Origin: an uncultured Maribellus sp.
GTDB lineage: Bacteria > Bacteroidota > Bacteroidia > Bacteroidales > Prolixibacteraceae
Assembly (NCBI GenBank): GCA_964476535.1
Contig: CAYZBC010000001.1
Span: forward strand, 4,788 to 68,787
Direction of reading: 5' to 3'
Length of the DNA: 64,000 nt
Shown: positions 1 to 64,000 of the stretch, one piece after another
Position numbering within the stretch: position 1 is the stretch's first letter
How the letters are laid out: the number at the start of each line of letters is the position of its first letter
Notes under the pieces: generated by a model
Told to the model about the DNA's origin: nothing
The model's input: only the letters and a program-made list of their open reading frames with translations
Databases searched by the model: none
Made by a program: the position numbers and the translations under genes

Positions 1-1
1 G

Positions 2-1288
2 GAGATCCTTTTAGGTCCGGAGTTCGACCACATTCAGGGTATTTCAAATCCAAACCTTATTCCCTCCGAATTGAAAAATGTAGAATACAACCTGGTTATT
101 CTAGATATGAATTTTCAAGCGGGTATTAACACCGGCAACGAAGGTTTGTATTGGCTCAATCATTTAAAAACGAATTATCCCGATATTTCTGTTGTTTTAA
201 TTACAGCTTACAGTGATGTTGAATTGGCTGTAAAAGCGCTGAAACAGGGAGCAACCGATTTTATACCAAAACCCTGGGAAAATAGCAAATTACTGGCAAC
301 GGCTAAAGCAGCTATTCAGCTTAATTATTCGAAAAAAGAAGTAGGACAATTAAAACAAGAATTAAATCGTGACCAGAAGTATATTATTGGTTCGTCCCCA
401 CAATTGATGCACGTGATGAACATGGTACGGAAAGTTGCAAAAACCAATGCCAATATTTTAATAACCGGTGAAAATGGAACGGGGAAAGAGTTAATCGCCC
501 GTGAAATTCATCGCTTATCGTTAAGAAATCGCGAGGTTATGGTTGACGTTGACATGGGTGCTATTAGTGAAACACTGTTTGAAAGTGAACTGTTTGGACA
601 TGTAAAAGGAGCTTTTACTGACGCTCGTGAAAATCGCGCCGGGAAATTTGAAACAGCAAACAAAGGCACACTCTTTTTAGATGAAATTGGAAACCTTTCA
701 TTTCATTTACAAGCCAAACTTTTAGCGGCAATTCAGAACCGCGAATTTATGCGAATTGGTTCCGATCGGTCTATTCCCGTTAATATCCGACTGGTTTGTG
801 CAACCAATAAAAATTTGCGTCAATTGGTTGAAGAAGGTCTTTTTCGGGAAGATCTTTTATATCGTATAAATACGATCCAAATTGAAGTGCCACCATTGAG
901 AGACAGGGGGGACGATATTATTGTTCTTGCCGATTTCTTTTTGAAAAAATATACTTCGAAATACGGAAAACCGGGACTTAAAATTAATCAGGCAGCACAA
1001 GATAAATTGTTAAAATATCAATGGCCCGGGAATATTCGTGAATTGCAACATACGATTGAGAAAGCAGTAATTTTGGGTGATTCTTCTGTTTTAAAACCCG
1101 AAGATTTTTTCCTTCGTCCGGTCCTTTCCGGTAAATTTGATGACCAGCATTTAACCATTGAAGAGATGGAAAAAAAGATGATTCTTACAGCAATTGATAA
1201 AAGTGCCGGGAATATGAGTTCAGCCTCCGATCAACTTGGTGTTACTCGCCAGACTTTATATAACAAGATTAAAAAATACGGAATATGA
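2..1288 (+). CDS. Sigma-54-dependent (NtrC-family) response regulator, 5' end truncated by window edge
   Basis: Frame is open from base 2. Receiver remnant (LDMNF, ITAY, DFIPKPW), AAA+ Walker A GENGTGKE, GAFTDA loop, LFLDEIG Walker B, C-terminal Fis-type HTH (LGVTRQTLYNKIKKY). Confidence 0.95.
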   Translation, partial: EILLGPEFDHIQGISNPNLIPSELKNVEYNLVILDMNFQAGINTGNEGLYWLNHLKTNYPDISVVLITAYSDVELAVKALKQGATDFIPKPWENSKLLATAKAAIQLNYSKKEVGQLKQELNRDQKYIIGSSPQLMHVMNMVRKVAKTNANILITGENGTGKELIAREIHRLSLRNREVMVDVDMGAISETLFESELFGHVKGAFTDARENRAGKFETANKGTLFLDEIGNLSFHLQAKLLAAIQNREFMRIGSDRSIPVNIRLVCATNKNLRQLVEEGLFREDLLYRINTIQIEVPPLRDRGDDIIVLADFFLKKYTSKYGKPGLKINQAAQDKLLKYQWPGNIRELQHTIEKAVILGDSSVLKPEDFFLRPVLSGKFDDQHLTIEEMEKKMILTAIDKSAGNMSSASDQLGVTRQTLYNKIKKYGI

Positions 1289-2637
1289 TCAGTAAAAACC
1301 TGTACGTTCAGATATGTGCTCGTGTGTTTCTATTAGTGACTTTTTCTCTATTACTAGGCTGGTCGTTTTTCGGAAAAAATTGGTTTGTCTTATCCATTTT
1401 CCTGTTATTGATGATTTGTATAATTACAGGAAATCTGATTTGGTTTTTAAATAAGACCAATCGTCGTTTGTTCTATTTTTTCGATGCCATTAAAAACGAA
1501 GATTCAACACTCTCTTTTCCAGAGCAAACTAACAACAAGACGGTTCTCGAACTCAATAAAAGCCTAAACAAGGTAAACAGACAGATTCAACAAATCCAGA
1601 TTGAAAACAGGCAACAGGAGCAGTATTTCCAAGCACTTATTGAACATGCAGCAACGGGTATGTTAACGTTCAACAAAAAAGGTTTTATTTTACATACAAA
1701 TTCGTTGGTGAAACGATTTTTTTCGCTCGATGTACTTACGCATTTAAACCAGCTCGACAAAGTGAACCATAAACTTTTTATGGCAATTAAAAGTATGCAG
1801 CCTTCGGAGCAAAGGCTTGTAACTATTAATAATGAAGGGGGAACTATTCAGTTGTTGATTAAGGCGAGTTCATTTATTTCCGATAAAAAAGAATTGATGC
1901 TGCTTTCAGTACAGGATATTAAAAATGAGTTGGATGAGAAAGAACTTGATTCATGGCGAAAACTGATACGTGTAATGATGCATGAAATTATGAATTCGAT
2001 TACGCCGATTACTTCTCTTTCAGAAAGTTTGGGTGGTTATTTTTATACAAATGGGGAGGTTAAATCGCCTTCCGAAATCGATGAAAAAACCATTGCTACT
2101 ACCATTCGCGGATTGGAAGTTATTCGGGAACAGGGAAAAGGATTAATTTCGTTTGTTGATTCTTACCGTAAACTCACACGACTTTCAAAGCCAAAGAAGA
2201 AACTGTTTTCAGTAAAAAATCTCATCGAAAACATTAATATTCTTTCCGGATCGTTTAATCATGCCGAGCATGTTGAAATTAGTTTTGAAGTGAAACCCGA
2301 AGAATTGGAAATTTTAGCTGACGAGAAACAAGTTTCGCAGGTATTAATAAATCTGGTTAAAAATGCTTTCCAGGCAAATGCTGAAAATCAAACAGCAAAA
2401 GTTAAGATAATTTCTAATCTGGGAGAAAATGGTCGTCCTGAAATTCGTGTTGTTGACAATGGCCCCGGTATTCCGGAAGATGTTTTGGAAAAAATATTTA
2501 TTCCGTTTTTTACTACAAAAGAAAGTGGCTCCGGAATAGGATTAAGTCTTTCCAGACAAATTATGCAAATGCATGGCGGTAGTTTAAAAGTAATTTCAAG
2601 CCCTGGAAAATCAACTGTTGCTGTTATAAGCTTTTAG
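1285..2637 (+). CDS. Sensor histidine kinase (two TM helices, PAS-like, HisKA, HATPase), partner of the upstream regulator
   Basis: H-box MMHEIMNS, N-box NLVKNA, DNGPGI, FFTTK, GSGIGL. 4-bp overlap with the regulator. Confidence 0.95.
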   Translation: MISKNLYVQICARVFLLVTFSLLLGWSFFGKNWFVLSIFLLLMICIITGNLIWFLNKTNRRLFYFFDAIKNEDSTLSFPEQTNNKTVLELNKSLNKVNRQIQQIQIENRQQEQYFQALIEHAATGMLTFNKKGFILHTNSLVKRFFSLDVLTHLNQLDKVNHKLFMAIKSMQPSEQRLVTINNEGGTIQLLIKASSFISDKKELMLLSVQDIKNELDEKELDSWRKLIRVMMHEIMNSITPITSLSESLGGYFYTNGEVKSPSEIDEKTIATTIRGLEVIREQGKGLISFVDSYRKLTRLSKPKKKLFSVKNLIENINILSGSFNHAEHVEISFEVKPEELEILADEKQVSQVLINLVKNAFQANAENQTAKVKIISNLGENGRPEIRVVDNGPGIPEDVLEKIFIPFFTTKESGSGIGLSLSRQIMQMHGGSLKVISSPGKSTVAVISF

Positions 2638-2650
2638 GTTATTATACCTA

Positions 2651-2717
2651 TCGTCATTCCAGCTGCCAGAATCGAATATGACAAGATAAATATCCTGAAC
2701 CCAGTTCTGGATGACGA
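2651..2717. repeat. REP-like palindromic element between convergent genes
   Basis: Arms TCGTCATTCCAG (2651-2662) and CTGGATGACGA (2707-2717) are complementary with one bulge. The right part ATCCTGAACCCAGTTCTGGATGAC resembles GTCATCC...GGATGAC intergenic palindromes. Confidence 0.55.
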
Positions 2718-2737
2718 ACTATTTGATTGGATTTAAT

Positions 2738-3379
2738 TTATTGGCAGCATTTTTTTTTAAAATAATAACTCTTTTTTTCTGCCTTCACATCAAACGTATA
2801 GATCTCCGATTTTTTGTATTTATAAAAAATAGAAAATAATCCAATATCGCCGGCACAAAACAGACTGTGTGCACTCATCACAAAAATTAGAAAGTAAAAT
2901 AGGGGTGAATGCAGAAATAGAATTACTCCAAATAGAGTAATTATTTTGACGATAACCAGAGGTGTAAATGCAATAAATGCAAACTGTTTTCGATTGATTA
3001 CAAATTGATCGGCCTCGGCATAGAAAATAAATTTCTTTAAATAACCACCGAAATTTACTCTTTTTGCTCCGGTAAGTTTTAATGCAATCCCATGTAACAA
3101 TTCATGAATTACAATTAAAAGCGAAAAGCAAAAAATGAATGCTGCTGCAGAATAATAAAGTGGCTCCGAATAATTCTGAAAAGCAAGAACAACTGAACGT
3201 GTTAAAAAGAAAAGCCCAATCAGAATCATCAGAATCTGGTAAATCATATACATCCTCACGATTTTGCCATTTTCTGAAAGTTGGTTAATTACGAATTCTT
3301 TAATTTGCTGATGGTTGAGTTCAGCAATCAATTCAAATTCATCATCGTTTTGAAGCTGTTTTATCGTTGGATTTGTCAT
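2738..3379 (-). CDS. DUF3267-like membrane zinc metalloprotease
   Basis: HELLH (HExxH) motif within hydrophobic segments; C-terminal HxxxCAGD motif. Confidence 0.75.
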   Translation of the reverse strand: MTNPTIKQLQNDDEFELIAELNHQQIKEFVINQLSENGKIVRMYMIYQILMILIGLFFLTRSVVLAFQNYSEPLYYSAAAFIFCFSLLIVIHELLHGIALKLTGAKRVNFGGYLKKFIFYAEADQFVINRKQFAFIAFTPLVIVKIITLFGVILFLHSPLFYFLIFVMSAHSLFCAGDIGLFSIFYKYKKSEIYTFDVKAEKKSYYFKKKCCQ

Positions 3380-4824
3380 TTCTGATCGTAGCGAATAATT
3401 TGATACAAATCTTTTAAATTGAATAATTTGAGTAAAACTGCAAATATTACAGAAGCAGAAATCATAGCCAGGTAACCATAAAACCAGTTGTCAATACTTT
3501 TAGAGATGGTTCCAAAAACAACAACAACACCAACAAATAGAAGTAGCTGAAATACAAATTTAACCCCGGGTTTCAGTTTAAAAATTACCAAAACTAAAAC
3601 GACCTGAATTACTGCGGTAAAAATTTGTGTTATCAAACTTGCGTATGCCGAACCAAAAGCGTAGAAACGAGGAATCAGAATCAGGTTTAGTACAACATTT
3701 AAAACCATTCCAGAGAACGCCATAATATTCAAATATTTCAAACTGCCGTTCGCAGTTAGCAGCGTTCCAAAAATATAAGTGGTTGCAATTCCAATAAAAC
3801 CAAGCATTAAAATTCCAAGAATTTCGGAAGAGTGTGCGGTGTTCGACTTATATAAAACAGCCATTATTTCGTGATTATAATAAACACTTGAAACAGCAAT
3901 AATGATTGAAGGAATGATTAGTAATGTGTATGAAAGCTTAACCATTTGCCTAACGGATTCTTTCTGTTTAATCATTTTTGCGAAAATAGGTAAAAGCAGC
4001 CCTGCAAAAAGAACCCCAAACATTGAAACAGCGTCTAACAATCGAAATGCCTGCGCATAAATTCCAGCCTGTTCTTTTCCGAGAGGGTCGGGAAGTAGCC
4101 GCTCCAGCATTACAGAATCGATGCGGTTATAAAACGACATCAACAAAATAAGCAGTGCGTATGGATATGATTTCCGAAGAAATACGAGGAAAAATTTCAA
4201 ATTAAATTGAATTTTTATTTTTCCCGATTTGCCCAAAACAATTGCAAATGTGATTAATGAAGTTAAAACATACGCTACAGTTTGTGCATAAACAAACCAT
4301 TCAATGCTAAAGTTTCCTCCTAAAACATTTGTAAATAAAAGAATGCTACAAATTACGATCATAAAACTCCGGTCGAGAACCGAAATTATACTATCCGTGC
4401 GAAATAAATGAAGGGCACTAATATTCGATCGTAAATAAAGTGTAAAAGAAATAAGAAATTGGTTGAATACCAAAAACAAAAGTAGGTGAAGTTGGATTTT
4501 ATCGTACCCAATAATTGCCGCAATTCCAAAACTAAAAATGGCATAAACAATCGCAAGTAAAAACTTCAACCCAACGATATTTGAAACATGTTTTTTCAAC
4601 AAAAAGTTATGTTGTGCAATGTTTCTGTTATTGTAACTGGTAATTCCAATGTCGAGAAAAATATTTAAAATCATCGAGAAATTGAACAGTGCAAAATACA
4701 GCCCATAACTCTGATCTCCAACCATGTTTTGAACGGTTCGGTCGATTCCAAAAATCCAAAACGGTTTAATTAAAAGGTTTAGGAAAAGGAGTAATATGAG
4801 ATTGGTAATAAATTTGCGTTTCAA
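3376..4824 (-). CDS. Oligosaccharide flippase (Wzx/MOP superfamily)
   Basis: About 12-14 TM helices with N-terminal NLLIKPFWIFGIDRTVQN and YGLYF motifs. Start moved from 4899 to the in-frame TTG at 4824 (LKRKFITN). Confidence 0.85.
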   Translation of the reverse strand: MKRKFITNLILLLFLNLLIKPFWIFGIDRTVQNMVGDQSYGLYFALFNFSMILNIFLDIGITSYNNRNIAQHNFLLKKHVSNIVGLKFLLAIVYAIFSFGIAAIIGYDKIQLHLLLFLVFNQFLISFTLYLRSNISALHLFRTDSIISVLDRSFMIVICSILLFTNVLGGNFSIEWFVYAQTVAYVLTSLITFAIVLGKSGKIKIQFNLKFFLVFLRKSYPYALLILLMSFYNRIDSVMLERLLPDPLGKEQAGIYAQAFRLLDAVSMFGVLFAGLLLPIFAKMIKQKESVRQMVKLSYTLLIIPSIIIAVSSVYYNHEIMAVLYKSNTAHSSEILGILMLGFIGIATTYIFGTLLTANGSLKYLNIMAFSGMVLNVVLNLILIPRFYAFGSAYASLITQIFTAVIQVVLVLVIFKLKPGVKFVFQLLLFVGVVVVFGTISKSIDNWFYGYLAMISASVIFAVLLKLFNLKDLYQIIRYDQK

Positions 4825-4925
4825 AACCCGAATATTGAAATGTTTATCGTTTAAATTCAGCAGATAAATGTAGCAAATATTTAAACAGACTTTGTACATT
4901 TACCCAAAATTGAACATAAAACTTT

Positions 4926-6050
4926 ATGGTAATAGCCGTAAATACCCGCTTGTTGCTAAAGGGGAAATTAGAAGGAATTGGATGGTTTACACTGGAAACG
5001 TTAAAGCGGATGACAATCAATCATCCGGAACATCAGTTTATATTTATTTTCGACCGTCCCTTTGATCCCGATTATATATTTGCTGAAAATGTAACTCCGG
5101 TTGTAATCGGACCGCCAACCCGGCACCCTGTTTTGTGGTATATGTGGTTCCAGTTTCAAGTTCCACGAATTCTAAAAAGATACAATGCCGATTTGTTTCT
5201 TTCGCCTGATGGTTATTTGTCGTTGCGAACAAAAGTACCGCAATTAGGAGTTATTCACGATATTAATTTTGTGCACCGCCCAGACGATTTGCCATGGTTA
5301 AAAGCAAAATATTACAACTATTTCTTTCCAAAATTTGCCCATATCGCCAAACGAATTGCCACCGTTTCTTTCTATTCAAAAGAAGATATTACCCGTTCAT
5401 TCAAAGTAGATTACGACAAGATTGATGTGGTTTACGATGGGATTAATCAAATTTTTAAACCTATTTCAGAAAAAGGAAAAATTGCGGTTCGTAAAAAATA
5501 TACCGACGGCTCTGATTTTTTTCTATTTGTTGGAGCACTTCATCCTCGTAAAAATGTGAGCGGCTTGCTAAAAGCGTTCGATGCTTTTAAAAGTGTCACC
5601 GAAAACAGTATTAAATTGGTAATTGTAGGTGGCGAAATGCACAAAACAGGAGATATTTTTGAAACGTTTGAGAATATGCGTTATAAAAACAATGTGGTGT
5701 TTACCGGAAGAGTTACAACGCCTGAATTGCACGACATATTTGGCGCGGCATTGGCATTGACTTTTGTCCCGTTTTTCGAAGGTTTTGGAATTCCTATTGT
5801 TGAAGCAATGAGTGCCGGAGTTCCCGTAATTTGCTCCAATACTACATCTATTCCTGAAGTGGGTGGAAATGCCGTTTTGTATGCCGATCCCATTAAAATA
5901 GATCAAATAACGGAGGCGATGTTACAATTGGTTAACGATGATGAATTAAGAAAATCGTTAATTGAAAAGGGATTTAAACAAAAAGAGAAGTTTAGCTGGG
6001 ACGAAACGGCGCGTTTGTTATGGATGAGTATTGAACGGGCTTTGCAATAA
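4926..6050 (+). CDS. Glycosyltransferase family 4 (GT-B)
   Basis: PRKN motif, EGFGIPIVEAM signature, FSWDETA C-terminus. Confidence 0.92.
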   Translation: MVIAVNTRLLLKGKLEGIGWFTLETLKRMTINHPEHQFIFIFDRPFDPDYIFAENVTPVVIGPPTRHPVLWYMWFQFQVPRILKRYNADLFLSPDGYLSLRTKVPQLGVIHDINFVHRPDDLPWLKAKYYNYFFPKFAHIAKRIATVSFYSKEDITRSFKVDYDKIDVVYDGINQIFKPISEKGKIAVRKKYTDGSDFFLFVGALHPRKNVSGLLKAFDAFKSVTENSIKLVIVGGEMHKTGDIFETFENMRYKNNVVFTGRVTTPELHDIFGAALALTFVPFFEGFGIPIVEAMSAGVPVICSNTTSIPEVGGNAVLYADPIKIDQITEAMLQLVNDDELRKSLIEKGFKQKEKFSWDETARLLWMSIERALQ

Positions 6051-6078
6051 TTAAAGGAGTGATTTATTGAATGACTGA

Positions 6079-6690
6079 ATGGCAGAATCTAAATTATTAC
6101 CATACTATAAAGAAGATACAATTGAAGCGGGCTGCGATGAAGCGGGCAGGGGATGTTTGGCTGGGCCTGTTTTTGCAGCCGCAGTAATTTTGCCTCCCGA
6201 TTTTGAAAATGACCTTTTAAACGATTCAAAAAAACTGACGGAAAAACAACGCTATAAACTTCGGCCTCTTATTGAGAAAGAAGCTTTGGTTTGGGCAGTT
6301 GAAGCGGTTTCTAACAAAGAAATTGATGAGGTGAATATTTTAAATGCCTCTTTTCTTGCGATGAACCGTGCCGTTTTTAAATTAAAAATTGCACCTGAAC
6401 ACCTGTTAATTGATGGAAACCGGTTTCGAACGCAATTAAAAATTCCATTTACCTGCATGATAAAAGGCGATGGACGGTTTTTTTCAATTGCAGCGGCTTC
6501 TGTTTTGGCAAAAACTTATCGCGATGATTTTATGGAACAAATTCATAAAGAATTTCCTAACTACGCATGGAATAAAAACAAAGGTTACCCCACAAAAAAA
6601 CACCGCCAGGGAATTAAATTATTTGGAGTTACAAAATATCATCGAATGACCTTTCGTTTATTAAACGAGCAACTGGAACTGGACTTGTAA
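6079..6690 (+). CDS. rnhB: Ribonuclease HII
   Basis: [48 protein letters not shown] motifs. Confidence 0.97.
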
Positions 6691-6714
6691 TCGACTATTC
6701 TTTCCTCCCTTTTT

Positions 6715-8604
6715 TTACATTTTTTCAAAATAAATTGCCAACCCGGATTTTTCGGAAATTGCAAAATTTAGTGTTTTATCAGATGTTACTACTTGTTTTT
6801 CAATTTTAACTTTGGTTGAAGATTTAAATTCGGAATCGTGGGAATAAATTATGGCTCTGTAATTTGTATTGGTATCTAAGAAATCAAGATTGATTTCAAC
6901 CGATTTACTCTGATTTCCTGTTAATGAACCCAAAAACCAGTCATCCCCAGACCTTCGAACAATAGTGGCAAATTTTCCGATTTCTCCTTCCAGGACTTTT
7001 GTTTCGGCCCAAACGGTGGGCATATTTTTAAAGAATTCCAATTCGGTGTGGTTCTGAATAAATCCTATAGAACTTCCGGCACCGCCTTTTTTGCCTGGCG
7101 AATCTTGTGGTCGATCGTACCAAAATAAAAATTGCCAAGGACTGTAAATCATCACGGCTTTTGCCAACTGCGAAACATTTCCTCCCATATTTTCCTGAAC
7201 TCGCGGAGCATAATAACAATTCGTATTATCGCCGGCACCTGCAATCATTCTTGTAAATAGGGTAATTAAAGTGTGTTTATTACTGGGGCTTTCTTCATCG
7301 CCCCGAATTCCTTCCTGAGTCATTAAATTGGGATAAGTCCTTGAAAATCCAGTGGGTCTGTATTCATCGTGAATGTCAACCATCAGCTTGTTTTCAGCAG
7401 CTTTTTTAACAGCTACGTGCAACCAGCTTGTCCACTCTTGCGAACCCACCTGAACAAATCCATATTTTATTCCTTTTATTCCCCATTTTCTAAATAGCGG
7501 CAAAATTTCATCCAGCTGTTTTTCCAACGACCGTCGGTTTACGTATAAAATAATTCCAATATTTTTACTTTCTGCATATTCGATAATCTCCAGTAATTCC
7601 AAAGGTCCGGTTGAACGTTTTGGGTCTACTGTAATTGTAGTTGCATCTGATTCTGGATCATATTCCGGGCCATACCAGCCGGCATCAAATTCAACGTATT
7701 GCAATCCGTTTTCGGCCGCGAAATCAACACATGCTTTTCCACCTTGAGTTGTTAAAGTTACCTCGCGAATTACCTTCCCGGGTTTAATCCACGATACATC
7801 TTCAATTGCGCAGGCATCGTTAAAGTTTTCGTAAAAATAATTGTTTTCCAATAATTCACCTGCCGATTTTCCAATCATTATTGTTCGCCAGGGAGTTGTG
7901 TATGGGAGTTGTATTTTTGCTTCGCCATGTAATGCTGCAACTAACGAGTTTTCTTTTTCTCCTGCCAAAAATTTCATACGTGGGAAGTCGATAAGTTTTG
8001 CTTCTCCCAATGCAATTACATTTTTACCTGCTTCAATTACCAGCGGTCTTTCGGCAGGTTTTGTAATCGAACTAATGGGAATATTTCGGTATTCCGACTG
8101 TGCCCGGTCAGAGATCCAACAGTTGTAATCTTCATTTAATTTAAATTCAGTTAACTCTTTTTGAATGATAATTGATTTTTCTTCCGACTGAGATAAAAAG
8201 GAATAGTTAAATGCAACACCTTCATTGTAAACTCTAAATGCTATTTCAAACTCTCTTTTAGGTGAAATGGATTCTTTTAAATGAATAGTAAGCTGATTGT
8301 AACTGTCTTTTACAACCGATCTTTCACCATAAACCGGTTTCCACGACTGATTAATTTTCTGTTCTGAAAAAGAGACAATTTCCAGATTTTCCCCAAAACA
8401 AAAATCATTCTGAAATTGAAATCCCAGTTGGGATTTTTGAATGAGGATTGAATCTTCAAAATCAACTGAATAAAAAATGGCTGATGAATCGTTTACTGCA
8501 AAATTGACCTGAATTTTTCCATCGGGACTTTTTACTTGAATATTTTCATTTTGAGAGCACGAGAAAATCAAGATTGAAAGTACAATTAGAATTAAATTTT
8601 TCAT
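6715..8604 (-). CDS. Glycoside hydrolase family 97 lipoprotein, probably the retaining alpha-galactosidase subgroup
   Basis: Lipobox FSC, GH97 N-domain (SPDGKIQV), YVEFDAGWYG (Asp nucleophile type rather than the inverting LVEGW type), TQEGIRGDE acid/base motif. Confidence 0.9.
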   Translation of the reverse strand: MKNLILIVLSILIFSCSQNENIQVKSPDGKIQVNFAVNDSSAIFYSVDFEDSILIQKSQLGFQFQNDFCFGENLEIVSFSEQKINQSWKPVYGERSVVKDSYNQLTIHLKESISPKREFEIAFRVYNEGVAFNYSFLSQSEEKSIIIQKELTEFKLNEDYNCWISDRAQSEYRNIPISSITKPAERPLVIEAGKNVIALGEAKLIDFPRMKFLAGEKENSLVAALHGEAKIQLPYTTPWRTIMIGKSAGELLENNYFYENFNDACAIEDVSWIKPGKVIREVTLTTQGGKACVDFAAENGLQYVEFDAGWYGPEYDPESDATTITVDPKRSTGPLELLEIIEYAESKNIGIILYVNRRSLEKQLDEILPLFRKWGIKGIKYGFVQVGSQEWTSWLHVAVKKAAENKLMVDIHDEYRPTGFSRTYPNLMTQEGIRGDEESPSNKHTLITLFTRMIAGAGDNTNCYYAPRVQENMGGNVSQLAKAVMIYSPWQFLFWYDRPQDSPGKKGGAGSSIGFIQNHTELEFFKNMPTVWAETKVLEGEIGKFATIVRRSGDDWFLGSLTGNQSKSVEINLDFLDTNTNYRAIIYSHDSEFKSSTKVKIEKQVVTSDKTLNFAISEKSGLAIYFEKM

Positions 8605-8618
8605 TACTAAATTTTATT

Positions 8619-9080
8619 TTATTCGGGTTTATATCCAGTATCTTCAGGTAAATTTTGACCAAATGAAGCTTCCACCGCCAGCTCGTCGCAACGTTCGTTT
8701 AGGGGATTGTTTGCATGCCCTTTTACCCATACAAATTTAACCAAGTGTTTTTTATAAATCTCAAGAAAACGCATCCACAAATCCGGGTTCTTTTTCCCCT
8801 TAAATCGTTTTTTTACCCAATTAAATACCCACCCTTTTGTAACCGAATCGGCAACATATTTCGAGTCGGTATAAACAGTAACATCGCAACCTTCTATTTT
8901 TAAGGTTTCTAAAGCAACAATAACGGCGAGTAATTCCATCCGGTTATTTGTAGTATGTTGGTAGCCTTGCGAAAGTTCTTTTCGGTGTTCACCAGAAAGC
9001 ATTACAATTCCGTAACCTCCCTTTCCCGGGTTTCCGCGTGCTGCACCATCAGTGTAAACTGTAATTTTGGGTCGGGTCAT
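8619..9080 (-). CDS. rnhA: Ribonuclease HI
   Basis: YTDGAARGNPG, TTNNRMEL, YTDSKYV, WVKGHA..NERCD motifs. Confidence 0.97.
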   Translation of the reverse strand: MTRPKITVYTDGAARGNPGKGGYGIVMLSGEHRKELSQGYQHTTNNRMELLAVIVALETLKIEGCDVTVYTDSKYVADSVTKGWVFNWVKKRFKGKKNPDLWMRFLEIYKKHLVKFVWVKGHANNPLNERCDELAVEASFGQNLPEDTGYKPE

Positions 9081-9085
9081 TTTTA

Positions 9086-9120
9086 TAGTAATTAGTAATT
9101 AGTACAAAGTAGTTAGTAAA
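9086..9120. repeat. Period-7 intergenic tandem repeat
   Basis: TAGTAAT TAGTAAT TAGTACA AAGTAGT TAGTAAA read directly from the sequence. Confidence 0.7.
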
Positions 9121-9158
9121 ATCCTAGAAAAACAAACTATAAATCTAATTGTCGTCAT

Positions 9159-9187
9159 AAAAAAACCCCGCCAAATCTGACGGGGTT
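9159..9187 (-). terminator. Rho-independent terminator of the S46 peptidase gene
   Basis: Minus strand: AACCCCGTCA-GATT-TGGCGGGGTT (10 bp with one G-U) followed by a U run. Confidence 0.85.
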
Positions 9188-9209
9188 GAAATATAAGAAA
9201 ATTAAATTC

Positions 9210-11363
9210 TTACTGTACAATTTTCATTTCGTCGATTAAATGAGTAGCACCTGCATAGGTATCAATAACCCAAAGCACAAACCGAATGTCAACATTAATA
9301 CAACGTTGCAAGTCAGGTTCAAAAGCAATGTCGCCACTCATTGCTTCCCAGTTTCCATCGAATGCAATTCCAATTAATTCGCCTTTCGCATTAATAACAG
9401 GACTGCCCGAATTTCCTCCGGTAATGTCGTTGTTGGTAATAAAACAAGCGTGCAACGATCCATCTTTATCGGCATATTTACCAAAGTCCTTTGCAGTCAA
9501 TAATTCTTTCATTCTTGAAGGAACATCGAATTCTGTGTCACCTGGAATTTCTTTTTCAATATAACCATCGGTTGTTGTATAATAATCATAAGTGACACCG
9601 TCGCGAGGCTCGTAATCCAAAACATTTCCATAAGTTAAACGCATGGTTGAATTAGCATCCGGGTAAAAGCTTTTTTCCTTGTCCATCTCGATTAAACCTG
9701 CCACAAAAAGTCTTCTCCCTTTCAATAAATTATCGGTAGTTTTTCCTGCTATTTTGCCGATCTCACGCAGTTTCGAAAATACATCTCCAGCAGCTTGCAC
9801 GGCCATATCTTTTTTCAACACTTTTAATGACGGGTTTTTCAGAAAAGCTTCTAATTCTTCTTGATTATCAAAAACCGATTTGGCAAACATCTTCTCGGCA
9901 AATTTAGAGAAATCGCCTTTGTATTTCTTTTGAACAGTTTCAAAAAATGCCGGATAAAATTTGGCATTATTATTTTCTGAATAAAGTTTCATTAACTCTC
10001 CAGCAATTTTTTTGTCGGTTACAGCATCGTAATCTTTAAAATATTCATCCATCGAACCTTTAATCCTTTCAACAATACGGTCAATTTTATCCTTATTTTC
10101 TTCGGGTTTTTCCAACAAGCTAATTAATGATTTTGCACGGTAAGCAAACATGAAAATTTCCGGGCCACGCATTAAAGCTTCAGAAATGTATTCTAGCGCC
10201 CGACTTGCCTCCGAATCAATATAAGAATTTTCGATTAATTTTAAAGCTTCGCCATATTTTTCTTTGCGTGAATTATCGGCATTCACCCAACTTGTAAATT
10301 CATTTTCCAACGCTTTTTTCTTATCAATTACATTTAAGTTTTTTAAACCATTATTTTGACCAATACTGTATTTGTAATAATTCGAACTACGGGCATATTT
10401 CGACGAATATTGAATTCTCGCTTTAGGGCTGGTTTTCATATATTCACCAATAATTTCGAGCTTTTTCTCACGAACTTCAACACGAACCGGGTTGGTAACT
10501 TCCATTGTATAATTTACACCGTACGAAGTTTTGTATCGATTTGTTCTTCCCGGATATCCCATAATCATGGCAAAATCGCCCTTTTCAACACCTTTTAACG
10601 AAATGGGTAAAAAATGTTTTGGTTGGTAAGGAACATTTTCTTCTGAATAGCTGGCCGGTAAACCATCTGGTCCGCAATAAACGCGAAACATCGAAAAATC
10701 GTTGGTATGGCGTGGCCACATCCAATTGTCGGTGTCGCCACCAAATTTACCAAGTGCTTGTGGTGGTGCTCCAACTAAACGAATATCTTTGAATGTTTCT
10801 ACCACAAAAAGATAATATTTATTGTCGTTGAAAAAACTACGTACATAAGTTTCGTAATGTGTGTCGCCTTTTGCTTCTTTTTCTAAACTCCCAGAAACTT
10901 CGTTTATCTTTTCACTGCGTTCTTCTTCAGTAGATTCTGAAGTTACATCGGCAAGAACTTTTTCAGTTACATCTTCAATACGAACTAAAAAAGTAACTGT
11001 TTTGCCTGGGTTTGCCAACTCTTCTTCTCGCGACATGGCCCAAAATCCGTCTTGTAAATAATCGTGTTCAACACTCGAATGACTTTGAATTTCTCCAAAA
11101 CCACAGTGGTGATTTGTCAATAATAATCCGTCTTTCGAAATTAACTCTGCAGTACACGAACCATGATCCAATGCCACAACCGCATCTTTTAAACTCGAAT
11201 TATTGATGCTGTAAATATCTTCAGCACTTAATTCCAAACCGGCTTTCTGCATGTCGGCGATATTCAATTTATGAATCAAAGAAGGAAGCCACATCCCTTC
11301 ATCAGCCACTGCCGAACCAATAATAAACACGGTAAGGAGCAGTATTAAATTTAATTTTTTCAT
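9210..11363 (-). CDS. dpp7: S46 family dipeptidyl peptidase, DPP7-type
   Basis: DEGMW mature N-terminus, TNHHC, DNWMWPRH, TGGNSGSPV catalytic Ser. FDGNWEAMSGD has Gly at the S1 position as in DPP7 (DPP11 has FDR). Confidence 0.9.
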   Translation of the reverse strand: MKKLNLILLLTVFIIGSAVADEGMWLPSLIHKLNIADMQKAGLELSAEDIYSINNSSLKDAVVALDHGSCTAELISKDGLLLTNHHCGFGEIQSHSSVEHDYLQDGFWAMSREEELANPGKTVTFLVRIEDVTEKVLADVTSESTEEERSEKINEVSGSLEKEAKGDTHYETYVRSFFNDNKYYLFVVETFKDIRLVGAPPQALGKFGGDTDNWMWPRHTNDFSMFRVYCGPDGLPASYSEENVPYQPKHFLPISLKGVEKGDFAMIMGYPGRTNRYKTSYGVNYTMEVTNPVRVEVREKKLEIIGEYMKTSPKARIQYSSKYARSSNYYKYSIGQNNGLKNLNVIDKKKALENEFTSWVNADNSRKEKYGEALKLIENSYIDSEASRALEYISEALMRGPEIFMFAYRAKSLISLLEKPEENKDKIDRIVERIKGSMDEYFKDYDAVTDKKIAGELMKLYSENNNAKFYPAFFETVQKKYKGDFSKFAEKMFAKSVFDNQEELEAFLKNPSLKVLKKDMAVQAAGDVFSKLREIGKIAGKTTDNLLKGRRLFVAGLIEMDKEKSFYPDANSTMRLTYGNVLDYEPRDGVTYDYYTTTDGYIEKEIPGDTEFDVPSRMKELLTAKDFGKYADKDGSLHACFITNNDITGGNSGSPVINAKGELIGIAFDGNWEAMSGDIAFEPDLQRCINVDIRFVLWVIDTYAGATHLIDEMKIVQ

Positions 11364-11394
11364 ATTTATTTCAACTTTTCTCTTTTATAATTGA

Positions 11395-11402
11395 CAAATA
11401 TA
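11395..11402 (-). promoter_or_regulatory. Bacteroidota -7 promoter element for the S46 gene
   Basis: TATATTTG on the minus strand matches TAnnTTTG, about 30 nt upstream of the start codon. Confidence 0.55.
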
Positions 11403-11705
11403 GTTTTTTACTTTTTTTGTTAAAGTGATATTTGTCTTTTTTGAAGTAAATGTGTTTAATGGTACATTCTCATTCGGAATAATATTTTGTCAAAACAATA
11501 CCCATTAAACATCTTCAAGTCTTGTAAATTAGTAATTATTGTATCCTATTTTGTTAGACAAAGCATTAGTATATATTTTGTTGCAACATTACATAAATAA
11601 AAAAGGTGGTGTTACTTTTTCCAATGAATTTTATAATTTACAGAATCAAAAATTTGACTTTTGGATAAAAAAGGATAAACAACAACTTTGTTTCTCAATT
11701 CTTTC

Positions 11706-11713
11706 TAAATTTG
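11706..11713 (+). promoter_or_regulatory. Bacteroidota -7 promoter element for the M23-dxr-rseP operon
   Basis: TAAATTTG matches TAnnTTTG, about 20 nt before the GTG start; TTTG present at 11687-11690. Confidence 0.5.
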
Positions 11714-11732
11714 TAACCTTCAAAAAAACGCA

Positions 11733-12590
11733 GTGGAAAAAAAAAAGAAAAATAAAGTTTTTGATAAATTAAAAGACCAGTATCGTTTAATTATTTATAA
11801 CGATACAACTTTTCAATCGGTTTGGAGTATAAAACTTTCTCGATTAAAAGTATTTACCGTTACAAGCTTGTTGTCTGCAATAATTGTAGTATTGGTAATT
11901 TTACTTATTGCTACAACCGGATTGCGAGAATATATTCCTGGTTATCCAAAAGCGGAGTATAGACAAATATTGGTTCACAATGCTTTAAAAGTAGATTCTT
12001 TAGAAAACGAGCTAATAAAAAGAGATGAGTTTTTCAAGGGAATAAAAGCGATAATTTCTGGCGAAATCCCGGAAGATAATTTGGATATTAACACGAATGT
12101 TGAAACCAATGATATTGAATTTATGGAATTCAACCACGATTCGGTTTTTCAAGATAAATTGCTGGCAGAACAGTTAAGTTTATCCATTCAAAATAACGAC
12201 AGTAAAAATACCGGAATTAGTCAGATGCATTTTTTCGTTCCCGTAAATGGAGTGGTATCAAATCATTTTAATTCCAGCAAAGACCATTTTGGAATTGATT
12301 TAGTAAGTGTGCCGAATGCTAGAATTTCAGCGATTTTACAAGGAACGGTAATCTTTTCGGGATGGACAGTTGAAACCGGATATGTAATTTATATTCAGCA
12401 TGAAACGGATTTAATCTCAGTTTATAAACACAATGCCGAATTGTTGAAAAACACTGGAGATAAAGTGGAAGCAGGCGAAGCCATTGCAATTATTGGAAAT
12501 ACCGGAGAACTTACCACCGGGCCGCATTTGCATTTCGAACTTTGGTACAAAGGGAATGCATTAAACCCAGAGCAATACATCGATTTTTAA
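11733..12590 (+). CDS. M23 family metallopeptidase
   Basis: HFGID (HxxxD), YKHN, TTGPHLHFE (HxH) motifs, N-terminal TM. Sits upstream of dxr as is usual in Bacteroidota. Confidence 0.9.
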   Translation: MEKKKKNKVFDKLKDQYRLIIYNDTTFQSVWSIKLSRLKVFTVTSLLSAIIVVLVILLIATTGLREYIPGYPKAEYRQILVHNALKVDSLENELIKRDEFFKGIKAIISGEIPEDNLDINTNVETNDIEFMEFNHDSVFQDKLLAEQLSLSIQNNDSKNTGISQMHFFVPVNGVVSNHFNSSKDHFGIDLVSVPNARISAILQGTVIFSGWTVETGYVIYIQHETDLISVYKHNAELLKNTGDKVEAGEAIAIIGNTGELTTGPHLHFELWYKGNALNPEQYIDF

Positions 12591-12596
12591 AATTTT

Positions 12597-12772
12597 ATGA
12601 AACGACCGTGAGACAAAATCACACACAAAGTATGATTATATTTTAGGGAGTTCCATCTGTTGCAAAAAAAATTATAAACAGTTAAAACGAGCATGGCAAA
12701 TATTGGCAAACAGGAGGATGGTTATTCAGCAAGTTACATGTGTTGCTGTTAAAAATAAACAATTATAAACCC
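12597..12772 (+). repeat. Tandem pair (D1 12597-12681, D2 12682-12772) of an 85-115 nt start-codon-associated repeat
   Basis: D2 matches copy B (18442-18352, minus) at 34 of the first 44 positions and again at the 3' end (ACAATTATAAAC). Ends immediately before the dxr ATG. Confidence 0.8.
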
Positions 12773-13927
12773 ATGAAAAAGAGAATAGCTATTCTTGGCT
12801 CTACCGGTTCTATCGGAACACAATCATTGGAAGTTATCGAGCAAAACTCAGATAAATTTGAAATTGAAGTATTAACGGCTAATAATAATGTTGATTTATT
12901 AATTCAGCAGGCAAAAAAATTTCAGCCAAATGCAGTTGTTATTGCAAACGAAGATAAATATAAAGTTGTTTCCGAGGCATTGGCAAATGAGCCGATAAAG
13001 GTTTATGCCGGAAACGATGCCCTTAATCAGGTGGTACAAATGGATACAGTTGATTTAGTGCTCACTGCAATGGTTGGTTATTCTGGATTGATTCCTACTT
13101 ATCACGCAGTAAAAGCAGGGAAGAACATAGCACTGGCAAACAAAGAAACCCTGGTAGTTGCAGGTGAAATAATTACAAAATTAGCCCACGAAAAGAAAGT
13201 TGAAATTATTCCGGTAGATTCAGAGCATTCGGCAATTTTTCAATGTTTGGTTGGCGAATTTATGAACCCCATTGAAAAAATTTATTTGACTTGTTCGGGT
13301 GGCCCATTTCGGGGAATGTCTGCAACTGAACTTCAGAACGTTACGGTTGATAACGCTTTGGCGCATCCCAACTGGGAGATGGGAGATAAAATTACAATAG
13401 ACTCAGCCACATTAATGAACAAGGGGTTTGAAATGATTGAGGCGCATTGGCTTTTTGGATTGCCCTCATCAAAAATTGATGTAATTATACACCCGCAATC
13501 TATTATTCATTCAATCGTTCAGTTCGAGGATGGTTCAATGAAAGCACAGATGGGATTGCCTGATATGAAATTACCCATTCAATACGCCATTGGATTTCCA
13601 TCTCGAATAAAGAACAATTTCCCGAGGTTCAACTTTTTAGACTATCCGACTCTTAATTTTGAGCCGCCAAATACAAAAATTTTTCGTAACCTTGCACTCT
13701 CTTTTGAAGCACTTGATTTAGGGGGCAACATGCCATGTGTCTTAAATGCTGCAAATGAGGTGGTTGTAGAAGCATTTTTGAATAAAAAAATAGGGTTTTT
13801 GCAGATGTCGGAAACGATAGAAACTGTCATGCAAAAGGTAGCATTAATTAAAAACCCCGAATTAGATGATTTAATTCAAACCAATGCTGAAGCCAGAAGA
13901 ATAACAGAACGGTTAATTGAAAATTAG
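12773..13927 (+). CDS. dxr: 1-deoxy-D-xylulose 5-phosphate reductoisomerase
   Basis: ILGSTGSIG, LANKETLV, PVDSEHSAIFQ, SGGPF, HPNW.MG.KITIDSAT, NAANEV. Start placed at ATG 12773. Confidence 0.98.
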   Translation: MKKRIAILGSTGSIGTQSLEVIEQNSDKFEIEVLTANNNVDLLIQQAKKFQPNAVVIANEDKYKVVSEALANEPIKVYAGNDALNQVVQMDTVDLVLTAMVGYSGLIPTYHAVKAGKNIALANKETLVVAGEIITKLAHEKKVEIIPVDSEHSAIFQCLVGEFMNPIEKIYLTCSGGPFRGMSATELQNVTVDNALAHPNWEMGDKITIDSATLMNKGFEMIEAHWLFGLPSSKIDVIIHPQSIIHSIVQFEDGSMKAQMGLPDMKLPIQYAIGFPSRIKNNFPRFNFLDYPTLNFEPPNTKIFRNLALSFEALDLGGNMPCVLNAANEVVVEAFLNKKIGFLQMSETIETVMQKVALIKNPELDDLIQTNAEARRITERLIEN

Positions 13928-13938
13928 AAAAAATTTGA

Positions 13939-15276
13939 ATGGAAACGATATTAATTAAAACGGCTCAATTACTTTTAAGCCTTTCTATACTAGTTGTACT
14001 GCACGAATTTGGGCATTTTATGTTTGCCCGTTTATTTAACACGCGCGTTGAAAAATTTTACCTGTTTTTTGATCCCTGGTTTTCGCTTTTTAAGATAAAA
14101 AAAGGAGATACAGAATATGGAATTGGCTGGTTGCCATTGGGTGGTTATGTGAAAATTTCGGGGATGATTGATGAGTCGATGGACAAAGAAGCGATGAAAC
14201 TTCCGGCACAACCATACGAATTTCGTGCAAAACCGGCATGGCAACGTTTATTGATAATGCTAGGTGGGGTGACGATGAATTTTTTGTTTGCCATGGTTAT
14301 TTATATCGGCATTTTATATGCCTGGGGCGAAGAATTCCTTCCAACGGAGAATGCAAAATATGGAATTGAAGTAAATGAAGTAGGCACACAAATCGGCTTT
14401 CAAAATGGGGATAAAATCTTAACGGTAGATAATCAATATGTAGATAATTTCATGAAGATTATTCCTACTATTGTTTTGGACAATGCGAAATTTGTTCAGG
14501 TTGAACGAAATGGACAAAAAATAGATGTTGAAATTAGTGACTCCGATCTTGCACTTATTCTAAAAAGTAAAGGTGTAATGGCTCCCCGTTTTCCTTTTAA
14601 AATGGGTGTTGAAGGATGGTTGAAAAATTCACGCGGGCAAGCGGCAGGACTGCAAATAGGAGATGAATTTAAGGGACTTAACGGAAAGTATTTTACTTAT
14701 TTCGACGAGTGGTCTTCTGCACTCAAAGGAAATATTGGACAGCCAATAGTTATAAATATTGAACGCAATGGGCAGGCAAAAGAAATTGCGATGACGCTAG
14801 GTGAAGATGGAATGATTGGAATAAAAAACAGTCATGCTGGCGATCAGTTTTTTGAATTTAAGTCTATAAAATATGGTTTCTTTGAATCGATTCCTGCGGG
14901 TATAAAAAAAGGTGTTCAAACTACAGGCGATTATTTAAAACAGTTTAAGCTGTTCTTTAAAAAGGAAACAAAAGCATACGAATCGTTGGGTGGTTTTGCT
15001 ACCATTGGTAATATTTTCCCAGGAACGTGGGATTGGCATTCATTTTGGAATATGACCGCGTTTATTTCAATTATTCTTGCTATTATGAACTTGTTACCAA
15101 TTCCGGCTTTGGACGGTGGACATGTAATGTTTTTAATGGGCGAAATGATAACAGGAAGAAAACCAAACGAGAAATTTTTAGAGTATGCACAAATAGCAGG
15201 AATGATTTTACTTTTGGCATTAGTTCTTTTTGCAAATGCCAATGACATAATAAAAATGATTAACGGAACTTTTTAG
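13939..15276 (+). CDS. rseP: RIP metalloprotease RseP
   Basis: HEFGH, PLGGYVKI, PDZ domains, NLLPIPALDGG; directly follows dxr. Confidence 0.96.
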   Translation: METILIKTAQLLLSLSILVVLHEFGHFMFARLFNTRVEKFYLFFDPWFSLFKIKKGDTEYGIGWLPLGGYVKISGMIDESMDKEAMKLPAQPYEFRAKPAWQRLLIMLGGVTMNFLFAMVIYIGILYAWGEEFLPTENAKYGIEVNEVGTQIGFQNGDKILTVDNQYVDNFMKIIPTIVLDNAKFVQVERNGQKIDVEISDSDLALILKSKGVMAPRFPFKMGVEGWLKNSRGQAAGLQIGDEFKGLNGKYFTYFDEWSSALKGNIGQPIVINIERNGQAKEIAMTLGEDGMIGIKNSHAGDQFFEFKSIKYGFFESIPAGIKKGVQTTGDYLKQFKLFFKKETKAYESLGGFATIGNIFPGTWDWHSFWNMTAFISIILAIMNLLPIPALDGGHVMFLMGEMITGRKPNEKFLEYAQIAGMILLLALVLFANANDIIKMINGTF

Positions 15277-15321
15277 TAAAAAAATTATATTTTTGTATCA
15301 AACCAATTTTAGCATAACATC

Positions 15322-15528
15322 ATGAATTTATTTGTAATAGCAGGTTTTGTAGGACCACAGGAAATAATTATCATTTTAATTATTGTAGTACTCCTTTTTG
15401 GAGGGCGTAAAATTCCTGAATTAATGAAAGGCCTTGGAAAAGGGATGAAGGAGTTTAAAAAAGCCAAAAGTGAAATGGATGAGGACGAAGAGCCAAGTAA
15501 ATCCGATCCGGAAAAAATTGACAACTAA
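15322..15528 (+). CDS. tatA: Twin-arginine translocase TatA/TatE
   Basis: TM helix followed by [25 protein letters not shown]. Confidence 0.93.
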
Positions 15529-15549
15529 TATCGAATAGATATTGTGGCA

Positions 15550-15587
15550 AATCCCGTACCTGCATAAAGCAGGCACGGGATTTTTTT
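15550..15587 (+). terminator. Rho-independent terminator after tatA
   Basis: ATCCCGT-A-CCTGC-ATAAA-GCAGG-C-ACGGGAT followed by a U run. Confidence 0.85.
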
Positions 15588-15643
15588 GTTTAAAACTGGT
15601 AAGGTTTTTGTAAGAAAAAGTCTAATTCTAATAATCCAACATC

Positions 15644-16681
15644 ATGAAATCCAAGTTTATTTATCTGTTTCTTACATTTCTTGCAGTAATTATTTTACAG
15701 TCTTGTTCAAACGATAGTCCGGTAATGCATACAAACATTACAGGATATTCCAGCGAATTGGTTGTTGTGATTTCCAAAGAGTCGTGGGGAAGTTCTACCG
15801 GAAAACTTATTCGGGAAACACTTGCCCAGCCACAACTTGGGCTGCCTCAGGACGAACCCATTTTTGATTTGGTTGATGTTCCTCATGCTGCTTTTAAAAA
15901 AATATTTAAAAGTACTCGCAACATTATTCAAACAAACATTTCGTCGAATGTAGAAAACGAAGGAATTAGTTTTACTGATGATGTATGGGCTTATCCGCAG
16001 GCAACTGTTCAAATACAAGCAAAAACTGCGGAAAAATTCGAGGAAATATTTAAAGAGAACGGAGACGATATTTTAACGTACTTTATTGCAGCCGAAAAAG
16101 AACGGCAAACAATGAATTACAATAAATTTTACGAAAAAGCTGTTTACAATGTGTTGAATAAAGATTTTGGAGTTACAATGAAAGTACCTCCGGGATTTAT
16201 CATTACAGAACAAAAAGAAGATTTAATTTGGTTTAAATACGAAACACCGGAGATTTCCCAAGGCATAGTTTTATATACTTTCCCTTACGTTTCAGATAGT
16301 ACTTTTACGGTAAACTATCTATTAAACATTCGCGACGAAGTATTAAAAGCAAATATTCCTGGGCCAACCGAAGGGAGTTATATGTCAACCGAAAAAAGAT
16401 TTCAGCAAATTTTTAATGTTCATGAACACAATGGAAATTATACCTCAGAAATGCGCGGGCTTTGGCGTGTTGAGAATGATTTTATGGGCGGGCCATATAT
16501 TTCCATAGCTGAATTGGATGCAACCAACCAGCGCGTTGTTGTTGCATTTGGTTATGTTTATGCACCGAGCAAAGACAAGAGAAATTTACTGCGCCAGGTT
16601 GAAGCAATGATTTATTCCTTAAAAATGAACGACCAGGCAAAAAACGATAAAATTAACAGTCAGGTTAAAATGGGGAATTGA
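15644..16681 (+). CDS. DUF4837 family lipoprotein
   Basis: Lipobox LQSC; LPQDEP.FDL, WA.PQ, RGLW...DFMGGP motifs. Confidence 0.8.
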   Translation: MKSKFIYLFLTFLAVIILQSCSNDSPVMHTNITGYSSELVVVISKESWGSSTGKLIRETLAQPQLGLPQDEPIFDLVDVPHAAFKKIFKSTRNIIQTNISSNVENEGISFTDDVWAYPQATVQIQAKTAEKFEEIFKENGDDILTYFIAAEKERQTMNYNKFYEKAVYNVLNKDFGVTMKVPPGFIITEQKEDLIWFKYETPEISQGIVLYTFPYVSDSTFTVNYLLNIRDEVLKANIPGPTEGSYMSTEKRFQQIFNVHEHNGNYTSEMRGLWRVENDFMGGPYISIAELDATNQRVVVAFGYVYAPSKDKRNLLRQVEAMIYSLKMNDQAKNDKINSQVKMGN

Positions 16682-16708
16682 GCTTATAGATAGTTGTTAG
16701 TAGCAAGT

Positions 16709-16748
16709 AAAACAAGCCCTGAAAATATTAATTTTCAGGGCTTGTTTT
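16709..16748. terminator. Bidirectional terminator between DUF4837 and GNAT genes
   Basis: Perfect 18-bp inverted repeat AAAACAAGCCCTGAAAAT / ATTTTCAGGGCTTGTTTT with a 4-nt loop. Confidence 0.9.
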
Positions 16749-16762
16749 TAAGAATATTCTTA

Positions 16763-17182
16763 TTAAAATTTCATTCGTAATATTTTGTTATTAGTTTCTG
16801 TATGAAAATATTCCTTCAATAATTTAAATCCATACTTGTCGTAAAATGCCCTCCCAATACGATTCTTTTTGAAAACTTCAACTTCTATTTCTTTATGAAA
16901 TTTATGGACATAATTTACCAACTGAGTTCCAATTCCTTTTGAATGATGACTTGGCAAAACAAACAAACCCCCAATTTCGTTACCAAGCATACTTATAAAA
17001 CCGATTAATGTATTTTCTTCCTCATAAATCCAGGTGTCAGCATTTGGTAAATAGAGTTCGCTCATATCTTTTTTTACCTGATCCATAAAGTCGGAGCCTA
17101 AAAACGAATGAGCCAGTGTTGATGCTTTATACCAAACATCTATAACTTTCAATTCATCTGTTTTTTTGTAACTTCTAATCAT
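16763..17182 (-). CDS. GNAT family acetyltransferase (YjaB-like)
   Basis: LFVLP..HSKGIGTQL acetyl-CoA motif A, FYDKYGF motif B. Confidence 0.88.
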   Translation of the reverse strand: MIRSYKKTDELKVIDVWYKASTLAHSFLGSDFMDQVKKDMSELYLPNADTWIYEEENTLIGFISMLGNEIGGLFVLPSHHSKGIGTQLVNYVHKFHKEIEVEVFKKNRIGRAFYDKYGFKLLKEYFHTETNNKILRMKF

Positions 17183-17233
17183 GATTAATTCTTTACAACT
17201 TAATTATTTTCGGCAATTGAAAAAACCTCTCTT

Positions 17234-18187
17234 TTAAAAGGCAGCCTTTATAATTTCTCCCACGTTATCCGAAATTCCGTACGTATAAATATGTAACGAC
17301 GGTGCGTTGTTGGCGACCAAATCTTTCGACTGAATAATGGCCCACTCGGTACCAACTCTCCGGGCTTCCTCGTTATTTTTGCATTTTGCCAGTTCATTTG
17401 CCAGTTCAAAAGGTAAATCGATACTAAATATTTTGGGTAGAACTGTGAGTTGGTTTTTTAAATTAATGGGTTTTATTCCTGGAATAATTGGGACAGTAAT
17501 TCCAATCTCGCGGCATTTTGCCACAAAATCGTAATATATTTTATTATCAAAAAACATTTGGGTTACAATGTAATCTGCACCCGCATCAACTTTTTGTTTT
17601 AAATTAGTTAAATCGAGCTCCTTATTTGGCGATTCAAAGTGTTTTTCAGGATAACCGGCCACGCCAATGCAGAAATCGAGCGGAGTACTATTTTTTAAGT
17701 CTGTCTCTAAATATTTACCTTTTTGCAGATCTTTAATTTGAGTTACCAATTCATTGGCGTAGGCATGTCCATTTGGATCGGGTTGAAAAACATGCTGGTT
17801 TTTTAAACCGTCGCCCCGCAATGCCAATATATTTTCAATACCTAAGAAATTCAAATCGATTAAAACATGTTCGGTTTCGCTTTTTGAAAAACCGCCACAT
17901 AGAATATGAGGAATAACAGGAATGCCATATTTGTGTTGAATGGCTGCTGCAATTGCAACAGCTCCCGGACGTTTGCGGACAGTTCGTTTAACAATACTTC
18001 CATCATGTAATTCCTTAAATTCCAGTTCGTCGCGATGGGTAGTAATGTTAATATATTTTGGGTCAAAATCAATCAAACTTTCAATTGTTTGGTACATTCT
18101 GCTCGTATTGTTCCCTTTTAAAGGGGGTAGAAGTTCAAACGAAAAAACCGTTTTTGATGACTTGTTTATGATATCGATTACCTTCAT
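17234..18187 (-). CDS. metF: 5,10-methylenetetrahydrofolate reductase
   Basis: FSFELLPP, PHILCGG, LALRGD, AGYPEKH, KVDAGADYIVTQMFFD motifs. Confidence 0.96.
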   Translation of the reverse strand: MKVIDIINKSSKTVFSFELLPPLKGNNTSRMYQTIESLIDFDPKYINITTHRDELEFKELHDGSIVKRTVRKRPGAVAIAAAIQHKYGIPVIPHILCGGFSKSETEHVLIDLNFLGIENILALRGDGLKNQHVFQPDPNGHAYANELVTQIKDLQKGKYLETDLKNSTPLDFCIGVAGYPEKHFESPNKELDLTNLKQKVDAGADYIVTQMFFDNKIYYDFVAKCREIGITVPIIPGIKPINLKNQLTVLPKIFSIDLPFELANELAKCKNNEEARRVGTEWAIIQSKDLVANNAPSLHIYTYGISDNVGEIIKAAF

Positions 18188-18192
18188 TTCTA

Positions 18193-18351
18193 TTATTTAA
18201 ATATGTTTTCAATTTTGTGCCCCGCTTTGTTTAGCTCTTTGTCAATTTCTTTTTCAACTGAATTGTTAAAATTAAAAACCATGTCGAGTACGAGCATCAC
18301 CAGCATTCCTAAAATGAAATAATATATGTTGCCTTTTCTGAAAATTTTCAT
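18193..18351 (-). CDS. Small (52 aa) predicted single-pass membrane protein, absent from the ORF track
   Basis: MKIFRKGNIYYFILGMLVMLVLDMVFNFNNSVEKEIDKELNKAGHKIENIFK. Basic N-terminus, TM segment, charged tail; stop is 5 nt before the metF ATG. Confidence 0.6.
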   Translation of the reverse strand: MKIFRKGNIYYFILGMLVMLVLDMVFNFNNSVEKEIDKELNKAGHKIENIFK

Positions 18352-18554
18352 CTGTTTATAATTGTGTGTTTTTTATCGGAAACAGATGTATCTCGCTTAT
18401 AACCATCCGCCTGTGTGTAAAATTTTTACATGCTCGTTTCATAAGATTATAATTGTTTGTCTTATAGTATCATATGTAACTCACTATAATCATTCTTCTC
18501 CCGATTAAAATGCGGGACAAGTCGTTTACAAGAATTTTTACATGCTTGTTTCAT
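18352..18554 (-). repeat. Tandem pair (A 18554-18443, B 18442-18352) of the start-codon-associated repeat
   Basis: ATGAAAC(A/G)AGCATGTAAAAATT is 21/22 identical between copies; shared GAG(T/A)TACAT and ACAATTATAA; homologous to 12597-12772. Confidence 0.85.
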
Positions 18555-18788
18555 TTGTTAAAATTTAATATTTGTAAAAGTATAAAAAAGTGTGTTTTAT
18601 TAGGTTTGCCACTTTATTCAGACTTAAAATTTAATATTAGTTTTTCGGGGTTGAAAGCTGAAATTACCCTAAAAATCAATAGTTCAATGTTAGGATTTCC
18701 AGGTAAATTAAATCTCTGTGTTTATTTTTTATTGCGAAGACATTCCTCCTTTTTTATTCTGACTTCCATCTTTCAGCTTCGAACTTAT

Positions 18789-21700
18789 TTACTTATAATT
18801 CAGATTGGTGGGCAGAAATTTCTCCACAAATGCAACCGTTTTTCCTTTTCGTTTTGCATAATCTTCAACCTGATCCTTGCCAATTTTTTCTAAACTGAAG
18901 TACCTCGATTCGGGATGTACAAAAAATTCTCCTGAAACCGATGCATTTGGATACATGGCAAAATGTTCGGTCAATGTAATTCCAACGTCTTCTGCTTTTA
19001 ATAATTTGAAGAGATTTTCTTTTTCTGAATGTTCGGGGCACGCTGGATAACCTAGTGCCGGGCGAATTCCCTGGTATTTAATTTTGAGTGTTTCGTCCAA
19101 CGAAAGATCTTCATTTGGTGCGTATCCCCAGTAATCTTTTCGAACCTGCAGGTGAAGTAATTCCGCGAAAGCTTCACTCAAACGGTCGGCAAGTGCTTCC
19201 AGCATAATTGCTTTGTAATCGTTGTTTTCTGCGCGATACTGGTCTTTCCATTTTTCTATGCCAATTCCTCCGGTTGTAGCAAAACCGCCACAGTAATCTA
19301 TTTTACCCCATTCAATTGGTGCAACAAAATCGGAAAGGCAGAAGTTTGAAATTCCCTCCTTTTTCTTTTCCTGCTGACGAATGTGATAAAACCGACCAAT
19401 CTCATTTTGTCGTGTTTCATTTTCGTACATCACCACATCATCGCCATCGGCATTAGCAGGCCAGATTCCAAATACTGCATTGGCCTGCAGCATTTTCTTT
19501 TCGATTATTTCATCCAAAAATTCGTTGGCTTCGACGTATAGTTTTTTTGCAGCGTCGCCTTGTTTCTCGTCGTTAAAAATTTGTGGGAAATGCCCTTTTA
19601 AACCCCAGGTTATAAAAAAGAATGTCCAGTCGATGTATTTACGTAATTCTTCCAGTGGAAAATCAATAAGCTGTTTTACTCCAATAAAATTTGGTTTGTA
19701 AATGGGCGTATTATTCCAGTCTATTTTAAATTTATTTCTTTGGGCTTGCTCTAAAGTCAAATATTTTTTAGGTTTTCGATTCCCTTGAAATTTTCGAATC
19801 TCAGCATAATCATTTTTAACCGAATCAAGGTATTTTTGATTTTTTGCGATGAGGTTTGAAACCACATTTACTGCCAACGACGCATCTTTTACATGAATTA
19901 CGGGGGAAGAATATTCTTGTTCAATTTTAACAGCCGTATGAATTTTTGATGTTGTTGCCCCACCAATTAAAATGGGAATATTCAGTCCGCGACGCTCCAT
20001 TTCTTTCGCAACGTCAACCATAATTTCCAGCGATGGAGTAATCAAACCACTCAATCCAACTACATCCACGTTTTCTTTGATGGCAGTATCAATTATTTTT
20101 TCGGTGGGAACCATAACTCCTAAATCGATAATTTCGTAATTGTTACAAGCTAAAACAACGCCCACAATATTTTTTCCAATGTCGTGAACATCGCCTTTTA
20201 CCGTGGCCATCAATACTTTTTTCGCAGACGATACTGTATTGTATTTTGCTTTGTCGGCATCAATGAATGGAAGTAAAAAAGCCACCGCCTTTTTCATTAC
20301 ACGCGCCGATTTTATTACCTGTGGAAGGAACATTTTACCGGCTCCAAACAATCCACCAACTACATTCATCCCATCCATTAACGGACCTTCGATAATATCT
20401 AATGCCAGTTTATATTTTTTTACAGCTTCTGCCATATCTTCATCAATAAACTCGGGAAAACCTTTAACCAAAGCGTGTTGAATACGTTTTTCAAGGGGAA
20501 GTTCACGCCATTCGTTTTTACGCTCCACTTTTTTCCCATCCGATTTTACATTTTCAGCAAACTCGAGCATTTTCTCCGTTGCGTCAATTTTTCGGTTAAG
20601 AATTAAATCTTCTGTTTTTTCCAAAAGGTCTTTCGGGATTTCATCATAAATCTGAAGCATTCCAGGATTTACAATTCCCATGTCGAGTCCGGCTTTTATA
20701 GCATGAAAAAGAAATACAGAATGCATGGCCTCACGAACTGTATTGTTGCCCCGAAAAGAAAAAGAAATGTTGCTTATTCCACCGCTGGTTTTAGCATGAG
20801 GAAGATTTTCTTTTATCCATCGCACCGAATCAATAAAATCGATACCATAATTGCTATGTTCTTCCATTCCGGTACCGAGGATTAAAACGTTAGGGTCGAA
20901 AATAATATCTTGCGGAGGGAAGTTGACCTGTTCAGTAAGAATTTTATATGCCCGGCTACAAATCTCTTTGCGGCGCTCCAAATTATCGGCTTGCCCTACT
21001 TCGTCAAAAGCCATTACAACTACGGCTGCGCCAAAACGTTTTATCACTTTTGCCTGATGAATAAAACTCTCTTCACCCTCTTTTAAACTGATGGAATTTA
21101 CAATCGCTTTTCCCTGTAAACATTTTAATCCGGCTTCAATTACTTTCCACTTCGAAGAGTCGATCATTACCGGAAGTTTGGCAATGTCGGGTTCAGCCAT
21201 TAACATGTTCAGGAATTGTACCATCTCTTTTTCGGCATCCAACATTGCATCGTCCAGATTTACATCGATAATCTGTGCACCATCTTCAACCTGTGCTCGT
21301 GCGATTGAAAGTGCTTCTTCGTATTTTTCTTCGCGAATTAAGCGTGCAAATTTCCTTGACCCGGAAACATTGCACCGTTCACCAATATTTACGAAGTTGG
21401 TTTCTTCAGTTAAAGTAACAGGCTCCAGACCACTAAATTTTGTATTTGAATCAGCCTTATTTATTTGATGCGGTTTTGCTTTCTCTGCAATTTTTACAAA
21501 TTCACGAATGTGTGCCGGAGTAGTTCCGCAGCAACCACCAATTATATTTACAAAATTGTTGTCGAGATAATCTTGCAGATAACCGGTCATTATTTCCGGT
21601 GTTTCGTCGTATTCGCCAAACTGATTTGGCAAACCTGCATTTGGATGAGCGCTGATATGGAATGGTGCTTTTCGTGAAAGTTCTTTTACGTAGGGACGTA

Positions 21701-22454
21701 AATCGGACGCACCCAGTGAACAATTTAAACCAATACTTAGCAAGTCGACATGTGAAACAGAATTTAAAAAAGCTTCCAGTGTTTGTCCCGAAAGTGTTCT
21801 TCCGCTGGCATCGGTTATTGTTCCCGAAACCATAAGTGGAAGTTTAATGCTGCGTGCTTCCAATGCTTCCTCAACGGCAAAAATAGCTGCCTTGCCATTT
21901 AAGGTATCGAAAATAGTTTCAATAATAAGCAAATCAACACCGCCGTCTAAAAGTCCTTCAACTTGCTCGCGGTACGAAGTTTTTACTTCATCGAAAGTTA
22001 CTGCGCGATAACCAGGGTCGTTTACATCGGGCGAAAGTGAAAGTGTTTTATTTGTTGGCCCAAGTGAGCCCGCAACAAAACGAGGTTTCGCTGGATTTTG
22101 GGCAGTGAATTTATCCGCTACTTTTTTAGCAATCTCAGCTGAAGTTTTGTTTAATTCGTAAACAAATTCTTCGGTGCCATAATCGGCTTGCGAAATGGAG
22201 GTGGCATTAAAAGTGTTTGTTAAAAGAATGTCAGCCCCAGCCTCCAAATATTTGGTATGAATTTCGATAATAATATCAGGATTGGTAATTGATAAAATAT
22301 CGTTATTTCCTTTTAGGTCATGCGGAAAATCCTTAAACCGTTCTCCGTGGTACTCCGCCTGGGTTAATTTATATTCTTGAATTAAAGAACCCATTGCCCC
22401 GTCCATAACAAGCACGCGGGTAAGGAGTTCGTTGCGTATATCTTTTTTAATCAT
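18789..22454 (-). CDS. metH: Cobalamin-dependent methionine synthase
   Basis: DGAMGS, GLNC, GGCCGT Zn ligands, pterin domain IGERCNV, DVHDIG B12-binding motif, C-terminal activation domain ([10 protein letters not shown]). Confidence 0.98.
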
Positions 22455-22483
22455 TTATTATATTTTCTAATCTTCTGAATGAA

Positions 22484-22561
22484 TTCTGTGCATTCTCTGT
22501 GTCTTCTGCAATTAAAAATATAACCACAAAGTTGCACAAAGGATTCACAAAGTTAACAAAG
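22484..22561. repeat. Imperfect inverted array of CACA(A/G)AG heptamers between UPF0280 and metH
   Basis: CACAAAG at 22525, 22535, 22546 and AACAAAG at 22555; complementary TTCTGTG/CTCTGTG at 22484 and 22495. Confidence 0.7.
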
Positions 22562-22565
22562 AAGT

Positions 22566-23318
22566 TTACTTCAAAATTCTCATCTCATAATCTCCCCGAA
22601 TTGCAATCTTATCTTCACAAATAATTAAAAGCGAAAGAATTTCTGGATATTTTTCCGATTGTTTAATCACTTTCTCAACATCGTTTGGCGATTTTACTTT
22701 GTTCCCGAAGGCGGTTGCAAAAGCGTCGGCCAATAAAATATCCTCACAAACAACTACAACTGCATCCGCTTTTCCGTAACTTAGCGAAGGTCCAACTGTA
22801 CCAGCCGAAGTACAAATTCCAAGTTTCTTCTTATCAGCAGGAATCACCAATCCAATTCGTTCCGACAAAATAGATTCTCCAGCAAAAACGGAAAACACCA
22901 AATCATCTTTTAAAAGAACAAAAATATCACCACCGTTCTCTATAACCAATTCTTTAACCGAAAAGTTCTGAATAATTTCTTTTCCCACTTCCCGGGCAAA
23001 TAATCCTGCAACCGCCGACATAGGTCCAATCCCCGCATTTTCGGCTGCGGCTGCCATTTCAATTGCTTCTAAAGGTGCAAAGCCAGAGGATTGAAAAGGT
23101 TTTAGGCTTTTTTTAAAGAACGGTTCTACTTTAATGTATTCATCGAATCTGTTGCGTAAACTTTTTATTTTCGCAAGTGCAAGTTCTTTTATTTCGGGTC
23201 GAAATGAAACCGTGTCAATGCCAATCCATAAATCGGTTTCCAGATAACTTATTTCAAAGCCTGTAAAACGTTCAGTGTTAAATTGGGTTCGATATGTTCT
23301 TTCTTCAAATAAATTCAT
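22566..23318 (-). CDS. UPF0280/COG2122 (ApbE-like) protein, homologue of the sulfide-assimilation protein MA1715
   Basis: GPMSAVAG, ENGGDI, GICTSAGTVGPSLSYGKADAV, LADAFATA motifs; lies next to the COG1900 and NIL-ferredoxin genes. Confidence 0.88.
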   Translation of the reverse strand: MNLFEERTYRTQFNTERFTGFEISYLETDLWIGIDTVSFRPEIKELALAKIKSLRNRFDEYIKVEPFFKKSLKPFQSSGFAPLEAIEMAAAAENAGIGPMSAVAGLFAREVGKEIIQNFSVKELVIENGGDIFVLLKDDLVFSVFAGESILSERIGLVIPADKKKLGICTSAGTVGPSLSYGKADAVVVVCEDILLADAFATAFGNKVKSPNDVEKVIKQSEKYPEILSLLIICEDKIAIRGDYEMRILK

Positions 23319-23385
23319 CTTTATACTAAATGGTATTATACCGAAAGGTATAAAATCAGTTTAAAAATTTAGATAGCTTCATGAC

Positions 23386-23507
23386 GGGAAACTCTAAAAA
23401 TAGGAAAATTCAAGGCGTAAGTAAATTTAAACACCGGAGTTTACTTTTGTAAATGAGGATTTTAAATTTACGAAACAACGCAGAAGCTTTCATTTTTAGA
23501 GCTTACC
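23386..23507. repeat. About 120-bp nested palindromic (MITE/REP-like) element
   Basis: Nested inverted repeats CTCTAAAAAT/ATTTTTAGAG (23392/23492), GCGT/ACGC, GTAAATTTAAA/TTTAAATTTAC (23421/23461), TTTAC-TTTT-GTAAA (23440-23453). Confidence 0.75.
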
Positions 23508-23913
23508 TAAAATCAATTTCAAACAAATTTAAAGGGCAGGCAGGAATACACAATTCACAAACTACACATTTGTCTTTGTCGAATTCCAGTTTCCAGGTCT
23601 CTTTGTTCATTGTTAATGAACCGGCAAAACATACGGCGGTACAATTCCCGCAATCAATACATTTTTCTTCATTTAAATGAATTCGTTTATCTAAGGGTTC
23701 ACAAGTAATCTGATTCTTCTGAAGGTACTTAACCCCGTTTTCAATGTTATCTTTTTTACCCTGGAGTTCAAGAAGCAGGCTACCTCGTTTTCCTGGGTAA
23801 ACTTCCGCTTTCAAAATATTTATGCGGATATCGTAATCTTTTACCAAATGGTAACTAAACGCTTTATCACCTCTATCGGGCGGGAAATTTAAGATGTATC
23901 TTTTTTTAATCAT
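23503..23913 (-). CDS. NIL domain plus 2x[4Fe-4S] ferredoxin (MA1822-like partner of homocysteine biosynthesis)
   Basis: INIL motif in an ACT-like N-domain; CIDCGNCTAVC and CVVCELCIPACP. Confidence 0.88.
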   Translation of the reverse strand: MIKKRYILNFPPDRGDKAFSYHLVKDYDIRINILKAEVYPGKRGSLLLELQGKKDNIENGVKYLQKNQITCEPLDKRIHLNEEKCIDCGNCTAVCFAGSLTMNKETWKLEFDKDKCVVCELCIPACPLNLFEIDFR

Positions 23914-25069
23914 TGTCGGCCTCCGTTTCTTTTAAACTTTTTAATGAGGTGTTTTGTGGAAACATTTGAACAGGTTTACTAATTTCAAAATTTCCCGACT
24001 GCAACCATTCTTTTAATTCGTTGGCAATCTTTCTGGCTTTCGAAAGGCTGGCAACTGGCGCAGTACGAATTTTCTTTCCATTCACTTTAATAAAACCCGA
24101 TTGAAGTTCTTTATATGAAACCTGTCCTAACTTTGGTGTTCCATTTGTTCCGTAATCGAGTACCGAAGTTTCAATCTGACTGTTATTTATAGAAACTCTT
24201 TTTGCTATTTCAACATCTAGAATTGGGATTGGGATTCCGATTCCCACAAACATACTTACGCCATATTTTTCGAAATAAGCTGCCTGAATATAATCTGCCG
24301 ACATTTCTTTTAAATTCCCAATAACAGCAATTGTAGCTGCGTTTGTAACCGGAACACCAAGTTCGTTTTTTGGCTTTGTTGTGTGGAATTGAGTACCCGG
24401 CCAAACTACAAAACCTTGTGTGCCACCCAGGAAAATACGTGTTCCCAAACCAATTGTTTTGAATTCGGGGTCGTTTAACAATGGGCTTAACTCACCGGAG
24501 GTAGAATAGGTTGCATTTCGCAAATTTGGGAGTAAAGTCCCCATGTACGTGTGAATCATTTTTTTAGTTGAATTCACGGCAACATTATAATTCTGATAGG
24601 CATTCCGCGGATTAAAAAGTGTAAATTCGTTTATCGTGTTTATATTAATTTTAGTGCGAATATGCTTGCGTGGATAACAATCGGTTCCTTTTCCCCATGC
24701 TTCCAGAATAACATCTTTCCCTTCCAGTAAATCCTGAATAACGTGTGCACCACCGTATTTCGGATTCTCAGGATCGCATGCTGTTGCTCCAATATAAGAA
24801 TCAACGGCTGCCAATCCCTCGTAACATGGTACGCCGTTTAATCTTATTTTTTCCATTCGAATGGGTGGGTTGGGATGACCAAAATTGATAATTGCACCGG
24901 ACGAACACATGGCACCAAAAGTTGCGGTAGTAACCACATCCACCTTTTCAACAATTTCTTCCGGCGATACGAGTAGCGCCATTTTCGAAACTTCCTCGGC
25001 GGTAAGTATTACTGCTTTACCCGATTTCAATTTCTGGTTAATTTCTTCGTAGGTTTTTATTTTTGACAT
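23906..25069 (-). CDS. L-aspartate semialdehyde sulfurtransferase (COG1900/DUF39, MA1821-like homocysteine biosynthesis protein), without CBS domains
   Basis: VDVVTTATFGAMCSSG, GLAAVDSYIGAT, YGGAHVI, GTDCYPR, FNPRNAYQNY, GELSPLLNDP, GTRIFLGG motifs. Confidence 0.9.
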   Translation of the reverse strand: MSKIKTYEEINQKLKSGKAVILTAEEVSKMALLVSPEEIVEKVDVVTTATFGAMCSSGAIINFGHPNPPIRMEKIRLNGVPCYEGLAAVDSYIGATACDPENPKYGGAHVIQDLLEGKDVILEAWGKGTDCYPRKHIRTKININTINEFTLFNPRNAYQNYNVAVNSTKKMIHTYMGTLLPNLRNATYSTSGELSPLLNDPEFKTIGLGTRIFLGGTQGFVVWPGTQFHTTKPKNELGVPVTNAATIAVIGNLKEMSADYIQAAYFEKYGVSMFVGIGIPIPILDVEIAKRVSINNSQIETSVLDYGTNGTPKLGQVSYKELQSGFIKVNGKKIRTAPVASLSKARKIANELKEWLQSGNFEISKPVQMFPQNTSLKSLKETEADND

Positions 25070-25184
25070 TTTTCAATAAATTTCATGTTATAAAAATTAG
25101 TTGGACGACGGAAGCCGGAAGTAAAAAAAGTGTAAGCCGAAAATCTGGTCATCCACAAATCTAATTATCTCTCAATCATAATAG

Positions 25185-25280
25185 TTACATTTTAAAAAGC
25201 GGTAAAAACCGCCAGTGCATACACATATTTGCCCCATGCATATAACTTACTAAAAATAATCTGTACAGTTGTTTTTTCAT
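25185..25280 (-). CDS. Putative Met/Cys-rich leader peptide (31 aa)
   Basis: MKKQLYRLFLVSYMHGANMCMHWRFLPLFKM. Starts about 13 nt after the riboswitch P1 and overlaps a terminator-like hairpin. Confidence 0.5.
   Translation of the reverse strand: MKKQLYRLFLVSYMHGANMCMHWRFLPLFKM
25194..25213 (-). terminator. Attenuator-like terminator in the methionine operon leader
   Basis: Minus strand GGCGGT-TTTT-ACCGCT then TTTT; short 6-bp stem. Confidence 0.45.
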
Positions 25281-25292
25281 GATTGTGTTCAA

Positions 25293-25393
25293 ATTATAAT
25301 TCCGTTTCCGGCCGGGTATTGGCACCTTTCCCTTTTGTCCCGGTTGGTTGCCAGAGCTTCTCAGAGCCCGCTCTCTTCACTCTTCTATATAAT
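25293..25393 (-). ncRNA. SAM-I (S-box) riboswitch
   Basis: P1 ATTAT/ATAAT; kink-turn region GAGAG-CGGG-CTCTGAGAAG; GGCAACC...AGGTGCCAA core; pseudoknot CGGG/CCCG (compensatory relative to canonical CUGG/CCAG); short P4 CCG-GAAA-CGG. Lies upstream of methionine genes. Confidence 0.92.
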
Positions 25394-25518
25394 CAAACAC
25401 TCTTTAGAGAAAGAATATTTGATACGCTTCAAATTTAATCGAAAATGCTTAATTTCAAATATTTTTAGGTCAGTACTTTTAAAACGTTAAGATTCATTTA
25501 TAATTTCAATAATTTTGC

Positions 25519-25549
25519 TTGTGTAGTCTCAAGTAAAGTTGTAAACTTG
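25519..25549 (+). promoter_or_regulatory. Putative Bacteroidota promoter for the tRNA
   Basis: TTG at 25519, 20-nt spacer, TAAACTTG (one mismatch to TAnnTTTG). Confidence 0.45.
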
Positions 25550-25609
25550 CACTCCGAAAATGAAGGTTTAGATTGTCTTTTTGTGATTTTCGATTTTCAA
25601 CGTTCGTTC

Positions 25610-25684
<75 letters not shown>

Positions 25685-25690
25685 AAACTG

Positions 25691-25735
25691 AAAAAGAGGA
25701 TGTTACAACAATTATGTGTAGCCGCCTCTTTTTTT
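25691..25735 (+). terminator. Terminator-like hairpin after the tRNA
   Basis: AAAAAGAGG...CCTCTTTTT arms followed by a U run; long irregular loop. Confidence 0.5.
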
Positions 25736-25757
25736 ATTTGCACACAATTTGCACACA
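25736..25757. repeat. Perfect 11-bp tandem repeat ATTTGCACACA x2
   Basis: Read directly at 25736-25746 and 25747-25757. Confidence 0.85.
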
Positions 25758-26756
25758 GCTTGCCTATGCAATTATCATTAATAAGTAAACGAAACCGAAG
25801 GGATTACCGGAAAAGCCGTAATCTGCTTTAGCTAGTCACCTTTTTATTGTTTTCATAATAGTCCACGGGTTTAGGAGGTTATTGATTTTAAAATTGAGAA
25901 AAACTGTCTGAATCACCTATAAAATGGCACAGGTAATTAAAATTTGAAAACGTTTAGGACAGCTCTGATTCCATACATTAGTGACCTAGACTGATCCTAG
26001 TCCATTGATGATGTTGTTGTTTGACCGAGTAATAACATAGCTTTAAATTTTATGGTTAAAGCTCATTCTACTTCGAAAGCTTGCACTTATAGTTATTTTA
26101 AGACACAAGTAAAAGCAAATATCTATGGGAATTTTCAAGCATCATGAAAAGTGCTGATTATCTATAAGATATGATTACTACTCTCCTTACACTTCTGACA
26201 CAAGTACAAGCTACTAAGATTTCAATTTCTTCAATTATTGTTGAGTCATTTTGCAAAAAAAAATTATTGTTAAACCAGAACCAATCATTTCACTGGGAAA
26301 AGAGCAAGCTGACCTATAGTGGTCTTGTCCGAAATAAAATCTTTGTTCTCTGAAAAACCAATTACCATTTAAAATGTACCCTTAGTGTATTTCACTTCTA
26401 AAAGCACTTTGAATATGAATCGACATTATATCAGAGCAATTTGATATTTAAATGGTATAACTTTTATTCCTGAATGCCTAAACCATACTCCTTGCACAAA
26501 ATTAGCTAAAGCAATTTACAGCATGAACTTGTTCTGAGAAAGGTTAGTATCGTTAGGTGTTTTATTGGTTAAAAACAAAGACTTATATTAATTGATGTTC
26601 TGTTGACAGTATACCTAATTTAATTAGAACCTCAACAATTATTTGAAACAAATATGAAATTATATAAGAAGGAGAGTTTGCCAAGAACAAAAATTTAAAA
26701 AATTATGCTCTCGGCTAACTATATAACTATAACCGAATTGATTGAGATAATATCAA

Positions 26757-28145
26757 TTACTTCTCAACAACAGCTTTAAGGATATCTAAATAACGTAATC
26801 CATATCCTTCGTATTCCAAACCTGCAGTATAGTCTTGTTTTGAATTACTATCATCCTTGTTAGTGGCAGGAGCTTTTGCCACCGGTTCTATCTGTGTGTC
26901 TTCATGCCACTCATTCCATGAAGTAATCATAAATAAATTTCCCGTTTCCGAATCGGTGATTTGGAGTGCTTCATTCACCATGGCTTCAAACAAAGAGCCA
27001 AATTCGTCATCCTCCGAGAGTTTTCGGGAAAGAGGGACGTGCCCATCTCTGACACCCGTATCGTTATATCCTGGTGCAGAAGCAGGAACAAAGCTAGTAC
27101 CTACCTGATGTGCCTTTGATCTCCAGCCTGCTTGATCCGCGTAGTAATTATTAACTTTCTCTTGAGTTGCATACATTTTTCCGCCAGAACTTCCATAAAC
27201 ATCATAATTGGTAATGGCATCTAGCAAAGCGATATGATCTGTAGTTGAAGGTGGTTTACCAAAAACCTGATCGCCAACTATATAAATATCGAAACCAGCC
27301 TGATTAGCTGTATTTCGCATAATATCTAAGGTACTTTCCAATACACCATTTCTTGATAATACGCGAGTGAGGTAAATGAATAAAACTGCCCTCCCATCTA
27401 TTTTAAAATAGTTTGGGTGGTTAAAATAGTTTTCGGCAATATAATTCATATCAGATTCAACTTTAGAAACATCAGTAAAATCAGGTATCCGACTTGATGT
27501 TTCATAAAACAAGGCAATCTTCATATCATTCAAATCGTCATGCTTCAGTATGTTATCTTTTAAGGTCTTATCTGTCATTTTACCAGGCCCCCACCAACTG
27601 CTAACCCATAAACCTATTCCAGCATATTCACACCATTCCAAATGCTGTTTTATTACTTCATTGTCTCTATCATTGTATTCACCCAATTCTGGAAGCTGTA
27701 CAGGGTCAAGATGCTCTCGGAGATACTTACCTCCATGAAAATCGTTACCGCCATACCACGGATAATAGTATACACCAACCGTTGGAGGAGGCACTTCTTC
27801 CTCTTCTTCAACTATCATCTGAAAAGTGTACTCATCGGATAATTCACCATCGCTTACTATTACACTCAAATCGCAGATACTTGCTTCATCAGGAGCTGTC
27901 CAATATGCATAATTTTGATTCTCTTCACTTGAAAATGTTCCACAACTACTTTTCCATGTGTATGAAAGTAAGGTTTCATTTTCATCGGTAGCGTTGCAGG
28001 TAAATCTGATTTGGCTACCTATTGAGGTATTTCTGGTATCGGGCAATACCTCAATAATTTCAGGAGGAGTGTTGCTATCATTATCACACGAAGTAGATAC
28101 TGTTAGTAGCAATACTATAAAAAAATAGAATATTTTCTGGGTCAT
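26757..28145 (-). CDS. GH99 endo-alpha-mannosidase/mannanase lipoprotein with an N-terminal Ig/PKD-like domain
   Basis: Lipobox TSC; VGVYYYPWY, PELGEY, VSSWWG, ITSWNEWHEDTQIEP (GH99 ExxE signature). Start moved to ATG 28145. Confidence 0.88.
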   Translation of the reverse strand: MTQKIFYFFIVLLLTVSTSCDNDSNTPPEIIEVLPDTRNTSIGSQIRFTCNATDENETLLSYTWKSSCGTFSSEENQNYAYWTAPDEASICDLSVIVSDGELSDEYTFQMIVEEEEEVPPPTVGVYYYPWYGGNDFHGGKYLREHLDPVQLPELGEYNDRDNEVIKQHLEWCEYAGIGLWVSSWWGPGKMTDKTLKDNILKHDDLNDMKIALFYETSSRIPDFTDVSKVESDMNYIAENYFNHPNYFKIDGRAVLFIYLTRVLSRNGVLESTLDIMRNTANQAGFDIYIVGDQVFGKPPSTTDHIALLDAITNYDVYGSSGGKMYATQEKVNNYYADQAGWRSKAHQVGTSFVPASAPGYNDTGVRDGHVPLSRKLSEDDEFGSLFEAMVNEALQITDSETGNLFMITSWNEWHEDTQIEPVAKAPATNKDDSNSKQDYTAGLEYEGYGLRYLDILKAVVEK

Positions 28146-28158
28146 GCTCTTACTTATA

Positions 28159-29937
28159 TTAATTGCTCTTGGTAAATTTTTGAACTTTAGTACCCAAATC
28201 ATTTTTAATTGTAATTAGATAAAGCGCATTGGGCAAATCAGATACATCAACCACATGATATTGTTCTGACACGGTAAACTGTTTGCAAACCTTACCCCGA
28301 ACATCTAAAATTTCTATTTGAGATGTATTGGTTATTCCGTTTATATTTATCGTTGATTTTGCTGGATTTGGATAGATTTTCAAATTATTAAATTCTGAGT
28401 CAATATGAATATCATTTGCTGAAGTTGGAATACATGACGAACTAATACACGAAATTCCCATTGGAACAGGATCGCCTACAGAATAGGTATTGCGTACAAA
28501 TATGTTGTAGTTTCCTTTGTCTAGGTTTTCTATTTCAAAAGTACCTACATCATCTGAAACAGAATATGGGAAAGTCTCACCCCCATCTATACTAAATTCG
28601 AGGATTGAGACATCTTCAAAATCAGGAAAAACGAAGGTTAATTTACAATCATCTATGCCGGGAAAAACAGCCATTATTCCTTCATCGGGCGTACCTAAGT
28701 CATCAGTCAACGCAACATTTCCTCTTAGCATTTCGGCAGCTTTACCCGCACAACGCAAGTACCAATCGCTGGGAAGTTCATGACCATCAGCATCCAAATT
28801 CAGCCAATTTTCCTGTGCCGGTGCTTGACTACCATTTTCAGCTGTTTTAAAAAATGCCGTACTTTCATCTACTTCATCGAGCATAGCAAAGTAAACTGAT
28901 TCTACTTTATTTTTAACTGCGCCATAAGCTTGTAACCAGAAAAAATTACCTCCATCTCTGGGAATTTTATTCATTGGTGAATTTCCATTCCGAAGGTTAT
29001 ACCATCCAAAACCAGGGAAAACTACTGGTACATATAAAATACCTCGCTGCTCGCACCATGCCTTACCCGGTATTAGTTGGTTTTTCTCGTAACTGTTGTA
29101 TCCGTTTTGATCACCAAACCGTCCTACACTCCAAGGACTAATAACTTCAACCTGTGCCAATGCATTTGACCACCTTTCACCTTTTTTCCAAAAATTATCG
29201 TTCACACCTAATTTTATTGAAGCGTTATATTTCGAATCTTCATTATTATGAAAGAATTCAATTAGTTCTTCTAATTCTTCAACTGGTGCATCATCTCGAA
29301 CGGTGTATCCCCACAAAGCAACAATCGGACGGTTATCGTGATTAAGATAATTTTCTGACTGTGTAAGTTCGAGGTTATCAACCAAGTGTTTCCAGTCCTT
29401 TTTTATACTATTTACTCTTCCGGCAATTCCATCGTACATAATTGCAAACACACGGCCGTATTCTTCACAACCTTCTTTTACAAAAACAGTAGTACTATCT
29501 CTAAAAGCCATTACAACACGATCGTTATATTCACTAATAAAGCGCTGAACCCATACTCCATCTGTATTATAGTCGCGTACCCATTTCATATGTCGCTTAA
29601 CGGTTTGTCTATTTCCTGAAGAAAATACTGGCACAGCCGCTCCGTTTGAATATGTGTAAGCTGTTTCATATCTCTCATCGGCACAATACTCGCGCATATC
29701 CGGTAACATATCAATACTTAACGAGTTGATGCTTACATTATCCATATTTCCCCAGTGCCAGTAGTGGGGTCTGGGACTATCATCATCGGGGTGACCAAAC
29801 CACCCCTGGTAGCCAAACATAGCCTTACCAGCGTATGAACTATTATCGACAGGTGGTACTTCCAGTTTTTGACTGTAAGTGATATTTGAAATCAATACTG
29901 TTAAAACTAATACAACTAAACTTTTAATCATTTTCAC
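28159..29937 (-). CDS. GH99/GH71-like glycoside hydrolase with T9SS C-terminal domain
   Basis: MFGYQGWF, HMKWVRDY..DGVWVQRF, PGFGWYNL, AMLDEVDESTA, PSDWYL; C-terminal IYPNPA...DVSDL..LY.I.I...KFTK. Confidence 0.82.
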   Translation of the reverse strand: MKMIKSLVVLVLTVLISNITYSQKLEVPPVDNSSYAGKAMFGYQGWFGHPDDDSPRPHYWHWGNMDNVSINSLSIDMLPDMREYCADERYETAYTYSNGAAVPVFSSGNRQTVKRHMKWVRDYNTDGVWVQRFISEYNDRVVMAFRDSTTVFVKEGCEEYGRVFAIMYDGIAGRVNSIKKDWKHLVDNLELTQSENYLNHDNRPIVALWGYTVRDDAPVEELEELIEFFHNNEDSKYNASIKLGVNDNFWKKGERWSNALAQVEVISPWSVGRFGDQNGYNSYEKNQLIPGKAWCEQRGILYVPVVFPGFGWYNLRNGNSPMNKIPRDGGNFFWLQAYGAVKNKVESVYFAMLDEVDESTAFFKTAENGSQAPAQENWLNLDADGHELPSDWYLRCAGKAAEMLRGNVALTDDLGTPDEGIMAVFPGIDDCKLTFVFPDFEDVSILEFSIDGGETFPYSVSDDVGTFEIENLDKGNYNIFVRNTYSVGDPVPMGISCISSSCIPTSANDIHIDSEFNNLKIYPNPAKSTININGITNTSQIEILDVRGKVCKQFTVSEQYHVVDVSDLPNALYLITIKNDLGTKVQKFTKSN

Positions 29938-30029
29938 TTTTTTATAACTGTTTCTGAACTGCTTTTTGATTTTCGAACAAGCATAAAATAAACCAAAGAT
30001 TACAATAAATAGCAGATTTTTATACTTTA

Positions 30030-30995
30030 CTATTTTTCTGGCATTTCATTTACCAGTAATTTTTCCCACATATTAGAAGTAGTTTCCAAATATACTTCTG
30101 GTTCTTTCTCTATTCTAAAATTCATAAATCCTACCGGTTTTACATATTCCGATTTTTTCAGAGCTTGAATAAAATTTTTCATTTCAAAATTCCCTTGCCC
30201 CAAAACCTTAATCGTACTTCTATCCATGGATAAGGCTGTCGTAAAATCTGCTATTGAATCGGCTCCTGCCATTGTAACAGCTCCCAGTTTATGTTTTACA
30301 TTTTCAAAATCCTCTGGAATACGGGAGCCATTTTCAGCTCTAATTTCATGGTATAAATGAATGGCAAGATTTAGATTTGGATGGTTAATTTTGCTCACAA
30401 AAAAAAGTACTTCTTCTGCCGATTCGATGTAACATTTGCTGTGGTGACATAATATTACTTCCACCTTATTTTGTGCTGCATAGTTAGCTAATTCTCGTAA
30501 TTTATACTCAATAAAAACATCCGAAAATCCTTCTGCTATTTTTCCATAAATAAACCAAAGTTGTATGTCCTTTCCAGCTATTTTATCCACCACAGTCTTC
30601 CACCTGTTACGTTCCAATTCTGTATCTAAAAAATTATATCGAACAAAAACTGACTGAATATCGAAGTTAATTGTCGTTCTGGTTTCATTAATAAAAACAT
30701 CAAGATGATTACTGTTTTCTTGTTTTGCTCCCCTTAAAATTATTCCTTCGTAACCTTTGCTTTTTAAAAGACTAATTTGATCATGCGGTTCTAATTTCTC
30801 CAAACCACCAAAATTATAAGCCGTTAAGGCCCATTTCGAAGCCATGGTTTCATTTTTTTCGAATCCTACAACCTTGGCATATAAAAATAATTGCTGCAAT
30901 GATATTAGAACAAGCAAAAGTATAATGTAGGATTTATGTTGAACAAGAGCTTTAATTAACCACATTGTTCTGCTATTATCGTTTTGGGATTTCAA
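30030..30995 (-). CDS. Sugar phosphate isomerase/epimerase (xylose isomerase-like TIM barrel); start uncertain
   Basis: LLKSKGYEG, LAIHLYHE, VTMAGAD, LGQGNF, LKKSEY..PVG motifs typical of AP_endonuc_2-type sugar enzymes. Confidence 0.65.
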   Translation of the reverse strand: MKSQNDNSRTMWLIKALVQHKSYIILLLVLISLQQLFLYAKVVGFEKNETMASKWALTAYNFGGLEKLEPHDQISLLKSKGYEGIILRGAKQENSNHLDVFINETRTTINFDIQSVFVRYNFLDTELERNRWKTVVDKIAGKDIQLWFIYGKIAEGFSDVFIEYKLRELANYAAQNKVEVILCHHSKCYIESAEEVLFFVSKINHPNLNLAIHLYHEIRAENGSRIPEDFENVKHKLGAVTMAGADSIADFTTALSMDRSTIKVLGQGNFEMKNFIQALKKSEYVKPVGFMNFRIEKEPEVYLETTSNMWEKLLVNEMPEK

Positions 30996-32274
30996 TACTA
31001 AATGGGATTTCCTTACGTAACATTTTAGCAGCCGTTCCAGTCAACCACAAATAATGGTCAGATGGCATACCATCGTTATCAACAAAATGTGCTTTATCGT
31101 TATTAGGAGGATTGTCAGAAACTTTCATTATGGCAGTTCCTTCATCAATTTCATCGAACATTGCTACATAAATCATTTCTGCACCGGCACTAATATGAGC
31201 CGATATCTGATCCCAATAAAATGCGCCTCCCAAACGTGGAATTGCCCCATAAGCTGTATGACGTGCTAAACCTTTATTACTAAGAGAAAGGTTCCTCCAG
31301 CTAAAACCAGGATATGCAATTGGTGCATAATCAATACCGTACTTTTTTGTCCATTTAAGATCTTCAATAACATGATCTCGAATATGATCGAGCGGCTTAT
31401 GTACTAATGGAGTAAAACGTTGCACCATCCAAGGTAAAACAATGTCAACCGATTTAATTATATCGTGTAAATAAGGATCGGGCAAACAATCTTTATTTAA
31501 TTCGCGAAAGTATGTTGGAACACCAAGCATAACTGAACACCCACCGTAAACCGGATCATTTTTAAGAAAATCAATCAAGCGATTAATCCCTATTTTACGC
31601 GTATCATACGGTCTGTCGGGAAAACCTACTCCCCAAATAGCAACCAATGGTTTATTGTTATGAAAAAGATAAGTTTGGTCTTCTCCCCGACTCGTAACCT
31701 TGAGTTCATCAACCAACATTTTCCAGTCCTCAATTACTGATGAGCAGTCTTCTCCTTCCGCCTTTAATCCCGACAAATCATACATCACAGCAATTGCCCT
31801 TTTGTTTTCTTTTGCTGCCTCTAAAGCATTTCTCAGAATTATATCCTGAGATTTATTTGAATTATGGTAACCACGTGTAACTCCAAAAAAACGTTGCATA
31901 AATACTCCATCAACTCCATAATCTTTCATCCATTTAAAATGAAGCTCGGTTGTACTTTTATCTAACGAACTGAAAACTTCAGCCGCATTCCCGCTGGCAT
32001 CTTTAAAACTGGTTTTATATATTTTTTTATACTCTGTAACATCGGGCCAAAAGTCAATTGTATTATGTTCGGCATCAAATTTCCCTGCTCTTCCGAAGTG
32101 CCCCCATCCATTTCCAGCACCATCTCCATCGGCGCGGAACCAACCCTGATAACCTGCCATTACCAAACCTTTATAGCTCTTAAATAAAGTCTTTTCGCCA
32201 TGTTTACTCTGACCACTAACAGTCAATGTTGAAATAGTTATAAGTATTATTATAAGCTTGCAAATTTTATTCAT
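30976..32274 (-). CDS. GH99/GH71-like glycoside hydrolase with signal peptide only
   Basis: VMAGYQGWF, HFKWMKDYGVDGVFMQRF, AVMYDLSG, YPGFSWRNL, AMFDEIDEGTA, PSDHYL. Start moved to ATG 32274. Confidence 0.85.
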   Translation of the reverse strand: MNKICKLIIILITISTLTVSGQSKHGEKTLFKSYKGLVMAGYQGWFRADGDGAGNGWGHFGRAGKFDAEHNTIDFWPDVTEYKKIYKTSFKDASGNAAEVFSSLDKSTTELHFKWMKDYGVDGVFMQRFFGVTRGYHNSNKSQDIILRNALEAAKENKRAIAVMYDLSGLKAEGEDCSSVIEDWKMLVDELKVTSRGEDQTYLFHNNKPLVAIWGVGFPDRPYDTRKIGINRLIDFLKNDPVYGGCSVMLGVPTYFRELNKDCLPDPYLHDIIKSVDIVLPWMVQRFTPLVHKPLDHIRDHVIEDLKWTKKYGIDYAPIAYPGFSWRNLSLSNKGLARHTAYGAIPRLGGAFYWDQISAHISAGAEMIYVAMFDEIDEGTAIMKVSDNPPNNDKAHFVDNDGMPSDHYLWLTGTAAKMLRKEIPFSIEIPKR

Positions 32275-32284
32275 TTGTTTTATA

Positions 32285-34576
32285 TTACTGATGAAATAAA
32301 TGTTCATTTTTATCTGCTCCCATTTCGAATTCCAATGTTCCGCCAGTTACAATATCGTTGTGAGTAAAAAACGCGGATTTTAGAGCTTCGCCATTTAATT
32401 TCACAGTTTGAACATACAAATTTTCGGCACTATTGTTTTTTGCAATAATTTTAAATTTATTACCGTTGGGCAAATCAATTTCAACTTTATCAAATATTGG
32501 TCGTCCAATAGAATATACAGGTTCTCCGGGACAGAATGAATAAAAACCCATCGCATTCAGAACATACCAGGCAGACATTTGCCCACAGTCTTCATTACCC
32601 GCTAAACCATTTGGATTATTAAAGTACAATTCACTCATAATTTTATCGGTCAACTCTTGGGTTTTCCACGATTGCCCTACGTAGTTATACATATGAGTAA
32701 TATGATGACTTGGCTCGTTACCATGGGCATACTGGCCAATTAAACCGGTTATATCGCTTGAAATATGTTCGCCGGTTAATTTCGAGCTTGTGGAGAACAA
32801 AGTATCTAACTTCGTTATAAATTGTTGTTGTCCGCCAACCAATTCAACCAATCCGTCCACATCATGTGGAACAAACCAACTCCATTGATATGCATTACCT
32901 TCTGTATAATCATCAACCCGGTGTTCCGAATTTCTTGGGTTAAATGGTTCTCGCCATTTCCCATCCTCATTTTTACCACGCATAAACCCAGTTGCGTGAT
33001 CGTAATAATTTGCATATTTTTTCGAGCTATCCATAAAGCGACTATAATCTTCCGATTTACCAAGCTCCTTAGCCATTTGAGCAATGCACCAATCGTTGTA
33101 GGCATATTCTAAAGCTTTCGAAACCGATTGTTTTTCAAGATTTGCCGGAATAAATCCCAGTTCTGCATTATACTGTTTTGCCTTTGGCATTAATTTTTGC
33201 TGTACACCTTCCGATGGAAAAAGTATTCCATCCGTTTTATAGGTGGCAGCCTCAACCATGGCTTTATAAGCTTTTTCAACATCGAACTCTCTGATTCCCT
33301 TCAGGTAGGCATCAACAATTACAGGAACAGAATGATAACCTATCATACATCCGGTGTAGTTTCCTACAAGTTCCCACATGGGTAAAGCACCTCCTTCGTC
33401 ATACTTACTAAGTAGCGTGTTTATAAAATCATTATCAAGGTTTGGTTCAGTAATTGTTTGCAAAGGATGAAATGCTCTGAAAGTATCCCACAATGAAAAT
33501 ACCGTGTAAATATTTTCCCCGTTTGATTGATAAATTTGTTTATCCATTCCGCGGTAACGACCATCTACATCGCTAAATAAATATGGACTTAAAGTAGTAT
33601 GGTAAAGAGAAGTATAGAAAATGATTTTTTCATCGTCACTTCCTCCATCAACTTGAATCTTATCGAGTTGTTTGGACCAAACTGCATTTGCAGCATTTTT
33701 AATTTCATCAAAATCCCAATCAGGAATATCATTTTCAAGGTTATTTTTTGCTCCCAGATAATCAACCGATGAGATTCCAACTTTAGCGAGTATTTCCTCT
33801 TCATCTTTTAAATCAAAGGTAATTACTGCTTTTAAATTCTTAGATTGTATTTTCTCTGTAGAAGTAAGTTCTTCACCACTATCATAAAAAGTGCATTTGA
33901 AGGGTTTATCGAACTTAGCATGAAAATATATTTGCTGATCTTCTGCCCATCCACTGGATCTTTTATAGCCTTCAATCTCTGTATCACTTATTACTCTGAA
34001 TTCGTGCGCCGGATTTCTATCAGAATAAATGTTATGAACAAGATCAATTATAATTCCTGTATGTGCTGCCTGATTATAAGTATATCGGTGAAAACCTGCC
34101 CGTGCAGTAGCAGTAAGTTCTGCTCTTATATTATAATCTTTTAGGATTACCGAATAATAGCCAGGTTCTGCTTTTTCATCATCATGACTAAATCTTGAAC
34201 GGTATCCAGAATCAGGATCTTCAGGAGTTCCAGGATCTATTTTAGGAGTACCAGAAAAAGGTACAAACAAGAAATCGCCTAAATCGCTAATTCCTGTTCC
34301 ACTTAAATGCGTATGAGAAAAACCTATAATGGAATTATCGGTGTAATGATATCCTCCGCAAGCATCCCATCCCAATGTTCTCGTATCGGGACTTAATTGA
34401 ACCATTCCGTGTGGGGTAGTAGCTCCAGGAAATGTATGCCCATGTCCGCCAGTACCAATAAAAGTATTTACGTAATCGGTGCTTTTTTTCTGCTCAGCTA
34501 CTGTTGAAGGTTTGAATGAACATGCCCCAATAACAAGAATGGTGATGAGTAAAAGAAAATCTTTAATATTATTCAT
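32285..34576 (-). CDS. GH92 alpha-mannosidase (lipoprotein-type signal)
   Basis: YVNTFIGTGGHGHTFPGAT.P.GMVQLSPDT, FSLWDTFRA, SKALEYAYNDW, YTEGNAYQW, GNEPSHH, GNEDCGQMSAW. Confidence 0.95.
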   Translation of the reverse strand: MNNIKDFLLLITILVIGACSFKPSTVAEQKKSTDYVNTFIGTGGHGHTFPGATTPHGMVQLSPDTRTLGWDACGGYHYTDNSIIGFSHTHLSGTGISDLGDFLFVPFSGTPKIDPGTPEDPDSGYRSRFSHDDEKAEPGYYSVILKDYNIRAELTATARAGFHRYTYNQAAHTGIIIDLVHNIYSDRNPAHEFRVISDTEIEGYKRSSGWAEDQQIYFHAKFDKPFKCTFYDSGEELTSTEKIQSKNLKAVITFDLKDEEEILAKVGISSVDYLGAKNNLENDIPDWDFDEIKNAANAVWSKQLDKIQVDGGSDDEKIIFYTSLYHTTLSPYLFSDVDGRYRGMDKQIYQSNGENIYTVFSLWDTFRAFHPLQTITEPNLDNDFINTLLSKYDEGGALPMWELVGNYTGCMIGYHSVPVIVDAYLKGIREFDVEKAYKAMVEAATYKTDGILFPSEGVQQKLMPKAKQYNAELGFIPANLEKQSVSKALEYAYNDWCIAQMAKELGKSEDYSRFMDSSKKYANYYDHATGFMRGKNEDGKWREPFNPRNSEHRVDDYTEGNAYQWSWFVPHDVDGLVELVGGQQQFITKLDTLFSTSSKLTGEHISSDITGLIGQYAHGNEPSHHITHMYNYVGQSWKTQELTDKIMSELYFNNPNGLAGNEDCGQMSAWYVLNAMGFYSFCPGEPVYSIGRPIFDKVEIDLPNGNKFKIIAKNNSAENLYVQTVKLNGEALKSAFFTHNDIVTGGTLEFEMGADKNEHLFHQ

Positions 34577-34711
34577 TTTCGGAATAGTTAGTTACTTGTT
34601 TTCTAAGGTTTCAGTTTTTCTCTCCTTCATTTCCTTCAGTATAAAACCAATTAGCTATTAAAAGACGAGCCAGGTATCGGCATTATTGGAAGCAGTACAC
34701 CAGAAGGTAAA

Positions 34712-34743
34712 CGATAGGACACTCAAAAAGAAATGCCCTATCG
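34712..34743 (-). terminator. Intra-PUL stem-loop (terminator or stabiliser) after DUF3823
   Basis: 12-bp stem CGATAGGGCATT/AGTGTCCTATCG with two G-U pairs; weak U tail. Confidence 0.5.
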
Positions 34744-34771
34744 AATTACCAAACTATTATTTTTGTTACCC

Positions 34772-35476
34772 TTATTCTGACAAAGGAATGGTAAGTCGTA
34801 CCGCAGGCGCATAATTAAATTCGGCCTCATCTGCCGAAATAAGGGCACCAATTCTAAAGTGGTATGCTTTACCTTTTTCAAAATCTTTATCGGTACGTAC
34901 ATCCATTACCAACTCATATTCAGTTGTAGGATCGACCACCTTATTTAAAGTTTTTGTTTTTTTACCAAATTGTAATGGCTCTCCTACTGCAGGTGAGCTG
35001 TGGCCAAATAAACCTATCGATTTCACTTTATCATCTACCGTTTGCTCTAACTTAAATGTGGCCGTAATCTTTGTACCATCAATAGTTACACTATAATCTT
35101 TAATTCTGATATAAGGCTGCACTTCAAAATTATGAACAGTTTGCCCGCCAATATCAATTGTAAGTGTATCGGTTTTAGGAACAAAATTTCCTCGCGTTAA
35201 TGGAAGCAAAGTATACTTTCCTTCAAACATCATATCGTTACGGTAGGTACCATCAACCTTTACAACTAAACGTTGTATTGGTGGGTTTTCATAACCTTGC
35301 TCAATAAGTTCAATATTGGTACCACTAATAATATCGCCCTGTACAGTTTCTCCTGTTTCCATATCAATTAGCGAACCAGAAAGTGAGCCTGTTGGTGCTT
35401 CGTAATTATCTAACTCGCAGGAACTAAATGCTAAAACTCCGCACATTAGGAATATTAAAATCTGTATATTTTTCAT
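34772..35476 (-). CDS. DUF3823 lipoprotein (SusD-adjacent surface glycan-binding candidate)
   Basis: Lipobox SSC-ELDNYEAP, DGTYRN..MF.GKY, F.V.PYIRI; follows SusD. Confidence 0.8.
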   Translation of the reverse strand: MKNIQILIFLMCGVLAFSSCELDNYEAPTGSLSGSLIDMETGETVQGDIISGTNIELIEQGYENPPIQRLVVKVDGTYRNDMMFEGKYTLLPLTRGNFVPKTDTLTIDIGGQTVHNFEVQPYIRIKDYSVTIDGTKITATFKLEQTVDDKVKSIGLFGHSSPAVGEPLQFGKKTKTLNKVVDPTTEYELVMDVRTDKDFEKGKAYHFRIGALISADEAEFNYAPAVRLTIPLSE

Positions 35477-35494
35477 TTTCTTATCTTTTAGAAA

Positions 35495-37402
35495 TTAATA
35501 TAAAGGATTATTTACCAAACCATTTGCTCCTCTTCCGGGTATTGGTCTGTAATACCATTTAGGCTCAAATGTTTTAGGGTCTGATCTTGGCACTACATCT
35601 CTTACCATTACGTATTTTGGAGGATCTTCTCTTAAATCAAGTATAGGAAGAATTGCATGTCTATCGCGCACATTAAACAATTCATGAAAATCCCTTCTTC
35701 TAATGAGATCATAAAATCTTTTATTTTCGAAACATAACTCAACCGTACGTTCGCGCAATATGTTTTCAGATGTAAGATCAACTTCTGTAGTATGCCCTGC
35801 TCTTTTACGAATATCGTTTAAAACTTTTTTTGCAAGAGTTTGGTCTCCTAAACCACTTTCGGCAACTGCTTCTGCATAGTTCAATAGAATTTCAGCATAT
35901 CGCATATCCATAAAATCTAATGTTCCTTGGTTCCATGCAGGATTCACATCAACAGGTTCATTTAGGAATTTCTTGAATCCTATACCAGTTCGAGTGTGAT
36001 TACCACCCGCAGGATTAAAACCAGAATGACCGGATGCACTTGAAGAACCGTAAGTATAATACTTAACACCATTTACTGTAGTACTTCCGCCTTGCAAAAA
36101 TTTGGTTGAACCATCAGGCTTAATAAAACCTGCTTGAATAACAATTTCAGTATTTTTCCATATTGTACCCGGCAAAATGGCTGTACCCCATAATCGAGCA
36201 TCTTTCCCTTTATAAACATCATGAGGTGTATCGTACTTAATGTACTCTCTGTCAGGATCGTAACCTTCGTATTCTTCGTTTCCATCAACAACAGTACTCA
36301 ATTTGGTACTTACTCCCGGAGTGTCGTATACTTCAAACATATCTGCCCATTCTGCTGTCGGACAATACCTGCCAGGATGTGGCCAACCATTTGCTAACTG
36401 ATTTGGATTAAACCAGATTTCGTAGTTATTAGCAGTATGGTCGTTCCCAATAATTGCAGATCCTTTAATAAAAATGGCTTCCTGAGGTGCTCCGTTCGGA
36501 TTTTCGAAAAGCTGGCGGTAATTCTCTGCAGCTTCTTCTGGTGATGCAGGATTTGGTCTGAAAAGCTCAAAAACTTCCGATTGCATAATTGCTTCCGAAG
36601 CATCAATACACTGCTGGTAGAACTCGCTGGCTGCTGATTCGCTCATTCCAACCAAACCTTTATCAACAGCTTCACCCGTAACCGGTGACTTATTCCAAAA
36701 TTTAGCTAAAGAGGCAGCGTGCAACGCAGCTCTTGATTTTAATGCAAGTGCAGCATATTTTGTAGCTCTTCGTTGGCTTCCGTCACCTTCCAGCAGGTTA
36801 TCAGCAGCAAGCTGGCATTCGGTCATTACAAAATCCCAAGTCTCTTTTTCTGTACTTCTTGGTACTTTAAGATTCTCCACATCGGTTGAATACTCCTGTG
36901 CTTCATCAATTAAAGGGACACCTCCATATCTTTTAGCTAAAGCAAAATAGGCATAAGCTCTAATAAAAGCTGTTTCGCCAATCAATAATTTCCGATTCTG
37001 GTCATTTATATCCAAATCGGGTATCACTTTAATAAGCGTATTTACATCGCGGATTAACTTATATCCTTCGTTCCACCAACTTCCCCAACTGTTACTTGAT
37101 ACTCCTTCACCAAATTCACTGTGCATGGCAATATCAGTATGCATAGCCTGCACAAAACCACCATTATTGGGTCCACCACCATTGTAATTAAAAGTTCCAC
37201 CGTCTCTATTTCTATGAAAATAAGTGAAGTCTTCAACTGGCAATTGATAATACAAATTTGCCATGTATAATTTAACACCTTCAGGATCTGAAAACAAATC
37301 TTCTCCTGATAGTTTATCTGTTGGTTTTAGGTCAAGAACATCGCTACATCCAAATAGCGTTAGTCCCAGAACTGCTGTATATAATAGTTTATAAATTTTC
37401 AT
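35495..37402 (-). CDS. susD: RagB/SusD family nutrient-binding lipoprotein
   Basis: Lipobox FGC-SDVLD, GETAFIRAYAYF.LAKRYGGVP, RATKYAALALKSR, RYAEILLNYAEA, ERTVELCFENKRFYDL, YYRPIP. Confidence 0.95.
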   Translation of the reverse strand: MKIYKLLYTAVLGLTLFGCSDVLDLKPTDKLSGEDLFSDPEGVKLYMANLYYQLPVEDFTYFHRNRDGGTFNYNGGGPNNGGFVQAMHTDIAMHSEFGEGVSSNSWGSWWNEGYKLIRDVNTLIKVIPDLDINDQNRKLLIGETAFIRAYAYFALAKRYGGVPLIDEAQEYSTDVENLKVPRSTEKETWDFVMTECQLAADNLLEGDGSQRRATKYAALALKSRAALHAASLAKFWNKSPVTGEAVDKGLVGMSESAASEFYQQCIDASEAIMQSEVFELFRPNPASPEEAAENYRQLFENPNGAPQEAIFIKGSAIIGNDHTANNYEIWFNPNQLANGWPHPGRYCPTAEWADMFEVYDTPGVSTKLSTVVDGNEEYEGYDPDREYIKYDTPHDVYKGKDARLWGTAILPGTIWKNTEIVIQAGFIKPDGSTKFLQGGSTTVNGVKYYTYGSSSASGHSGFNPAGGNHTRTGIGFKKFLNEPVDVNPAWNQGTLDFMDMRYAEILLNYAEAVAESGLGDQTLAKKVLNDIRKRAGHTTEVDLTSENILRERTVELCFENKRFYDLIRRRDFHELFNVRDRHAILPILDLREDPPKYVMVRDVVPRSDPKTFEPKWYYRPIPGRGANGLVNNPLY

Positions 37403-37416
37403 TTTAATATACTTTT

Positions 37417-40400
37417 TTAGAATGTAATATTTACTCCCATGTTAAAACTCCTGGTAAGTGGATAAGTAAGACCTGCACTATATGCCCCTTCAATTTTCTC
37501 CGGGTCAAAAGGCTTTACAAAATCGTCGGTCCAGGTTATAAGGTTATGACCATTGGCGTAAATCCTCATGTTTTCAACGCCAATTGTTTTCATCCAACTA
37601 TGGTTTCTGAATGTATAACCAATATCGACTGTTTTTAATCTGAAATAAGAAGCATCTTTCCGCCATACTTCACTTTCAGCATACAAGGCTCCAACATCTG
37701 TATTATAGCGGTTGGCAGGCCATTCTCCTTCGTTCCAAGTTCCATCTTCATTTTGATTCCAAGAATCATAGAAATAAGCAGGTGTATTGCCACGGAATGC
37801 AAACATTGAAGCATAAACCTCTCGAAAACGAACCGTATATTTTCCTGATCCCTGGAATAAAGCTGTTATATCAAACCCTTTCCATTGAGCAGCTAAAGTA
37901 AGACCATAGTATTGTTTTGGAGTACCATTATAAAATTGTGGTAACATATCATTTCCATTAACAAGCCCATCACCATTCGTGTCCTGATAAATGTAATCTC
38001 CAGGCAATTCTTTTAAATTACCATCGCCACTTTGTATTGGTGCAAATACAACTTCATCTTCATTCTGGAACTGTCCAATTACGGTTTGTCCCCAAACAAT
38101 ATCATCGAACCTATTTTCTCTTCCGTTTTTCCAGTAATCCCAACTACTTGTAAAAGGACCACGTTCTACATATTCTTTATTTGTACGAGCATAGTTATAG
38201 TTTCCGCTAATCTCGTAGTAGAATTCTCCAACATTGTTTCTATAACCTAAAGCTAGATCAAAACCTCTAACACGGTCGCTGTTTAAGTTTTCTTCAGGAA
38301 GCTCTCCTCCAAAGGTATTCGGTAACGAAACGTTTCGTTTAGCCAACAAACCTTCTCTGTATCTTTGATAAACATCGAACTCAAATGACAAAGCATTGTT
38401 CCACATTCCCAAATCGAAACCGAAATCTGTAATTTGCGATTCGAACCATGTTAAAGCAGGATTTACAATTGATGGAGCAGAAGCCCCTGTTTGGTAGACA
38501 CCATTTTCAAATTCGTATCCGCCACCACCAGAGGTACCGAATCCTTCAACATATTGAAACGGGTCTCCAGCATCTTGTCCCACAATACCCCAAGAACCTC
38601 TCAGTTTTAGGTTTGAAATAACTGGTACTGCATCTTGGAAGAATGATTCTTCTGAAACTCTCCAGCCTGCAGTTACAACAGGGAAAAATCCCCAACGATA
38701 ATCGGGGTGATAACGGTATGAACCATCATAACGGAAAGCATATTCTACTAAATATTTTCCTTTATAATCGTAATTAAAACGTCCAATTATAGAACGGCTT
38801 CCTCTTTCGCGTTCGTTACCCGATGTTTGCTGATTATTTAAACTTCCCTGGTCAATTTGGTCATTGGTATAAAAGTCGTATTCTCTTTGTATCGACGCCC
38901 ATCTTTCGAAAGTACTTTGTTGTTCGTACACAACAGTAGCCGAAACATTGTGCATCTCTTTAAAAGACTTATCGTAAGAAATCTGAGTCTGGAAGTTTAC
39001 CAAGCTGTAATCATTCCAGCTATTGCTAATTTTAGTTGGTGCAAATTGCTCATAACCAGTATATTCTTCGGTATCTGCATCATAATCGTATAGTTTATAA
39101 GCTTTACCCAATCGCTTGCCCATACCACTATTACTATCGTACGAATATCTTCCTGTTAATGATAAACCTTCAACAAAAGGTACATCATAGGTTAAAACCA
39201 GCGTTGATTGGAAGTTCTTATTTACCCTTTCGTTATATCCAACAAGATCTCTGTCTGACATAGCAACCGGATTCTGATTACTTGGCATTAACTGTGATGG
39301 ATATTGAGGATTGCCGTTGGCATAAGGCTTTGCAGTTGGATCGCCAGTTCGAGTTGCTTTAAAAATCATAAAAAAGCTTTCAGCCGGACTTTCCTTTTTA
39401 TCGTATCTACCTGCAATTTGTATATCGGCCTTTAGGTTTTTTGTTAGCTGTGCCGAAACATTGGACCTAAATGTATATTTCTTATAACCAAGGTCGTCAG
39501 ATTTCAACAATCCATTGTCTTCAACGTATCCCATGCTTGTAAAAAAAGTAAGCGATTCGTTACCGCCTTGAGCAGAGAAGTTATGTTGTTGCTGGAAAGC
39601 CTGATCCTTAAAGGTTTCGTCGTACCAATTGGTACCTTCGTAACCAGGAGCACCATTTTGGTAATTTGCAACTTCCTCGTCAGTATATGCCGGTCCTAAG
39701 CCCGAAAATACTCGCGCACGATTTACCATTTCTACATATTGTGCTGCTGTGGCCATCTCAGGAACATCGGTCGGTGATTGAATTCCAAACACACCGTGAT
39801 AATTGAATTTTGTTTTACCTTGTTTACCTTTTTTTGTGGTAACAATAATAACTCCATTTGCTGCACGCAAACCATAAATAGCTGCTGCTGCATCTTTCAA
39901 TACCGAAATACTTTCAATATCTTCAGGATTTATTTTTTGAAATCCACTACCTCCTTCACGAGCTACACCATCAATTACATACAAAGGAGTTCCAAAACCC
40001 CTAATGTTAATTCGTGTATCAAAACTTCCCGGTTCACCAGTGTTTTGACGAATCTGTAAACCTGAAACTTTCCCTTGAAGAGCCTGAGCCAGGCTACTAT
40101 TTGTAGTAGTTAAAATTTCATCCGATTGGATGTTACTAATTGCAGAAGTTAAACTTTCCTTTTTCCTGGTACCATAACCAATTGCTACAACTTCGCCAAT
40201 ACCGATCATATCTTCAAGTAATACAATCGTCAAATCAGAATCATCAGCAACTGTAACATTTTTGGTTTGCATACCAACAAATGAAATTTGCAAAACCTTA
40301 TCCTTTTCGGTTGACAGCGAAAAATTTCCATCTACATCTGATACTGTACCATCTGTTGTACCTTTTACAACGATCGTTACTCCAGGTAGTGGAACGCCAT

Positions 40401-40497
40401 CCTTATCCGAAACAGTTCCTGATACTTTGCTGGTTTGAGCAAATACGCCTAACGAGGAGAAAACCATCAGTAGACATATAAAAACATGTTTTTTCAT
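37417..40497 (-). CDS. susC: SusC-like TonB-dependent transporter
   Basis: CarboxypepD_reg-like N-domain, EVVAIGYG, PLYVIDG, DIESISVLKDAAAAIYG.RAANGVIIVTTK, FRYDGS, YP..RSFNMGVNITF. Start placed at ATG 40497 (alternative 40530). Confidence 0.97.
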   Translation of the reverse strand: MKKHVFICLLMVFSSLGVFAQTSKVSGTVSDKDGVPLPGVTIVVKGTTDGTVSDVDGNFSLSTEKDKVLQISFVGMQTKNVTVADDSDLTIVLLEDMIGIGEVVAIGYGTRKKESLTSAISNIQSDEILTTTNSSLAQALQGKVSGLQIRQNTGEPGSFDTRINIRGFGTPLYVIDGVAREGGSGFQKINPEDIESISVLKDAAAAIYGLRAANGVIIVTTKKGKQGKTKFNYHGVFGIQSPTDVPEMATAAQYVEMVNRARVFSGLGPAYTDEEVANYQNGAPGYEGTNWYDETFKDQAFQQQHNFSAQGGNESLTFFTSMGYVEDNGLLKSDDLGYKKYTFRSNVSAQLTKNLKADIQIAGRYDKKESPAESFFMIFKATRTGDPTAKPYANGNPQYPSQLMPSNQNPVAMSDRDLVGYNERVNKNFQSTLVLTYDVPFVEGLSLTGRYSYDSNSGMGKRLGKAYKLYDYDADTEEYTGYEQFAPTKISNSWNDYSLVNFQTQISYDKSFKEMHNVSATVVYEQQSTFERWASIQREYDFYTNDQIDQGSLNNQQTSGNERERGSRSIIGRFNYDYKGKYLVEYAFRYDGSYRYHPDYRWGFFPVVTAGWRVSEESFFQDAVPVISNLKLRGSWGIVGQDAGDPFQYVEGFGTSGGGGYEFENGVYQTGASAPSIVNPALTWFESQITDFGFDLGMWNNALSFEFDVYQRYREGLLAKRNVSLPNTFGGELPEENLNSDRVRGFDLALGYRNNVGEFYYEISGNYNYARTNKEYVERGPFTSSWDYWKNGRENRFDDIVWGQTVIGQFQNEDEVVFAPIQSGDGNLKELPGDYIYQDTNGDGLVNGNDMLPQFYNGTPKQYYGLTLAAQWKGFDITALFQGSGKYTVRFREVYASMFAFRGNTPAYFYDSWNQNEDGTWNEGEWPANRYNTDVGALYAESEVWRKDASYFRLKTVDIGYTFRNHSWMKTIGVENMRIYANGHNLITWTDDFVKPFDPEKIEGAYSAGLTYPLTRSFNMGVNITF

Positions 40498-41065
40498 ATA
40501 AAATAATTTAGTGTATTCATTAATTTTCAATAATATTATTTCTTAATAGATTTGGTATTCAATAGATAAATTTTCACGCCATATGCACTCCTCCTGTTTA
40601 ATCTTATTATTTGATAAATACAGACTCACTCACCATTTGTATATATCTAAATTATCTTCGTTTCGTTTGTAATTCCCGAGCGATGAGTTCAATATAATAG
40701 TTTGTAAATCTTTTACAAATAAAGAATCTGAGGCTTAATTATAAATTAACAAAGGATTAATAAGATTAATAGGATGCAAAAAAGAAGAAAAACATCTCAC
40801 AACCACCTGACACTACACCAATTACACCCGTAAATAAAAATCTAATTATTAAAATATAAAGGCCGTAATTATTCTAATATTTATACGATTCCCGAAATGC
40901 ATAGAAGAATAAAATTATAGATAATGCTCATACTTCTTGTGCAAAAAAAGCGTTGTCGCAATTTCATTGCTGCATTTTCCTACTTCCTTTCATTCTCTTA
41001 TTTTAGCAGAAAAAAATCCTATCGACAGTATAGAAAGTGATCATTTAGCACTTGGCATTAATCAT

Positions 41066-41090
41066 ATTAATGGTTTATTAATGGTTTATT
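41066..41090. repeat. 11-bp tandem direct repeat ATTAATGGTTT x2 in the divergent susC/phosphoesterase promoter region
   Basis: Read directly at 41066-41076 and 41077-41087, plus a partial third unit. Confidence 0.7.
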
Positions 41091-41138
41091 AGTCGACTAA
41101 CAATATATTGTACTTTCAATTTAATTCTAGAATAGATT

Positions 41139-41342
41139 ATGCTCTTAAAAGAAGATCCTTCAATAAACGATTCGATAAAGCCTGATTTTAAAATTTGCTG
41201 GATAAATCAAGTCTCTTTCAAAAAAGGAAATTGTACTATCTTTACCTATGGAAGAGGAAAAGAAATTGCTATTGCTACTTTTAATACATTATATCCCGGT
41301 TGTGAAATAGATGGAATTGAAGAGCTCGAAAAAGTGGGATAA
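41139..41342 (+). CDS. Hypothetical protein (67 aa)
   Basis: ATG-initiated ORF in an otherwise empty region, 24 nt before the phosphoesterase ATG; no recognised motif. Confidence 0.4.
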   Translation: MLLKEDPSINDSIKPDFKICWINQVSFKKGNCTIFTYGRGKEIAIATFNTLYPGCEIDGIEELEKVG

Positions 41343-41366
41343 TAAATCACATTTTTATATTTGATT

Positions 41367-42236
41367 ATGAAATCAAGAAGAGTTATTACAAGCTTGTTAC
41401 TACTTTGCATTTTGCATGGAGTTTTAATGGGCCAAAATAAAGGTCAAAACAATCCTTGGTTTTTTATTCAGATTACTGATCCTCAATTTGGAATGTTTGA
41501 AAACAATGAGAGATTTGAAAAAGAAACCATTTTATACGAAAAAGCCGTTGCCGGGATAAATAAACTCAATCCCGATTTTGTTGTAATTACGGGTGATTTT
41601 GTTCATGACCAAAATTCTGAATCACAGATAAATGAATTTACAAGAATTACTGCAAAGATAAATCCTGAAATTCCGGTTTACTATTCTCCGGGCAACCACG
41701 ACGTTGGCCAGGTTCCAGACAAACAAAGTCTAAAGAAATATACAAGAAACTATGGAAAGGATCATTTTTCATTTGAACACAAAGGATCCTTGTTTGTCGG
41801 TTTTAATACCAGTTTAGTAAAAGCGAATACTCCAAAGCTCGAACAAAAACAATATAAATGGCTGTCTCGAAAACTTAAAAATGGGCAGAAAGAAAATCAG
41901 GTTGTTTTATTTTGTCATTATCCATTTTTCAATAAAACATTTGATGAACCGGAAGCCTATTCAAATATCGGGATTGAATACCGTAAAAAGTACCTTTCGC
42001 TTTTTGAAAACAATGAGGTAGATGCAATTTTTTCAGGACATCATCATAATAATGGCCTATCCAGTTATGGCAAGATACAACTGGTAACAACAAGTGCACT
42101 TGGCAAACCGTTGGGAGATGCACCGTCAGGCATGCGAATTGTAAAGATTTTCAAGGATGGCATCGAGCATGAATATTTTGGTTTGGAAGAACTGCCGGAT
42201 TCAGTTGGTTTTGAATCAAATCAAAAATTACAGTAA
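41367..42236 (+). CDS. Secreted calcineurin-like metallophosphoesterase (CPPED1-like)
   Basis: Signal peptide; TDPQFG, ITGDFV, PGNHDV, FCHYP, SGHHH motifs. Confidence 0.88.
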   Translation: MKSRRVITSLLLLCILHGVLMGQNKGQNNPWFFIQITDPQFGMFENNERFEKETILYEKAVAGINKLNPDFVVITGDFVHDQNSESQINEFTRITAKINPEIPVYYSPGNHDVGQVPDKQSLKKYTRNYGKDHFSFEHKGSLFVGFNTSLVKANTPKLEQKQYKWLSRKLKNGQKENQVVLFCHYPFFNKTFDEPEAYSNIGIEYRKKYLSLFENNEVDAIFSGHHHNNGLSSYGKIQLVTTSALGKPLGDAPSGMRIVKIFKDGIEHEYFGLEELPDSVGFESNQKLQ

Positions 42237-42267
42237 ATTCAGCAAATTACAGATTAAAAAATACACT

Positions 42268-43503
42268 ATGAAAACTAACCTAATTTTATTACTAGTCTTA
42301 ACTGTTAGTTTTAACTTGGCAATAGCTTCAGAAAAAACAAGCATCAAAGACTTTGATGTGAAGCCGGAAAATAGTGCTGCCGTCAACAAAGTAAACTTGC
42401 AAAAAGCAATCGACTGGGCATCGGAACGAGGAGCAGCTTTATTTGTTGAACCATCAGCAGAACCTTATTATATTGATGGTGGAATTATTCTGAAAAAAAA
42501 TGTTTCGTTAATTGGCGTACATGGCCCAACCCACCGTGGAACTGTTCATGCTACAAAAAAGCAACCAGTTGGAAGTGTATTTGCAATTACCGACAAAGAA
42601 AATGCATTTATTACAGTAGAAACCGCAACTCAAATTAAAGGAATTCAGTTTTGGTATCCCGAACAAACGCTTAAGGATCCAGCAGCAATTATACCATACA
42701 AAGCAACAATCAAAGTTTCACAAACCAGCAGAGCTCAAGGAATTTATCTTTCTTGCCTCACTTTTTATGGCGAATATCTAGCTTTCGATTTTAATGCGAC
42801 TCGTGATAATGCCTGCGAATTAATGACTTTCGAACACTGTTATGGATACCCATTAAGTGGCCAATTTATTCGAATGGATTATGTTTATGATGTTCCACGG
42901 ATTTTGCATTGTCATGTAAATCCAGCTGCACAACGTTATATTGGTGGCCAGTTTAGTCGCGCCGTTGTTGATGCCGTTATTGCAAAAAAAACCTATGCAT
43001 ATACAATTAACCACACCGACAATGCCCAAATAATTGACTTATTTACTTTTGGCACTTATGGTGGAATTCATTTGGGACCAGAGTCATACGGACAATTAAC
43101 CAACTTCAATTTCGATTGTGTGGCCGTTGGTATTTTAAAACAAGGAAATAACAGCAAAAACCGCAATTGGCAAATTGCACAAGGTTCTATAATTGCCAAC
43201 ACCGGCGAGAAAGTGGAAGATATTCATCCAATAATTATTGAAGGGAAAGGACATACTTCATTAAGTAATGTGGAAGCTTTTTCAGGCGGAAACGGTGCAT
43301 TAACAACGGTTAAAGAAAACAGCTCGTGGGACTTTCTTTTGGTTCGTGGCGACAGCAAATTAACGGTTTCCATTTGGGGTAGCCGCATGAGAAATTACAT
43401 TTCAGATTCACCAATTACTGTAGAAAATAAAGATGCAATCATTCATGTTGCTGGCTCTTTTGATAAGGAGGAGAATTTATATAATAAGACCTTTGGACAA
43501 TAA
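42268..43503 (+). CDS. Secreted right-handed beta-helix protein (GH28-related/Pectate_lyase_3-like), activity unknown
   Basis: Signal peptide; N..NLQKAID, Y...G.I.LK.NV.LIG, Asn-ladder-like repeats. Start moved to ATG 42268. Confidence 0.65.
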   Translation: MKTNLILLLVLTVSFNLAIASEKTSIKDFDVKPENSAAVNKVNLQKAIDWASERGAALFVEPSAEPYYIDGGIILKKNVSLIGVHGPTHRGTVHATKKQPVGSVFAITDKENAFITVETATQIKGIQFWYPEQTLKDPAAIIPYKATIKVSQTSRAQGIYLSCLTFYGEYLAFDFNATRDNACELMTFEHCYGYPLSGQFIRMDYVYDVPRILHCHVNPAAQRYIGGQFSRAVVDAVIAKKTYAYTINHTDNAQIIDLFTFGTYGGIHLGPESYGQLTNFNFDCVAVGILKQGNNSKNRNWQIAQGSIIANTGEKVEDIHPIIIEGKGHTSLSNVEAFSGGNGALTTVKENSSWDFLLVRGDSKLTVSIWGSRMRNYISDSPITVENKDAIIHVAGSFDKEENLYNKTFGQ

Positions 43504-43699
43504 TTTGTAATACCAGTTTATATCGAAAATCACCGTTTAACCTAATTCAATATAAGTTCACCGATTAATATTCAGTTGTATGTTTATTTAGTCAATATTG
43601 CAAAATAATTAATTCGCTAGTATTCATTATCATTAATTTAAATGAGAAGAAGAAGTATTATAAGGTGTTCTGTATCCAATTTTTTCAATTGCTTCTTCT

Positions 43700-45082
43700 A
43701 TGTCTAATACATCTGAATATCTTATTCTTGTTGTAGTCGTTTTTACAATATATTTAATCATAGGCATTTTCCCATTTTCGAAATCAAATCGTGAGAATTT
43801 TTTAATCTCGGGTCGAAAATTAGGAGGGGTTTCTAATGGTTTTTCAATAGCTGCAAGTAAAATTGGAGGTGGGTTATTGGTAACCTATTCTACCTTGTTT
43901 TTTGCTTTTGGATGGAGTGCGATATTTTATTTTGTAGGCATTATTATTGGCTATTTGCTTTTTTACCTCTTTGCTTTTAAACTAGTAGATGAGTCAAAAG
44001 AAAGAAACTACTATACGGTTGCCGATTATTTTTCAAATAAATTTGGAAATAAAGTCGGTATTGTCATTGGTGTTTTAACTACCTGTTCGGTACTTGGATG
44101 GATTTTTACCAATTTGGCTGCAGGCGGTATTATCCTAAGTAATATAACAGATATTTCTCCTTTTATTACAACTTCCGCACTTGCTTTATTAATTGGTTTA
44201 TACTTGTATGTTGGTGGATTTGCATCTGTAATAAAAACGGATGTAATTCAATACCTTGCCCTACTTACAATAACTTCTATTTTTGTTTTGGTTTTATATA
44301 CTTCCGATTTCCAAACAAATGTCATTCAGGTTTCATCTGCCCCAATTGGCATGATTATAGGTTTTATTTTTTTAGGAATATTGTTCCCAATGGGATCGGG
44401 TGAATTGTGGCAAAGAATTTATTCTTCAAAAAGTACAAGGGAGTTTAAAAGATCATTAGTTATTGCTTCGGTATCTTATGTTGTTTTGGGTATTTTTTTG
44501 TCAATTATCTGTTTTCAGATTCTTGCAGTTGTACCATCATCTCTACTCTCTGTTAAAAATGAATTAAAACTTACTTTGGGTGTTGAACATTTGGTGAAAA
44601 ATATACATCCCTTATTGCCTGTGGTATGGTTAATAGCCTACTTGTCTGCTATCATATCAACAGCAGATACATTTGTCTTTACTGCAGCATCTTCATTGGT
44701 TCAAGACTTGCTTCAAAAATCGGAAAGAATAAAATCCGAGGAGGTGGTTTCAAAAATTAAAATATCAATTATAGCCCTTTTAATTTTAGGGGTAATTATA
44801 GCTTATTTCTTCCCGGATGTTGTAAGCCTGACATTTCTTTTTGTTGGTATCTCATTGGTGATTTCAAGTTTAGCTTATTTCTCTAGAGTGAAAAAATTAG
44901 AAAAGAAAAAACGCTCTTTCTACATCTCTGGATTAATTGGTTTTTTCTCCGTACTTATCCATTTTGCAATATCAGGATTTGAAGCTAATATTATAACTGC
45001 CCTAATTGGATTTGGCACAGCCACGATTTGTCTTATATTTAGTTTGGTATCTACTAAGTTAAAAATACACAGCCCGGAATAA
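43700..45082 (+). CDS. Sodium:solute symporter (SSS) family protein
   Basis: F.ISGRKLG, SIAASKIGGG, GGFASVIKTDVIQ, WQRIYSSK, SAIISTADT motifs; about 13 TM helices. Confidence 0.85.
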   Translation: MSNTSEYLILVVVVFTIYLIIGIFPFSKSNRENFLISGRKLGGVSNGFSIAASKIGGGLLVTYSTLFFAFGWSAIFYFVGIIIGYLLFYLFAFKLVDESKERNYYTVADYFSNKFGNKVGIVIGVLTTCSVLGWIFTNLAAGGIILSNITDISPFITTSALALLIGLYLYVGGFASVIKTDVIQYLALLTITSIFVLVLYTSDFQTNVIQVSSAPIGMIIGFIFLGILFPMGSGELWQRIYSSKSTREFKRSLVIASVSYVVLGIFLSIICFQILAVVPSSLLSVKNELKLTLGVEHLVKNIHPLLPVVWLIAYLSAIISTADTFVFTAASSLVQDLLQKSERIKSEEVVSKIKISIIALLILGVIIAYFFPDVVSLTFLFVGISLVISSLAYFSRVKKLEKKKRSFYISGLIGFFSVLIHFAISGFEANIITALIGFGTATICLIFSLVSTKLKIHSPE

Positions 45083-45211
45083 AACTATTTGTATTCTTTA
45101 TTGTTAAGTAAGGCAGCAATTAACAAAGTATTTAAGCGTTAAAATATGAACTTTGAGAACGTTTGTAACGTTTGGTTTATGCATACGTCTTATGTTCCAT
45201 GAAGATTAAAA

Positions 45212-46012
45212 ATGAAATTATACGCTGAATATTATTTAAGTAAAAAGGCAGAGCGATTTGTCAATAAAATTTGGGTCTTAGACAATTCGTTAAACGACCA
45301 CGCGGTGAAAAACAAAATGGTTTTGCCAAATGGGTGCTTTAATTTAGCCTTGGTTACCGGAAAAGCATGGGAAGTTACAATTAAGAACAAATGTTTTAGA
45401 ATGGTAGAGGGCATTTACTTAAATGCACAAATAACCCAAAAAGCAATTATTGATATTGAAGCCCACACCAAAATAATTTTAATTCAGTTTCATGCCTGGA
45501 GTATATCACTTTTCCCCGATTATGACCTTACTAAATTCAGGGATGTTATCATTCAAATTAATTTTAAAAATCTACCCTTTCATTACAACATAGAACCTTC
45601 TTATTACGCAGATTTAGATAAAATAATAGAGCTCACAAATAAAAACTTTGAAGCATTGAGTGATAAAAATCCTGAGAAAACGCTTACCGAATTAATGTGT
45701 TTAAATACGGATCTTCCAAATGAGAAAATTCTTAAAACCGTTAAGGGAGTTAACTATTCCAACAGAACTTTACAAATTGAATTTAAAAAATCGACGGGTC
45801 TTAACCGAAAGCAATACAGCAAATTAATTAACTTAAGAAAAACGGTAGATTACATCTCTCATCCTGACAACGAAACAAGTACTTTGACAGGTATCGCATA
45901 CAAAAGTGGTTATTTCGATCAAATTCATTTTATAAAAATCTTCAAAGAGATTGTAAATATTACACCCAAGAAATTTGAAACACAATCCTTTATTCTTTCC
46001 GAAATAAGATAG
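45212..46012 (+). CDS. AraC-family regulator with DUF6597-like N-domain
   Basis: VLPNGC.NL, RTLQ..FKK.TGL..KQY, A..SGYFDQ.HFIK.FK.....TP. Confidence 0.88.
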   Translation: MKLYAEYYLSKKAERFVNKIWVLDNSLNDHAVKNKMVLPNGCFNLALVTGKAWEVTIKNKCFRMVEGIYLNAQITQKAIIDIEAHTKIILIQFHAWSISLFPDYDLTKFRDVIIQINFKNLPFHYNIEPSYYADLDKIIELTNKNFEALSDKNPEKTLTELMCLNTDLPNEKILKTVKGVNYSNRTLQIEFKKSTGLNRKQYSKLINLRKTVDYISHPDNETSTLTGIAYKSGYFDQIHFIKIFKEIVNITPKKFETQSFILSEIR

Positions 46013-46236
46013 CCATTAGACTTTATACCAATTAAATTCGTCCGTTAGCTGACGGATTTATCTTTTTCCGCTTCCCTGCATTATTTTTTATAACGTAGCT
46101 ATGGCTATGCAAAGAAAAATGCCTTGGCAATCGAAAAAATCTTTAATACTGCCTATTTCCGGTTTTAATCATTATTAAGTTTCTTCGTTTTTTTACTATT
46201 TTTTTATTTGACAATGCTCTAGTTTTACAATACAGA

Positions 46237-46350
46237 AAACAAGAAAGCATGTAACCAATGTAAAATTAGATTGGCAGTATATTGTATACACGATTAAATT
46301 TTTATGTGAGTTCCATACTTTTCAGTTAAACATTTTAAAAACTAGAAAGC
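46237..46350 (+). repeat. Diverged single copy (E) of the start-codon-associated repeat
   Basis: AAGCATGTAA near the 5' end; GATTAAATTTTTATGTGAGTTCCAT vs D1 GATTATATTTTAGGGAGTTCCAT; CATACTTTT pairs with GAAAGCATG, which includes the ATG at 46351. Confidence 0.55.
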
Positions 46351-47085
46351 ATGAAAACAAGAACAATTTTAATCACAGTAGCAATTGTATTGACTGGTTC
46401 GTTAACATTAGTCTCAGCTCAAAATACGATTGAAAAAAAATCTCCCGTAGTAGAAACTCAACAAGCTCGCTTTGGTAACCTTGCGAACAATCAGGTAAAT
46501 CTTTTATACCTAAATACTTTTGATAATAGCAAAACCAAATTGGTAGTAGTAGTTGAAGAAAAATACGGTGATCTGGTTTACTCAAAACGTTTTTCAAAAA
46601 CAAAGAATTTGAATTTAAACCTTGATATTTCAGATTTTCCTGAAGGCGACTACACTTTTAAACTTTATAACAAAACCCAATTAGTTTGTTCCAAAGTTAT
46701 AACAAAACAAAATTGTATTTCAACATTAAACGACAACGTAAGACATCGGATTACAGAACTATCTCCATTTATAAAAACCCAGCAAGCACACATTGGAGAT
46801 AATATAAACAATCAGGTAAATCTTCAATACATAGACACAACTGATAAAGGTCGTCGTAACATGGCAGTTCATATTATTAAAGAGTCTGGTCAGTTACAAT
46901 ATTCAAAAAGTTTTTTCACAAACGGAGATCTGAATGTCAGTTTTGATATATCGATATTACCGGTAGGCAATTACACTTTCCAATTTTATAATAAAAACGA
47001 ATTGGTTTGTACAAAAGCTATTACAAAACAACTGGTGAAGCGTACCGAGAAACTTACGGCAAGCCTTTTTACTAAAGAAAACTAG
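46351..47085 (+). CDS. Secreted protein made of two tandem T9SS-CTD/DUF3244-like Ig modules
   Basis: Signal peptide; internal repeat QVNL.Y.....YSK.F....LN...DIS..P.G.YTF..YNK..LVC.K.ITKQ occurs twice. Confidence 0.7.
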   Translation: MKTRTILITVAIVLTGSLTLVSAQNTIEKKSPVVETQQARFGNLANNQVNLLYLNTFDNSKTKLVVVVEEKYGDLVYSKRFSKTKNLNLNLDISDFPEGDYTFKLYNKTQLVCSKVITKQNCISTLNDNVRHRITELSPFIKTQQAHIGDNINNQVNLQYIDTTDKGRRNMAVHIIKESGQLQYSKSFFTNGDLNVSFDISILPVGNYTFQFYNKNELVCTKAITKQLVKRTEKLTASLFTKEN

Positions 47086-47111
47086 AGTTGTAGAATTTAA
47101 ATAACTTCGAT

Positions 47112-47402
47112 ATGATTACAATGGCAACAAATCCTGTACAGCAAGATATTATACAAGATGCTGTGTTGCGAATATATGACCCCAATATAAACAAACCCAA
47201 GCCGTGTGAAGATGACCCTGCATTTAGTGACGATATTTGCATAATAGATGAGAATGGACTACATGGTTTGGCATGTTTTTCATTTGAACATGAAATCTGG
47301 GTATTTCACTATGACACATTAGTTGATTACAGTAAAAAGGATATAGCAACCAAATGGAAATGGTATTACCCACCAATAAGTAACAAAGATATTGAGTGGT
47401 AA
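47112..47402 (+). CDS. Hypothetical protein, weakly resembling phage DUF551-type proteins
   Basis: 96-aa ORF with KP.P...S..I.I....G....A.F.....W and terminal W.YPP pattern. Confidence 0.55.
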   Translation: MITMATNPVQQDIIQDAVLRIYDPNINKPKPCEDDPAFSDDICIIDENGLHGLACFSFEHEIWVFHYDTLVDYSKKDIATKWKWYYPPISNKDIEW

Positions 47403-47494
47403 ATGCCTAACTAACACGATATATAATCGATTTTTTTGATAAAGAAGGTAAGTGCCAGAATTACAGCTTTCAATTAAATCATAGAAAGCTATTC

Positions 47495-47803
47495 TCAAAA
47501 AGGCAAATTGATATTTTCAGTTTGCCTTTTTAATTGCGTTTGATAAAATAACATACCGGTGACTACAGAAAGAAAAATAAACCCAAGTACCCAAACTACT
47601 TTCTGACCATGGCTTTTTTCTTTTGATTCGAGAATTGACAAAATTCCAATTACAATATAAACAAGACTTATCAGAGCACACTTTTTCAACAGCAATTCAA
47701 AACCATTTAAATCCATAAGTTTCATTAAAACCCCTGTCAATAAAAATAAAAGACTAATGAAAAAGCTGCCTTTAAAGAGTTTGAGTATAATTATTGCCAT
47801 CAC
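47495..47803 (-). CDS. Small three-TM membrane protein (GldL-N/PLDc_N-like)
   Basis: Hydrophobic helices; GVLMKLMDL.G and KVVWVLGFIFL..VTG..FY patterns. Confidence 0.55.
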   Translation of the reverse strand: MMAIIILKLFKGSFFISLLFLLTGVLMKLMDLNGFELLLKKCALISLVYIVIGILSILESKEKSHGQKVVWVLGFIFLSVVTGMLFYQTQLKRQTENINLPF

Positions 47804-47816
47804 TTTCGTTCACATG

Positions 47817-49406
47817 TTAAATTAATTCTCTTTCCTTAACACCTTCGTAATGCTTCGATTCGTTCTTCTCTAACCATTCCAAAAGACATTCCCTTAATTC
47901 TTCTACTTTGTCAGCGTACTCTGACCTATTTGGATTCTTACCAATGAGGTTATTCTTTTCATAGGGATCTGTGCTTAAATCGTACATGGCATTTATAACC
48001 TTTGATTCTTTCGAATACGGAATTAATAGCTTCCAGCCATCTTTTACAATCATAAAATTCGGTGAAACAGGGCCACGATAATCCCACTCTGTAACTACAT
48101 ATTTTCCATGTTCTTTGTCGGTTCCTTCGATTAAACCTCTCAGGCTTTTACCGTCCGATGGGTATTCTTTGATTTTCAGATAATCCAAAATAGAAGGAAA
48201 TAAATCAATCAGTGAAACGTAGCCATCAACTTCAACCTTTTTGTCGATTTCTCCGGGAAAGCGAATCATTAATGGAATGTGTGCCGACTCTTCGTAAAAA
48301 ATATTCTTTTCGCGTAAACCATGTGAACCAAGCATTTCTCCATGGTCGCTGGTAAAAATTACAAGAGTATTATCTGCTAAACCATTTTTGTCGAGTGTTG
48401 CCAAAATTTCGCCTACCCAGTCGTCAATTTCTTTTACCAAACCATAGTAGTTCGAAATCATGTATTTGATTTTATCAGGATCGGAGAATACAGGTAATCC
48501 CATTCTTCCATTTGCAGTTTTGTAGGGAGAATTCTCCATGTCGTCGTTAATACTAACGGGTGGCACCATCTCGTTTGCCGGATACATACTATAATAAGGC
48601 TCAGGTGGAATAAGTGGCGCATGTGGGAAATGAAAAGAACAGGTAATACTAAAAACAGAGTCTTTCAATCGTTCAATTGCCTCGATGGTTTCTTTAGCTT
48701 GAAACGCGGTAAAACTATGTTCTTTGGGCACTAACAATTCTCCATGAAAATTGGGTTGGCTTGCCTTTTTTTGTTCCTCTGTTAAGTCCTCATTCTCTTT
48801 TCCATACAAAATATCCATCGGATCGGGTCGATAAGGCCTTTGCGTAAACTTGTCGTAGTGTTCACCCTTTTTTAGTTCTTGCTTTGGATAATTCTCATTT
48901 ATATAATCAATGTAAACATGATTTTGTCCGCCATGTGCAAAAACAGATTTTCCGTTCTTTGATGTCTGTTTTGGATTTTTATAAATGGCGGTATGAGAAG
49001 TCTGACTGTGCCATTTGCCATAATATTCGCAATGATATCCGTTCTTTGTCAGAATTTCATCAAAAGTTGGCATTGTCATCAATCCTTCTTCTTCGTTATA
49101 ATACCCCTTATCATTTGTTCTCATACCGGTGTTCTCAACGGTATGCCCGGTAAGAATTGAAGAACGTGCCGGACAGCAAACTGCACAAGGTGTATAGGCA
49201 TTTTTAAAATAAGCTCCTTGCTTTGCTAAACGATCGAGGTTTGGGGTTTCCAACACGGTATTTCCGGCCACACTTAAAGCATCGTAACGTTGTTGGTCGG
49301 TAATAATGAATAAGAGATTCTTCTTTCCCTGAGCAACAGCACTTACTGAAAAAGCAATACAGAGTGCCCCTACTAATGCAACATTTAATATCTTTTTTAA
49401 TCGCAT
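47817..49406 (-). CDS. Formylglycine-dependent sulfatase (S1, Cys-type), signal peptide
   Basis: NLLFIITDQQR, CCPARSSILTG, GKWH, SFHFPH.P, FTSDHGEMLG.HG. Confidence 0.93.
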   Translation of the reverse strand: MRLKKILNVALVGALCIAFSVSAVAQGKKNLLFIITDQQRYDALSVAGNTVLETPNLDRLAKQGAYFKNAYTPCAVCCPARSSILTGHTVENTGMRTNDKGYYNEEEGLMTMPTFDEILTKNGYHCEYYGKWHSQTSHTAIYKNPKQTSKNGKSVFAHGGQNHVYIDYINENYPKQELKKGEHYDKFTQRPYRPDPMDILYGKENEDLTEEQKKASQPNFHGELLVPKEHSFTAFQAKETIEAIERLKDSVFSITCSFHFPHAPLIPPEPYYSMYPANEMVPPVSINDDMENSPYKTANGRMGLPVFSDPDKIKYMISNYYGLVKEIDDWVGEILATLDKNGLADNTLVIFTSDHGEMLGSHGLREKNIFYEESAHIPLMIRFPGEIDKKVEVDGYVSLIDLFPSILDYLKIKEYPSDGKSLRGLIEGTDKEHGKYVVTEWDYRGPVSPNFMIVKDGWKLLIPYSKESKVINAMYDLSTDPYEKNNLIGKNPNRSEYADKVEELRECLLEWLEKNESKHYEGVKERELI

Positions 49407-51010
49407 TATTTTTGTTTTTGATTTATCATTTCCTTCTTTCCTGTAGCTGGAGTATTCGTAAGGTATTCTTCGTAAAATATTCGAAGCTTATCAATTTCTT
49501 CTTTGTGATTATCGTTATTAATTTGGTTATTAATTTCCTGCGGGTCATTTTTCATATCGAAAAATATATCACCAAACTCGCGATAGTCCCATGTTTTATG
49601 CACCACTGTGGGATCAAGCATAATTCCCAATTTCGACTCTCTTGTAATTACTGTAGCCTGCGACCAACTCTCAGATACTATATATTCCCGATTCATTGAG
49701 CCATTATTGGTTATAACATCTGCCATAGATTTGCCTTGAATAGGGTATTCTAATTCTGGAACTTCCAAATCTAATACATCAATTAAGGTTGGCAGAACAT
49801 CAGCAAGAGTTACCAACTCTGCAGTGCGTTTTCCCTTTTCTGTTTTCCCCGGAAAACGTAGGATTAAAGGAATATTTAAAATATCTTCATATACGTTTTG
49901 CCCTGCAGCAGCTTTTTCTACCATACCGTGATTCCCAACAAAATCACCATGATCTGATGTATAAATGACTATGGTTTCCTCCGCCATTCCAGCTTCATCT
50001 AAAGCTTTTAGAATTTCACCTACACAATAATCTATCTCAGTAACCAGAGCGTAGTATGCCCCAATATAATCTCTCCAGAGTTGCTCATTTCTAAAAGCTT
50101 TATCCATATTCCAAACTTTGTTTCCACCATTTCGCTGAGATTGCAAAAGAGGAGGCAAATTTTCAGTTGGTTCGTAAAAACTTTCGGGCATTTTAATTCC
50201 ACTTCCCTTTTTTGTACCTTCTCCCCATTCACTAACATTGTACATATCCATGTATTTCGGCAAGGGGTTATACGGTTGATGTGGACGGTAAAATGTTGCC
50301 CAACAAAGAAATGGCTTTTCACTTCCAGACTGCTCCTTTATCATTTTAAGGGTTTCATGCATTGTGTAAGCTTCCATGGTAAATTCTGCAGGCAATTTTG
50401 ATATCCGAGTTCCTAAATCAGCCGTTGGAATTTTTGTTTCGAATTCGGAAGAACCTTTCGGTCCCCGACCAAACTCGGCAGCCCAGTCCCAAGCAAACTC
50501 CTTTGCATAGCCATTTCTTTCAATCCAGCTTATATAATTATCATCATCATCGGGTTTAAATTGATGATCTTTTTTAACATCCCAACCTTCGTCAATTGCA
50601 CTACTAACATGCCTTTTGCCAAAAGTATAAGTATTGTAATTATTTAATTTAAAAATTGTGGCCATTGAGATCGCATCATCCATAACCGAAGTATGACCAG
50701 GATTAGCCAATAAGCCCAGAGTACGTGGCATTAATCCGGTAAGTAAAGCTGACCGCGATGGAGTGCAAACTCCAACATTACAATAGGCTTTATCAAACAC
50801 GAGAGATTCATCAGCAAGTTTATCAAGGTTGGGTGTAATTACATCGGGATGTCCTTCAAAACCCAACACTTTTTTGTTGTGCTGATCGGAAAAAAAGATA
50901 AGTACATTTGGCTTCTTTGGAGGTTCTTCTGATATTTTCTTTTGCGAACAACTACTGGCAAAAGTAAAAATAGCTAGCAATATTATTAGAGTACTTCGTC
51001 CTCGATTCAT
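49406..51010 (-). CDS. Formylglycine-dependent sulfatase (S1, Cys-type), lipoprotein
   Basis: Lipobox SSC; PNVLIFFSDQH, CTPSRSALLTG, FYRPHQP, YTSDHGDFVG.HG. Confidence 0.93.
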   Translation of the reverse strand: MNRGRSTLIILLAIFTFASSCSQKKISEEPPKKPNVLIFFSDQHNKKVLGFEGHPDVITPNLDKLADESLVFDKAYCNVGVCTPSRSALLTGLMPRTLGLLANPGHTSVMDDAISMATIFKLNNYNTYTFGKRHVSSAIDEGWDVKKDHQFKPDDDDNYISWIERNGYAKEFAWDWAAEFGRGPKGSSEFETKIPTADLGTRISKLPAEFTMEAYTMHETLKMIKEQSGSEKPFLCWATFYRPHQPYNPLPKYMDMYNVSEWGEGTKKGSGIKMPESFYEPTENLPPLLQSQRNGGNKVWNMDKAFRNEQLWRDYIGAYYALVTEIDYCVGEILKALDEAGMAEETIVIYTSDHGDFVGNHGMVEKAAAGQNVYEDILNIPLILRFPGKTEKGKRTAELVTLADVLPTLIDVLDLEVPELEYPIQGKSMADVITNNGSMNREYIVSESWSQATVITRESKLGIMLDPTVVHKTWDYREFGDIFFDMKNDPQEINNQINNDNHKEEIDKLRIFYEEYLTNTPATGKKEMINQKQK

Positions 51011-51222
51011 TCAACGTATTTTTAAGAATTATATTAATCAAATATATGAGAACAGATAAATATTCCATTAACAGAAGATTAATGAAATTAATTTTTGACT
51101 GCTCCTAACGAATACTAGAAATGGTCTATTTTAAAAAATACGTTCAACGAGTCATCTTTCAATAATGAAATGAAGAATTTCTCATTTTCATCTTTAATTA
51201 TTTTTTTCTTATGTTAGACAAC

Positions 51223-51268
51223 AATAAAAGGGAACAATCAATATCTTATTGAACTGTTCCCTTTTATT
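51223..51268 (-). terminator. Terminator after the Gfo/Idh/MocA gene
   Basis: 14-bp inverted repeat AATAAAAGGGAACA / TGTTCCCTTTTATT plus a 5-bp inner stem. Confidence 0.8.
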
Positions 51269-51272
51269 TTAT

Positions 51273-52613
51273 TTATATTTTTGGTTCCCAACCCGGTTCA
51301 TATTCACGTTTCCATAATTTCATAGCATCACGGTTGTACATGCGCCCAGTCTTTGTATCAACATCAAATCCATGCCCAATTCGGTAGGCAATATTTGCAT
51401 AATGTGTCATTGCTTGGCTGATTACACCTTCTGAAATTGGTGAATTTACTTCTTCTGTTCCGCGAATGGCGTTAAAGAAATTTTTGGCATGTTGTGTTGA
51501 AGTATCGCCACCGCCGCCAAGTGCATTTCCCGATTCCTGATTGGCTGACTTATAGTCTTTAATCATTTTCCCTGCTCGGTCATAAACACTATACATTCCT
51601 CTGTCAATCCAAACTGTACCTTCAGTGCCAAAAATTATTGTGCCTCGTTCACCTCCGTATGTATTAAAAGCATTACGACTTTTACCATCCCAAGTAATTG
51701 CTTTGCCATTTTCGAATTTGAAAGTGGCTTCCATTGTATCGTACATTTGCCAACCATCATTTCTAAAATGTCGTTTATCCGCTTCCACTACAACTTGTTC
51801 GGGATAATCAACCTGAAGTGCCCAACGAGCCACATCCAATTCATGCGTTGCATTATTGCCCGATTCGGCCGTCCCAAAGTCCCATCCATACCAGTGCCAA
51901 TTGTAATTCCATGTATCATGCATATATTCTTTTCTTGGTGATGGTCCCTGAAAAAGCCCCCAATCTAATCCACTTGGAACAACAGCTTTTTGGGGAACAA
52001 CCACTTTGCCTCGTTTATTTGAATAAAACGCAATAGCCTTATAAGTTTCCCCAATTAAACCATTATGAATTTGTTTGATTACATTAATTGATAAAGGAGC
52101 TGAACGCTGTTGGTTACCCATTTGAATTACTTTACCGTATTTCTTTATCGCAGCAATTAGAATTTCACTTTCATAAAAATTGTGACTACATGGTTTTTCA
52201 AGATAGACATGTTTCCCTGCCTGCATCGACATAATCGCCCCAGGAGTGTGCCAGTGGTCGGGTGTAGCAATAAAAATAGCATCTAAATCTTTGTCTTCAA
52301 GGACTTTTCTAACATCCTTTTCCAGTTTTGATTTATACCCCAATAGCTCTTGAAATTTCTTATCAGCTTTCTCTAGCTGATGATCCATTACGTCGCACAA
52401 ATACAGCAAATTCACATTGCTTTCCTTTTGTTCAATTGGTTCAAGGTATCCGTTAAGTCTTCTTCCCAAGCCAGCTATGGCAACATTTAACCTATCGTTT
52501 GAACCAATGATTTTACGGTAACTTTTAGCCGGCATTCCAGAAGCAACACCACCAATTGTTAGAGCTGCTGAACTTGCTGCAATGTTTTTAATAAACTTTC
52601 TTCTTGATGACAT
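51273..52613 (-). CDS. Tat-exported Gfo/Idh/MocA NAD-dependent oxidoreductase (GH109-like fold)
   Basis: SRRKFIK Tat motif, NDRLNVAIAGLG.R, IATPDHWH, HVYLEKP, GNQQRS, HELDVARW. Confidence 0.9.
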   Translation of the reverse strand: MSSRRKFIKNIAASSAALTIGGVASGMPAKSYRKIIGSNDRLNVAIAGLGRRLNGYLEPIEQKESNVNLLYLCDVMDHQLEKADKKFQELLGYKSKLEKDVRKVLEDKDLDAIFIATPDHWHTPGAIMSMQAGKHVYLEKPCSHNFYESEILIAAIKKYGKVIQMGNQQRSAPLSINVIKQIHNGLIGETYKAIAFYSNKRGKVVVPQKAVVPSGLDWGLFQGPSPRKEYMHDTWNYNWHWYGWDFGTAESGNNATHELDVARWALQVDYPEQVVVEADKRHFRNDGWQMYDTMEATFKFENGKAITWDGKSRNAFNTYGGERGTIIFGTEGTVWIDRGMYSVYDRAGKMIKDYKSANQESGNALGGGGDTSTQHAKNFFNAIRGTEEVNSPISEGVISQAMTHYANIAYRIGHGFDVDTKTGRMYNRDAMKLWKREYEPGWEPKI

Positions 52614-52745
52614 CGATTTTATTTTAATGATTTATTGAATCTGTTTATTTTGATATTAAAAGTAAGAACAACTCTTTAGTTAGTTATCAGTGAATATTCT
52701 TAAAAATATCAATGTGATTTCTGCCAGAGGATTATTTACAATATT

Positions 52746-55700
52746 TTATTTCACCAATACTTTTTTAGCAAATACTTTATTATCCCCTTTTATTCGAACA
52801 ATATATGCACCTGATTTCAAACCACCTACCGGAATGACATAGCGATGTTCTCCTCTATTAAATTGCTTACTTTGAATGCTTTGCGAGACAATCTGTCCGT
52901 TGAGGTTTAATATTGTGATACTTATCGTTGTTGATTTAGGCAAGGTAAAATTCAAAAAGAATTCTGTTTCTGCCGGATTTGGATAGATTTTAAACGATTC
53001 TCTGATAGCAAGGTCATTAATTGATGTCCCTATTTCTCCTGAGAGTTTAATCGCATCGATGCGGGTAGTTACACCACCGGACTTAAACCGGTATAAACGA
53101 AAAAAGTTGATGACTCTTAAATCTGGATTTCCTATTTTACCTGCATCACTGGTATTTAATTCTATATAATTCCAACCCGAGACTAAACCATTCAATGACC
53201 AACTATACTCATCAGTATCGGGCTTGCCAGAACTACTAATTTCAACCTGATTGATACTCTTAAGTAAGGATACATCAGAAACATAATACCAAAATTCTAA
53301 AACGGTTCCACTTTCAGTACCCTTTGCATCGTATGGCGTTTCAAATACTTTTTTATACTCATCGGTACCACTCCCTACAAATTCGATACAATTAACGCCT
53401 TCTTTTTTATCTGTACTATTTAATGATAAGGCTCCCGATGAGTTCCAATCGCTTAAATTATCACAATCATCTAAATACAAACCTAAAAGTTTATAGGTTG
53501 AAGTTACTGATGTATTTTCGGCTGAAATTTTTAATGTTGTATTTGCTAAAAACTTTTCAGCAATTATGGGATTGCCTGTATTTATAATCCATTCTTTAAA
53601 AGTGTAACCATCCGGAGCTTTGTCTGCCGAAATATTTATTGTTGTATTCTCAATATAGTTTCCATCGCCGGAACCTTTATTAATGATCACTTCATATTTT
53701 GTTGCACTTGCATTGAAATCAAGAATTTGAATTTCATCGATTTTTGTTGTTACCGTACCTGATTTATTGTTGTATAGCCTGAACCAGTTGATAGCATTCA
53801 GATCAGGATTACCTTGTTCCGCAGCATCGCTTACCTTAAGGGTAATTAAATTCCATCCGTCGGTTAAGTCCTTCAAACTCCAATTGTATTCATCTTGGTC
53901 ATGTGTTCCGGCACTTCCAATTTCTACCTGATTTGATGCACTCAATTTAGAAGCATCCGAAACATAATACCAAAATTGAAGTACTGCATCATTCACCGAT
54001 ATACCCGAATTATATGAGGTAGAGAATACTTTTTGGAAATCATTTGTACCTCCTCCATTAAATTGAATACAATTTTCGCCTTGCTTATTATCTGTATTAT
54101 TCAGGCTTAGACTACTTGACGATTTCCAAGCTGTTAAAGCATCACAGTCATCTAAAAAATAGGAAGGACTGCCAACATTAATCAAGCTGTTTTTTGTTTT
54201 CTCACCAAAAAAAGCATTTCCTTCTTGTACCATTTTCCATTGAAAACGATAGATATTCTTATCCGTTGGAGCCGTAACATTAAAAGTGAAAGTCTTATTT
54301 TCTCCCGGTTTAATTGTCTCATCATCCTCTAATTCTACACGTTTCATTCCCCAAGTCAAATTATCTTCAGGATCGATACTTCCCAATTTATAACCTTCAG
54401 CTTTTGTCCAGCTGGTGGTACCCGTATTTTTCATTGTAATAACCACAGCCACCGTTTCGCCTGGAGACATTTGAGTAGACAATTCTTGAGAAACAAAACT
54501 TGCTGTATTAGGGTATGGACTAATTGGGATTATTGAAGTTAAACTTATTTCGCCGCGTAACATTTTAGAGGCTTCGCCGGTTAAACGAAGATACCAGTCG
54601 CTTGGTAAATCAGTTCCATCAGCATCCAAAGTTAAAAATGTACCTGTAGTTGGTATCTGACTTTCATTTTCAGTAAGCTTGTAAATGGCAGTTCCTTCAT
54701 CAACTTCGTCAAACATGGCCACATATACCATATTACATCCTGCATCAATCGCATTGTAAAACTGATGCCACAAAAATTCTCCATTATTACGTGGAATAGA
54801 ATTCAGTGAATTTCCATCGCCTTTAAGGTTCAGCCATGAAAAACCGGGAAATACCACTGGTATATATTCCATATCTCTGCTTGAGGTTTCAGTTAAATCA
54901 GCCTGAAAATATGTGTTTCTATAATTATCGGCACTATTGTTATCCCTATATCGCCCAACAGCCCATGGGCTAATAATATCAAACACATCATATACAGCCT
55001 GCCAGTCATTTGAATCATCTTTCCAACCATTACCAACTCCAGCCTTTAATGTCACCTGATATTTCGTTGGGGCATCCTCGGTTAGCCAGGTTACCAGCTC
55101 AAGCCACTTGGCTGCAGAAAGATCATCTCCGCTATTCCCAACATGAACTCCCCATAGAGAAAGTACTGGACGCCCATTGTGATGAATATAATTGGGACTT
55201 TCAGTAATTTTTAGGTCATCAACCAAATGTTTCCAATCATTAATAACATCTTGTACAAAGGTACCAGGTTTTCCACCGGACATATCGTACATATTTGCAA
55301 AAACACGACCATGATTCTCAGTACCTAAACGCACATTATTCAACACCTTGTCACGCTGTTCACGCCTACCAAGAGCTGAACTGATAAAACGCTGTACAAA
55401 TACACCATCAATTCCATAATCTTTCATCCATTTTACATGCCGATCGACAGTTTTAGAAGTATAAGCGCTATAAAGTCCTGCGTTTGTACCATCTTGATAA
55501 ACAAAATTGGTTGGAAAAAGCTCATCTTCATCGTACTCACGTAGGTCTGGCCACATATCAAAAGAAATATTCTCTGGATTAGGCGTGCCTCCCCCTGACC
55601 AATGAATCCAGCCATGTCCACTTCCATCATTAGGCGCACCAAACCAGCCCTGGTATCCCGCCATAATTTTGTTGTTTAGAGTAGTGGCATCAACATCATT

Positions 55701-55772
55701 TTGTGATTGGCTCATTTTAACAAATCCAAATAGTGCAATGAGGATCATTAATGTTATTCTAATTTTATTCAT
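52746..55772 (-). CDS. Multimodular GH99/GH71-like hydrolase: catalytic domain, NBR1-like Ig, two novel CBM-like repeats, InlB-B-like linker, T9SS CTD
   Basis: IMAGYQGWF, HVKWMKDYGIDGVFVQRF, AMFDEVDEGTA, PSDWYL; FV.Q...PGETV.V..TMKNTG..W Ig; duplicated LDDCD...FWYYVSD...NQVEI module; IYPNPA CTD. Confidence 0.85.
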   Translation of the reverse strand: MNKIRITLMILIALFGFVKMSQSQNDVDATTLNNKIMAGYQGWFGAPNDGSGHGWIHWSGGGTPNPENISFDMWPDLREYDEDELFPTNFVYQDGTNAGLYSAYTSKTVDRHVKWMKDYGIDGVFVQRFISSALGRREQRDKVLNNVRLGTENHGRVFANMYDMSGGKPGTFVQDVINDWKHLVDDLKITESPNYIHHNGRPVLSLWGVHVGNSGDDLSAAKWLELVTWLTEDAPTKYQVTLKAGVGNGWKDDSNDWQAVYDVFDIISPWAVGRYRDNNSADNYRNTYFQADLTETSSRDMEYIPVVFPGFSWLNLKGDGNSLNSIPRNNGEFLWHQFYNAIDAGCNMVYVAMFDEVDEGTAIYKLTENESQIPTTGTFLTLDADGTDLPSDWYLRLTGEASKMLRGEISLTSIIPISPYPNTASFVSQELSTQMSPGETVAVVITMKNTGTTSWTKAEGYKLGSIDPEDNLTWGMKRVELEDDETIKPGENKTFTFNVTAPTDKNIYRFQWKMVQEGNAFFGEKTKNSLINVGSPSYFLDDCDALTAWKSSSSLSLNNTDNKQGENCIQFNGGGTNDFQKVFSTSYNSGISVNDAVLQFWYYVSDASKLSASNQVEIGSAGTHDQDEYNWSLKDLTDGWNLITLKVSDAAEQGNPDLNAINWFRLYNNKSGTVTTKIDEIQILDFNASATKYEVIINKGSGDGNYIENTTINISADKAPDGYTFKEWIINTGNPIIAEKFLANTTLKISAENTSVTSTYKLLGLYLDDCDNLSDWNSSGALSLNSTDKKEGVNCIEFVGSGTDEYKKVFETPYDAKGTESGTVLEFWYYVSDVSLLKSINQVEISSSGKPDTDEYSWSLNGLVSGWNYIELNTSDAGKIGNPDLRVINFFRLYRFKSGGVTTRIDAIKLSGEIGTSINDLAIRESFKIYPNPAETEFFLNFTLPKSTTISITILNLNGQIVSQSIQSKQFNRGEHRYVIPVGGLKSGAYIVRIKGDNKVFAKKVLVK

Positions 55773-55969
55773 ACAATTTGACTTTTAAAACATCGCTTTT
55801 AAGTTATTCATTCTTTTCTTCTATATATTTTCAGTTCTCAAAACAATAAATCTGTTTTGAATTGGATCCGGCTGTACTTTCATCTTCACTTTTCCACCCA
55901 ATTTAGGCGCGACCATACGGTTTATTTTTCCCTTTGATTTGCTTTTAACTCGTAATTTTATCCATCCGA

Positions 55970-57568
55970 TTAATCAACATTGTCTTCCCGATAACCGTGA
56001 TACAAATAAAGTGCACCATAGGTCCAGTTAGGCCCTTGCATTCCAGGATAGTTGAACCGGTCCATCATTATGGCTACGTATTTAAATGGGTACCCAACTG
56101 GTAATTCTACGATATTGGGCCAAACCCTTGTTCCCGATGATTCTGTCCAAGGAGGCAAATCCATATTTAGCGTTCCTACTTCCTGAAGATCGGGATAGGT
56201 ATAAATAAATATTTCCCGTTCTTTACTTCCCGAGAAACAGTAATGAACACCACTTATTTTATGAATAGATGTACCCGTTGAATTATGCTCAACCGGACCT
56301 GCAATTTGTCTATAGTCTTTATTCCAAGATTCAGACTCTAACATAATTGCTTTGTATCCTCCTTGATTTATGCAGGTTAGCATCCTCCACTTTTTGGCTT
56401 CAGAATCGTATATAATATGCGGATCTTCAATATCTCCAACCATACCAAAAGGAACAGCTTTCATTACCGAGAACCCAAATCGAGGATCGTTTACGCTCTC
56501 AACAGCAAGCAGTTGTTTCTTTTCTTTTTCAGGAAATGCATAGGCACTAAATCCGGTCGTTAATCCATGCCATATTTTCTCATTTCTATCGTAAAAAATA
56601 TGCGATGCAATCTCGTTTCTAAGTAGGCCATCGTTACGATCAAACAGAATCACTCCTTCAAATTTGATGTCAAACACAGTAGGATTCATGCTGAATACAC
56701 CTTGAATGTGGTGAGGCAAAGCACGGCCCCGAATTGACATTGTGTACCACAATCGTCCTTGGTCAAGCATTGTATCTCCATTTTCATAAGTAATTGGTCG
56801 AATATCAGCTAAACCCACGCCTGTTGTCAATGCCATTTCCACCTTGTTTACCCTCACTGCCCCTTGCTTAAGTTTTACAAACAGGCTTGATTGAAACGAA
56901 TTGATATAACTCTTCTTGCGTAAATCAATGTACTTATTGAAATCACTCTGACCAATTACTTTTGGCAAACCATTATCCAGAGAATACAAAACAAGTCCAC
57001 TTCCCAACATCTGAAGAATAATTTTACCCTCAAGCTTTTCTTCTTTAGTAAGGTTTACAGAAATCAACTCATCTGCTATTACCTTTACATTTTCAACTAC
57101 ACTAATTTTCACTTCAGTTAAAATTGTGTTTTTGAATTCTATTTTAATGAAGAATTGTTGCTGCTTATCGGCACTTGAAAATTCAAATCCAATTTCTCCC
57201 TCTCCTGAAGTTGATGCAAGATCAATTGTATAAGTAGCAAAAGGATTAAAGCCACCAAACCATATTCCGGTTTGAGTTTCATTATCGGATTGAATAAACA
57301 ACTTGTCATCTTTTATCTGAACGTTGGCAATCGCCTTATTGTAATTAGTGATAGGATACATAGCTTCTAAACCAATTATTTTATTGGCTTGAAGTTTTGC
57401 CAAAGGAATAGATTGATCTTCGTCAAAAATCATTCGCTGCGCGCCTTGTCTTACAAATTTCAGCTCGTCCGGGTTTAAATCTTGAGCTTTAATTGCTGCG
57501 GGATTGAAGAGTAAAGCAAGCATCAGAAATACCGATATTCGTTTAATTATTTCGTTTAGAACTTTCAT
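55970..57568 (-). CDS. Secreted protein, probable five-bladed beta-propeller glycoside hydrolase of unassigned family
   Basis: Signal peptide; C-terminal half with ADIRP, DIEDPHIIYD..KKWRML and WPN blade-like motifs. Confidence 0.5.
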   Translation of the reverse strand: MKVLNEIIKRISVFLMLALLFNPAAIKAQDLNPDELKFVRQGAQRMIFDEDQSIPLAKLQANKIIGLEAMYPITNYNKAIANVQIKDDKLFIQSDNETQTGIWFGGFNPFATYTIDLASTSGEGEIGFEFSSADKQQQFFIKIEFKNTILTEVKISVVENVKVIADELISVNLTKEEKLEGKIILQMLGSGLVLYSLDNGLPKVIGQSDFNKYIDLRKKSYINSFQSSLFVKLKQGAVRVNKVEMALTTGVGLADIRPITYENGDTMLDQGRLWYTMSIRGRALPHHIQGVFSMNPTVFDIKFEGVILFDRNDGLLRNEIASHIFYDRNEKIWHGLTTGFSAYAFPEKEKKQLLAVESVNDPRFGFSVMKAVPFGMVGDIEDPHIIYDSEAKKWRMLTCINQGGYKAIMLESESWNKDYRQIAGPVEHNSTGTSIHKISGVHYCFSGSKEREIFIYTYPDLQEVGTLNMDLPPWTESSGTRVWPNIVELPVGYPFKYVAIMMDRFNYPGMQGPNWTYGALYLYHGYREDNVD

Positions 57569-57752
57569 ACATTATTGAATTATCTATTTACATGTTTATA
57601 ACAACTTTCCCACAAACTCATCGGCTTTTGCTCGGTCTTTTAATGCCTAGGTCTTTATTTCAATACGATCATCTATTTGGTTATACCACTTTCATTCGTA
57701 GCTTTTAGCATGCAGCGTTTCCTTTGTATTCCTAGTAAAGAGTGTTGTGTTC

Positions 57753-58658
57753 CTATTTCCTATTGAGTATCTCAAACTCAATATAAATTGGTTTATGGTC
57801 CGAAGGATAAACTCCATCCATATTGTAATCTATTTCTTCATACTTCATTATATTTACAGCTCCTTTATAAAGTATCCAATCAATTTCCTTACTGTTTTCT
57901 TTATTCGGATCATGAAGCTGGTTTGTATCATTCGAATATATATCACCAACCAACACTTTGTGCGGTTCACTAGCAGGGTGGCAATTAAAATCTCCCATCA
58001 GAAACACCGGGCGTTCCGTTGTCCATTCTCCAAAACGATTCCGTTCATTGATTCTATTTAAAATTAACTTTGAGGCATTTAGTCTTGCCAAAGAATCTTT
58101 TCTTCCATTAAAATAATGCGTATTAAAAACATAAAATTCCTGCGTGTTTTCCCAATTCCCACGATAATCTTCCGGGTACTTTCCATCTTTCCCTTTATTA
58201 GAAATATTAATCAGAGCGAAGCGTGCCCAAGTTACCATTCGGGGATTTACCTTAGGACCACTACCTATAATATCCGGGGTTTTGGATAGTTGAAAACTCT
58301 GTAGTTCGCGTAATCGAAACTTGTCACGTTTATAAAAAATCGCCATGTGTTCATCGTCATCTCCACCTTGACGCCCTTCACCAACCACCACATACTCGGG
58401 CAATTGCTTAGTTAAATAATCAATTTGTTCCTTTAATCCTTCCTGTGTTCCAATAATATCGGGCTTATATTTTCGAATTAAATCAACCTGCATTTCGCGT
58501 CGAACTTCCCACGATGGTTTATAAGTTGGACTAGCAAATTTCAGGTTGTATGTCATTAGACTTATCTGCCTGCTACTATTATTATCTTCTTTCTGTGCAT
58601 GAATAATGGATGGTACGCTCCAAAACAAGAATGCTAGAATTACTAATGTTGTTTTCAT
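57753..58658 (-). CDS. Secreted endonuclease/exonuclease/phosphatase (EEP) family protein
   Basis: Signal peptide; MTYNL, DIIGTQE, FNTH, MGDFN, IDWI, PSDHKP motifs. Confidence 0.92.
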   Translation of the reverse strand: MKTTLVILAFLFWSVPSIIHAQKEDNNSSRQISLMTYNLKFASPTYKPSWEVRREMQVDLIRKYKPDIIGTQEGLKEQIDYLTKQLPEYVVVGEGRQGGDDDEHMAIFYKRDKFRLRELQSFQLSKTPDIIGSGPKVNPRMVTWARFALINISNKGKDGKYPEDYRGNWENTQEFYVFNTHYFNGRKDSLARLNASKLILNRINERNRFGEWTTERPVFLMGDFNCHPASEPHKVLVGDIYSNDTNQLHDPNKENSKEIDWILYKGAVNIMKYEEIDYNMDGVYPSDHKPIYIEFEILNRK

Positions 58659-58675
58659 TCTTAATGTTCTAAAGG

Positions 58676-60073
58676 TTATTGTTTCAAACTAAATACAAAG
58701 GCTTTATAATCCTGCATTAACTCCTTAACAAGTTCAGGTTTTTCTAGTGCCAAATCATTTGATTCCTTTGAGTCTATTCTTAAATTAAATAGCTGAATAC
58801 TACTTTGAGGTTCTTCTGGTTTTATTCCTGGGTAAAGTGCAGGAGTTGCCTGTTCGAAAGGAGCAATTATTGTTGTTCCATCGGGTCCACGCTTATCTTT
58901 CCAATTATCTAAATTTACTTCACGGTAGAACCTAGGTTTATTTACAAAGAGTTTCCAATCTCCTTTTCGTATTGACATAATAGTGCTATTATGCATACTA
59001 AAAACTGGCTTGTGCTCTATTTGATTTCCTTTTAAAACTTCGGTAATATCTTCTCCATCAAGTACATTACTACTAACATTTTCAATTCTAGCTAAAGAAA
59101 GTATGGTTGGGAAAATATCAGCAGACCAACAAGGAACATCAACCTTAATCTGTTCCTTAAATATTCTAGGATAATGAATAAAAAATGGAACTCTGATTCC
59201 ACCTTCCCAAGTAGTAGCTTTCATTCCCTTAAAACCACCAGTGCTTCCACCGTACCAAGGACCATTATCTGACATGAAAATTACGATGGTATTCTCCAAT
59301 AAATTCAACTCCTTGAGGTTCTTCATTACCTCACCCACCGACCAATCCAATTCGCGCATTACATCGGCATATAAATCATCGGGGGTTTCGGGTGTATAAA
59401 ATTGCTCTGAAGCAGCCAAAGGCTTGTGCGGCATAGCGTGACACAAGTGAAGAAAAAATGGTTTTTCCTTATTTTTCGTTATAAACTCGATGGCTTTTTC
59501 TGTGTATTTTTTTGTCAACTGGTTTTGGTTAACTGGATATTCTACAGTATCCCGGTTTTCAACAATTTGCACGGGGCGCATATCATTTGAATATAAAATC
59601 CCATAATATTCATCAAATCCATGGTTTACCGGGAAGAATTCCTCCTTATGCCCCAAATGCCATTTACCAATACACATGGTTTTATAATTAGCTTGTTGAA
59701 AAACTTCACCTAAAGTTATTTCTTCTGCCTGAATTCCAATATCATTTATACCGGCATCGGGAGTTGGATTTTTTACTAAACCGTGCCTTAACGGAAACCT
59801 TCCGGTTAACAATGTTCCACGAGAGGGAGCACAATATGGAGTTGGCACATAAAAGTCGGTACAGACAACACCTTCATTTGCAAACTTGTCGATATTGGGT
59901 GTTGTGTAGTTTTTCTGTCCAAAATATGAGATATCGCCATATCCTAAATCATCGGCTAAAATAATTACAACATTTGGTTTTGTTTCCTTTGGTTTATTGG
60001 TATTTGAACAAGCACAAACGCCAAGCATTATTACTATAATTCCAAGCAGGAAAAACATCTTATTTCTTTGCAT
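58676..60073 (-). CDS. Arylsulfatase A-like sulfatase (S1, Cys-type), lipoprotein
   Basis: PNVVIILADDLGYGD, CAPSRGTLLTG, GKWHLG, HAMPHKP, SDNGP, EGGIRVP. Confidence 0.94.
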   Translation of the reverse strand: MQRNKMFFLLGIIVIMLGVCACSNTNKPKETKPNVVIILADDLGYGDISYFGQKNYTTPNIDKFANEGVVCTDFYVPTPYCAPSRGTLLTGRFPLRHGLVKNPTPDAGINDIGIQAEEITLGEVFQQANYKTMCIGKWHLGHKEEFFPVNHGFDEYYGILYSNDMRPVQIVENRDTVEYPVNQNQLTKKYTEKAIEFITKNKEKPFFLHLCHAMPHKPLAASEQFYTPETPDDLYADVMRELDWSVGEVMKNLKELNLLENTIVIFMSDNGPWYGGSTGGFKGMKATTWEGGIRVPFFIHYPRIFKEQIKVDVPCWSADIFPTILSLARIENVSSNVLDGEDITEVLKGNQIEHKPVFSMHNSTIMSIRKGDWKLFVNKPRFYREVNLDNWKDKRGPDGTTIIAPFEQATPALYPGIKPEEPQSSIQLFNLRIDSKESNDLALEKPELVKELMQDYKAFVFSLKQ

Positions 60074-60132
60074 CTTTTTTTTTGTTTTTTACGAAAAATA
60101 TCAAAAAATATACTCTCTGAGAACGTTGATTT

Positions 60133-63100
60133 TTATCTATTCAAAATCAACTTCTTAGTTGTACTATAGTTAACAATTGTAATTCTGTAGAAATAAATTC
60201 CTGCAGAATAATTTGAAGCATTCCATTCAATCTCATGAGTTCCGGCAAACATTTTTTCAGTAAGTAATACTTCACGCATTCTACCATATGAATCGTAAAC
60301 AGCCAATTTTACACTACTCGCTTTGGGAATTGAAAAGCTAATGGTCGTACTTTTATTAAATGGATTTGGATAATTTCTAAGATTGTATTCGTTAGGATCA
60401 TTAATTTCATTCACACTTGTTACGGTGCCTTTTAGTATTCCCCAAATTTGCAACTCAGACATCTGCATTAATCCTTGCGAATCGCCATTAATGGCAGTAA
60501 TGTGTAAACGATATTTTCTAAACCATTTATCATTTTCAAATGTCCACGATTTAGGAGTTTGAAAAGTAAGCCACGAAGGATTATTGTTTACTTCATGCAG
60601 CATTACCCATTCTCCTTTCGTTTCGTCCCATCCTTGTAGTTCCCAGTTTTTGGGATCGCGTCCGGATGCATCGTTAGCCGATGTAATTGTATATCCAGTT
60701 ACCAAAGAAAGTGTGTCAGATGATATTTCAATCCAAGAATTAATTGCTCTGACCAAATATTTTGTTTCAACACTATTGTCAATTAACATTTCTACCCTTT
60801 CGCCAGGAGGAGAACCGGCACCTTCATCACCGTCTATCCACGGTTCATCGTCGTTTGATCCTGAGATTGTAATATTTTCGAGATCGGTGATATCAACTCC
60901 GGGAGGTAAAGCCTCCTGACAAGAATTAAACAAAACTGCAGTAAGAGTTAAATCATAACTTGGTACTTGCATTGTTCTGAATCCTTTATTATCGGAGCAT
61001 TCAGTAGGTACATTCTCTTCCACATAATTTGTGCTGAAATCAGGACCATTTTGGTAAATGAAGTAATACTTTAGATTTTTCCCGACTGCAACCGGCACAG
61101 TAGTATTGTATTTCTTATCATCTTGTACTTCAGTCATTGTATACCACGCTTCCTGACCATCAAGTTTCACCCAAACTTTTCCGCCTTCGTACAAATCGGT
61201 AATTTCGTTTAAATCGACTTTGAATGTAATTTCGGAAGAAGCAATTTTGCTTGATAAGTCTACATAAAAATTAATAAATGCAGAATATCCAGCACCATTA
61301 ATCGCCTTTATTCGGTAATGATAATCTCCTTGAAAAATATTAGTATCAGTATAAGTTTCGGAATCTTTAGCCAGTTCAACTAGTAGCTCAAAATTTTCGC
61401 CACCGTCTGCTGACCTTTCAAGAATATATTTTGTTTCATTGTTTTCAACATCAATCCATTCAAGCGTTACAAAGGTATTGTTATCAGCAATGGAATAATC
61501 TGTAGTTCTGAAATTTCCAGGAGCATTTAGTGAAACGCCTGTGGTATCAACCAATAACCCTTTTCCAGCCCAAGCTGATAGTTGATTATAAATATTACTA
61601 ACACGCTGATCTGGAATAGTAATGTTCTTTACTGCTTCCTCACCTAATCTATCTTCCAATTGTTTTAAATACAAACTACGTGTTGCCACATGAGCGCCGT
61701 GGTTGTCGTAATGCCCTCGATAAACACCGGCTTTGGTATTATTTACATACTGACTTAATATTTCGTTCCCGGTATTCCCAATGGCGTAATTCATAAAACC
61801 AGTAGGTGAATCACAAATAATTGATGGCGATTCGGTATTCCATATTACACTCTGAACACCAGCCCAACTGTGACCGGATCCTGATGTGCCACGGTGCTCC
61901 AAAGCAATCAAACTTTCGAGTTTAAGATTATCAAACAAGGTACCGGTTGCCCAACGCTGATGCGGCCCCTGAGTTCCACCTTTTAAAGAGTAGCCATCCA
62001 AAAATACGTTTGGACCTGGTATTCTTGGTCCCAAAACGTAATCGTGCCTTCCATCGTAAGTATAAGTTCGTTGACAAAGATTATGGCTCGAAGCTGCATC
62101 AAAATAAAATGTATATCTGTAACCGGCTCGTTTAGGCCCAAGTGGTTCCAATGAAGCACAATCTTCGATGGTAATATAATGTGAATTCCATGTTTTGAAA
62201 AGAGAATTAGATGTGTACAAAACAGTAACTGCTCTTATCCAACTGTTTTCTATATGATCGTAATGAACTGCAGTTTTTAAACGATTTGGGTCGTCTGCCG
62301 GGCAAGTTGGTGTAATTCCTGTACCTTCAATTCGCAAATTTTCAATTCCAACGTTTTGAAGACGACCTTCGGAATCGAAACTAAGTTTATGTATTTCTCC
62401 TCCCCCAAATTTAGCTTGCATTGGCAAAATTACGGGCGAATGAATTGAAATATTATTACTACTTATATCGACTATTTTACGCTCGAAATTAACTGTATAT
62501 GTGCCGGTATCCCAGTCCAAATCACCGCTGCCCATATAATTGTTTGCGTAAATTTCATCGAGCCAGGTTTGGTTAGGAGTAAAACGGACTTGGATAATAT
62601 CGCCAACTGAATAGTTGCTAGCATCTTCAACCTCAAATTCCGTAGCTCCAAAACCAACATAGTCATCTACTATTTCTGTTTTACTGCCTGTTGAGTAAGA
62701 AGCATAGGGAGACCTGGCAGCTATCGCCTGAAATTTTTCCTCAAAGTTGGTTTGAATTATTGTGCCATCCGTTCCTTGTCCTTCTCCACGTAAAATTACA
62801 CCACTTGCTTCAATTAGCAGAGCATCTTTTTGATTGGTCAAGTTTTCAGCTAGTTGATAAATTCCAGCCTTTAGAAGTACTGCCCCTCTTATTCCATTTC
62901 CATCAGGCTCAAGGTTTGAAACATAATCAATTGCATCTTGAATGCGCTGCTGATCGTCTCCTAGTTGTGGATACAGTGTTATTTTAACCGGGGCAAAAGG
63001 TATTGCCACGCCGCCGCCCATATATCCACAATTAGAAAAGTCAGCAATAATGTTCTCTTGTATTGATTCTTCAGTATTTGCATGATATTCATAAACCAGT

Positions 63101-63195
63101 TTTTCGTCTTCGCCAGGGTAAACAAGCTCAGATTGCTGTGCCTGGGAAAAAATAATTGACACACAAAAAAATATTAATGTAGAGAATAATTTCAT
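60133..63195 (-). CDS. Multimodular T9SS cargo: N-terminal beta-helix (Pectate_lyase_3-like) domain, FN3, CBM-like, F5/8-type domain, T9SS CTD
   Basis: DFS.CGY.GGG..IP..P, DD..RIQ.AID, GAVLLKAG.Y; FN3 W.D..NNET.Y.LERS; Y.ITSAND..GRDP.NW.LQG; NYPNPFN.ST.I.F. Confidence 0.75.
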   Translation of the reverse strand: MKLFSTLIFFCVSIIFSQAQQSELVYPGEDEKLVYEYHANTEESIQENIIADFSNCGYMGGGVAIPFAPVKITLYPQLGDDQQRIQDAIDYVSNLEPDGNGIRGAVLLKAGIYQLAENLTNQKDALLIEASGVILRGEGQGTDGTIIQTNFEEKFQAIAARSPYASYSTGSKTEIVDDYVGFGATEFEVEDASNYSVGDIIQVRFTPNQTWLDEIYANNYMGSGDLDWDTGTYTVNFERKIVDISSNNISIHSPVILPMQAKFGGGEIHKLSFDSEGRLQNVGIENLRIEGTGITPTCPADDPNRLKTAVHYDHIENSWIRAVTVLYTSNSLFKTWNSHYITIEDCASLEPLGPKRAGYRYTFYFDAASSHNLCQRTYTYDGRHDYVLGPRIPGPNVFLDGYSLKGGTQGPHQRWATGTLFDNLKLESLIALEHRGTSGSGHSWAGVQSVIWNTESPSIICDSPTGFMNYAIGNTGNEILSQYVNNTKAGVYRGHYDNHGAHVATRSLYLKQLEDRLGEEAVKNITIPDQRVSNIYNQLSAWAGKGLLVDTTGVSLNAPGNFRTTDYSIADNNTFVTLEWIDVENNETKYILERSADGGENFELLVELAKDSETYTDTNIFQGDYHYRIKAINGAGYSAFINFYVDLSSKIASSEITFKVDLNEITDLYEGGKVWVKLDGQEAWYTMTEVQDDKKYNTTVPVAVGKNLKYYFIYQNGPDFSTNYVEENVPTECSDNKGFRTMQVPSYDLTLTAVLFNSCQEALPPGVDITDLENITISGSNDDEPWIDGDEGAGSPPGERVEMLIDNSVETKYLVRAINSWIEISSDTLSLVTGYTITSANDASGRDPKNWELQGWDETKGEWVMLHEVNNNPSWLTFQTPKSWTFENDKWFRKYRLHITAINGDSQGLMQMSELQIWGILKGTVTSVNEINDPNEYNLRNYPNPFNKSTTISFSIPKASSVKLAVYDSYGRMREVLLTEKMFAGTHEIEWNASNYSAGIYFYRITIVNYSTTKKLILNR

Positions 63196-63236
63196 TTTGC
63201 TTGGATGATAAGTCGATTGATTGAAAACAATAAATA

Positions 63237-63270
63237 AAAGAACCCGAAACTATTACGTTTCGGGTTCTTT
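63237..63270 (-). terminator. Terminator after the truncated T9SS gene
   Basis: Perfect 14-bp inverted repeat AAAGAACCCGAAAC / GTTTCGGGTTCTTT, followed on the minus strand by a U-rich run. Confidence 0.85.
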
Positions 63271-63293
63271 ATTACCATATATTATTTAAAAAA

Positions 63294-63998
63294 CTATTTT
63301 AAAATAACCTTATGAGTTACACTTCTTTCTTGTGAACTTACACTAATAATATAAAGTCCCTTTACTAAACCTGACATATCTGCTTCAGTTTTTGGTCCAG
63401 AAATATTGGTTTGATGCAACATTAATTTACCTGTAATGCTATAAATAGCATACCCAAATTCTCCATTTGAAGGATTCTCAATATTAAGTAATCCTATTGT
63501 TGGATTTGGATAAACCTTACTTTCAAAACCTGCATCAATATCATCAACAGCTACTGCCCAGTCTTTCGCACCAATATACGTTGTATCATTAGTTAAACGA
63601 ATAAATACCTGGCCATCACCACCATAACCTGTTATTCTCCCTAATTCAACATATGCTTCAGCCTTAGCAACATGGTCTCCAGGAATAGTTACCATGCCTT
63701 GTTCAATGTCAAGTACTGAACCTTCAGGAATTGATTTTGCAGCATCGAATCCAGTTAAATTGAATTCGCCACTTTTAACATATACAGATCCGGTGCCTCC
63801 AGGATTTCCTTCGAAAGCTGTTCCGTACATACCTGCGACATTTACAGTACCACCATTAATTTCAACAACTGCATCACCGGCCCAACCAATCCATGCGTGC
63901 GATCCAAAGTTAAATACACCGCCGGTATCAACAACTAGTGTTCCAGGAGAATTCCATCCAATTCCAGACCATCCATTTGTAGTAGAAAGAACTCCACC
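63294..63998 (-). CDS. T9SS-sorted protein with Gly-rich beta-helix repeats; 5' part lies beyond the window
   Basis: Frame open to the window edge (GGVLSTTNGWSGIGWNSPGTLVVDTGG...); C-terminal VYPNPT...DMSGL.KGLYII CTD. Confidence 0.8.
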   Translation of the reverse strand, partial: GGVLSTTNGWSGIGWNSPGTLVVDTGGVFNFGSHAWIGWAGDAVVEINGGTVNVAGMYGTAFEGNPGGTGSVYVKSGEFNLTGFDAAKSIPEGSVLDIEQGMVTIPGDHVAKAEAYVELGRITGYGGDGQVFIRLTNDTTYIGAKDWAVAVDDIDAGFESKVYPNPTIGLLNIENPSNGEFGYAIYSITGKLMLHQTNISGPKTEADMSGLVKGLYIISVSSQERSVTHKVILK

Positions 63999-64000
63999 AT

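Follow-up and report, generated by a model that had tools for sequence, protein, structure and literature searches.

A repeat of about 95 bases that lies directly before Met-Lys start codons is a previously undescribed mobile element, and its family is widespread in marine Bacteroidota. We consider it probable that the repeat is non-coding and non-autonomous, that it integrates at ATGAA(A) starts and regenerates the start codon together with an A-rich leader, and that it carries an internal strand complementary to the unit junction, CAN'ATGAAAC. Five copies occupy three loci in the window, the 64-kb stretch of DNA analysed here: D1 and D2, A and B, and E. All five were located again where the original prediction had placed them and on the same strands, and so were the sequence features by which it had defined them: D2 and B are both 91 nt long and agree at 34 of the first 44 positions, ATGAAA opens A, B and D1, TTAAAA opens D2, and D2, A, B and E end directly before an ATGAAA.

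At the first locus, D1 (12597-12681, + strand) begins with ATGAAAC at the original position of the dxr start codon, downstream of an M23 peptidase gene (11733-12590, +). D2 (12682-12772, +), which belongs to a different subfamily, lies directly 5' of the regenerated ATGAAA (12773-12778, +) that now opens dxr (12773-13927). The terminal pseudo-start of D1 has decayed to TTA and reads TTG in a sister population. D1 contains the guide strand GAGTTCCATCTG (12648-12659, +), and the minimum-energy fold is predicted to include its P1 helix, ATG.AAC/GTT.CAT. The guide strand of D2, AAGTTACATGTG (12731-12742, +), has the counterpart GAGTTACATGTG in the sister population, where pairing with CACATG is perfect; compared with that population, the window copy has lost one pair.

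On the minus strand, unit A (18443-18554, 112 nt) begins at the original start-codon position of orf52 and is followed by unit B (18352-18442), the best-preserved window copy. The regenerated ATGAAA (18346-18351) opens orf52, a 52-aa membrane-peptide ORF (18193-18351) with metF downstream (17234-18187, -). A has the guide strand GAGTTACATATG (18471-18482, -) and an extra hairpin, CTTGTCCCG..CGGGAG. In B, CATCTGTTT within the guide strand GAGATACATCTG (18383-18394, -) pairs at all nine positions with AAACAGATG, and this 9-bp anti-ATG helix is present in the minimum-energy fold. The third locus holds a single old and diverged copy, E (about 46237-46350, +), with the core GAGTTCCAT (46308-46316, +) and an anti-ATG strand, CATACTTTT, that pairs with GAAAGCATG. 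It precedes a gene with an ATGAAA start (46351-47085, +) whose secreted product is a DUF3244 protein carrying a C-terminal T9SS sorting domain.

The anti-ATG stems proposed for these copies are as quoted: besides the 9/9 of B, 7/9 pairs form in D2 and in A, and 7/9 plus one wobble in E, with stem position 4 being C-G in B, G-C in D2 and A-T in A. When a covariance model built solely from copies in other genomes was run on the window, B scored 74 bits (E=3e-12), D1 62 and D2 36, with A (17.7 bits) and E (17.3 bits) marginal. An inverted-repeat search aligned the dxr and metF loci over 60 nt at 77%, and the likeness among the window units is far beyond chance. Sequence searches and the covariance model found no sixth copy in the window; candidates at 5036-5097, 44187-44337 and 59182-59193, all within coding sequence, were rejected as chance matches.

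Family and target sites

A pattern scan of one genome per species returned at least 117 matching stretches, from which 121 distinct units were extracted. Among the matches listed, almost all come from Marinilabiliales (Labilibaculum, Prolixibacteraceae, Geofilum, Draconibacterium, Sunxiuqinia and others) and a few from Paludibacter, Cytophagales, Chitinophagaceae and Ignavibacteriales. One full copy, the one true match in IMG/VR, lies in a tail-gene cluster on a phage contig; the plasmid and phage collections of GenBank contained no match to the element. Unit length is usually 92-107 nt and reaches 138 nt with extra hairpins. The 5' half comprises ATGAAAC, GA, a helix strand, a variable hairpin, CACACAG and ATGATTAT; the 3' half comprises the partner helix strand, GA, GTTCCAT-N-TG, an A-rich stretch with AAATTATAA, and CA-N', and is directly abutted by the ATGAA(A) of the host gene. 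The long boxes are invariant across genera. As had been predicted, reading frame is not conserved (distances from ATGATTAT to the terminal ATG, modulo 3, split 44/33/38), and we therefore rejected a coding or leader-peptide role; ORFs from the 5' ATG end variably, as MKRP*, MKRA* or longer. No internal Bacteroidetes-type promoter (TTTG / TAnnTTTG) was visible by eye in the consensus.

Units are sense-oriented and placed precisely at Met-Lys start codons. Among the 100 units not followed by another unit, 77 have an ORF of at least 60 aa running from the terminal ATG, compared with 27.5% of all ATGAAA in the same loci. Right junctions read ATGAAA in about 94% of cases, with ATGAAC, ATGAAT and ATGAAG as variants; because merely ~17-36% of genes begin with ATGAAA, the target is specific. 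The 5' flanks of first and single units carry the native Bacteroidetes initiation-region signature, with A at a frequency of 0.68 at -12 and 0.63 at -13, and a host gene with a unit retains its start codon and N-terminus and gains an A-rich leader. Initiation in Bacteroidetes is tuned by upstream adenines and mRNA structure, and extra AUGs near starts are avoided (PMC6847099). Tandem arrays comprise up to four abutting units with no ORF between them, 21 of the 121 distinct units directly precede another unit, and two different subfamilies may stack at one start codon. Separate units are not clustered beyond chance.

The genes behind the units have little in common: 73 downstream proteins span 122 Pfam families, each found in at most three proteins, no orthology of downstream proteins between genomes was found, and different genomes do not share insertion sites. 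The element is thus not a gene-specific regulator. On these grounds, and on that of the empty sites described below, we rejected a riboswitch or gene-specific leader.

For two of the three loci in the window, relatives have empty sites with a single start codon. In relatives whose Dxr is 85-92% identical (L122, L124-L127), the M23 stop codon is followed by 3-6 nt and then the dxr start, which is ATGAAA in L124, ATGAAG in L122 and ATGAGG in L126 and L127. The corresponding gap in the window is 182 nt, and the insertion site reads ATGAAA, 176 nt of D1 and D2, and a second ATGAAA; the Dxr N-terminus, MKKRIAILG, is identical in relatives that have no insertion. The orf52/metF locus of relative L128 likewise has no unit. 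At both dxr and orf52 the sole difference between filled and empty sites is the block between two ATGAAA. The empty-site evidence comprises these two loci together with relics, among them one before a DUF4837 gene in L123 that is absent from the window. Counterparts of E at the orthologous gene in L129 and L130 are decayed and have lost the core, which E itself retains.

Sequence relationships between copies point to dispersal. A D2-like unit, 91% identical to D2, occurs at another locus (L132) of the same metagenome sample, and in 13 of the 14 genomes compared, copies at different loci share an identity of 0.74-0.92 (0.67 for one pair), as against 0.68 between genomes. D1 and D2, and likewise A and B, are each closer to units in other genomes than to their array partner: D1 is 81% identical to the L011 unit, and A shares 78% identity over 118 nt, and its extra hairpin, with the L117 unit of another genome. 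The pattern of turnover and the decay of older copies are more in keeping with a selfish element than with a conserved regulator. Of the two hypotheses in the original prediction, that of a mini mobile element inserting at ATGAAA starts is well supported by the empty sites, the dispersed copies, the unrelated genes and the tandem arrays.

Covarying structure and a candidate guide

Three helices covary across the family: P1b, a long-range helix that closes the 5' domain beside tandem G.A/A.G; P2, a variable hairpin; and P4, in which CATNTG pairs with CAN'ATG and covers the start codon. The N/N' pair of P4 is A-U in 43 units, C-G in 28, G-C in 26, U-G in 3 and other in 7 (110 units). The covariation score of P4 was 0.148 compared with 0.049 when shuffled (0/500), and 0.204 compared with 0.080 in a model-based alignment, figures that reflect essentially one position in P4, as against three or four in P1b, and counts inflated by subfamily descent. 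The P1b pairs in the model-based alignment were GC52/CG28, AU37/CG34 and UA25/AU23. Permutation z-scores were -11.5 for P1b, -11.9 for P4 and -5.0 for P2, with controls near 0. A covarying anti-ATG hairpin whose strand can alternatively pair with the 5' ATG, first proposed from the window copies, therefore holds on more than 100 copies, and the wider family shows both the covariation and the bias toward start codons.

This structure was obtained with anchored segments and a hand-given structure; RNAalifold on a plain MAFFT alignment returned none. Single-sequence fold z-scores were weak (-1.8 to +0.95). A CACACA-loop helix suggested by single-sequence folds was unsupported by partner permutation (z about +1), and a hairpin around ATGATTAT was weakly supported (z=-2.3). 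Fold energy was alike on both strands (-17.0 vs -17.6 kcal/mol, p=0.13), and with no strand asymmetry we rejected sense-specific folding as a discriminator between RNA and DNA.

Apart from one mismatch, the conserved strand GTTCCATNTG is the complement of CAN'ATGAAAC, which would be the sequence spanning a unit junction or circle junction. We propose that GTTCCATNTG may serve as a built-in guide: when a single strand folds, the guide would pair with the ATGAAA at one end of the element or the other and with ATGAAA targets, and would thereby present the joining sites to a putative trans-acting enzyme. Insertion would re-create an adjacent ATGAAA, and since each insertion would leave ATGAAA beside the element, re-insertion would yield tandem arrays. 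Insertions presumably survive only at start codons because elsewhere in a gene they would be disruptive. In the mRNA, P4 would necessarily occlude the start codon and compete with the 5' AUGAAAC for the guide, and the element is therefore predicted to lower or condition translation, an effect that we regard as a side effect or later exaptation. A bolder version, in which a ~10-nt guide pairs with ATGAAA(C) of a single-stranded nucleic acid and directs insertion of the ~95-nt element at the Met-Lys start of any gene via a putative enzyme, with the same helix acting as a start-codon switch in mRNA, we advance tentatively, as possible rather than probable. The conserved unpaired boxes CACACAG, ATGATTAT and AAATTATAA are not accounted for by the guide and could have a partner at the RNA level.

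Non-autonomous IS200/IS605 derivatives (PATE) and REP/BIME elements are mobilised by Y1 HUH transposases (TnpA, RAYT/TnpA-REP). Their cleavage and target sites are read by reprogrammable internal guide bases, as set out in PMC3201880, PMC5934647 and PMC2817692, and the pairing of internal guide bases with cleavage sites is the logic that our proposal would follow by analogy. Like these elements, the units have no terminal inverted repeats or clear target duplication, their ends being direct copies of ATGAA(A); they insert in a specific orientation beside a short specific sequence; and they have high copy number and tandem or composite arrangements. Hairpin-containing ends may be a further likeness: where the IS200/IS605-type elements have subterminal hairpins at both ends, each unit has one covarying hairpin domain (P1b/P2) and one strand complementary to both junctions, with no second hairpin. 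Unlike in IS200/IS605, a single guide would serve both ends, its complementarity amounts to 6-10 Watson-Crick pairs rather than 3-4 partly non-canonical ones, and the target is a start codon plus Lys codon at which the translation initiation region is rebuilt. Replication-strand bias also appears weak by comparison: the sense strand of units is the G-rich strand at 63 of 97 loci, about what gene orientation alone gives, and window units lie on both strands.

No TnpA/RAYT gene was found beside any copy in the 8-kb flanks of 117 loci, where ORF clustering recovered ordinary gene families only and no linked transposase, recombinase or reverse transcriptase recurred. No circular or excised form of the element was seen. 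UBA6680 loci share contig ends, and a metagenome scan on them found nothing.

Competing explanations

Host selection for a translational cis-regulatory RNA, the other hypothesis of the original prediction, is unlikely in our judgement. The guide would toggle between 5' AUGAAAC (ON) and 3' CAN'AUG (OFF), and the trigger would be temperature, a trans factor or ribosomes moving along the mini-ORF (MKRP*/MKRA*). Units are always on the sense strand and inside transcripts, as between M23 and dxr, genes only 3-6 nt apart in relatives; the start-codon helix covaries and tolerates U.G, the tandem G.A/A.G motif is stable on the sense strand only, and the conserved unpaired boxes could bind a factor. 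Such control would suit Bacteroidetes, which initiate translation without Shine-Dalgarno pairing; structure and upstream adenines tune their initiation (PMC6847099). RNA thermometers and translational riboswitch platforms share with the units a helix that sequesters the initiation codon and an alternative upstream partner, but the units differ from them in having no conserved gene association and a transposon-like turnover. Against this reading, the downstream genes are functionally unrelated and non-orthologous between genomes, the same genes in close relatives do without the element, and old copies have lost core and pairing. Regulation would hardly account for near-identical copies or for arrays with as many as four units, and the strand-symmetric folding energy and weak single-sequence z-scores also speak against it.

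Searches for a described family were negative. No copy in the window, nor any at ten loci with consensus-like copies, reached the gathering score of any Rfam 15 family (4227 families), and where the L036 array and positions 12400-12900 were scanned by E-value, only chance-level matches to eukaryotic or viral families appeared. A known ribozyme was rejected, with no Rfam match and a hammerhead-like GAAAC/AUGAUUA reading that misfits the helix order. Elsewhere in the window, the Rfam search identified one tRNA and one SAM riboswitch. Literature searches turned up no relevant account of a repeat associated with start codons in Bacteroidota.

We doubt strongly that the family is a SINE-like retroelement, in which a transcribed unit would pair through its guide with ATGAAA DNA and be copied in by a reverse transcriptase encoded elsewhere. 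The strict sense orientation in mRNAs, the RNA-like architecture with covarying helices and the A-rich 3' part are as such an element would have them, as are a few 5'-truncated copies (L049, model positions 42-96; L094, 52-97; L073, 13-97). Most copies, however, are full-length with a precise 5' ATGAAAC, terminal poly-A is absent, both strands fold equally well, and no reverse transcriptase was seen in the 8-kb flanks.

Movement of an attC-like folded site by an integron-type or Xer-type tyrosine recombinase is very unlikely. The 5' domain, ATGAAAC-GA-helix-variable structure-helix-GA-GTTCCAT, does resemble an attC strand (R box AAC...GTT, spacer, L box), and the layout of a folded site with two paired boxes, an unpaired spacer, a variable cap, outer AAC...GTT and arrays is similar to that described for attC sites, which are recognised by structure (PMC4889954); tandem arrays also resemble ORF-less cassettes. 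Unlike attC sites and CALIN, the units have no cassette ORFs between them, are strongly conserved in sequence, and are scattered as single copies at gene starts. RYYYAAC/GTTRRRY is matched at AAC/GTT only, the ATGAAC, ATGAAT and ATGAAG right junctions put the crossover 5' of the sixth base rather than at AA|C, and no integrase was seen in the 8-kb flanks. It is scarcely credible that the units are immobile and arose from a native 5' leader by local tandem duplication and gene conversion: slippage could produce units joined at ATGAAA, but the same ~95-nt sequence stands before more than 70 unrelated genes, spread over dozens of genera, and this cross-genome family already contradicts such an origin, as do array partners whose closest relatives are in other genomes.

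Among short repeats, a classical MITE was rejected, since the 5' end ATGAAACGAG and 3' end ATTATAAACAN are not terminal inverted repeats. Correia elements of Neisseria, ERIC and Rickettsia palindromic elements either end in inverted repeats or are palindromic in their body, and none is known to target start codons. Like them, the unit is a short, non-autonomous repeat that lies within transcripts and may fold as RNA. In the case of Rickettsia palindromic elements, insertion within genes is tolerated because the reading frame is kept; tolerance here comes instead from the regenerated ATGAAA and the A-rich leader.

A probable mobile element at start codons

Mobile elements are usually tolerated between genes, or in tRNA and REP "safe harbours". 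For the element described here the safe harbour is the start codon itself, which is unusual, and it stays harmless by rebuilding that codon and an A-rich leader whose adenines occupy positions reported as favourable to initiation in Bacteroidetes (PMC6847099). The element also accounts for recurrent annotation errors, namely N-terminal extensions and spurious ORFs over units, and in genomes of Marinilabiliales the covariance model can serve for masking or annotating the family. If the element does choose its targets through a long complementary strand of its own, this may be of interest as a principle for programmable insertion. The family constitutes a natural experiment in which Shine-Dalgarno-independent initiation faces upstream AUGs and a start-codon helix. 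If the guide-directed reading is true, a portable module for translational control and initiation would have spread through a phylum that initiates translation without Shine-Dalgarno sequences.

Units in the window and their neighbourhood

All five repeat copies lie where the original prediction had placed them. Units D1 (12597-12681, +) and D2 (12682-12772, +) together fill the 182 nt separating an M23-peptidase gene from dxr. Units A (18554-18443, -) and B (18442-18352, -) have metH on one side and, on the other, a 52-codon membrane-peptide ORF (orf52) preceding metF, and unit E (about 46237-46350, +) stands before the gene of a secreted DUF3244 protein that carries a T9SS sorting domain. 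On recount, D2 and B, both of 91 nt, are identical at 34 of their first 44 positions. The stems proposed for these copies were correct, that of unit B being a perfect 9-bp helix (CATCTGTTT/AAACAGATG). An HMM made from the five copies found no more in the window, and three look-alike stretches there fall inside coding sequence and were rejected as chance matches. Single-sequence folds of the window copies are weak (z -1.8 to +0.95); the structural evidence for them is comparative, coming from aligned sequences.

In the comparison with Rfam 15 that had been proposed, the units matched no family, whether the cut-off was the gathering score or an E of 10. The window's only Rfam matches are a SAM riboswitch (61.6 bits; 25291-25395, -) and a tRNA gene (25610-25683, +), with metH/metF and units A and B a few kb off. 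A 127-aa ORF called as a gene in public assemblies (window 18510-18893, +; L001 6297-6680) lies on the opposite strand to unit A and metH, overlapping the former and the 3' end of the latter, and is probably a spurious call due to the repeat. Three paralogous coding segments (29363-29599, 31694-31948 and 55204-55446; 61-84% identity over 44-61 nt) are not related to the family.

A structured family beyond the window

The repeat is real and had been under-stated. A pattern scan of one genome per species for three conserved boxes (ATGRTTAT .. RAGWTMCAT .. AATTATAA) returned at least 117 matching stretches. Among the matches listed, all but about six chance ones are from Bacteroidota; the majority are Marinilabiliales (Labilibaculum, Marinifilum, Geofilum, Alkalitalea, Saccharicrinis, Draconibacterium, Sunxiuqinia, Mangrovibacterium, Mariniphaga, Maribellus and many MAGs), and the minority comprises a few Paludibacter and one MAG each of Cytophagales, Chitinophagaceae and Ignavibacteriales. 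The window itself belongs to a Draconibacterium-like population of Prolixibacteraceae from metagenomes of saline-lake type. From the matched loci we extracted 121 distinct full units, typified by that of L032, cATGAAACGAGCCATGAGAATTACTTCTCACACAGGAGAATGATTATTGGCGAGTTCCATCTGACAATTAAAAAACAAATTATAAACAG followed by ATGAAA. The boxes ATGAAACG, CACACA(G), ATGATTAT, GAGTTCCAT and AAATTATAA are almost invariant between genera, and the intervening stretches are variable. Ten loci with consensus-like copies gave no match in Rfam, and literature searches found no account of the family. The repeats form a large family, structured and not described before.

The covarying anti-ATG helix of the original prediction (P4, CATNTG with CAN'ATG) is supported over more than 100 copies. 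Among 129, the N-N' pair is A-T in 44, C-G in 32, G-C in 23 and T.G in about 4, with about ten mismatches; in an alignment of 110 units the counts for the central pair are AU 43, CG 28, GC 26, UG 3 and other 7, and covariation scores 0.148, compared with 0.049 for shuffles (0/500) and at most 0.066 for slid controls. A model-based alignment of 116 units raised the score to 0.204 against 0.080 (0/500) and revealed P1b, a long-range helix closing the 5' domain (GC52/CG28, AU37/CG34, UA25/AU23) and adjoining both a tandem G.A/A.G and an AAC/GTT helix. When partner segments were exchanged among units, the permutation z was -11.9 for P4, -11.5 for P1b, -5.0 for the variable local hairpin P2 and -2.3 for a small hairpin around ATGATTAT, with control segment pairs near 0. 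A helix with CACACA as its loop had no support in this test.

The alternative pairing proposed earlier also stands: the conserved GTTCCAT can pair with the unit's own 5' ATGAAAC as well. Its two partners are contiguous over the unit junction, where CAN'ATGAAAC and GTTCCATNTG are complementary at 10 of 11 positions; the remaining position is A.C when read on the sense strand, G.T on its complement. The strands do not differ in folding energy (-17.0 vs -17.6 kcal/mol, p=0.13), so the data favour neither strand, nor DNA over RNA, as the folding molecule. As had been noted, the units share no conserved reading frame. In many (e.g. L033, L011) the 5' ATGAAAC opens a mini-ORF, often of four codons (MKRP-stop 20 times, MKRA-stop 10 times), which is short because the conserved CCATGA or GCATGA provides a stop codon.

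After the CACACA box, unit A (18495-18520, -) and units of L031 and L117, from another MAG, carry an extra hairpin, CTTGTCCCG...CGGGAG; unit B belongs to the same subfamily and lacks it. Different insertions occupy this spot in L049 and L101, indicating that added stem-loops are tolerated there.

Insertion, arrays and decay

Looking for empty sites, as the original prediction had suggested, we found dxr orthologues at 92, 88 and 85% Dxr identity with the same gene order and no unit. The empty site in L124 reads tttttaa-aatcat-ATGAAAAAGAGAATT and the filled site in the window tttttaa-aatttt-ATGAAA[CGACC ... ACCC]ATGAAAAAGAGAATA, leaving the Dxr N-terminus unchanged. Likewise, orf52 in L128 starts directly behind its native leader with no detectable unit, where the window has A and B between two ATGAAA. 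Upstream of first or single units, the flank shows the initiation signature native to Bacteroidetes (adenine 0.68 at -12 and 0.63 at -13; positions as defined in PMC6847099), implying that the unit's 5' ATGAAAC occupies the gene's former start-codon position. An ORF of at least 60 aa runs from the terminal ATG in 77 of the 100 units with no unit behind them, against 27.5% for ATGAAA generally, and ATGAAA opens just 17-36% of this lineage's genes. The downstream genes are not orthologous between genomes and are scattered across 122 Pfam families, none of them in more than three proteins. Within a genome, copies at different loci have an identity of 0.74-0.92 for 13 of the 14 genomes compared (0.67 for one pair), against 0.68 between genomes. 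These results show that the repeat is an insertion rather than a conserved leader, and the best explanation for it is a mobile element, non-autonomous and specific for start codons, the second of the two hypotheses originally put forward.

Arrays contain up to four units (L036, L115). The nearest relative of D1 is a Prolixibacteraceae-type unit (L011, 81%) and D2 belongs to another subfamily, so two separate insertions, of different elements, took place at the dxr start codon. In the same metagenome sample, a D2-like unit that precedes an unrelated gene is 91% identical to window D2 and differs from the D2 of a sister population at about 4 of 91 positions (hand count). A third subfamily is represented by A, its long form, and B, its short form, which are 78% and 87% identical to L117.

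Old copies decay. E has counterparts at the orthologous gene of L129 and L130, in which the core GAGTTCCAT now reads GAGTTTACAC and TAGCTCCAA; a 30-bit relic precedes a DUF4837 gene in L123 and is absent there in the window; and window D2 has lost one P4 pair (CCCATG) that the sister population keeps (CACATG). The decayed E copy in L129 (1501-1605) is in frame and stop-free, and the orthologue of the 244-aa protein is consequently annotated 34 residues too long (278 aa).

Repeats are known targets of IS110-family elements. In a Labilibaculum MAG (L072, about 3040-4400), an IS110-family IS lies within an array's second unit, directly behind ...CAGGGGGATG, its transposase (PF01548 and PF02371 matches) split into 314-aa and 101-aa ORFs; units may serve as IS110 landing pads. 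Separately, a head-to-head two-unit composite with 27-nt inverted arms (ATGATTATAAATGCGAGTTCCATCTGG) and a 35-nt loop, serving divergent genes, ends three Bacteroidales UBA6680 contigs (L055 4969-5125, L106 5024-5181, L119 7502-7638). All three stop 18 nt past ...ATGAAAGATAGGTT, suggesting that what follows is a multi-copy sequence; a scan of metagenomes gave no match to it.

Proposed mechanism and probable effects on translation

The left junction copy is almost always ATGAAAC and the right is ATGAAA in about 94% of units, with ATGAAC, ATGAAT or ATGAAG in a few. Unless these rare right ends arose by later mutation, they place the crossover at the fifth base or 5' of it. Most simply described, a block [ATGAAAC ... 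CAN'] is set directly 5' to an ATGAA(A) start codon; on the other strand, an element ending in GTTTCAT inserts 3' of TTTCAT. Insertion is site- and orientation-specific, at Met-Lys start codons, and regenerates the start codon and an A-rich leader (A at -6, -11, -12 and -13); copies turn over and the fold is conserved. In a folded single strand, the internal GTTCCAT strand could act as a guide, pairing with ATGAAA at both element ends and at targets and presenting these sites to a putative trans-acting enzyme. After each insertion there is an ATGAAA at either side of the unit, so that further insertion beside it could build the arrays, and insertions elsewhere in genes would be purged by selection. 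No linked enzyme was found among ORFs flanking the repeat loci, replication-strand bias is weak (63 of 97 loci), and the guide mechanism does not account for the invariant unpaired boxes.

The nearest precedent for such a guide is IS200/IS605 and REP/RAYT, in which, as described in PMC3201880, PMC5934647 and PMC2817692, TnpA binds hairpins and cleavage and target sites pair with reprogrammable internal guide bases. Among elements of the MITE or REP kind, to which it is assigned, this one stands out for an unusual target, the start codon, and an unusual built-in complementary strand. Its 5' domain resembles integron attC in shape; an attC-like reading fails on cassette content, sequence conservation and junction position. 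A full unit (92.6 bits) at a gene start codon in a phage (L139 8770-8867; IMG/VR UViG_3300039008_000327), the gene lying directly upstream of a 677-aa tape-measure-like gene in a tail cluster, is a possible vehicle of horizontal spread.

The other original hypothesis was a switchable regulator of translation. To judge from gene order, some units are certainly transcribed, since they lie inside M23-dxr, an operon in relatives. The start codon in such RNA is predicted to sit within a 6-9 bp helix whose 5' strand can alternatively pair with the upstream AUGAAAC. Bacteroidetes initiation needs open, A-rich leaders, and nearby AUGs are avoided (PMC6847099), so this helix should affect expression, an effect that may be regulated. 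However, nothing in the distribution of units demands regulation, and the decay of old copies argues against host maintenance of the helix. A host-selected switch is improbable as the primary explanation, and it is likely that translation is affected as a by-product.

Follow-up and report, generated by a model that had tools for sequence, protein, structure and literature searches.

A locus on the minus strand of the window, the 64,000-nucleotide stretch of DNA analyzed here, very probably constitutes a functional, SAM-repressed methionine operon, in which the L-ASST gene trio, together with metH and metF, would operate in parallel to the MetA/MetY route as an old, vertically inherited family trait. 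The host genome belongs to a marine-sediment-type, Draconibacterium-like member of the Prolixibacteraceae (Bacteroidota), and the elements of the operon are found in the order SAM-I riboswitch, COG1900a/HcyBio, NIL-2x[4Fe-4S] ferredoxin, UPF0280/COG2122, metH and metF. The L-ASST route is a known pathway, which has been shown genetically in Methanosarcina and Desulfovibrio. Little in the operon is new: a known pathway, already named in Pfam, is extended to a Bacteroidota family for which it had not previously been discussed in the literature searched, while the idea that the module replaces MetA/MetY, or arrived recently, is corrected.

Gene content and predicted chemistry

The first gene of the operon (23906..25069, minus strand) encodes a 387 amino acid protein with a complete HcyBio domain (PF01837; residues 19-363; profile positions 1-349 of 349; e-value: 6.9e-147), which by homology represents the COG1900a catalytic subunit of an L-aspartate-semialdehyde sulfurtransferase. 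It contains the motifs MCSSG (residues 54-58) and DCYP (residues 130-133), of which Cys55 and Cys131 are invariant across ten order-level homologues and correspond to Cys54 of Methanosarcina acetivorans MA1821, which is essential, and to its Cys131, the other member of the COG1900a cysteine pair (PMC12068725). No CBS domain was detected by Pfam search, and the protein stops 24 residues past the HcyBio domain. As all 89 of the bacterial homologues compared are likewise about 380-390 amino acids in length, the C-terminal CBS pair marks the archaeal form only. A PDB sequence search with this protein returned no real match and hence no template for its structure.

The second gene (23503..23913, minus strand) overlaps the first by 8 nt, and its 136 amino acid product combines a NIL domain (PF09383; e-value: 5e-13) with Fer4 family matches and two CxxCxxCxxxC(P) motifs, comprising cysteines 85, 88, 91 and 95, and 116, 119, 122 and 126, respectively. 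The third gene (22566..23318, minus strand) codes for a 250 amino acid ApbE-like accessory protein of the UPF0280/COG2122 family (NF003323; e-value: 2.6e-69), for which a Pfam search gave no match. Its score of 233 bits against the NCBIfam PRK04334/UPF0280 models lies under the 271-bit equivalog cut-off and denotes homology only, while the NF003323 model also matches proteins of M. acetivorans and M. jannaschii. The invariant family motif, 169-CTSAGTVGPSLSYG-182, is kept, and is also conserved in PDB entry 2O34 (e-value: 4e-27), which we take to be a D. vulgaris protein. Downstream are genes for a five-domain cobalamin-dependent methionine synthase, MetH (18789..22454, minus strand; NF007024; Bitscore: 1986), and a methylenetetrahydrofolate reductase, MetF (17234..18187, minus strand; PF02219; e-value: 4.6e-64). 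The cobalamin-independent counterpart searched for, MetE (PF01717), was not found in the genome, which is 97.1% complete. At the e-values obtained, chance is no concern for these assignments.

All of these genes lie on the minus strand. A previous sequence-only reading had placed the module correctly to the base, and its family assignments (COG1900, NIL-ferredoxin and COG2122/UPF0280) are borne out by the PF01837, PF09383 and NF003323 profile matches. Profile search and residue positions also agree with its observation that the MCSSG and DCYP cysteines are kept and the CBS domains absent, and the tandem arrangement of the trio under a SAM-I riboswitch, followed by metH and then metF, was confirmed, the riboswitch through an RF00162 match.

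Repeats are inserted in all three long spacers of the operon (184, 111 and 601 nt). The spacer between the NIL-ferredoxin and UPF0280 genes, the length of which in relatives varies between 38 and 400 nt, carries a palindromic insertion (23386..23507; inverted repeat I10, arms 23386-23401 and 23492-23507), while that between metH and metF, at 601 nt against about 80-230 nt in relatives, holds short copies of the direct repeats D1 and D4 (18346..18554), each of which ends in TTTCAT (ATGAAA on the minus strand). Both are inserted elements outside the pathway. No minus-strand terminator-like site lies within the intergenic spacers in a scan of 16.5-25.8 kb, although this terminator and promoter scan, the scope of which excludes Bacteroidota promoters, performed no better than on shuffled sequence. 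Given the inserted repeats, co-transcription through to metF is an assumption.

From homology and gene context, we infer the following chemistry and physiological role. The COG1900a protein and the ferredoxin would exchange the aldehyde oxygen of L-aspartate semialdehyde for sulfur, with sulfide as the source, probably by way of a persulfide on the protein and with Cys55 as the essential residue, and electrons from the ferredoxin would reduce the product to homocysteine. As homocysteine would be made from aspartate semialdehyde, homoserine would be bypassed. The UPF0280 protein may help in the sulfur-handling step, while MetH would methylate homocysteine with methyl-THF derived from MetF. Aspartate semialdehyde would be supplied by asd, located in another part of the genome, which also encodes an aspartokinase-homoserine dehydrogenase. 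An NIR_SIR-type sulfite reductase (PF01077) was not found in the genome at 97.1% completeness, and the sulfide must therefore be taken up from the surroundings or derived from organic sulfur. SAM feedback would be exerted at the mRNA level, via the SAM-I aptamer. The homocysteine route of the MA1821/MA1822/MA1715 type, as originally proposed for this locus, thus appears the best reading in light of operon context and published genetics (PMC5764234, PMC12068725).

The principal alternative is that the COG1900 enzyme acts on a different aldehyde and forms another thiol, as MMP16 does in coenzyme M synthesis, with a regulatory or coincidental link to methionine genes. PF01837 covers several subfamilies with different substrates, the coenzyme M synthase MMP16 among them, and L-ASST partly compensates for the loss of coenzyme M synthase in M. 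acetivorans, which indicates some promiscuity (PMC12068725). The protein, however, scores far under the cut-off of the MMP16 model (TIGR03287; 133 versus 363.95 bits), its 387 residues contain no Fer4 match of the kind expected for the inserted ferredoxin domain of coenzyme M synthases, and the COG1900a-specific cysteine pair occupies the same positions as in MA1821. Furthermore, across phyla the gene is invariably linked to the NIL-ferredoxin and UPF0280 genes, in many cases also to metH/metF, and to a SAM riboswitch, and certain relatives without MetA appear to depend on this route alone. This alternative is consequently improbable.

The SAM-I riboswitch and its leader mini-gene

The SAM-I (S-box) aptamer (25291..25395, minus strand) scores 61.6 bits against RF00162, for which the gathering score is 44.4, and is full length, covering model positions 1-108. 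Among the 150 of 384 candidates in the genome that were scored, it is the one match to this model. Upstream of the module, a SAM-I aptamer is likewise found in 13/20 loci of the family and in those of several further lineages, with a tandem pair in one Bacillota locus. In five family loci that lack HcyBio, no SAM riboswitch was detected at the gathering score.

The single feature of the operon that departs somewhat from the ordinary is a mini-gene directly behind this riboswitch (25185..25280, minus strand; translation: MKKQLYRLFLVSYMHGANMCMHWRFLPLFKM, then stop), the ATG of which is situated 11 nt past the aptamer (P1). Codons 1-21 form the conserved part, ending in N-M-C-M, with the Met-Cys-Met codons at 25226-25218, and across nine loci the length is constant, with 21 codons up to the invariant MCM. 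More distant family members harbor related reading frames ending in N(M/S/G)CM(C/R), in the variants NMCMR, NSCMC and NGCMC, and analogous Met-rich mini-genes (MRMRCMR, MDMRCMR, MPMCMR) follow the aptamer in a sister clade of gut and rumen Bacteroidales. In all twelve loci checked the mini-gene starts about 3-27 nt past the aptamer. At conserved residues, synonymous changes occur among the loci, which suggests that the mini-gene is translated.

A small hairpin (GGCGGU-UUUU-ACCGCU; 25198..25213, minus strand) begins 4 nt past the Met-Cys-Met codons, the region 25232-25190 having a fold energy of -10.1 kcal/mol, and GCGGTTTTAACCGC is conserved 6 nt past the MCM codons in eight relatives. The hairpin is followed by UUUUU here. 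This U-run is absent in relatives, and as it is not conserved, a role of the hairpin as terminator is unproven. The leader yielded no terminator call, and neither a conserved U-tract terminator nor a conserved terminator/antiterminator pair was found, the single small hairpin being what is conserved, and the fold of the whole leader is uninformative (z-score: -1.4).

In Bacteroidota, translation begins at A/U-rich leaders that lack structure, and not at Shine-Dalgarno sites. We tentatively suggest, although the odds are somewhat against it, that in Prolixibacteraceae and the sister clade the SAM-I riboswitch gates translation of the mini-gene in place of a canonical terminator, and that the translating ribosome senses Met-tRNA, such that the leader would integrate SAM and methionine signals. 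The Met and Cys codons (NMCM, MRMRCMR) would report the charging of Met-tRNA and perhaps also that of Cys-tRNA. A literature search on SAM riboswitches and leader peptides in Bacteroidetes returned nothing relevant. If confirmed, this leader may illustrate how riboswitches are coupled to gene expression in a phylum that does not initiate at Shine-Dalgarno sequences.

Distribution, phylogeny and the classical route

The operon is present in 14/15 sampled congeners, in 114 of 200 Prolixibacteraceae genomes and in 23 of the 36 genera of the family, as well as in 10/200 other genomes of the order, and in none of 400 others in the phylum sample. It recurs in an unchanged gene context at 87-94% identity, its proteins share 86-96% amino acid identity with those of the congeners, and an upstream tRNA is found in at least five relatives. 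Draconibacterium mangrovi GM2-18 and Mariniphaga anaerophila DSM 26910 are cultured relatives with this operon. The GC content of the operon (0.35-0.41) resembles that of its flanks. Across 89 loci of Bacteroidota, Spirochaetota, Bacillota and Fidelibacterota, the trio is almost always conserved as a tandem, in many cases with metH and/or metF behind it. The cassette, often with both of these genes, is common in Spirochaetota and Bacillota, where its arrangement under a SAM-I riboswitch recurs, and the wiring is not specific to Bacteroidota.

In the HcyBio tree, for which the contig search supplied the closest 80 loci, all of them bacterial, and which has no archaeal root, the window copy is placed in a Prolixibacteraceae clade (SH-aLRT: 99) with the gut and rumen Bacteroidales clade as sister; the UPF0280 tree mirrors this topology. 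Monophyly of all Bacteroidota HcyBio copies is rejected (AU test; p: 0.0001), while 49 of 51 are compatible with one clade, for which the constrained tree has a slight advantage over the unconstrained tree (p: 0.615). The remaining two (L097, and L021 from genome G420) nest within Bacillota in both trees, so transfer of the whole module does occur.

The sequence-only reading had considered horizontal transfer possible, and a recently acquired island from a methanogen or other strict anaerobe, adaptive in sulfidic habitats and integrated ahead of a native metH, would fit the rarity of the module outside the family, in the order and phylum samples alike, the rejected monophyly, the two copies nested within Bacillota and the solitary SAM-I match of the genome among the candidates considered. 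Recent transfer into this lineage is, however, rejected by the spread among congeners and family genera, the absence of a GC anomaly and the one-clade fit of 49/51 copies. The shared context and high identity in relatives, the upstream tRNA seen in several of them and the lack of archaeal sequences among the closest 80 loci also speak against such an island, which we regard as very improbable. Vertical inheritance is the better account of the family. The earlier reading was to be refuted if the module proved widespread, vertically inherited and already characterized in Bacteroidota. The first two points hold for the family but not for the phylum sample, and no paper characterizing the module in Bacteroidota or Prolixibacteraceae was found in the literature search.

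One Prolixibacteraceae lineage without HcyBio and NIL-ferredoxin retains UPF0280-metH-metF alone. Its UPF0280 proteins are under purifying selection, yet have lost the invariant motif of the family, the residues of which are conserved in 73-76 of 76 module-linked homologues. As the orphan proteins form one clade in the UPF0280 tree, they count as one event, and motif decay as replicate evidence from repeated loss of HcyBio and NIL-ferredoxin was rejected. MetH dN/dS values involving locus L122, a partial and misaligned fragment, were left out. The motif, C-x-S-x-G-x2-G-x-S-x-S-x-G, may be needed only when UPF0280 is partnered with COG1900, and the orphan protein may, after the loss, have acquired a different function linked to metH, a reading which is weaker than that of the riboswitch and mini-gene. 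If confirmed, the orphan lineage would provide a natural experiment tying the invariant motif of the uncharacterized COG2122 family to its partnership with COG1900.

The contrast initially drawn between this module and the MetA/MetX plus MetY route does not hold for this genome, which also encodes an acetyl-type MetA (479 bits, above the cut-off) adjoining an O-acetylhomoserine sulfhydrylase (MetY) on contig C12. Of the three genes for which a check had been proposed, metA and metY are thus present, while MetX (TIGR01392) was not found at 97.1% genome completeness. With MetA and the sulfhydrylase in place, the module represents a parallel second route and not a substitute. Of the 21 family genomes that lack MetA, at least 13 carry HcyBio, eight of them with a completeness of 94-100%, so that some relatives, judged by gene content, possess this route alone. 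In metabolic reconstructions, MetA-less Prolixibacteraceae should therefore not be labelled methionine auxotrophs.

There is very little likelihood that the module is a redundant relic, with MetA/MetY doing all the work: the presence of the classical route, the repeats in the long spacers and the loss of HcyBio and NIL-ferredoxin in one family lineage would accord with this, but all reading frames are intact and still encode the catalytic cysteines and invariant motifs, the proteins remain highly similar to those of congeners, the riboswitch and leader are conserved, and the UPF0280 motif, lost where HcyBio is lost, is retained here.

Comparison with known systems

The operon has three protein families in common with MA1821, MA1822 and MA1715 of M. 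acetivorans, as well as the conserved cysteine pair, offset by one residue at its first member, and the NIL domain with two [4Fe-4S] motifs. In both organisms the module stands beside an O-acetylhomoserine route, and both would be subject to SAM and methionine feedback. In the archaeal enzyme, SAM feedback acts through the CBS domains, whereas here the CBS pair is lacking and an RNA aptamer would take its place. In contrast to M. acetivorans, where MA1715 is presumably located apart from MA1821-22, COG2122 lies inside the trio operon, which is furthermore joined to metH and metF.

With Desulfovibrio the operon shares the bacterial version of the pathway, and the match of its UPF0280 protein to PDB 2O34 is in keeping with this. 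[quoted passage not shown] 2018, PMC5764234). The Desulfovibrio trio is scattered, judged from its locus numbers, and is not accompanied by the classical route, while here it forms a single riboswitch cassette in a genome with MetA/MetY.

The leader resembles the trpL and hisL attenuators in its short reading frame with regulatory codons clustered at the 3′ end and in the small hairpin directly behind it, with the stop codon in or beside the hairpin. It differs from them in that the codons are those of Met and Cys, two or three in number, that the peptide is also conserved outside the regulatory codons, and that no conserved terminator/antiterminator pair was found in the leader. A further parallel may be drawn with the Salmonella mgtA leader, where mgtL, a mini-gene with proline codons, accompanies a Mg2+ riboswitch (PMC6460261 and references therein). 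In both cases a single leader RNA carries an aptamer and a short reading frame, translated in the case of mgtL, in which codons that would report a second signal are abundant. Here the ligand would be SAM and the codons are Met and Cys, the reading frame lies just past the aptamer and not inside it, and the arrangement is known from sequence alone. By this analogy, the leader would be to SAM and methionine what the mgtA riboswitch with mgtL is to Mg2+ and proline in Salmonella.

Anatomy and identity of the operon

A single string of minus-strand genes spans 16.7-25.4 kb of the window and is preceded by a full-length SAM-I riboswitch aptamer (25395..25291 (-); RF00162; Bitscore: 61.6; gathering score: 44.4). 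The 387 amino acid product of the HcyBio (COG1900a) gene (25069..23906 (-)) matches PF01837, named 'Homocysteine biosynthesis enzyme, sulfur-incorporation' in Pfam, from end to end (e-value: 6.9e-147). Overlapping this ORF by 8 nt is that of a 136 amino acid NIL-domain ferredoxin (NIL-Fd; 23913..23503 (-)) with two CxxCxxCxxxC motifs, followed after a 184 nt spacer by the gene for a 250 amino acid UPF0280 (COG2122) protein (23318..22566 (-)). The latter is recognized by the NCBIfam PRK04334/UPF0280 models (best e-value: 2.6e-69), albeit with a score of 233 bits, short of the equivalog cut-off of 271 bits, was assigned to no Pfam family, and matches the solved structure 2O34 (e-value: 4e-27). 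A five-domain MetH is encoded beyond a 111 nt spacer and MetF beyond a further 601 nt, with a GNAT acetyltransferase gene after metF. The MCSSG and DCYP motifs of HcyBio contain Cys55 and Cys131, both invariant among ten order-level homologues, while a Pfam search of the protein recovered no CBS domain. Profile and covariance searches thus bear out every element that the sequence-only reading had placed here, namely the trio, riboswitch, metH, metF, the cysteines and the missing CBS domains.

The trio is the bacterial form of the known route from aspartate semialdehyde and sulfide to homocysteine. [quoted passage not shown] Desulfovibrio vulgaris is prototrophic for methionine only with all three of its genes for DUF39, NIL/ferredoxin and COG2122, its route does not pass through homoserine, and the Dehalococcoides operon DET0921-0919 has been predicted to have the same role (PMC5764234). 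Assignment of the window HcyBio to the CoM-synthase subfamily was ruled out (TIGR03287; Bitscore: 133; cut-off: 364), and a PDB sequence search returned no solved COG1900-domain structure.

Parallel routes and distribution among relatives

The genome from which the window derives (5.66 Mb; 550 contigs; 97.1% complete) encodes asd and a fused aspartokinase-homoserine dehydrogenase. An acetyl-type MetA (NF047918; 479 bits, above the cut-off) is encoded directly downstream of the O-acetylhomoserine sulfhydrylase (metY) gene, which is cut at the contig start (fragment: TIGR01326; e-value: 1e-142), the metY-metA pair being split by a contig break (G000 contigs C376, 4444-4806, and C12, 1-1957). MetX was not found in this genome. 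The idea that the module stands in for MetA/MetX plus MetY fails: as the classical route is present, the module is a second, parallel route, and M. acetivorans likewise runs both. Neither MetE nor a NIR_SIR-type sulfite reductase was found in the 97.1% complete genome, so that MetH is the sole methionine synthase detected and reduced sulfur must probably be taken up.

The nearest HcyBio genes (87-94% identity) belong to Draconibacterium MAGs and D. mangrovi GM2-18, followed by those of Mariniphaga anaerophila DSM 26910, Tangfeifania and further Prolixibacteraceae. With PF01837 as probe, HcyBio was detected in 14/15 congeners, in 114 of 200 other genomes of the family (23/36 genera), in ten of 200 other genomes of the order, all from different families, and in none of the 400 others sampled across the phylum, just seven of which belong to the same order. 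Of the 200 other family genomes, 179 encode MetA and 21 do not. HcyBio is present in at least 13 of the latter, and eight of these 13 are 94-100% complete; as such, the module looks like the sole route in some relatives. HcyBio, NIL-Fd and UPF0280 form a tandem array in nearly all 89 loci compared, from Bacteroidota, Spirochaetota, Bacillota and others, and are followed by metH and/or metF in Prolixibacteraceae, Odoribacteraceae and several Spirochaetota and Bacillota, making this operon layout widespread rather than a Bacteroidota invention. In three Fidelibacterota loci (L064, L067 and L079) UPF0280 directly follows HcyBio with no adjacent NIL-Fd, while HcyBio and NIL-Fd occur without an adjacent UPF0280 in loci L026, L040, L043, L095 and L096.

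Evolutionary history and synteny

A quick maximum-likelihood tree of HcyBio (89 rows; unrooted, no archaeal rows) places the window protein within a Prolixibacteraceae clade (16 rows; SH-aLRT: 99), the sister of which is a gut/rumen Bacteroidales clade (27 rows for the two clades jointly; SH-aLRT: 99). Two Bacteroidota copies (L097, and L021 from genome G420) fall inside a Bacillota group (support: 100). A single clade of all 51 Bacteroidota rows was rejected (AU p: 0.0001); when these two copies were left out, following inspection of the tree, it was not (p: 0.615), the constrained tree being slightly better than the free search. The UPF0280 tree gives the same picture, including these two Bacillota-like copies, which indicates that the cassette moves as a unit. 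Its history in the Bacteroidales is one of at least one old entry or origin, then descent and many losses; elsewhere in the phylum there were two or more separate transfers. No evidence was obtained for its recent arrival in the window genome, where the module is a family trait and the GC content of the operon (0.35-0.41) is like that of its flanks. What survives of the initial interpretation is the L-ASST-type route, shorn of replacement and recent acquisition: for its family this is an ordinary and typical homocysteine operon, of L-ASST type and under SAM control, beside the classical route.

The three long spacers of the operon differ greatly in length between relatives and are much shorter there than in the window. 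Within them a repeat scan identified a palindrome of ~120 nt and short direct repeats, which end in ATGAAA on the minus strand (18346-18554, 22484-22561 and 23386-23507); none of these elements disrupts an ORF. A match to the Acido-Lenti-1 sRNA of Rfam in the UPF0280-metH spacer of a Draconibacterium MAG (L030, 5140-5184 (-); 40.2 bits versus 37) is borderline and may represent an inserted repeat. A tRNA gene (25610-25683 (+)) lies divergently upstream of the riboswitch and recurs in at least five relatives (L035, L036, L134, L136 and L145), so that the tRNA side represents stable synteny, not an insertion edge.

Orphan UPF0280 proteins and the leader mini-gene

UPF0280 (probe: NF003323) was found in 128 of the 200 family genomes versus 114 with HcyBio, the excess being confined to three genera. 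In all 12 orphan loci fetched (L114, L115 and L119-L128; genomes G614, G607, G644, G669, G689, G705, G623, G652, G675, G709, G766 and G732) UPF0280 occupies its usual slot directly upstream of metH and metF, while HcyBio and NIL-Fd are missing. The orphan ORFs are intact (dN/dS: 0.10-0.28; unsaturated pairs: 0.13-0.19). The motif residues C169, S171, S178 and S180 are invariant in 73-76 of 76 module-linked proteins across phyla, and the motif is also found in PDB 2O34; the orphans have lost C169 in 8/12, S171 in 10/12, S178 in 12/12 and S180 in 11/12 cases. All of them fall in a single clade, with full-operon copies from the same genus as its sister, and hence reflect one historical event, not replicated evidence. 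The sequence comparison suggests that the motif may serve the COG1900 partnership, and that the orphan proteins may be kept for something else.

Only one SAM-I match (RF00162) was found in the window's own genome, with no second one among the 150 of 384 candidates scored. SAM-I lies upstream of HcyBio in 13/20 loci from the family and likewise in several further lineages; two tandem aptamers (87 and 92 bits) precede the cassette of Wukongibacter sp. M2B1 (Bacillota; L086, 5572-5902). When the leaders of relatives were aligned, a short conserved ORF became apparent immediately past the aptamer. In the window this mini-gene extends from an ATG at 25280, 11 nt past the aptamer, to a TAA at 25185 (-), and encodes MKKQLYRLFLVSYMHGANMCMHWRFLPLFKM. 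In nine Draconibacterium/Tangfeifania-type loci the ORF counts exactly 21 codons from its start to the end of an invariant Met-Cys-Met, and in these close relatives the hairpin GCGGTTTTAACCGC follows 6 nt later, the stop codon lying directly after Met-Cys-Met, within the hairpin loop or beyond. The conserved (N/S)-M-C-M mini-gene, with its small hairpin, was observed at 25185-25280 (-) of the window and in L030, L033, L035-L037, L039, L042, L024, L136, L139, L142, L144, L148 and L149. More distant Prolixibacteraceae carry related ORFs ending in FLSFMHFANGCMC, YFLSFMYFSNMCMC and LSFMHFSNMCMR, in which substitutions at conserved residues are synonymous, a pattern that argues for translation. Otherwise unrelated ORFs in the gut/rumen clade, where they occupy the corresponding position, and in locus L081 end in MRMRCMR, MDMRCMR or MPMCMR. 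The ORF starts ~3-27 nt past the aptamer in 12/12 loci checked for both elements; the Bacillota and Spirochaetota loci compared showed no such ORF. A conserved terminator/antiterminator pair was looked for in the leaders and not found, a U-run trails the hairpin in the window genome alone, and hairpin energies are unremarkable.

It is possible that this Met/Cys-codon leader constitutes the expression platform of the riboswitch. The aptamer would then gate translation of the leader ORF, and the ribosome on it would report Met-tRNA charging, a mechanism to which we give somewhat less than an even chance. While the homocysteine operon is itself an ordinary finding, the riboswitch-plus-mini-gene leader and orphan UPF0280 lineage that we infer may add somewhat to it. 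A literature search found no paper describing a Met/Cys-codon leader behind a SAM riboswitch; the nearest precedent is the mgtA leader of Salmonella, which combines a riboswitch with the proline-codon mgtL (PMC6460261).

Follow-up and report, generated by a model that had tools for sequence, protein, structure and literature searches.

A SAM-I riboswitch joined to a conserved Met/Cys leader ORF in Prolixibacteraceae: a possible two-input control of a methionine operon

A composite 5' leader, in which a SAM-I riboswitch is followed by a conserved short ORF with a cluster of Met and Cys codons, has been revealed ahead of a methionine operon in a marine member of the Bacteroidota. Herein, we propose that the riboswitch acts on this sensory ORF and not directly on the enzyme gene, and that a ribosomal pause for Met- or Cys-tRNA provides the second input; the chances of this proposal seem to us evenly balanced. 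Two-input control, which a first-pass annotation of the same DNA had suggested, is plausible, and a response of the operon to SAM as well as to the supply of sulfur amino acids is probable. In the usual view, a riboswitch works directly on the terminator or the start site of the gene that it regulates. In the present case, SAM-I, a widespread riboswitch class, seems to have been redirected to a small sensory ORF, and a single leader would combine signals from the cofactor SAM and from the pool of charged tRNA or amino acids.

The methionine operon and its riboswitch

The leader and the operon all lie on the minus strand of the window (the whole 64-kb stretch of DNA that was analysed), for which no strand had been given before, and all features described below are on this strand. 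The first regulated gene encodes HcyBio (PF01837, E 7e-147; 23906..25069), the sulfur-incorporating enzyme of homocysteine synthesis. The remaining part of the operon (18789..23913) contains the genes for a NIL-domain/2x[4Fe-4S] ferredoxin (23913-23503), a 250-aa PRK04334-like protein, the product of an unknown gene (23318-22566), and the B12-dependent methionine synthase MetH (22454-18789).

A SAM-I (S-box) aptamer was found at 25291..25395. The scan with RF00162, which the first-pass annotation had named as the way to confirm its aptamer call, matched the full-length model with its four-helix junction (25395..25291, model positions 1-108) at 61.6 bits (E 7e-12), above the curated gathering score of 44.4. 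This was the sole riboswitch that Rfam found in the window, and no other Rfam family was found there or, at a relaxed threshold, in three related loci including their spacers (L083, L090 and L097). The aptamers of relatives score 54.7-63.2 bits with the same model, and the element sits in the 5' leader of methionine genes, namely HcyBio, the NIL-domain ferredoxin and MetH. Judged by its sequence, the window aptamer is a bona fide SAM-I match and a predicted SAM binder.

A scan for HcyBio proteins with one genome per species gave 80 loci, all from Prolixibacteraceae or close relatives, namely Draconibacterium, Maribellus, Mariniphaga and Tangfeifania. A SAM-I aptamer was present at most 450 nt upstream of HcyBio in 65 of the 80 loci. 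SAM-I was absent from the whole fetched locus in 14 of the remaining 15 according to the Rfam scan, and the other one (L002) had no upstream sequence. The loci with an aptamer fall into a short class without the ORF (16 loci) and a class with a gap of 117-385 nt between aptamer and gene (49 loci).

The position of the aptamer suggests what it controls. Its P1 helix is prolonged by five pairs, formed by a 5' strand GUGUU (25396..25400) and a 3' strand AACAC (25285..25289), the latter ending 4 nt before the leader AUG. The two helices of this extension (5 pairs) are 90.5% and 95.1% paired among the relatives, and its outermost position shows a two-sided covariation, with a G-C pair in 35 sequences and a U-A pair in 16. 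The distance from the extension to the leader AUG is 2-7 nt in 69 of the 71 sequences, mostly 4 nt, and no terminator was found between P1 and the leader ATG in the window. In the 16 short-class loci, the same sequence is retained through GAACACAATCAT and is then followed directly by the HcyBio start, so that the ORF and the spacer are missing and the aptamer stands 11-37 nt from the HcyBio AUG; in these loci, both elements seem to have been lost cleanly. Because the same aptamer abuts the HcyBio AUG in these ORF-less sister loci, it seems to control whichever AUG adjoins it. Start-site occlusion fits the geometry of the P1 extension, but the occluded AUG would be that of the leader ORF and not that of the enzyme gene. 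Therefore, the earlier suggestion that the riboswitch gates leader translation is consistent with both the conserved geometry and the sister loci, and SAM binding most likely shuts off leader translation. A candidate anti-P1 helix, in which AAAUUAU of the Lys-Leu-Phe codons would pair with the 3' strand of P1, was rejected; its strands are complementary in one clade, and the second clade does not have it.

The leader ORF and its relatives

The leader ORF (MKKQLYRLFLVSYMHGANMCMHWRFLPLFKM; 25185..25280) consists of 31 codons and a TAA, runs from an ATG at 25280-25278 to a stop at 25187-25185, and has homologues in relatives. The first-pass annotation had described an ORF of this length with five Met codons behind P1, and both figures hold, but the ORF starts 10 nt past the P1 end of the Rfam match and not about 13.

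An ATG-initiated homologous ORF was present in all 49 gap loci except one (L062), which gives 50 carriers among the 80 genome loci when the window itself and a truncated locus (L050) are counted. A DNA pattern anchored on the aptamer revealed 29 further copies in metagenome contigs, in 28 of which the ORF was intact, and two of these copies (L090 and L097) lie upstream of metH instead of HcyBio. A regular expression for the peptide gave one match per locus, solely at the leader position, in a six-frame search of 576 kb, and none of six versions of the leader peptide was found in a collection of 15 billion proteins. As far as sampled, the arrangement of aptamer and leader ORF appears to be confined to Prolixibacteraceae.

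The substitution pattern of the ORF is that of a protein-coding sequence. The pN/pS ratio is 0.32 in frame compared with 0.78 and 1.18 off frame (17 gap-free codons, 71 sequences), and in-frame stops occur in none of the 71 sequences compared with 36 and 21 in the other frames. Entropies at the three codon positions are 0.74, 0.51 and 1.04, with the third position the most variable (46 unique sequences), and the Ser codons of the motif include both AGY and UCU. On these patterns, the leader ORF is not a chance ORF. The earlier annotation had staked its reading on the conservation of Met and Cys codons below homologous SAM-I elements, and such conservation, together with the coding pattern, extends over about 78 loci.

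The conserved motif and the proposed stall site

The peptide has the consensus M-K-K-x4-L-F-[FL]-x-S-[YF]-[ML]-[HY]-[GF]-[AS]-N-M-C-M, within which S-[YF]-M-[HY]-[GF]-[AS]-N-M-C-M forms a core with an invariant final Met. In the window, this core is encoded as S-Y-M-H-G-A-N-M-C-M at residues 12-21 (25218..25247), and its last three codons (AUG UGU AUG; 25218..25226) form the proposed stall site. Among the 46 unique sequences, the final Met is found in 46, Asn(-3) in 44, Cys(-1) in 42, Met(-2) in 38, His or Tyr(-6) in 46 and Ser(-9) in 37. Met or Cys accounts for 200 of 213 codons in the last three positions up to the invariant Met, compared with a background of 2.8%, which is the share of Met plus Cys among the residues of the long ORFs of the window; the probability of three consecutive Met/Cys codons at any one place is about 2e-5. 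In three variants (L063-L065), the sequence reads NRFM and the final Met alone is left of the cluster.

The position of this Met is fixed relative to the start, from which it lies 20-21 codons away in 64 of the 71 sequences. The stop follows 0 codons after it in 3 sequences, 1 in 28, 4 in 36 and 6-12 in 4. Because the stop position floats, the decisive event would take place at or before the invariant Met and would not be termination. The ORF has 21-25 codons in most relatives, and it is longer by 6 codons in the window because the usual stop in a hairpin loop has been lost (TAA to TTA).

The enrichment in Met and Cys sits exactly where the end products of the pathway would be sensed, which argues for the two-input proposal. 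However, Ser, Tyr/Phe, His/Tyr, Gly/Phe, Ala/Ser and Asn are conserved as well, and pure hunger-codon leaders do not usually need conserved non-sulfur residues. Moreover, Met starvation also limits the charging of initiator tRNA, which complicates the sensing of Met by elongation.

These residues are accommodated by another explanation, namely nascent-peptide arrest, in which the 10-13 conserved C-terminal residues stall the ribosome at the final Met from within the exit tunnel, and Met and Cys belong to an arrest motif rather than serving as hunger codons. The stall could be intrinsic or could depend on a small molecule such as Met, homocysteine, SAH or a cofactor; arrest linked to a ligand is known for TnaC with Trp, SpeFL with ornithine and the plant CGS1 with SAM. 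A 10-residue motif under purifying selection and ending at an invariant Met is indeed what was found. Amino-acid identity is selected at the non-sulfur sites, where Ser is encoded by both codon families and Ala/Ser, Gly and Asn vary synonymously, and the His/Tyr position is invariant. At the final Met, the nascent chain would in most sequences be only 20-21 residues long and hence lie wholly in the tunnel, and the tail behind this Met is variable or absent. Conversely, the Met/Cys enrichment matches the products of the pathway too well for an accident, the stop is at no fixed distance, unlike in TnaC and SpeFL, and arrest induced by an end product would need to repress a biosynthetic operon, the opposite of the known bacterial cases. 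This motif is not known to resemble any described arrest peptide. Arrest, the main alternative, is regarded as unlikely, with an appreciable minority chance. A more specific version, in which the core motif is a nascent-chain sensor that stalls the ribosome in response to a small metabolite of the sulfur or methionine pathways, or makes it hypersensitive to Met-tRNA, and works in series with a SAM-I element that licenses its translation, is unlikely in our estimate. If true, an RNA sensor and a peptide sensor would form an AND gate, and the leader would be a bacterial counterpart of the SAM-responsive CGS1 arrest peptide of plants.

The conserved peptide could also be a product in its own right, a trans-acting micro-protein encoded by the first cistron of the operon, which might, for instance, bind a metal or cofactor and thereby assist HcyBio or MetH. 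The peptide is conserved and always co-transcribed with methionine enzymes, and its His, Cys and Met residues could bind ligands. However, its C-terminus is unconstrained, extending 0 to 12 residues past the invariant Met, its 21 residues show no recognisable fold or membrane segment, and sister species delete the ORF cleanly but keep the riboswitch on HcyBio. This explanation would also leave the SAM control of HcyBio unaccounted for, and we consider it very improbable.

RNA structure in and behind the ORF

A possible hairpin, H1, lies inside the ORF (UAUGCAU / GUGUAUG with an 11-nt loop; 25218..25242). In 71 sequences, 93% of its cells are paired, and the changes are all one-sided and wobble-compatible with none compensatory, a pattern that codon constraints alone could yield. 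A second hairpin, H2, follows the stall site (25194..25213; -8.7 kcal/mol, z -3.8). It has the form (G)GCGGU-UUUU-ACCGC(U) with a U-tract, and in the window GCGGT is at 25212-25208, the loop is TTTT, ACCGC is at 25203-25199 and T5 is at 25198-25194. The first-pass annotation was right that this hairpin exists and that the ORF runs through it. In the clade of Draconibacterium and Maribellus, H2 starts 5 nt past the last Met codon in all 40 sequences that contain it, and its loop usually holds the stop codon of the leader. The second clade has no hairpin at that position, H2 being either missing or displaced there, and in L001 and L003, the two loci most closely related to the window, the hairpin is degenerate. 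H2 is a real, clade-specific element that is coupled to the proposed stall site.

With these hairpins in place, the ORF might be a pure relay, in which any translation of the leader passes on the state of the riboswitch, the apparent conservation of the peptide stems from the RNA structure of H1 and H2, and there is no second input. Translation of the leader could counteract Rho or termination, could lead to reinitiation or could work through a standby site. The extensive pairing of the H1 arms, the nucleotide-level conservation of H2 with one compensatory variant (a GCGC/GCGC stem in L055 and L095), and AAAUUAUUU, which is almost invariant in nucleotides within one clade, are consistent with such a relay, and precedents exist in the B12 riboswitch uORF of M. 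tuberculosis (PMC11260477) and the SAM-II element acting at a distance in S. meliloti (PMC9373788). Despite this, the low pN/pS is observed in frame only, and the wobble sites are the most variable, including those in the H1 loop and in upstream codons outside any proposed helix. The lack of compensatory changes in H1 is a further objection, as is the persistence of the peptide motif where H2 is absent, in the second clade, or eroded, in the closest relatives. A pure relay is therefore judged quite unlikely.

The remaining explanation is the classical transcription attenuator, in which GCGGU/ACCGC-U5 is a terminator and stalling at Met-Cys-Met prevents the hairpin from forming. The window hairpin, with its stability and its U5 tail, has the required appearance, and, with the 5-nt spacing in the 40 sequences, it would be melted as soon as a ribosome had moved one codon beyond the stall site. 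However, at least three U directly follow H2 in only 7 of 42 relatives, which shows that H2 is not a general intrinsic terminator; it was rejected as the general mechanism for this reason. The degeneration of the hairpin in the closest relatives points the same way, as does the failure to find an antiterminator partner for Met-Cys-Met in the spacer. Moreover, when the stop is in the hairpin loop, as is usual, the hairpin would be opened even by a ribosome that terminates there, so that stalling would not be needed for read-through. H2 was not listed by a simple terminator scan of the window; our guess is that an extra G-U pair was counted, leaving just four T in the tail window. Finally, metatranscriptome contigs of a close relative cover the aptamer, the leader, the spacer and HcyBio, which is contrary to strict termination at the hairpin, although these contigs show only that read-through RNA exists. 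Thus, the part of the first-pass annotation that treated H2 as an attenuator hairpin is not borne out as a conserved feature, given also its absence from the second clade. The classical attenuator is decidedly improbable, and it is possible that H2 acts as a terminator in the window itself.

From the leader ORF to the enzyme genes

The spacer between the leader ORF and HcyBio is 115 nt in the window, and from 33 nt to several hundred nt separate the leader stop from the downstream start among the relatives. A variable hairpin, H3 (GGAUGAC...GUCGUCC; 25102..25155), with CU-rich CUUCCG repeats on its 3' side, is found in this spacer, and its sequence is not conserved. The spacers of relatives fold better than shuffled sequences (mean z -1.2, n=37), and no spacer element is conserved across both clades.

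Several couplings between the leader and the operon were evaluated. In a search for duplexes between Met-Cys-Met and the spacer, compared with shuffles, no conserved complement was found (mean z +0.47; 1 of 44 below -2, the sole significant case being L023), and the classical four-segment attenuator was rejected as a general mechanism on this result. The idea that a ribosome stalled or terminating on the leader unmasks the HcyBio start was likewise rejected, as partition-function modelling with ribosome masks left the predicted accessibility of this start unchanged (0.58, 0.57 and 0.58 unpaired, n=46). The wide range of spacer lengths argues against reinitiation. A rut-like C>G skew was looked for in the spacer and in the ORF's 5' half, and the skew that is present is weak and similar to that of a control region. 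Because the classical couplings were not found, a link that does not depend on structure is favoured by elimination. We infer that naked leader RNA is subject to Rho-dependent termination or to decay, which ribosomes on the leader would prevent, and in the window the weak terminator formed by H2 and U5 may contribute to termination.

On the basis of these results, the two-input proposal can be described in the following steps. Binding of SAM would close P1 together with its 5-bp extension, the end of which lies 4 nt ahead of the leader AUG and within the region covered by an initiating 30S subunit. Bacteroidota initiate translation without Shine-Dalgarno pairing, and in such an organism the closed extension should block translation of the leader. 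At low SAM, the leader would be translated and the ribosome would reach Asn-Met-Cys-Met about 20 codons in. If Met- or Cys-tRNA were scarce, the ribosome would pause there, and the conserved nascent chain may help it to do so. In the least certain step, the paused ribosome on the leader would then keep the transcription or expression of HcyBio, the ferredoxin and metH going. A leader that is untranslated or quickly cleared of ribosomes would lead to premature termination, by Rho or, in the window, partly by H2 and U5. In other words, the operon would be OFF at high SAM and ON at low SAM, and expression would be strongest when sulfur amino acids are short too.

Comparison with other leaders

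No description of a SAM-I aptamer coupled to a conserved leader peptide was found in full-text searches. As far as found, this would be the first conserved Met/Cys leader peptide outside Actinobacteria. It would also join a very small number of attenuator-like elements from Bacteroidota, in which T-boxes are not known.

The closest parallel in architecture is found in the leader of Salmonella mgtA, in which a Mg2+ riboswitch is combined with mgtL, an ORF with proline codons, and the output is thought to be premature Rho-dependent termination. In both cases, one mRNA leader joins an RNA that senses a metabolite or ion with a short ORF whose codons report, or in the present case would report, a second signal. 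The present leader differs in its aptamer (SAM-I), in its codons (Met/Cys in place of Pro) and in its phylum. In addition, the ORF begins just past the closing helix of the aptamer, so that the riboswitch appears to gate initiation, and it is not embedded among alternative stem-loops, as no alternative structures were found. The mgtCBR leader, with its tandem attenuators, is related to that of mgtA (PMC3641672). In M. tuberculosis ppe2, a B12 riboswitch is a translational OFF switch on a uORF that is needed for the expression of ppe2 (PMC11260477). In the present leader too, an aptamer and a short ORF, here with a coding signature, co-occur, and SAM would control the initiation of this ORF. 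The ppe2 uORF works through termination-reinitiation over a short distance, with no sensory codons reported (PMC11260477), unlike the present ORF with its long and variable spacer and its conserved Met/Cys motif.

With trpL, hisL and the ilvB uORF of Corynebacterium (PMC11109978), the present leader shares a short ORF rich in codons for the product and located before biosynthetic genes. Unlike these leaders, it has no conserved U-tract terminator and no detectable antiterminator, and an upstream riboswitch would control access to the ORF. Thus, from the features of a trp- or his-type attenuator, the conserved short ORF and the codon enrichment were found, but a conserved U-tract terminator and an antiterminator were not.

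Leader peptides with sulfur amino acids have been described in Actinobacteria. A metL leader (MSTTSDRTPATEATTTPGARCMCRRMCAF) ending in ARCMCRRMCAF has been predicted upstream of metNIQ in Streptomyces lividans, without a typical terminator (PMC8079986), and in mycobacteria, leaderless sORFs with poly-Cys act as attenuators in which stalled ribosomes control downstream translation (10.1101/834739). As in the present leader, alternating Met/Cys or Cys-only codons stand near the C-terminus before genes of sulfur-amino-acid metabolism; however, both kinds of actinobacterial ORF are leaderless and lack a riboswitch. In mycobacteria, the mechanism consists of the unmasking of a sequestered ribosome-binding site, for which the modelling gave no support here.

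Two further systems concern the SAM aptamer. In Bacillus clausii, metE is preceded by tandem SAM-I and AdoCbl riboswitches. Both this leader and that of S. meliloti metA, in which the SAM-II switch lies 74 nt from the start codon and no peptide is made from AUG1 (PMC9373788), resemble the present one in exerting two-input or long-range control of methionine genes from a SAM aptamer. The second sensor is another aptamer in B. clausii and would be a translated peptide ORF here. For experiments, the loss of the module in sister species provides ready-made natural controls, and the roughly 78 homologues constitute a mutational map.

Putative promoter and occurrence

A putative Bacteroidota -7 promoter box, TAAATTTG (25430..25437), was read from the letters about 30 nt upstream of the aptamer; the Bacteroidota -7 consensus is TAnnTTTG. 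The block ATCAAATATTCTT, which is conserved in relatives, comes after this box, and boxes similar to TAAATTTG also stand upstream of the HcyBio loci without a riboswitch. The organism of the window, for which no RNA runs were found, was observed only in salt-lake metagenomes.

Variable control of HcyBio in related loci

No SAM-I aptamer was found within 3 kb at 14 HcyBio loci, mostly Mariniphaga-like (L011, L025, L044, L046, L047, L051, L056-L061, L071 and L078), and a TAnnTTTG promoter box lies approximately 30-40 nt before the ATG in most of them. The regulation of HcyBio is thus evolutionarily labile: the gene may lack a switch, carry one that acts directly, or have a switch combined with a leader ORF. 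At two of the riboswitch-less loci, L025 and L061, a tRNA gene occupies the same upstream position as in the window, where a tRNA with the anticodon CAU (25610-25684, + strand) is divergent from the riboswitch and approximately 215 nt upstream of it. This gene is called as tRNA-Met, and it could alternatively be tRNA-Ile2. The CAU tRNA is followed by a canonical hairpin with a T7 tract (approximately 25690-25730); therefore, ordinary U-tract terminators are in use in this genome.

Insertions have also been observed around the leader ORF. First, a REP-like element (…AAGCCCCTCTAAATCTCCCC-NNN-GGGGAGACTT…) is inserted immediately 3' of the leader stop codon in several loci of the second clade, i.e. 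relatives outside the Draconibacterium/Maribellus clade (L063, L065, L074, L080, L082 and L106). Second, an insertion of approximately 480 nt, made of imperfect repeats of approximately 45 nt (…ATTTCTTTAAGACAATCGTTCATTTCC…), separates the leader ORF from HcyBio in the related locus L083 (approximately 8740-9270 in locus coordinates), and both the aptamer and the leader ORF are intact at this locus. Third, in one relative (L048, approximately 2705-2800), an insert of approximately 90 nt follows the aptamer and precedes the conserved leader ORF. This insert contains a different 28-codon ORF (MKRVYSYKIQKLTGQQRVPCDSLENKHF) and parts the leader AUG from the P1 extension, the 5-bp helix that prolongs aptamer P1. 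L048 may represent a natural uncoupling variant.

The metH-linked loci L090 and L097 share a conserved stretch, GAACCGAATGTCCCT(A/G)AGATTGTT…GGGA, between the leader ORF and metH, which is able to form a hairpin and for which an Rfam search returned no family at E 0.1 or better. The leader ORF of L090 is one base out of frame with its own ATG; this shift is either genuine or an artefact of the assembly.

CU-rich repeats and the third operon gene

Just upstream of the HcyBio start, the window (25100-25125, - strand) and the spacers of nine relatives (L010, L012, L015, L017, L022, L028, L029, L041 and L049) carry CU-rich units (CUUCCGACUU / CUUCCAACUU), two or three in tandem. A variable hairpin has these units as its 3' arm and GAAGAC/GAAGAUGA as its 5' arm. 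The units could serve as a ribosome landing pad or as a binding site for Rho, a protein or an sRNA.

The third operon gene (22566-23318, - strand; 250 aa) carries no Pfam domain and matched the PRK04334 models of NCBIfam, named 'hypothetical protein', with an E value of 3e-69, under the curated cut-off; HcyBio also showed a partial match to 'methanogenesis marker 16'. The sulfide-dependent homocysteine pathway possibly includes the product of this third gene as a partner that is still uncharacterised. Downstream of the operon, matches to the Acido-Lenti-1 RNA (RF01687), just above the gathering score, were observed on the - strand in two relatives, L001 (5140-5184) and L011 (6791-6835).
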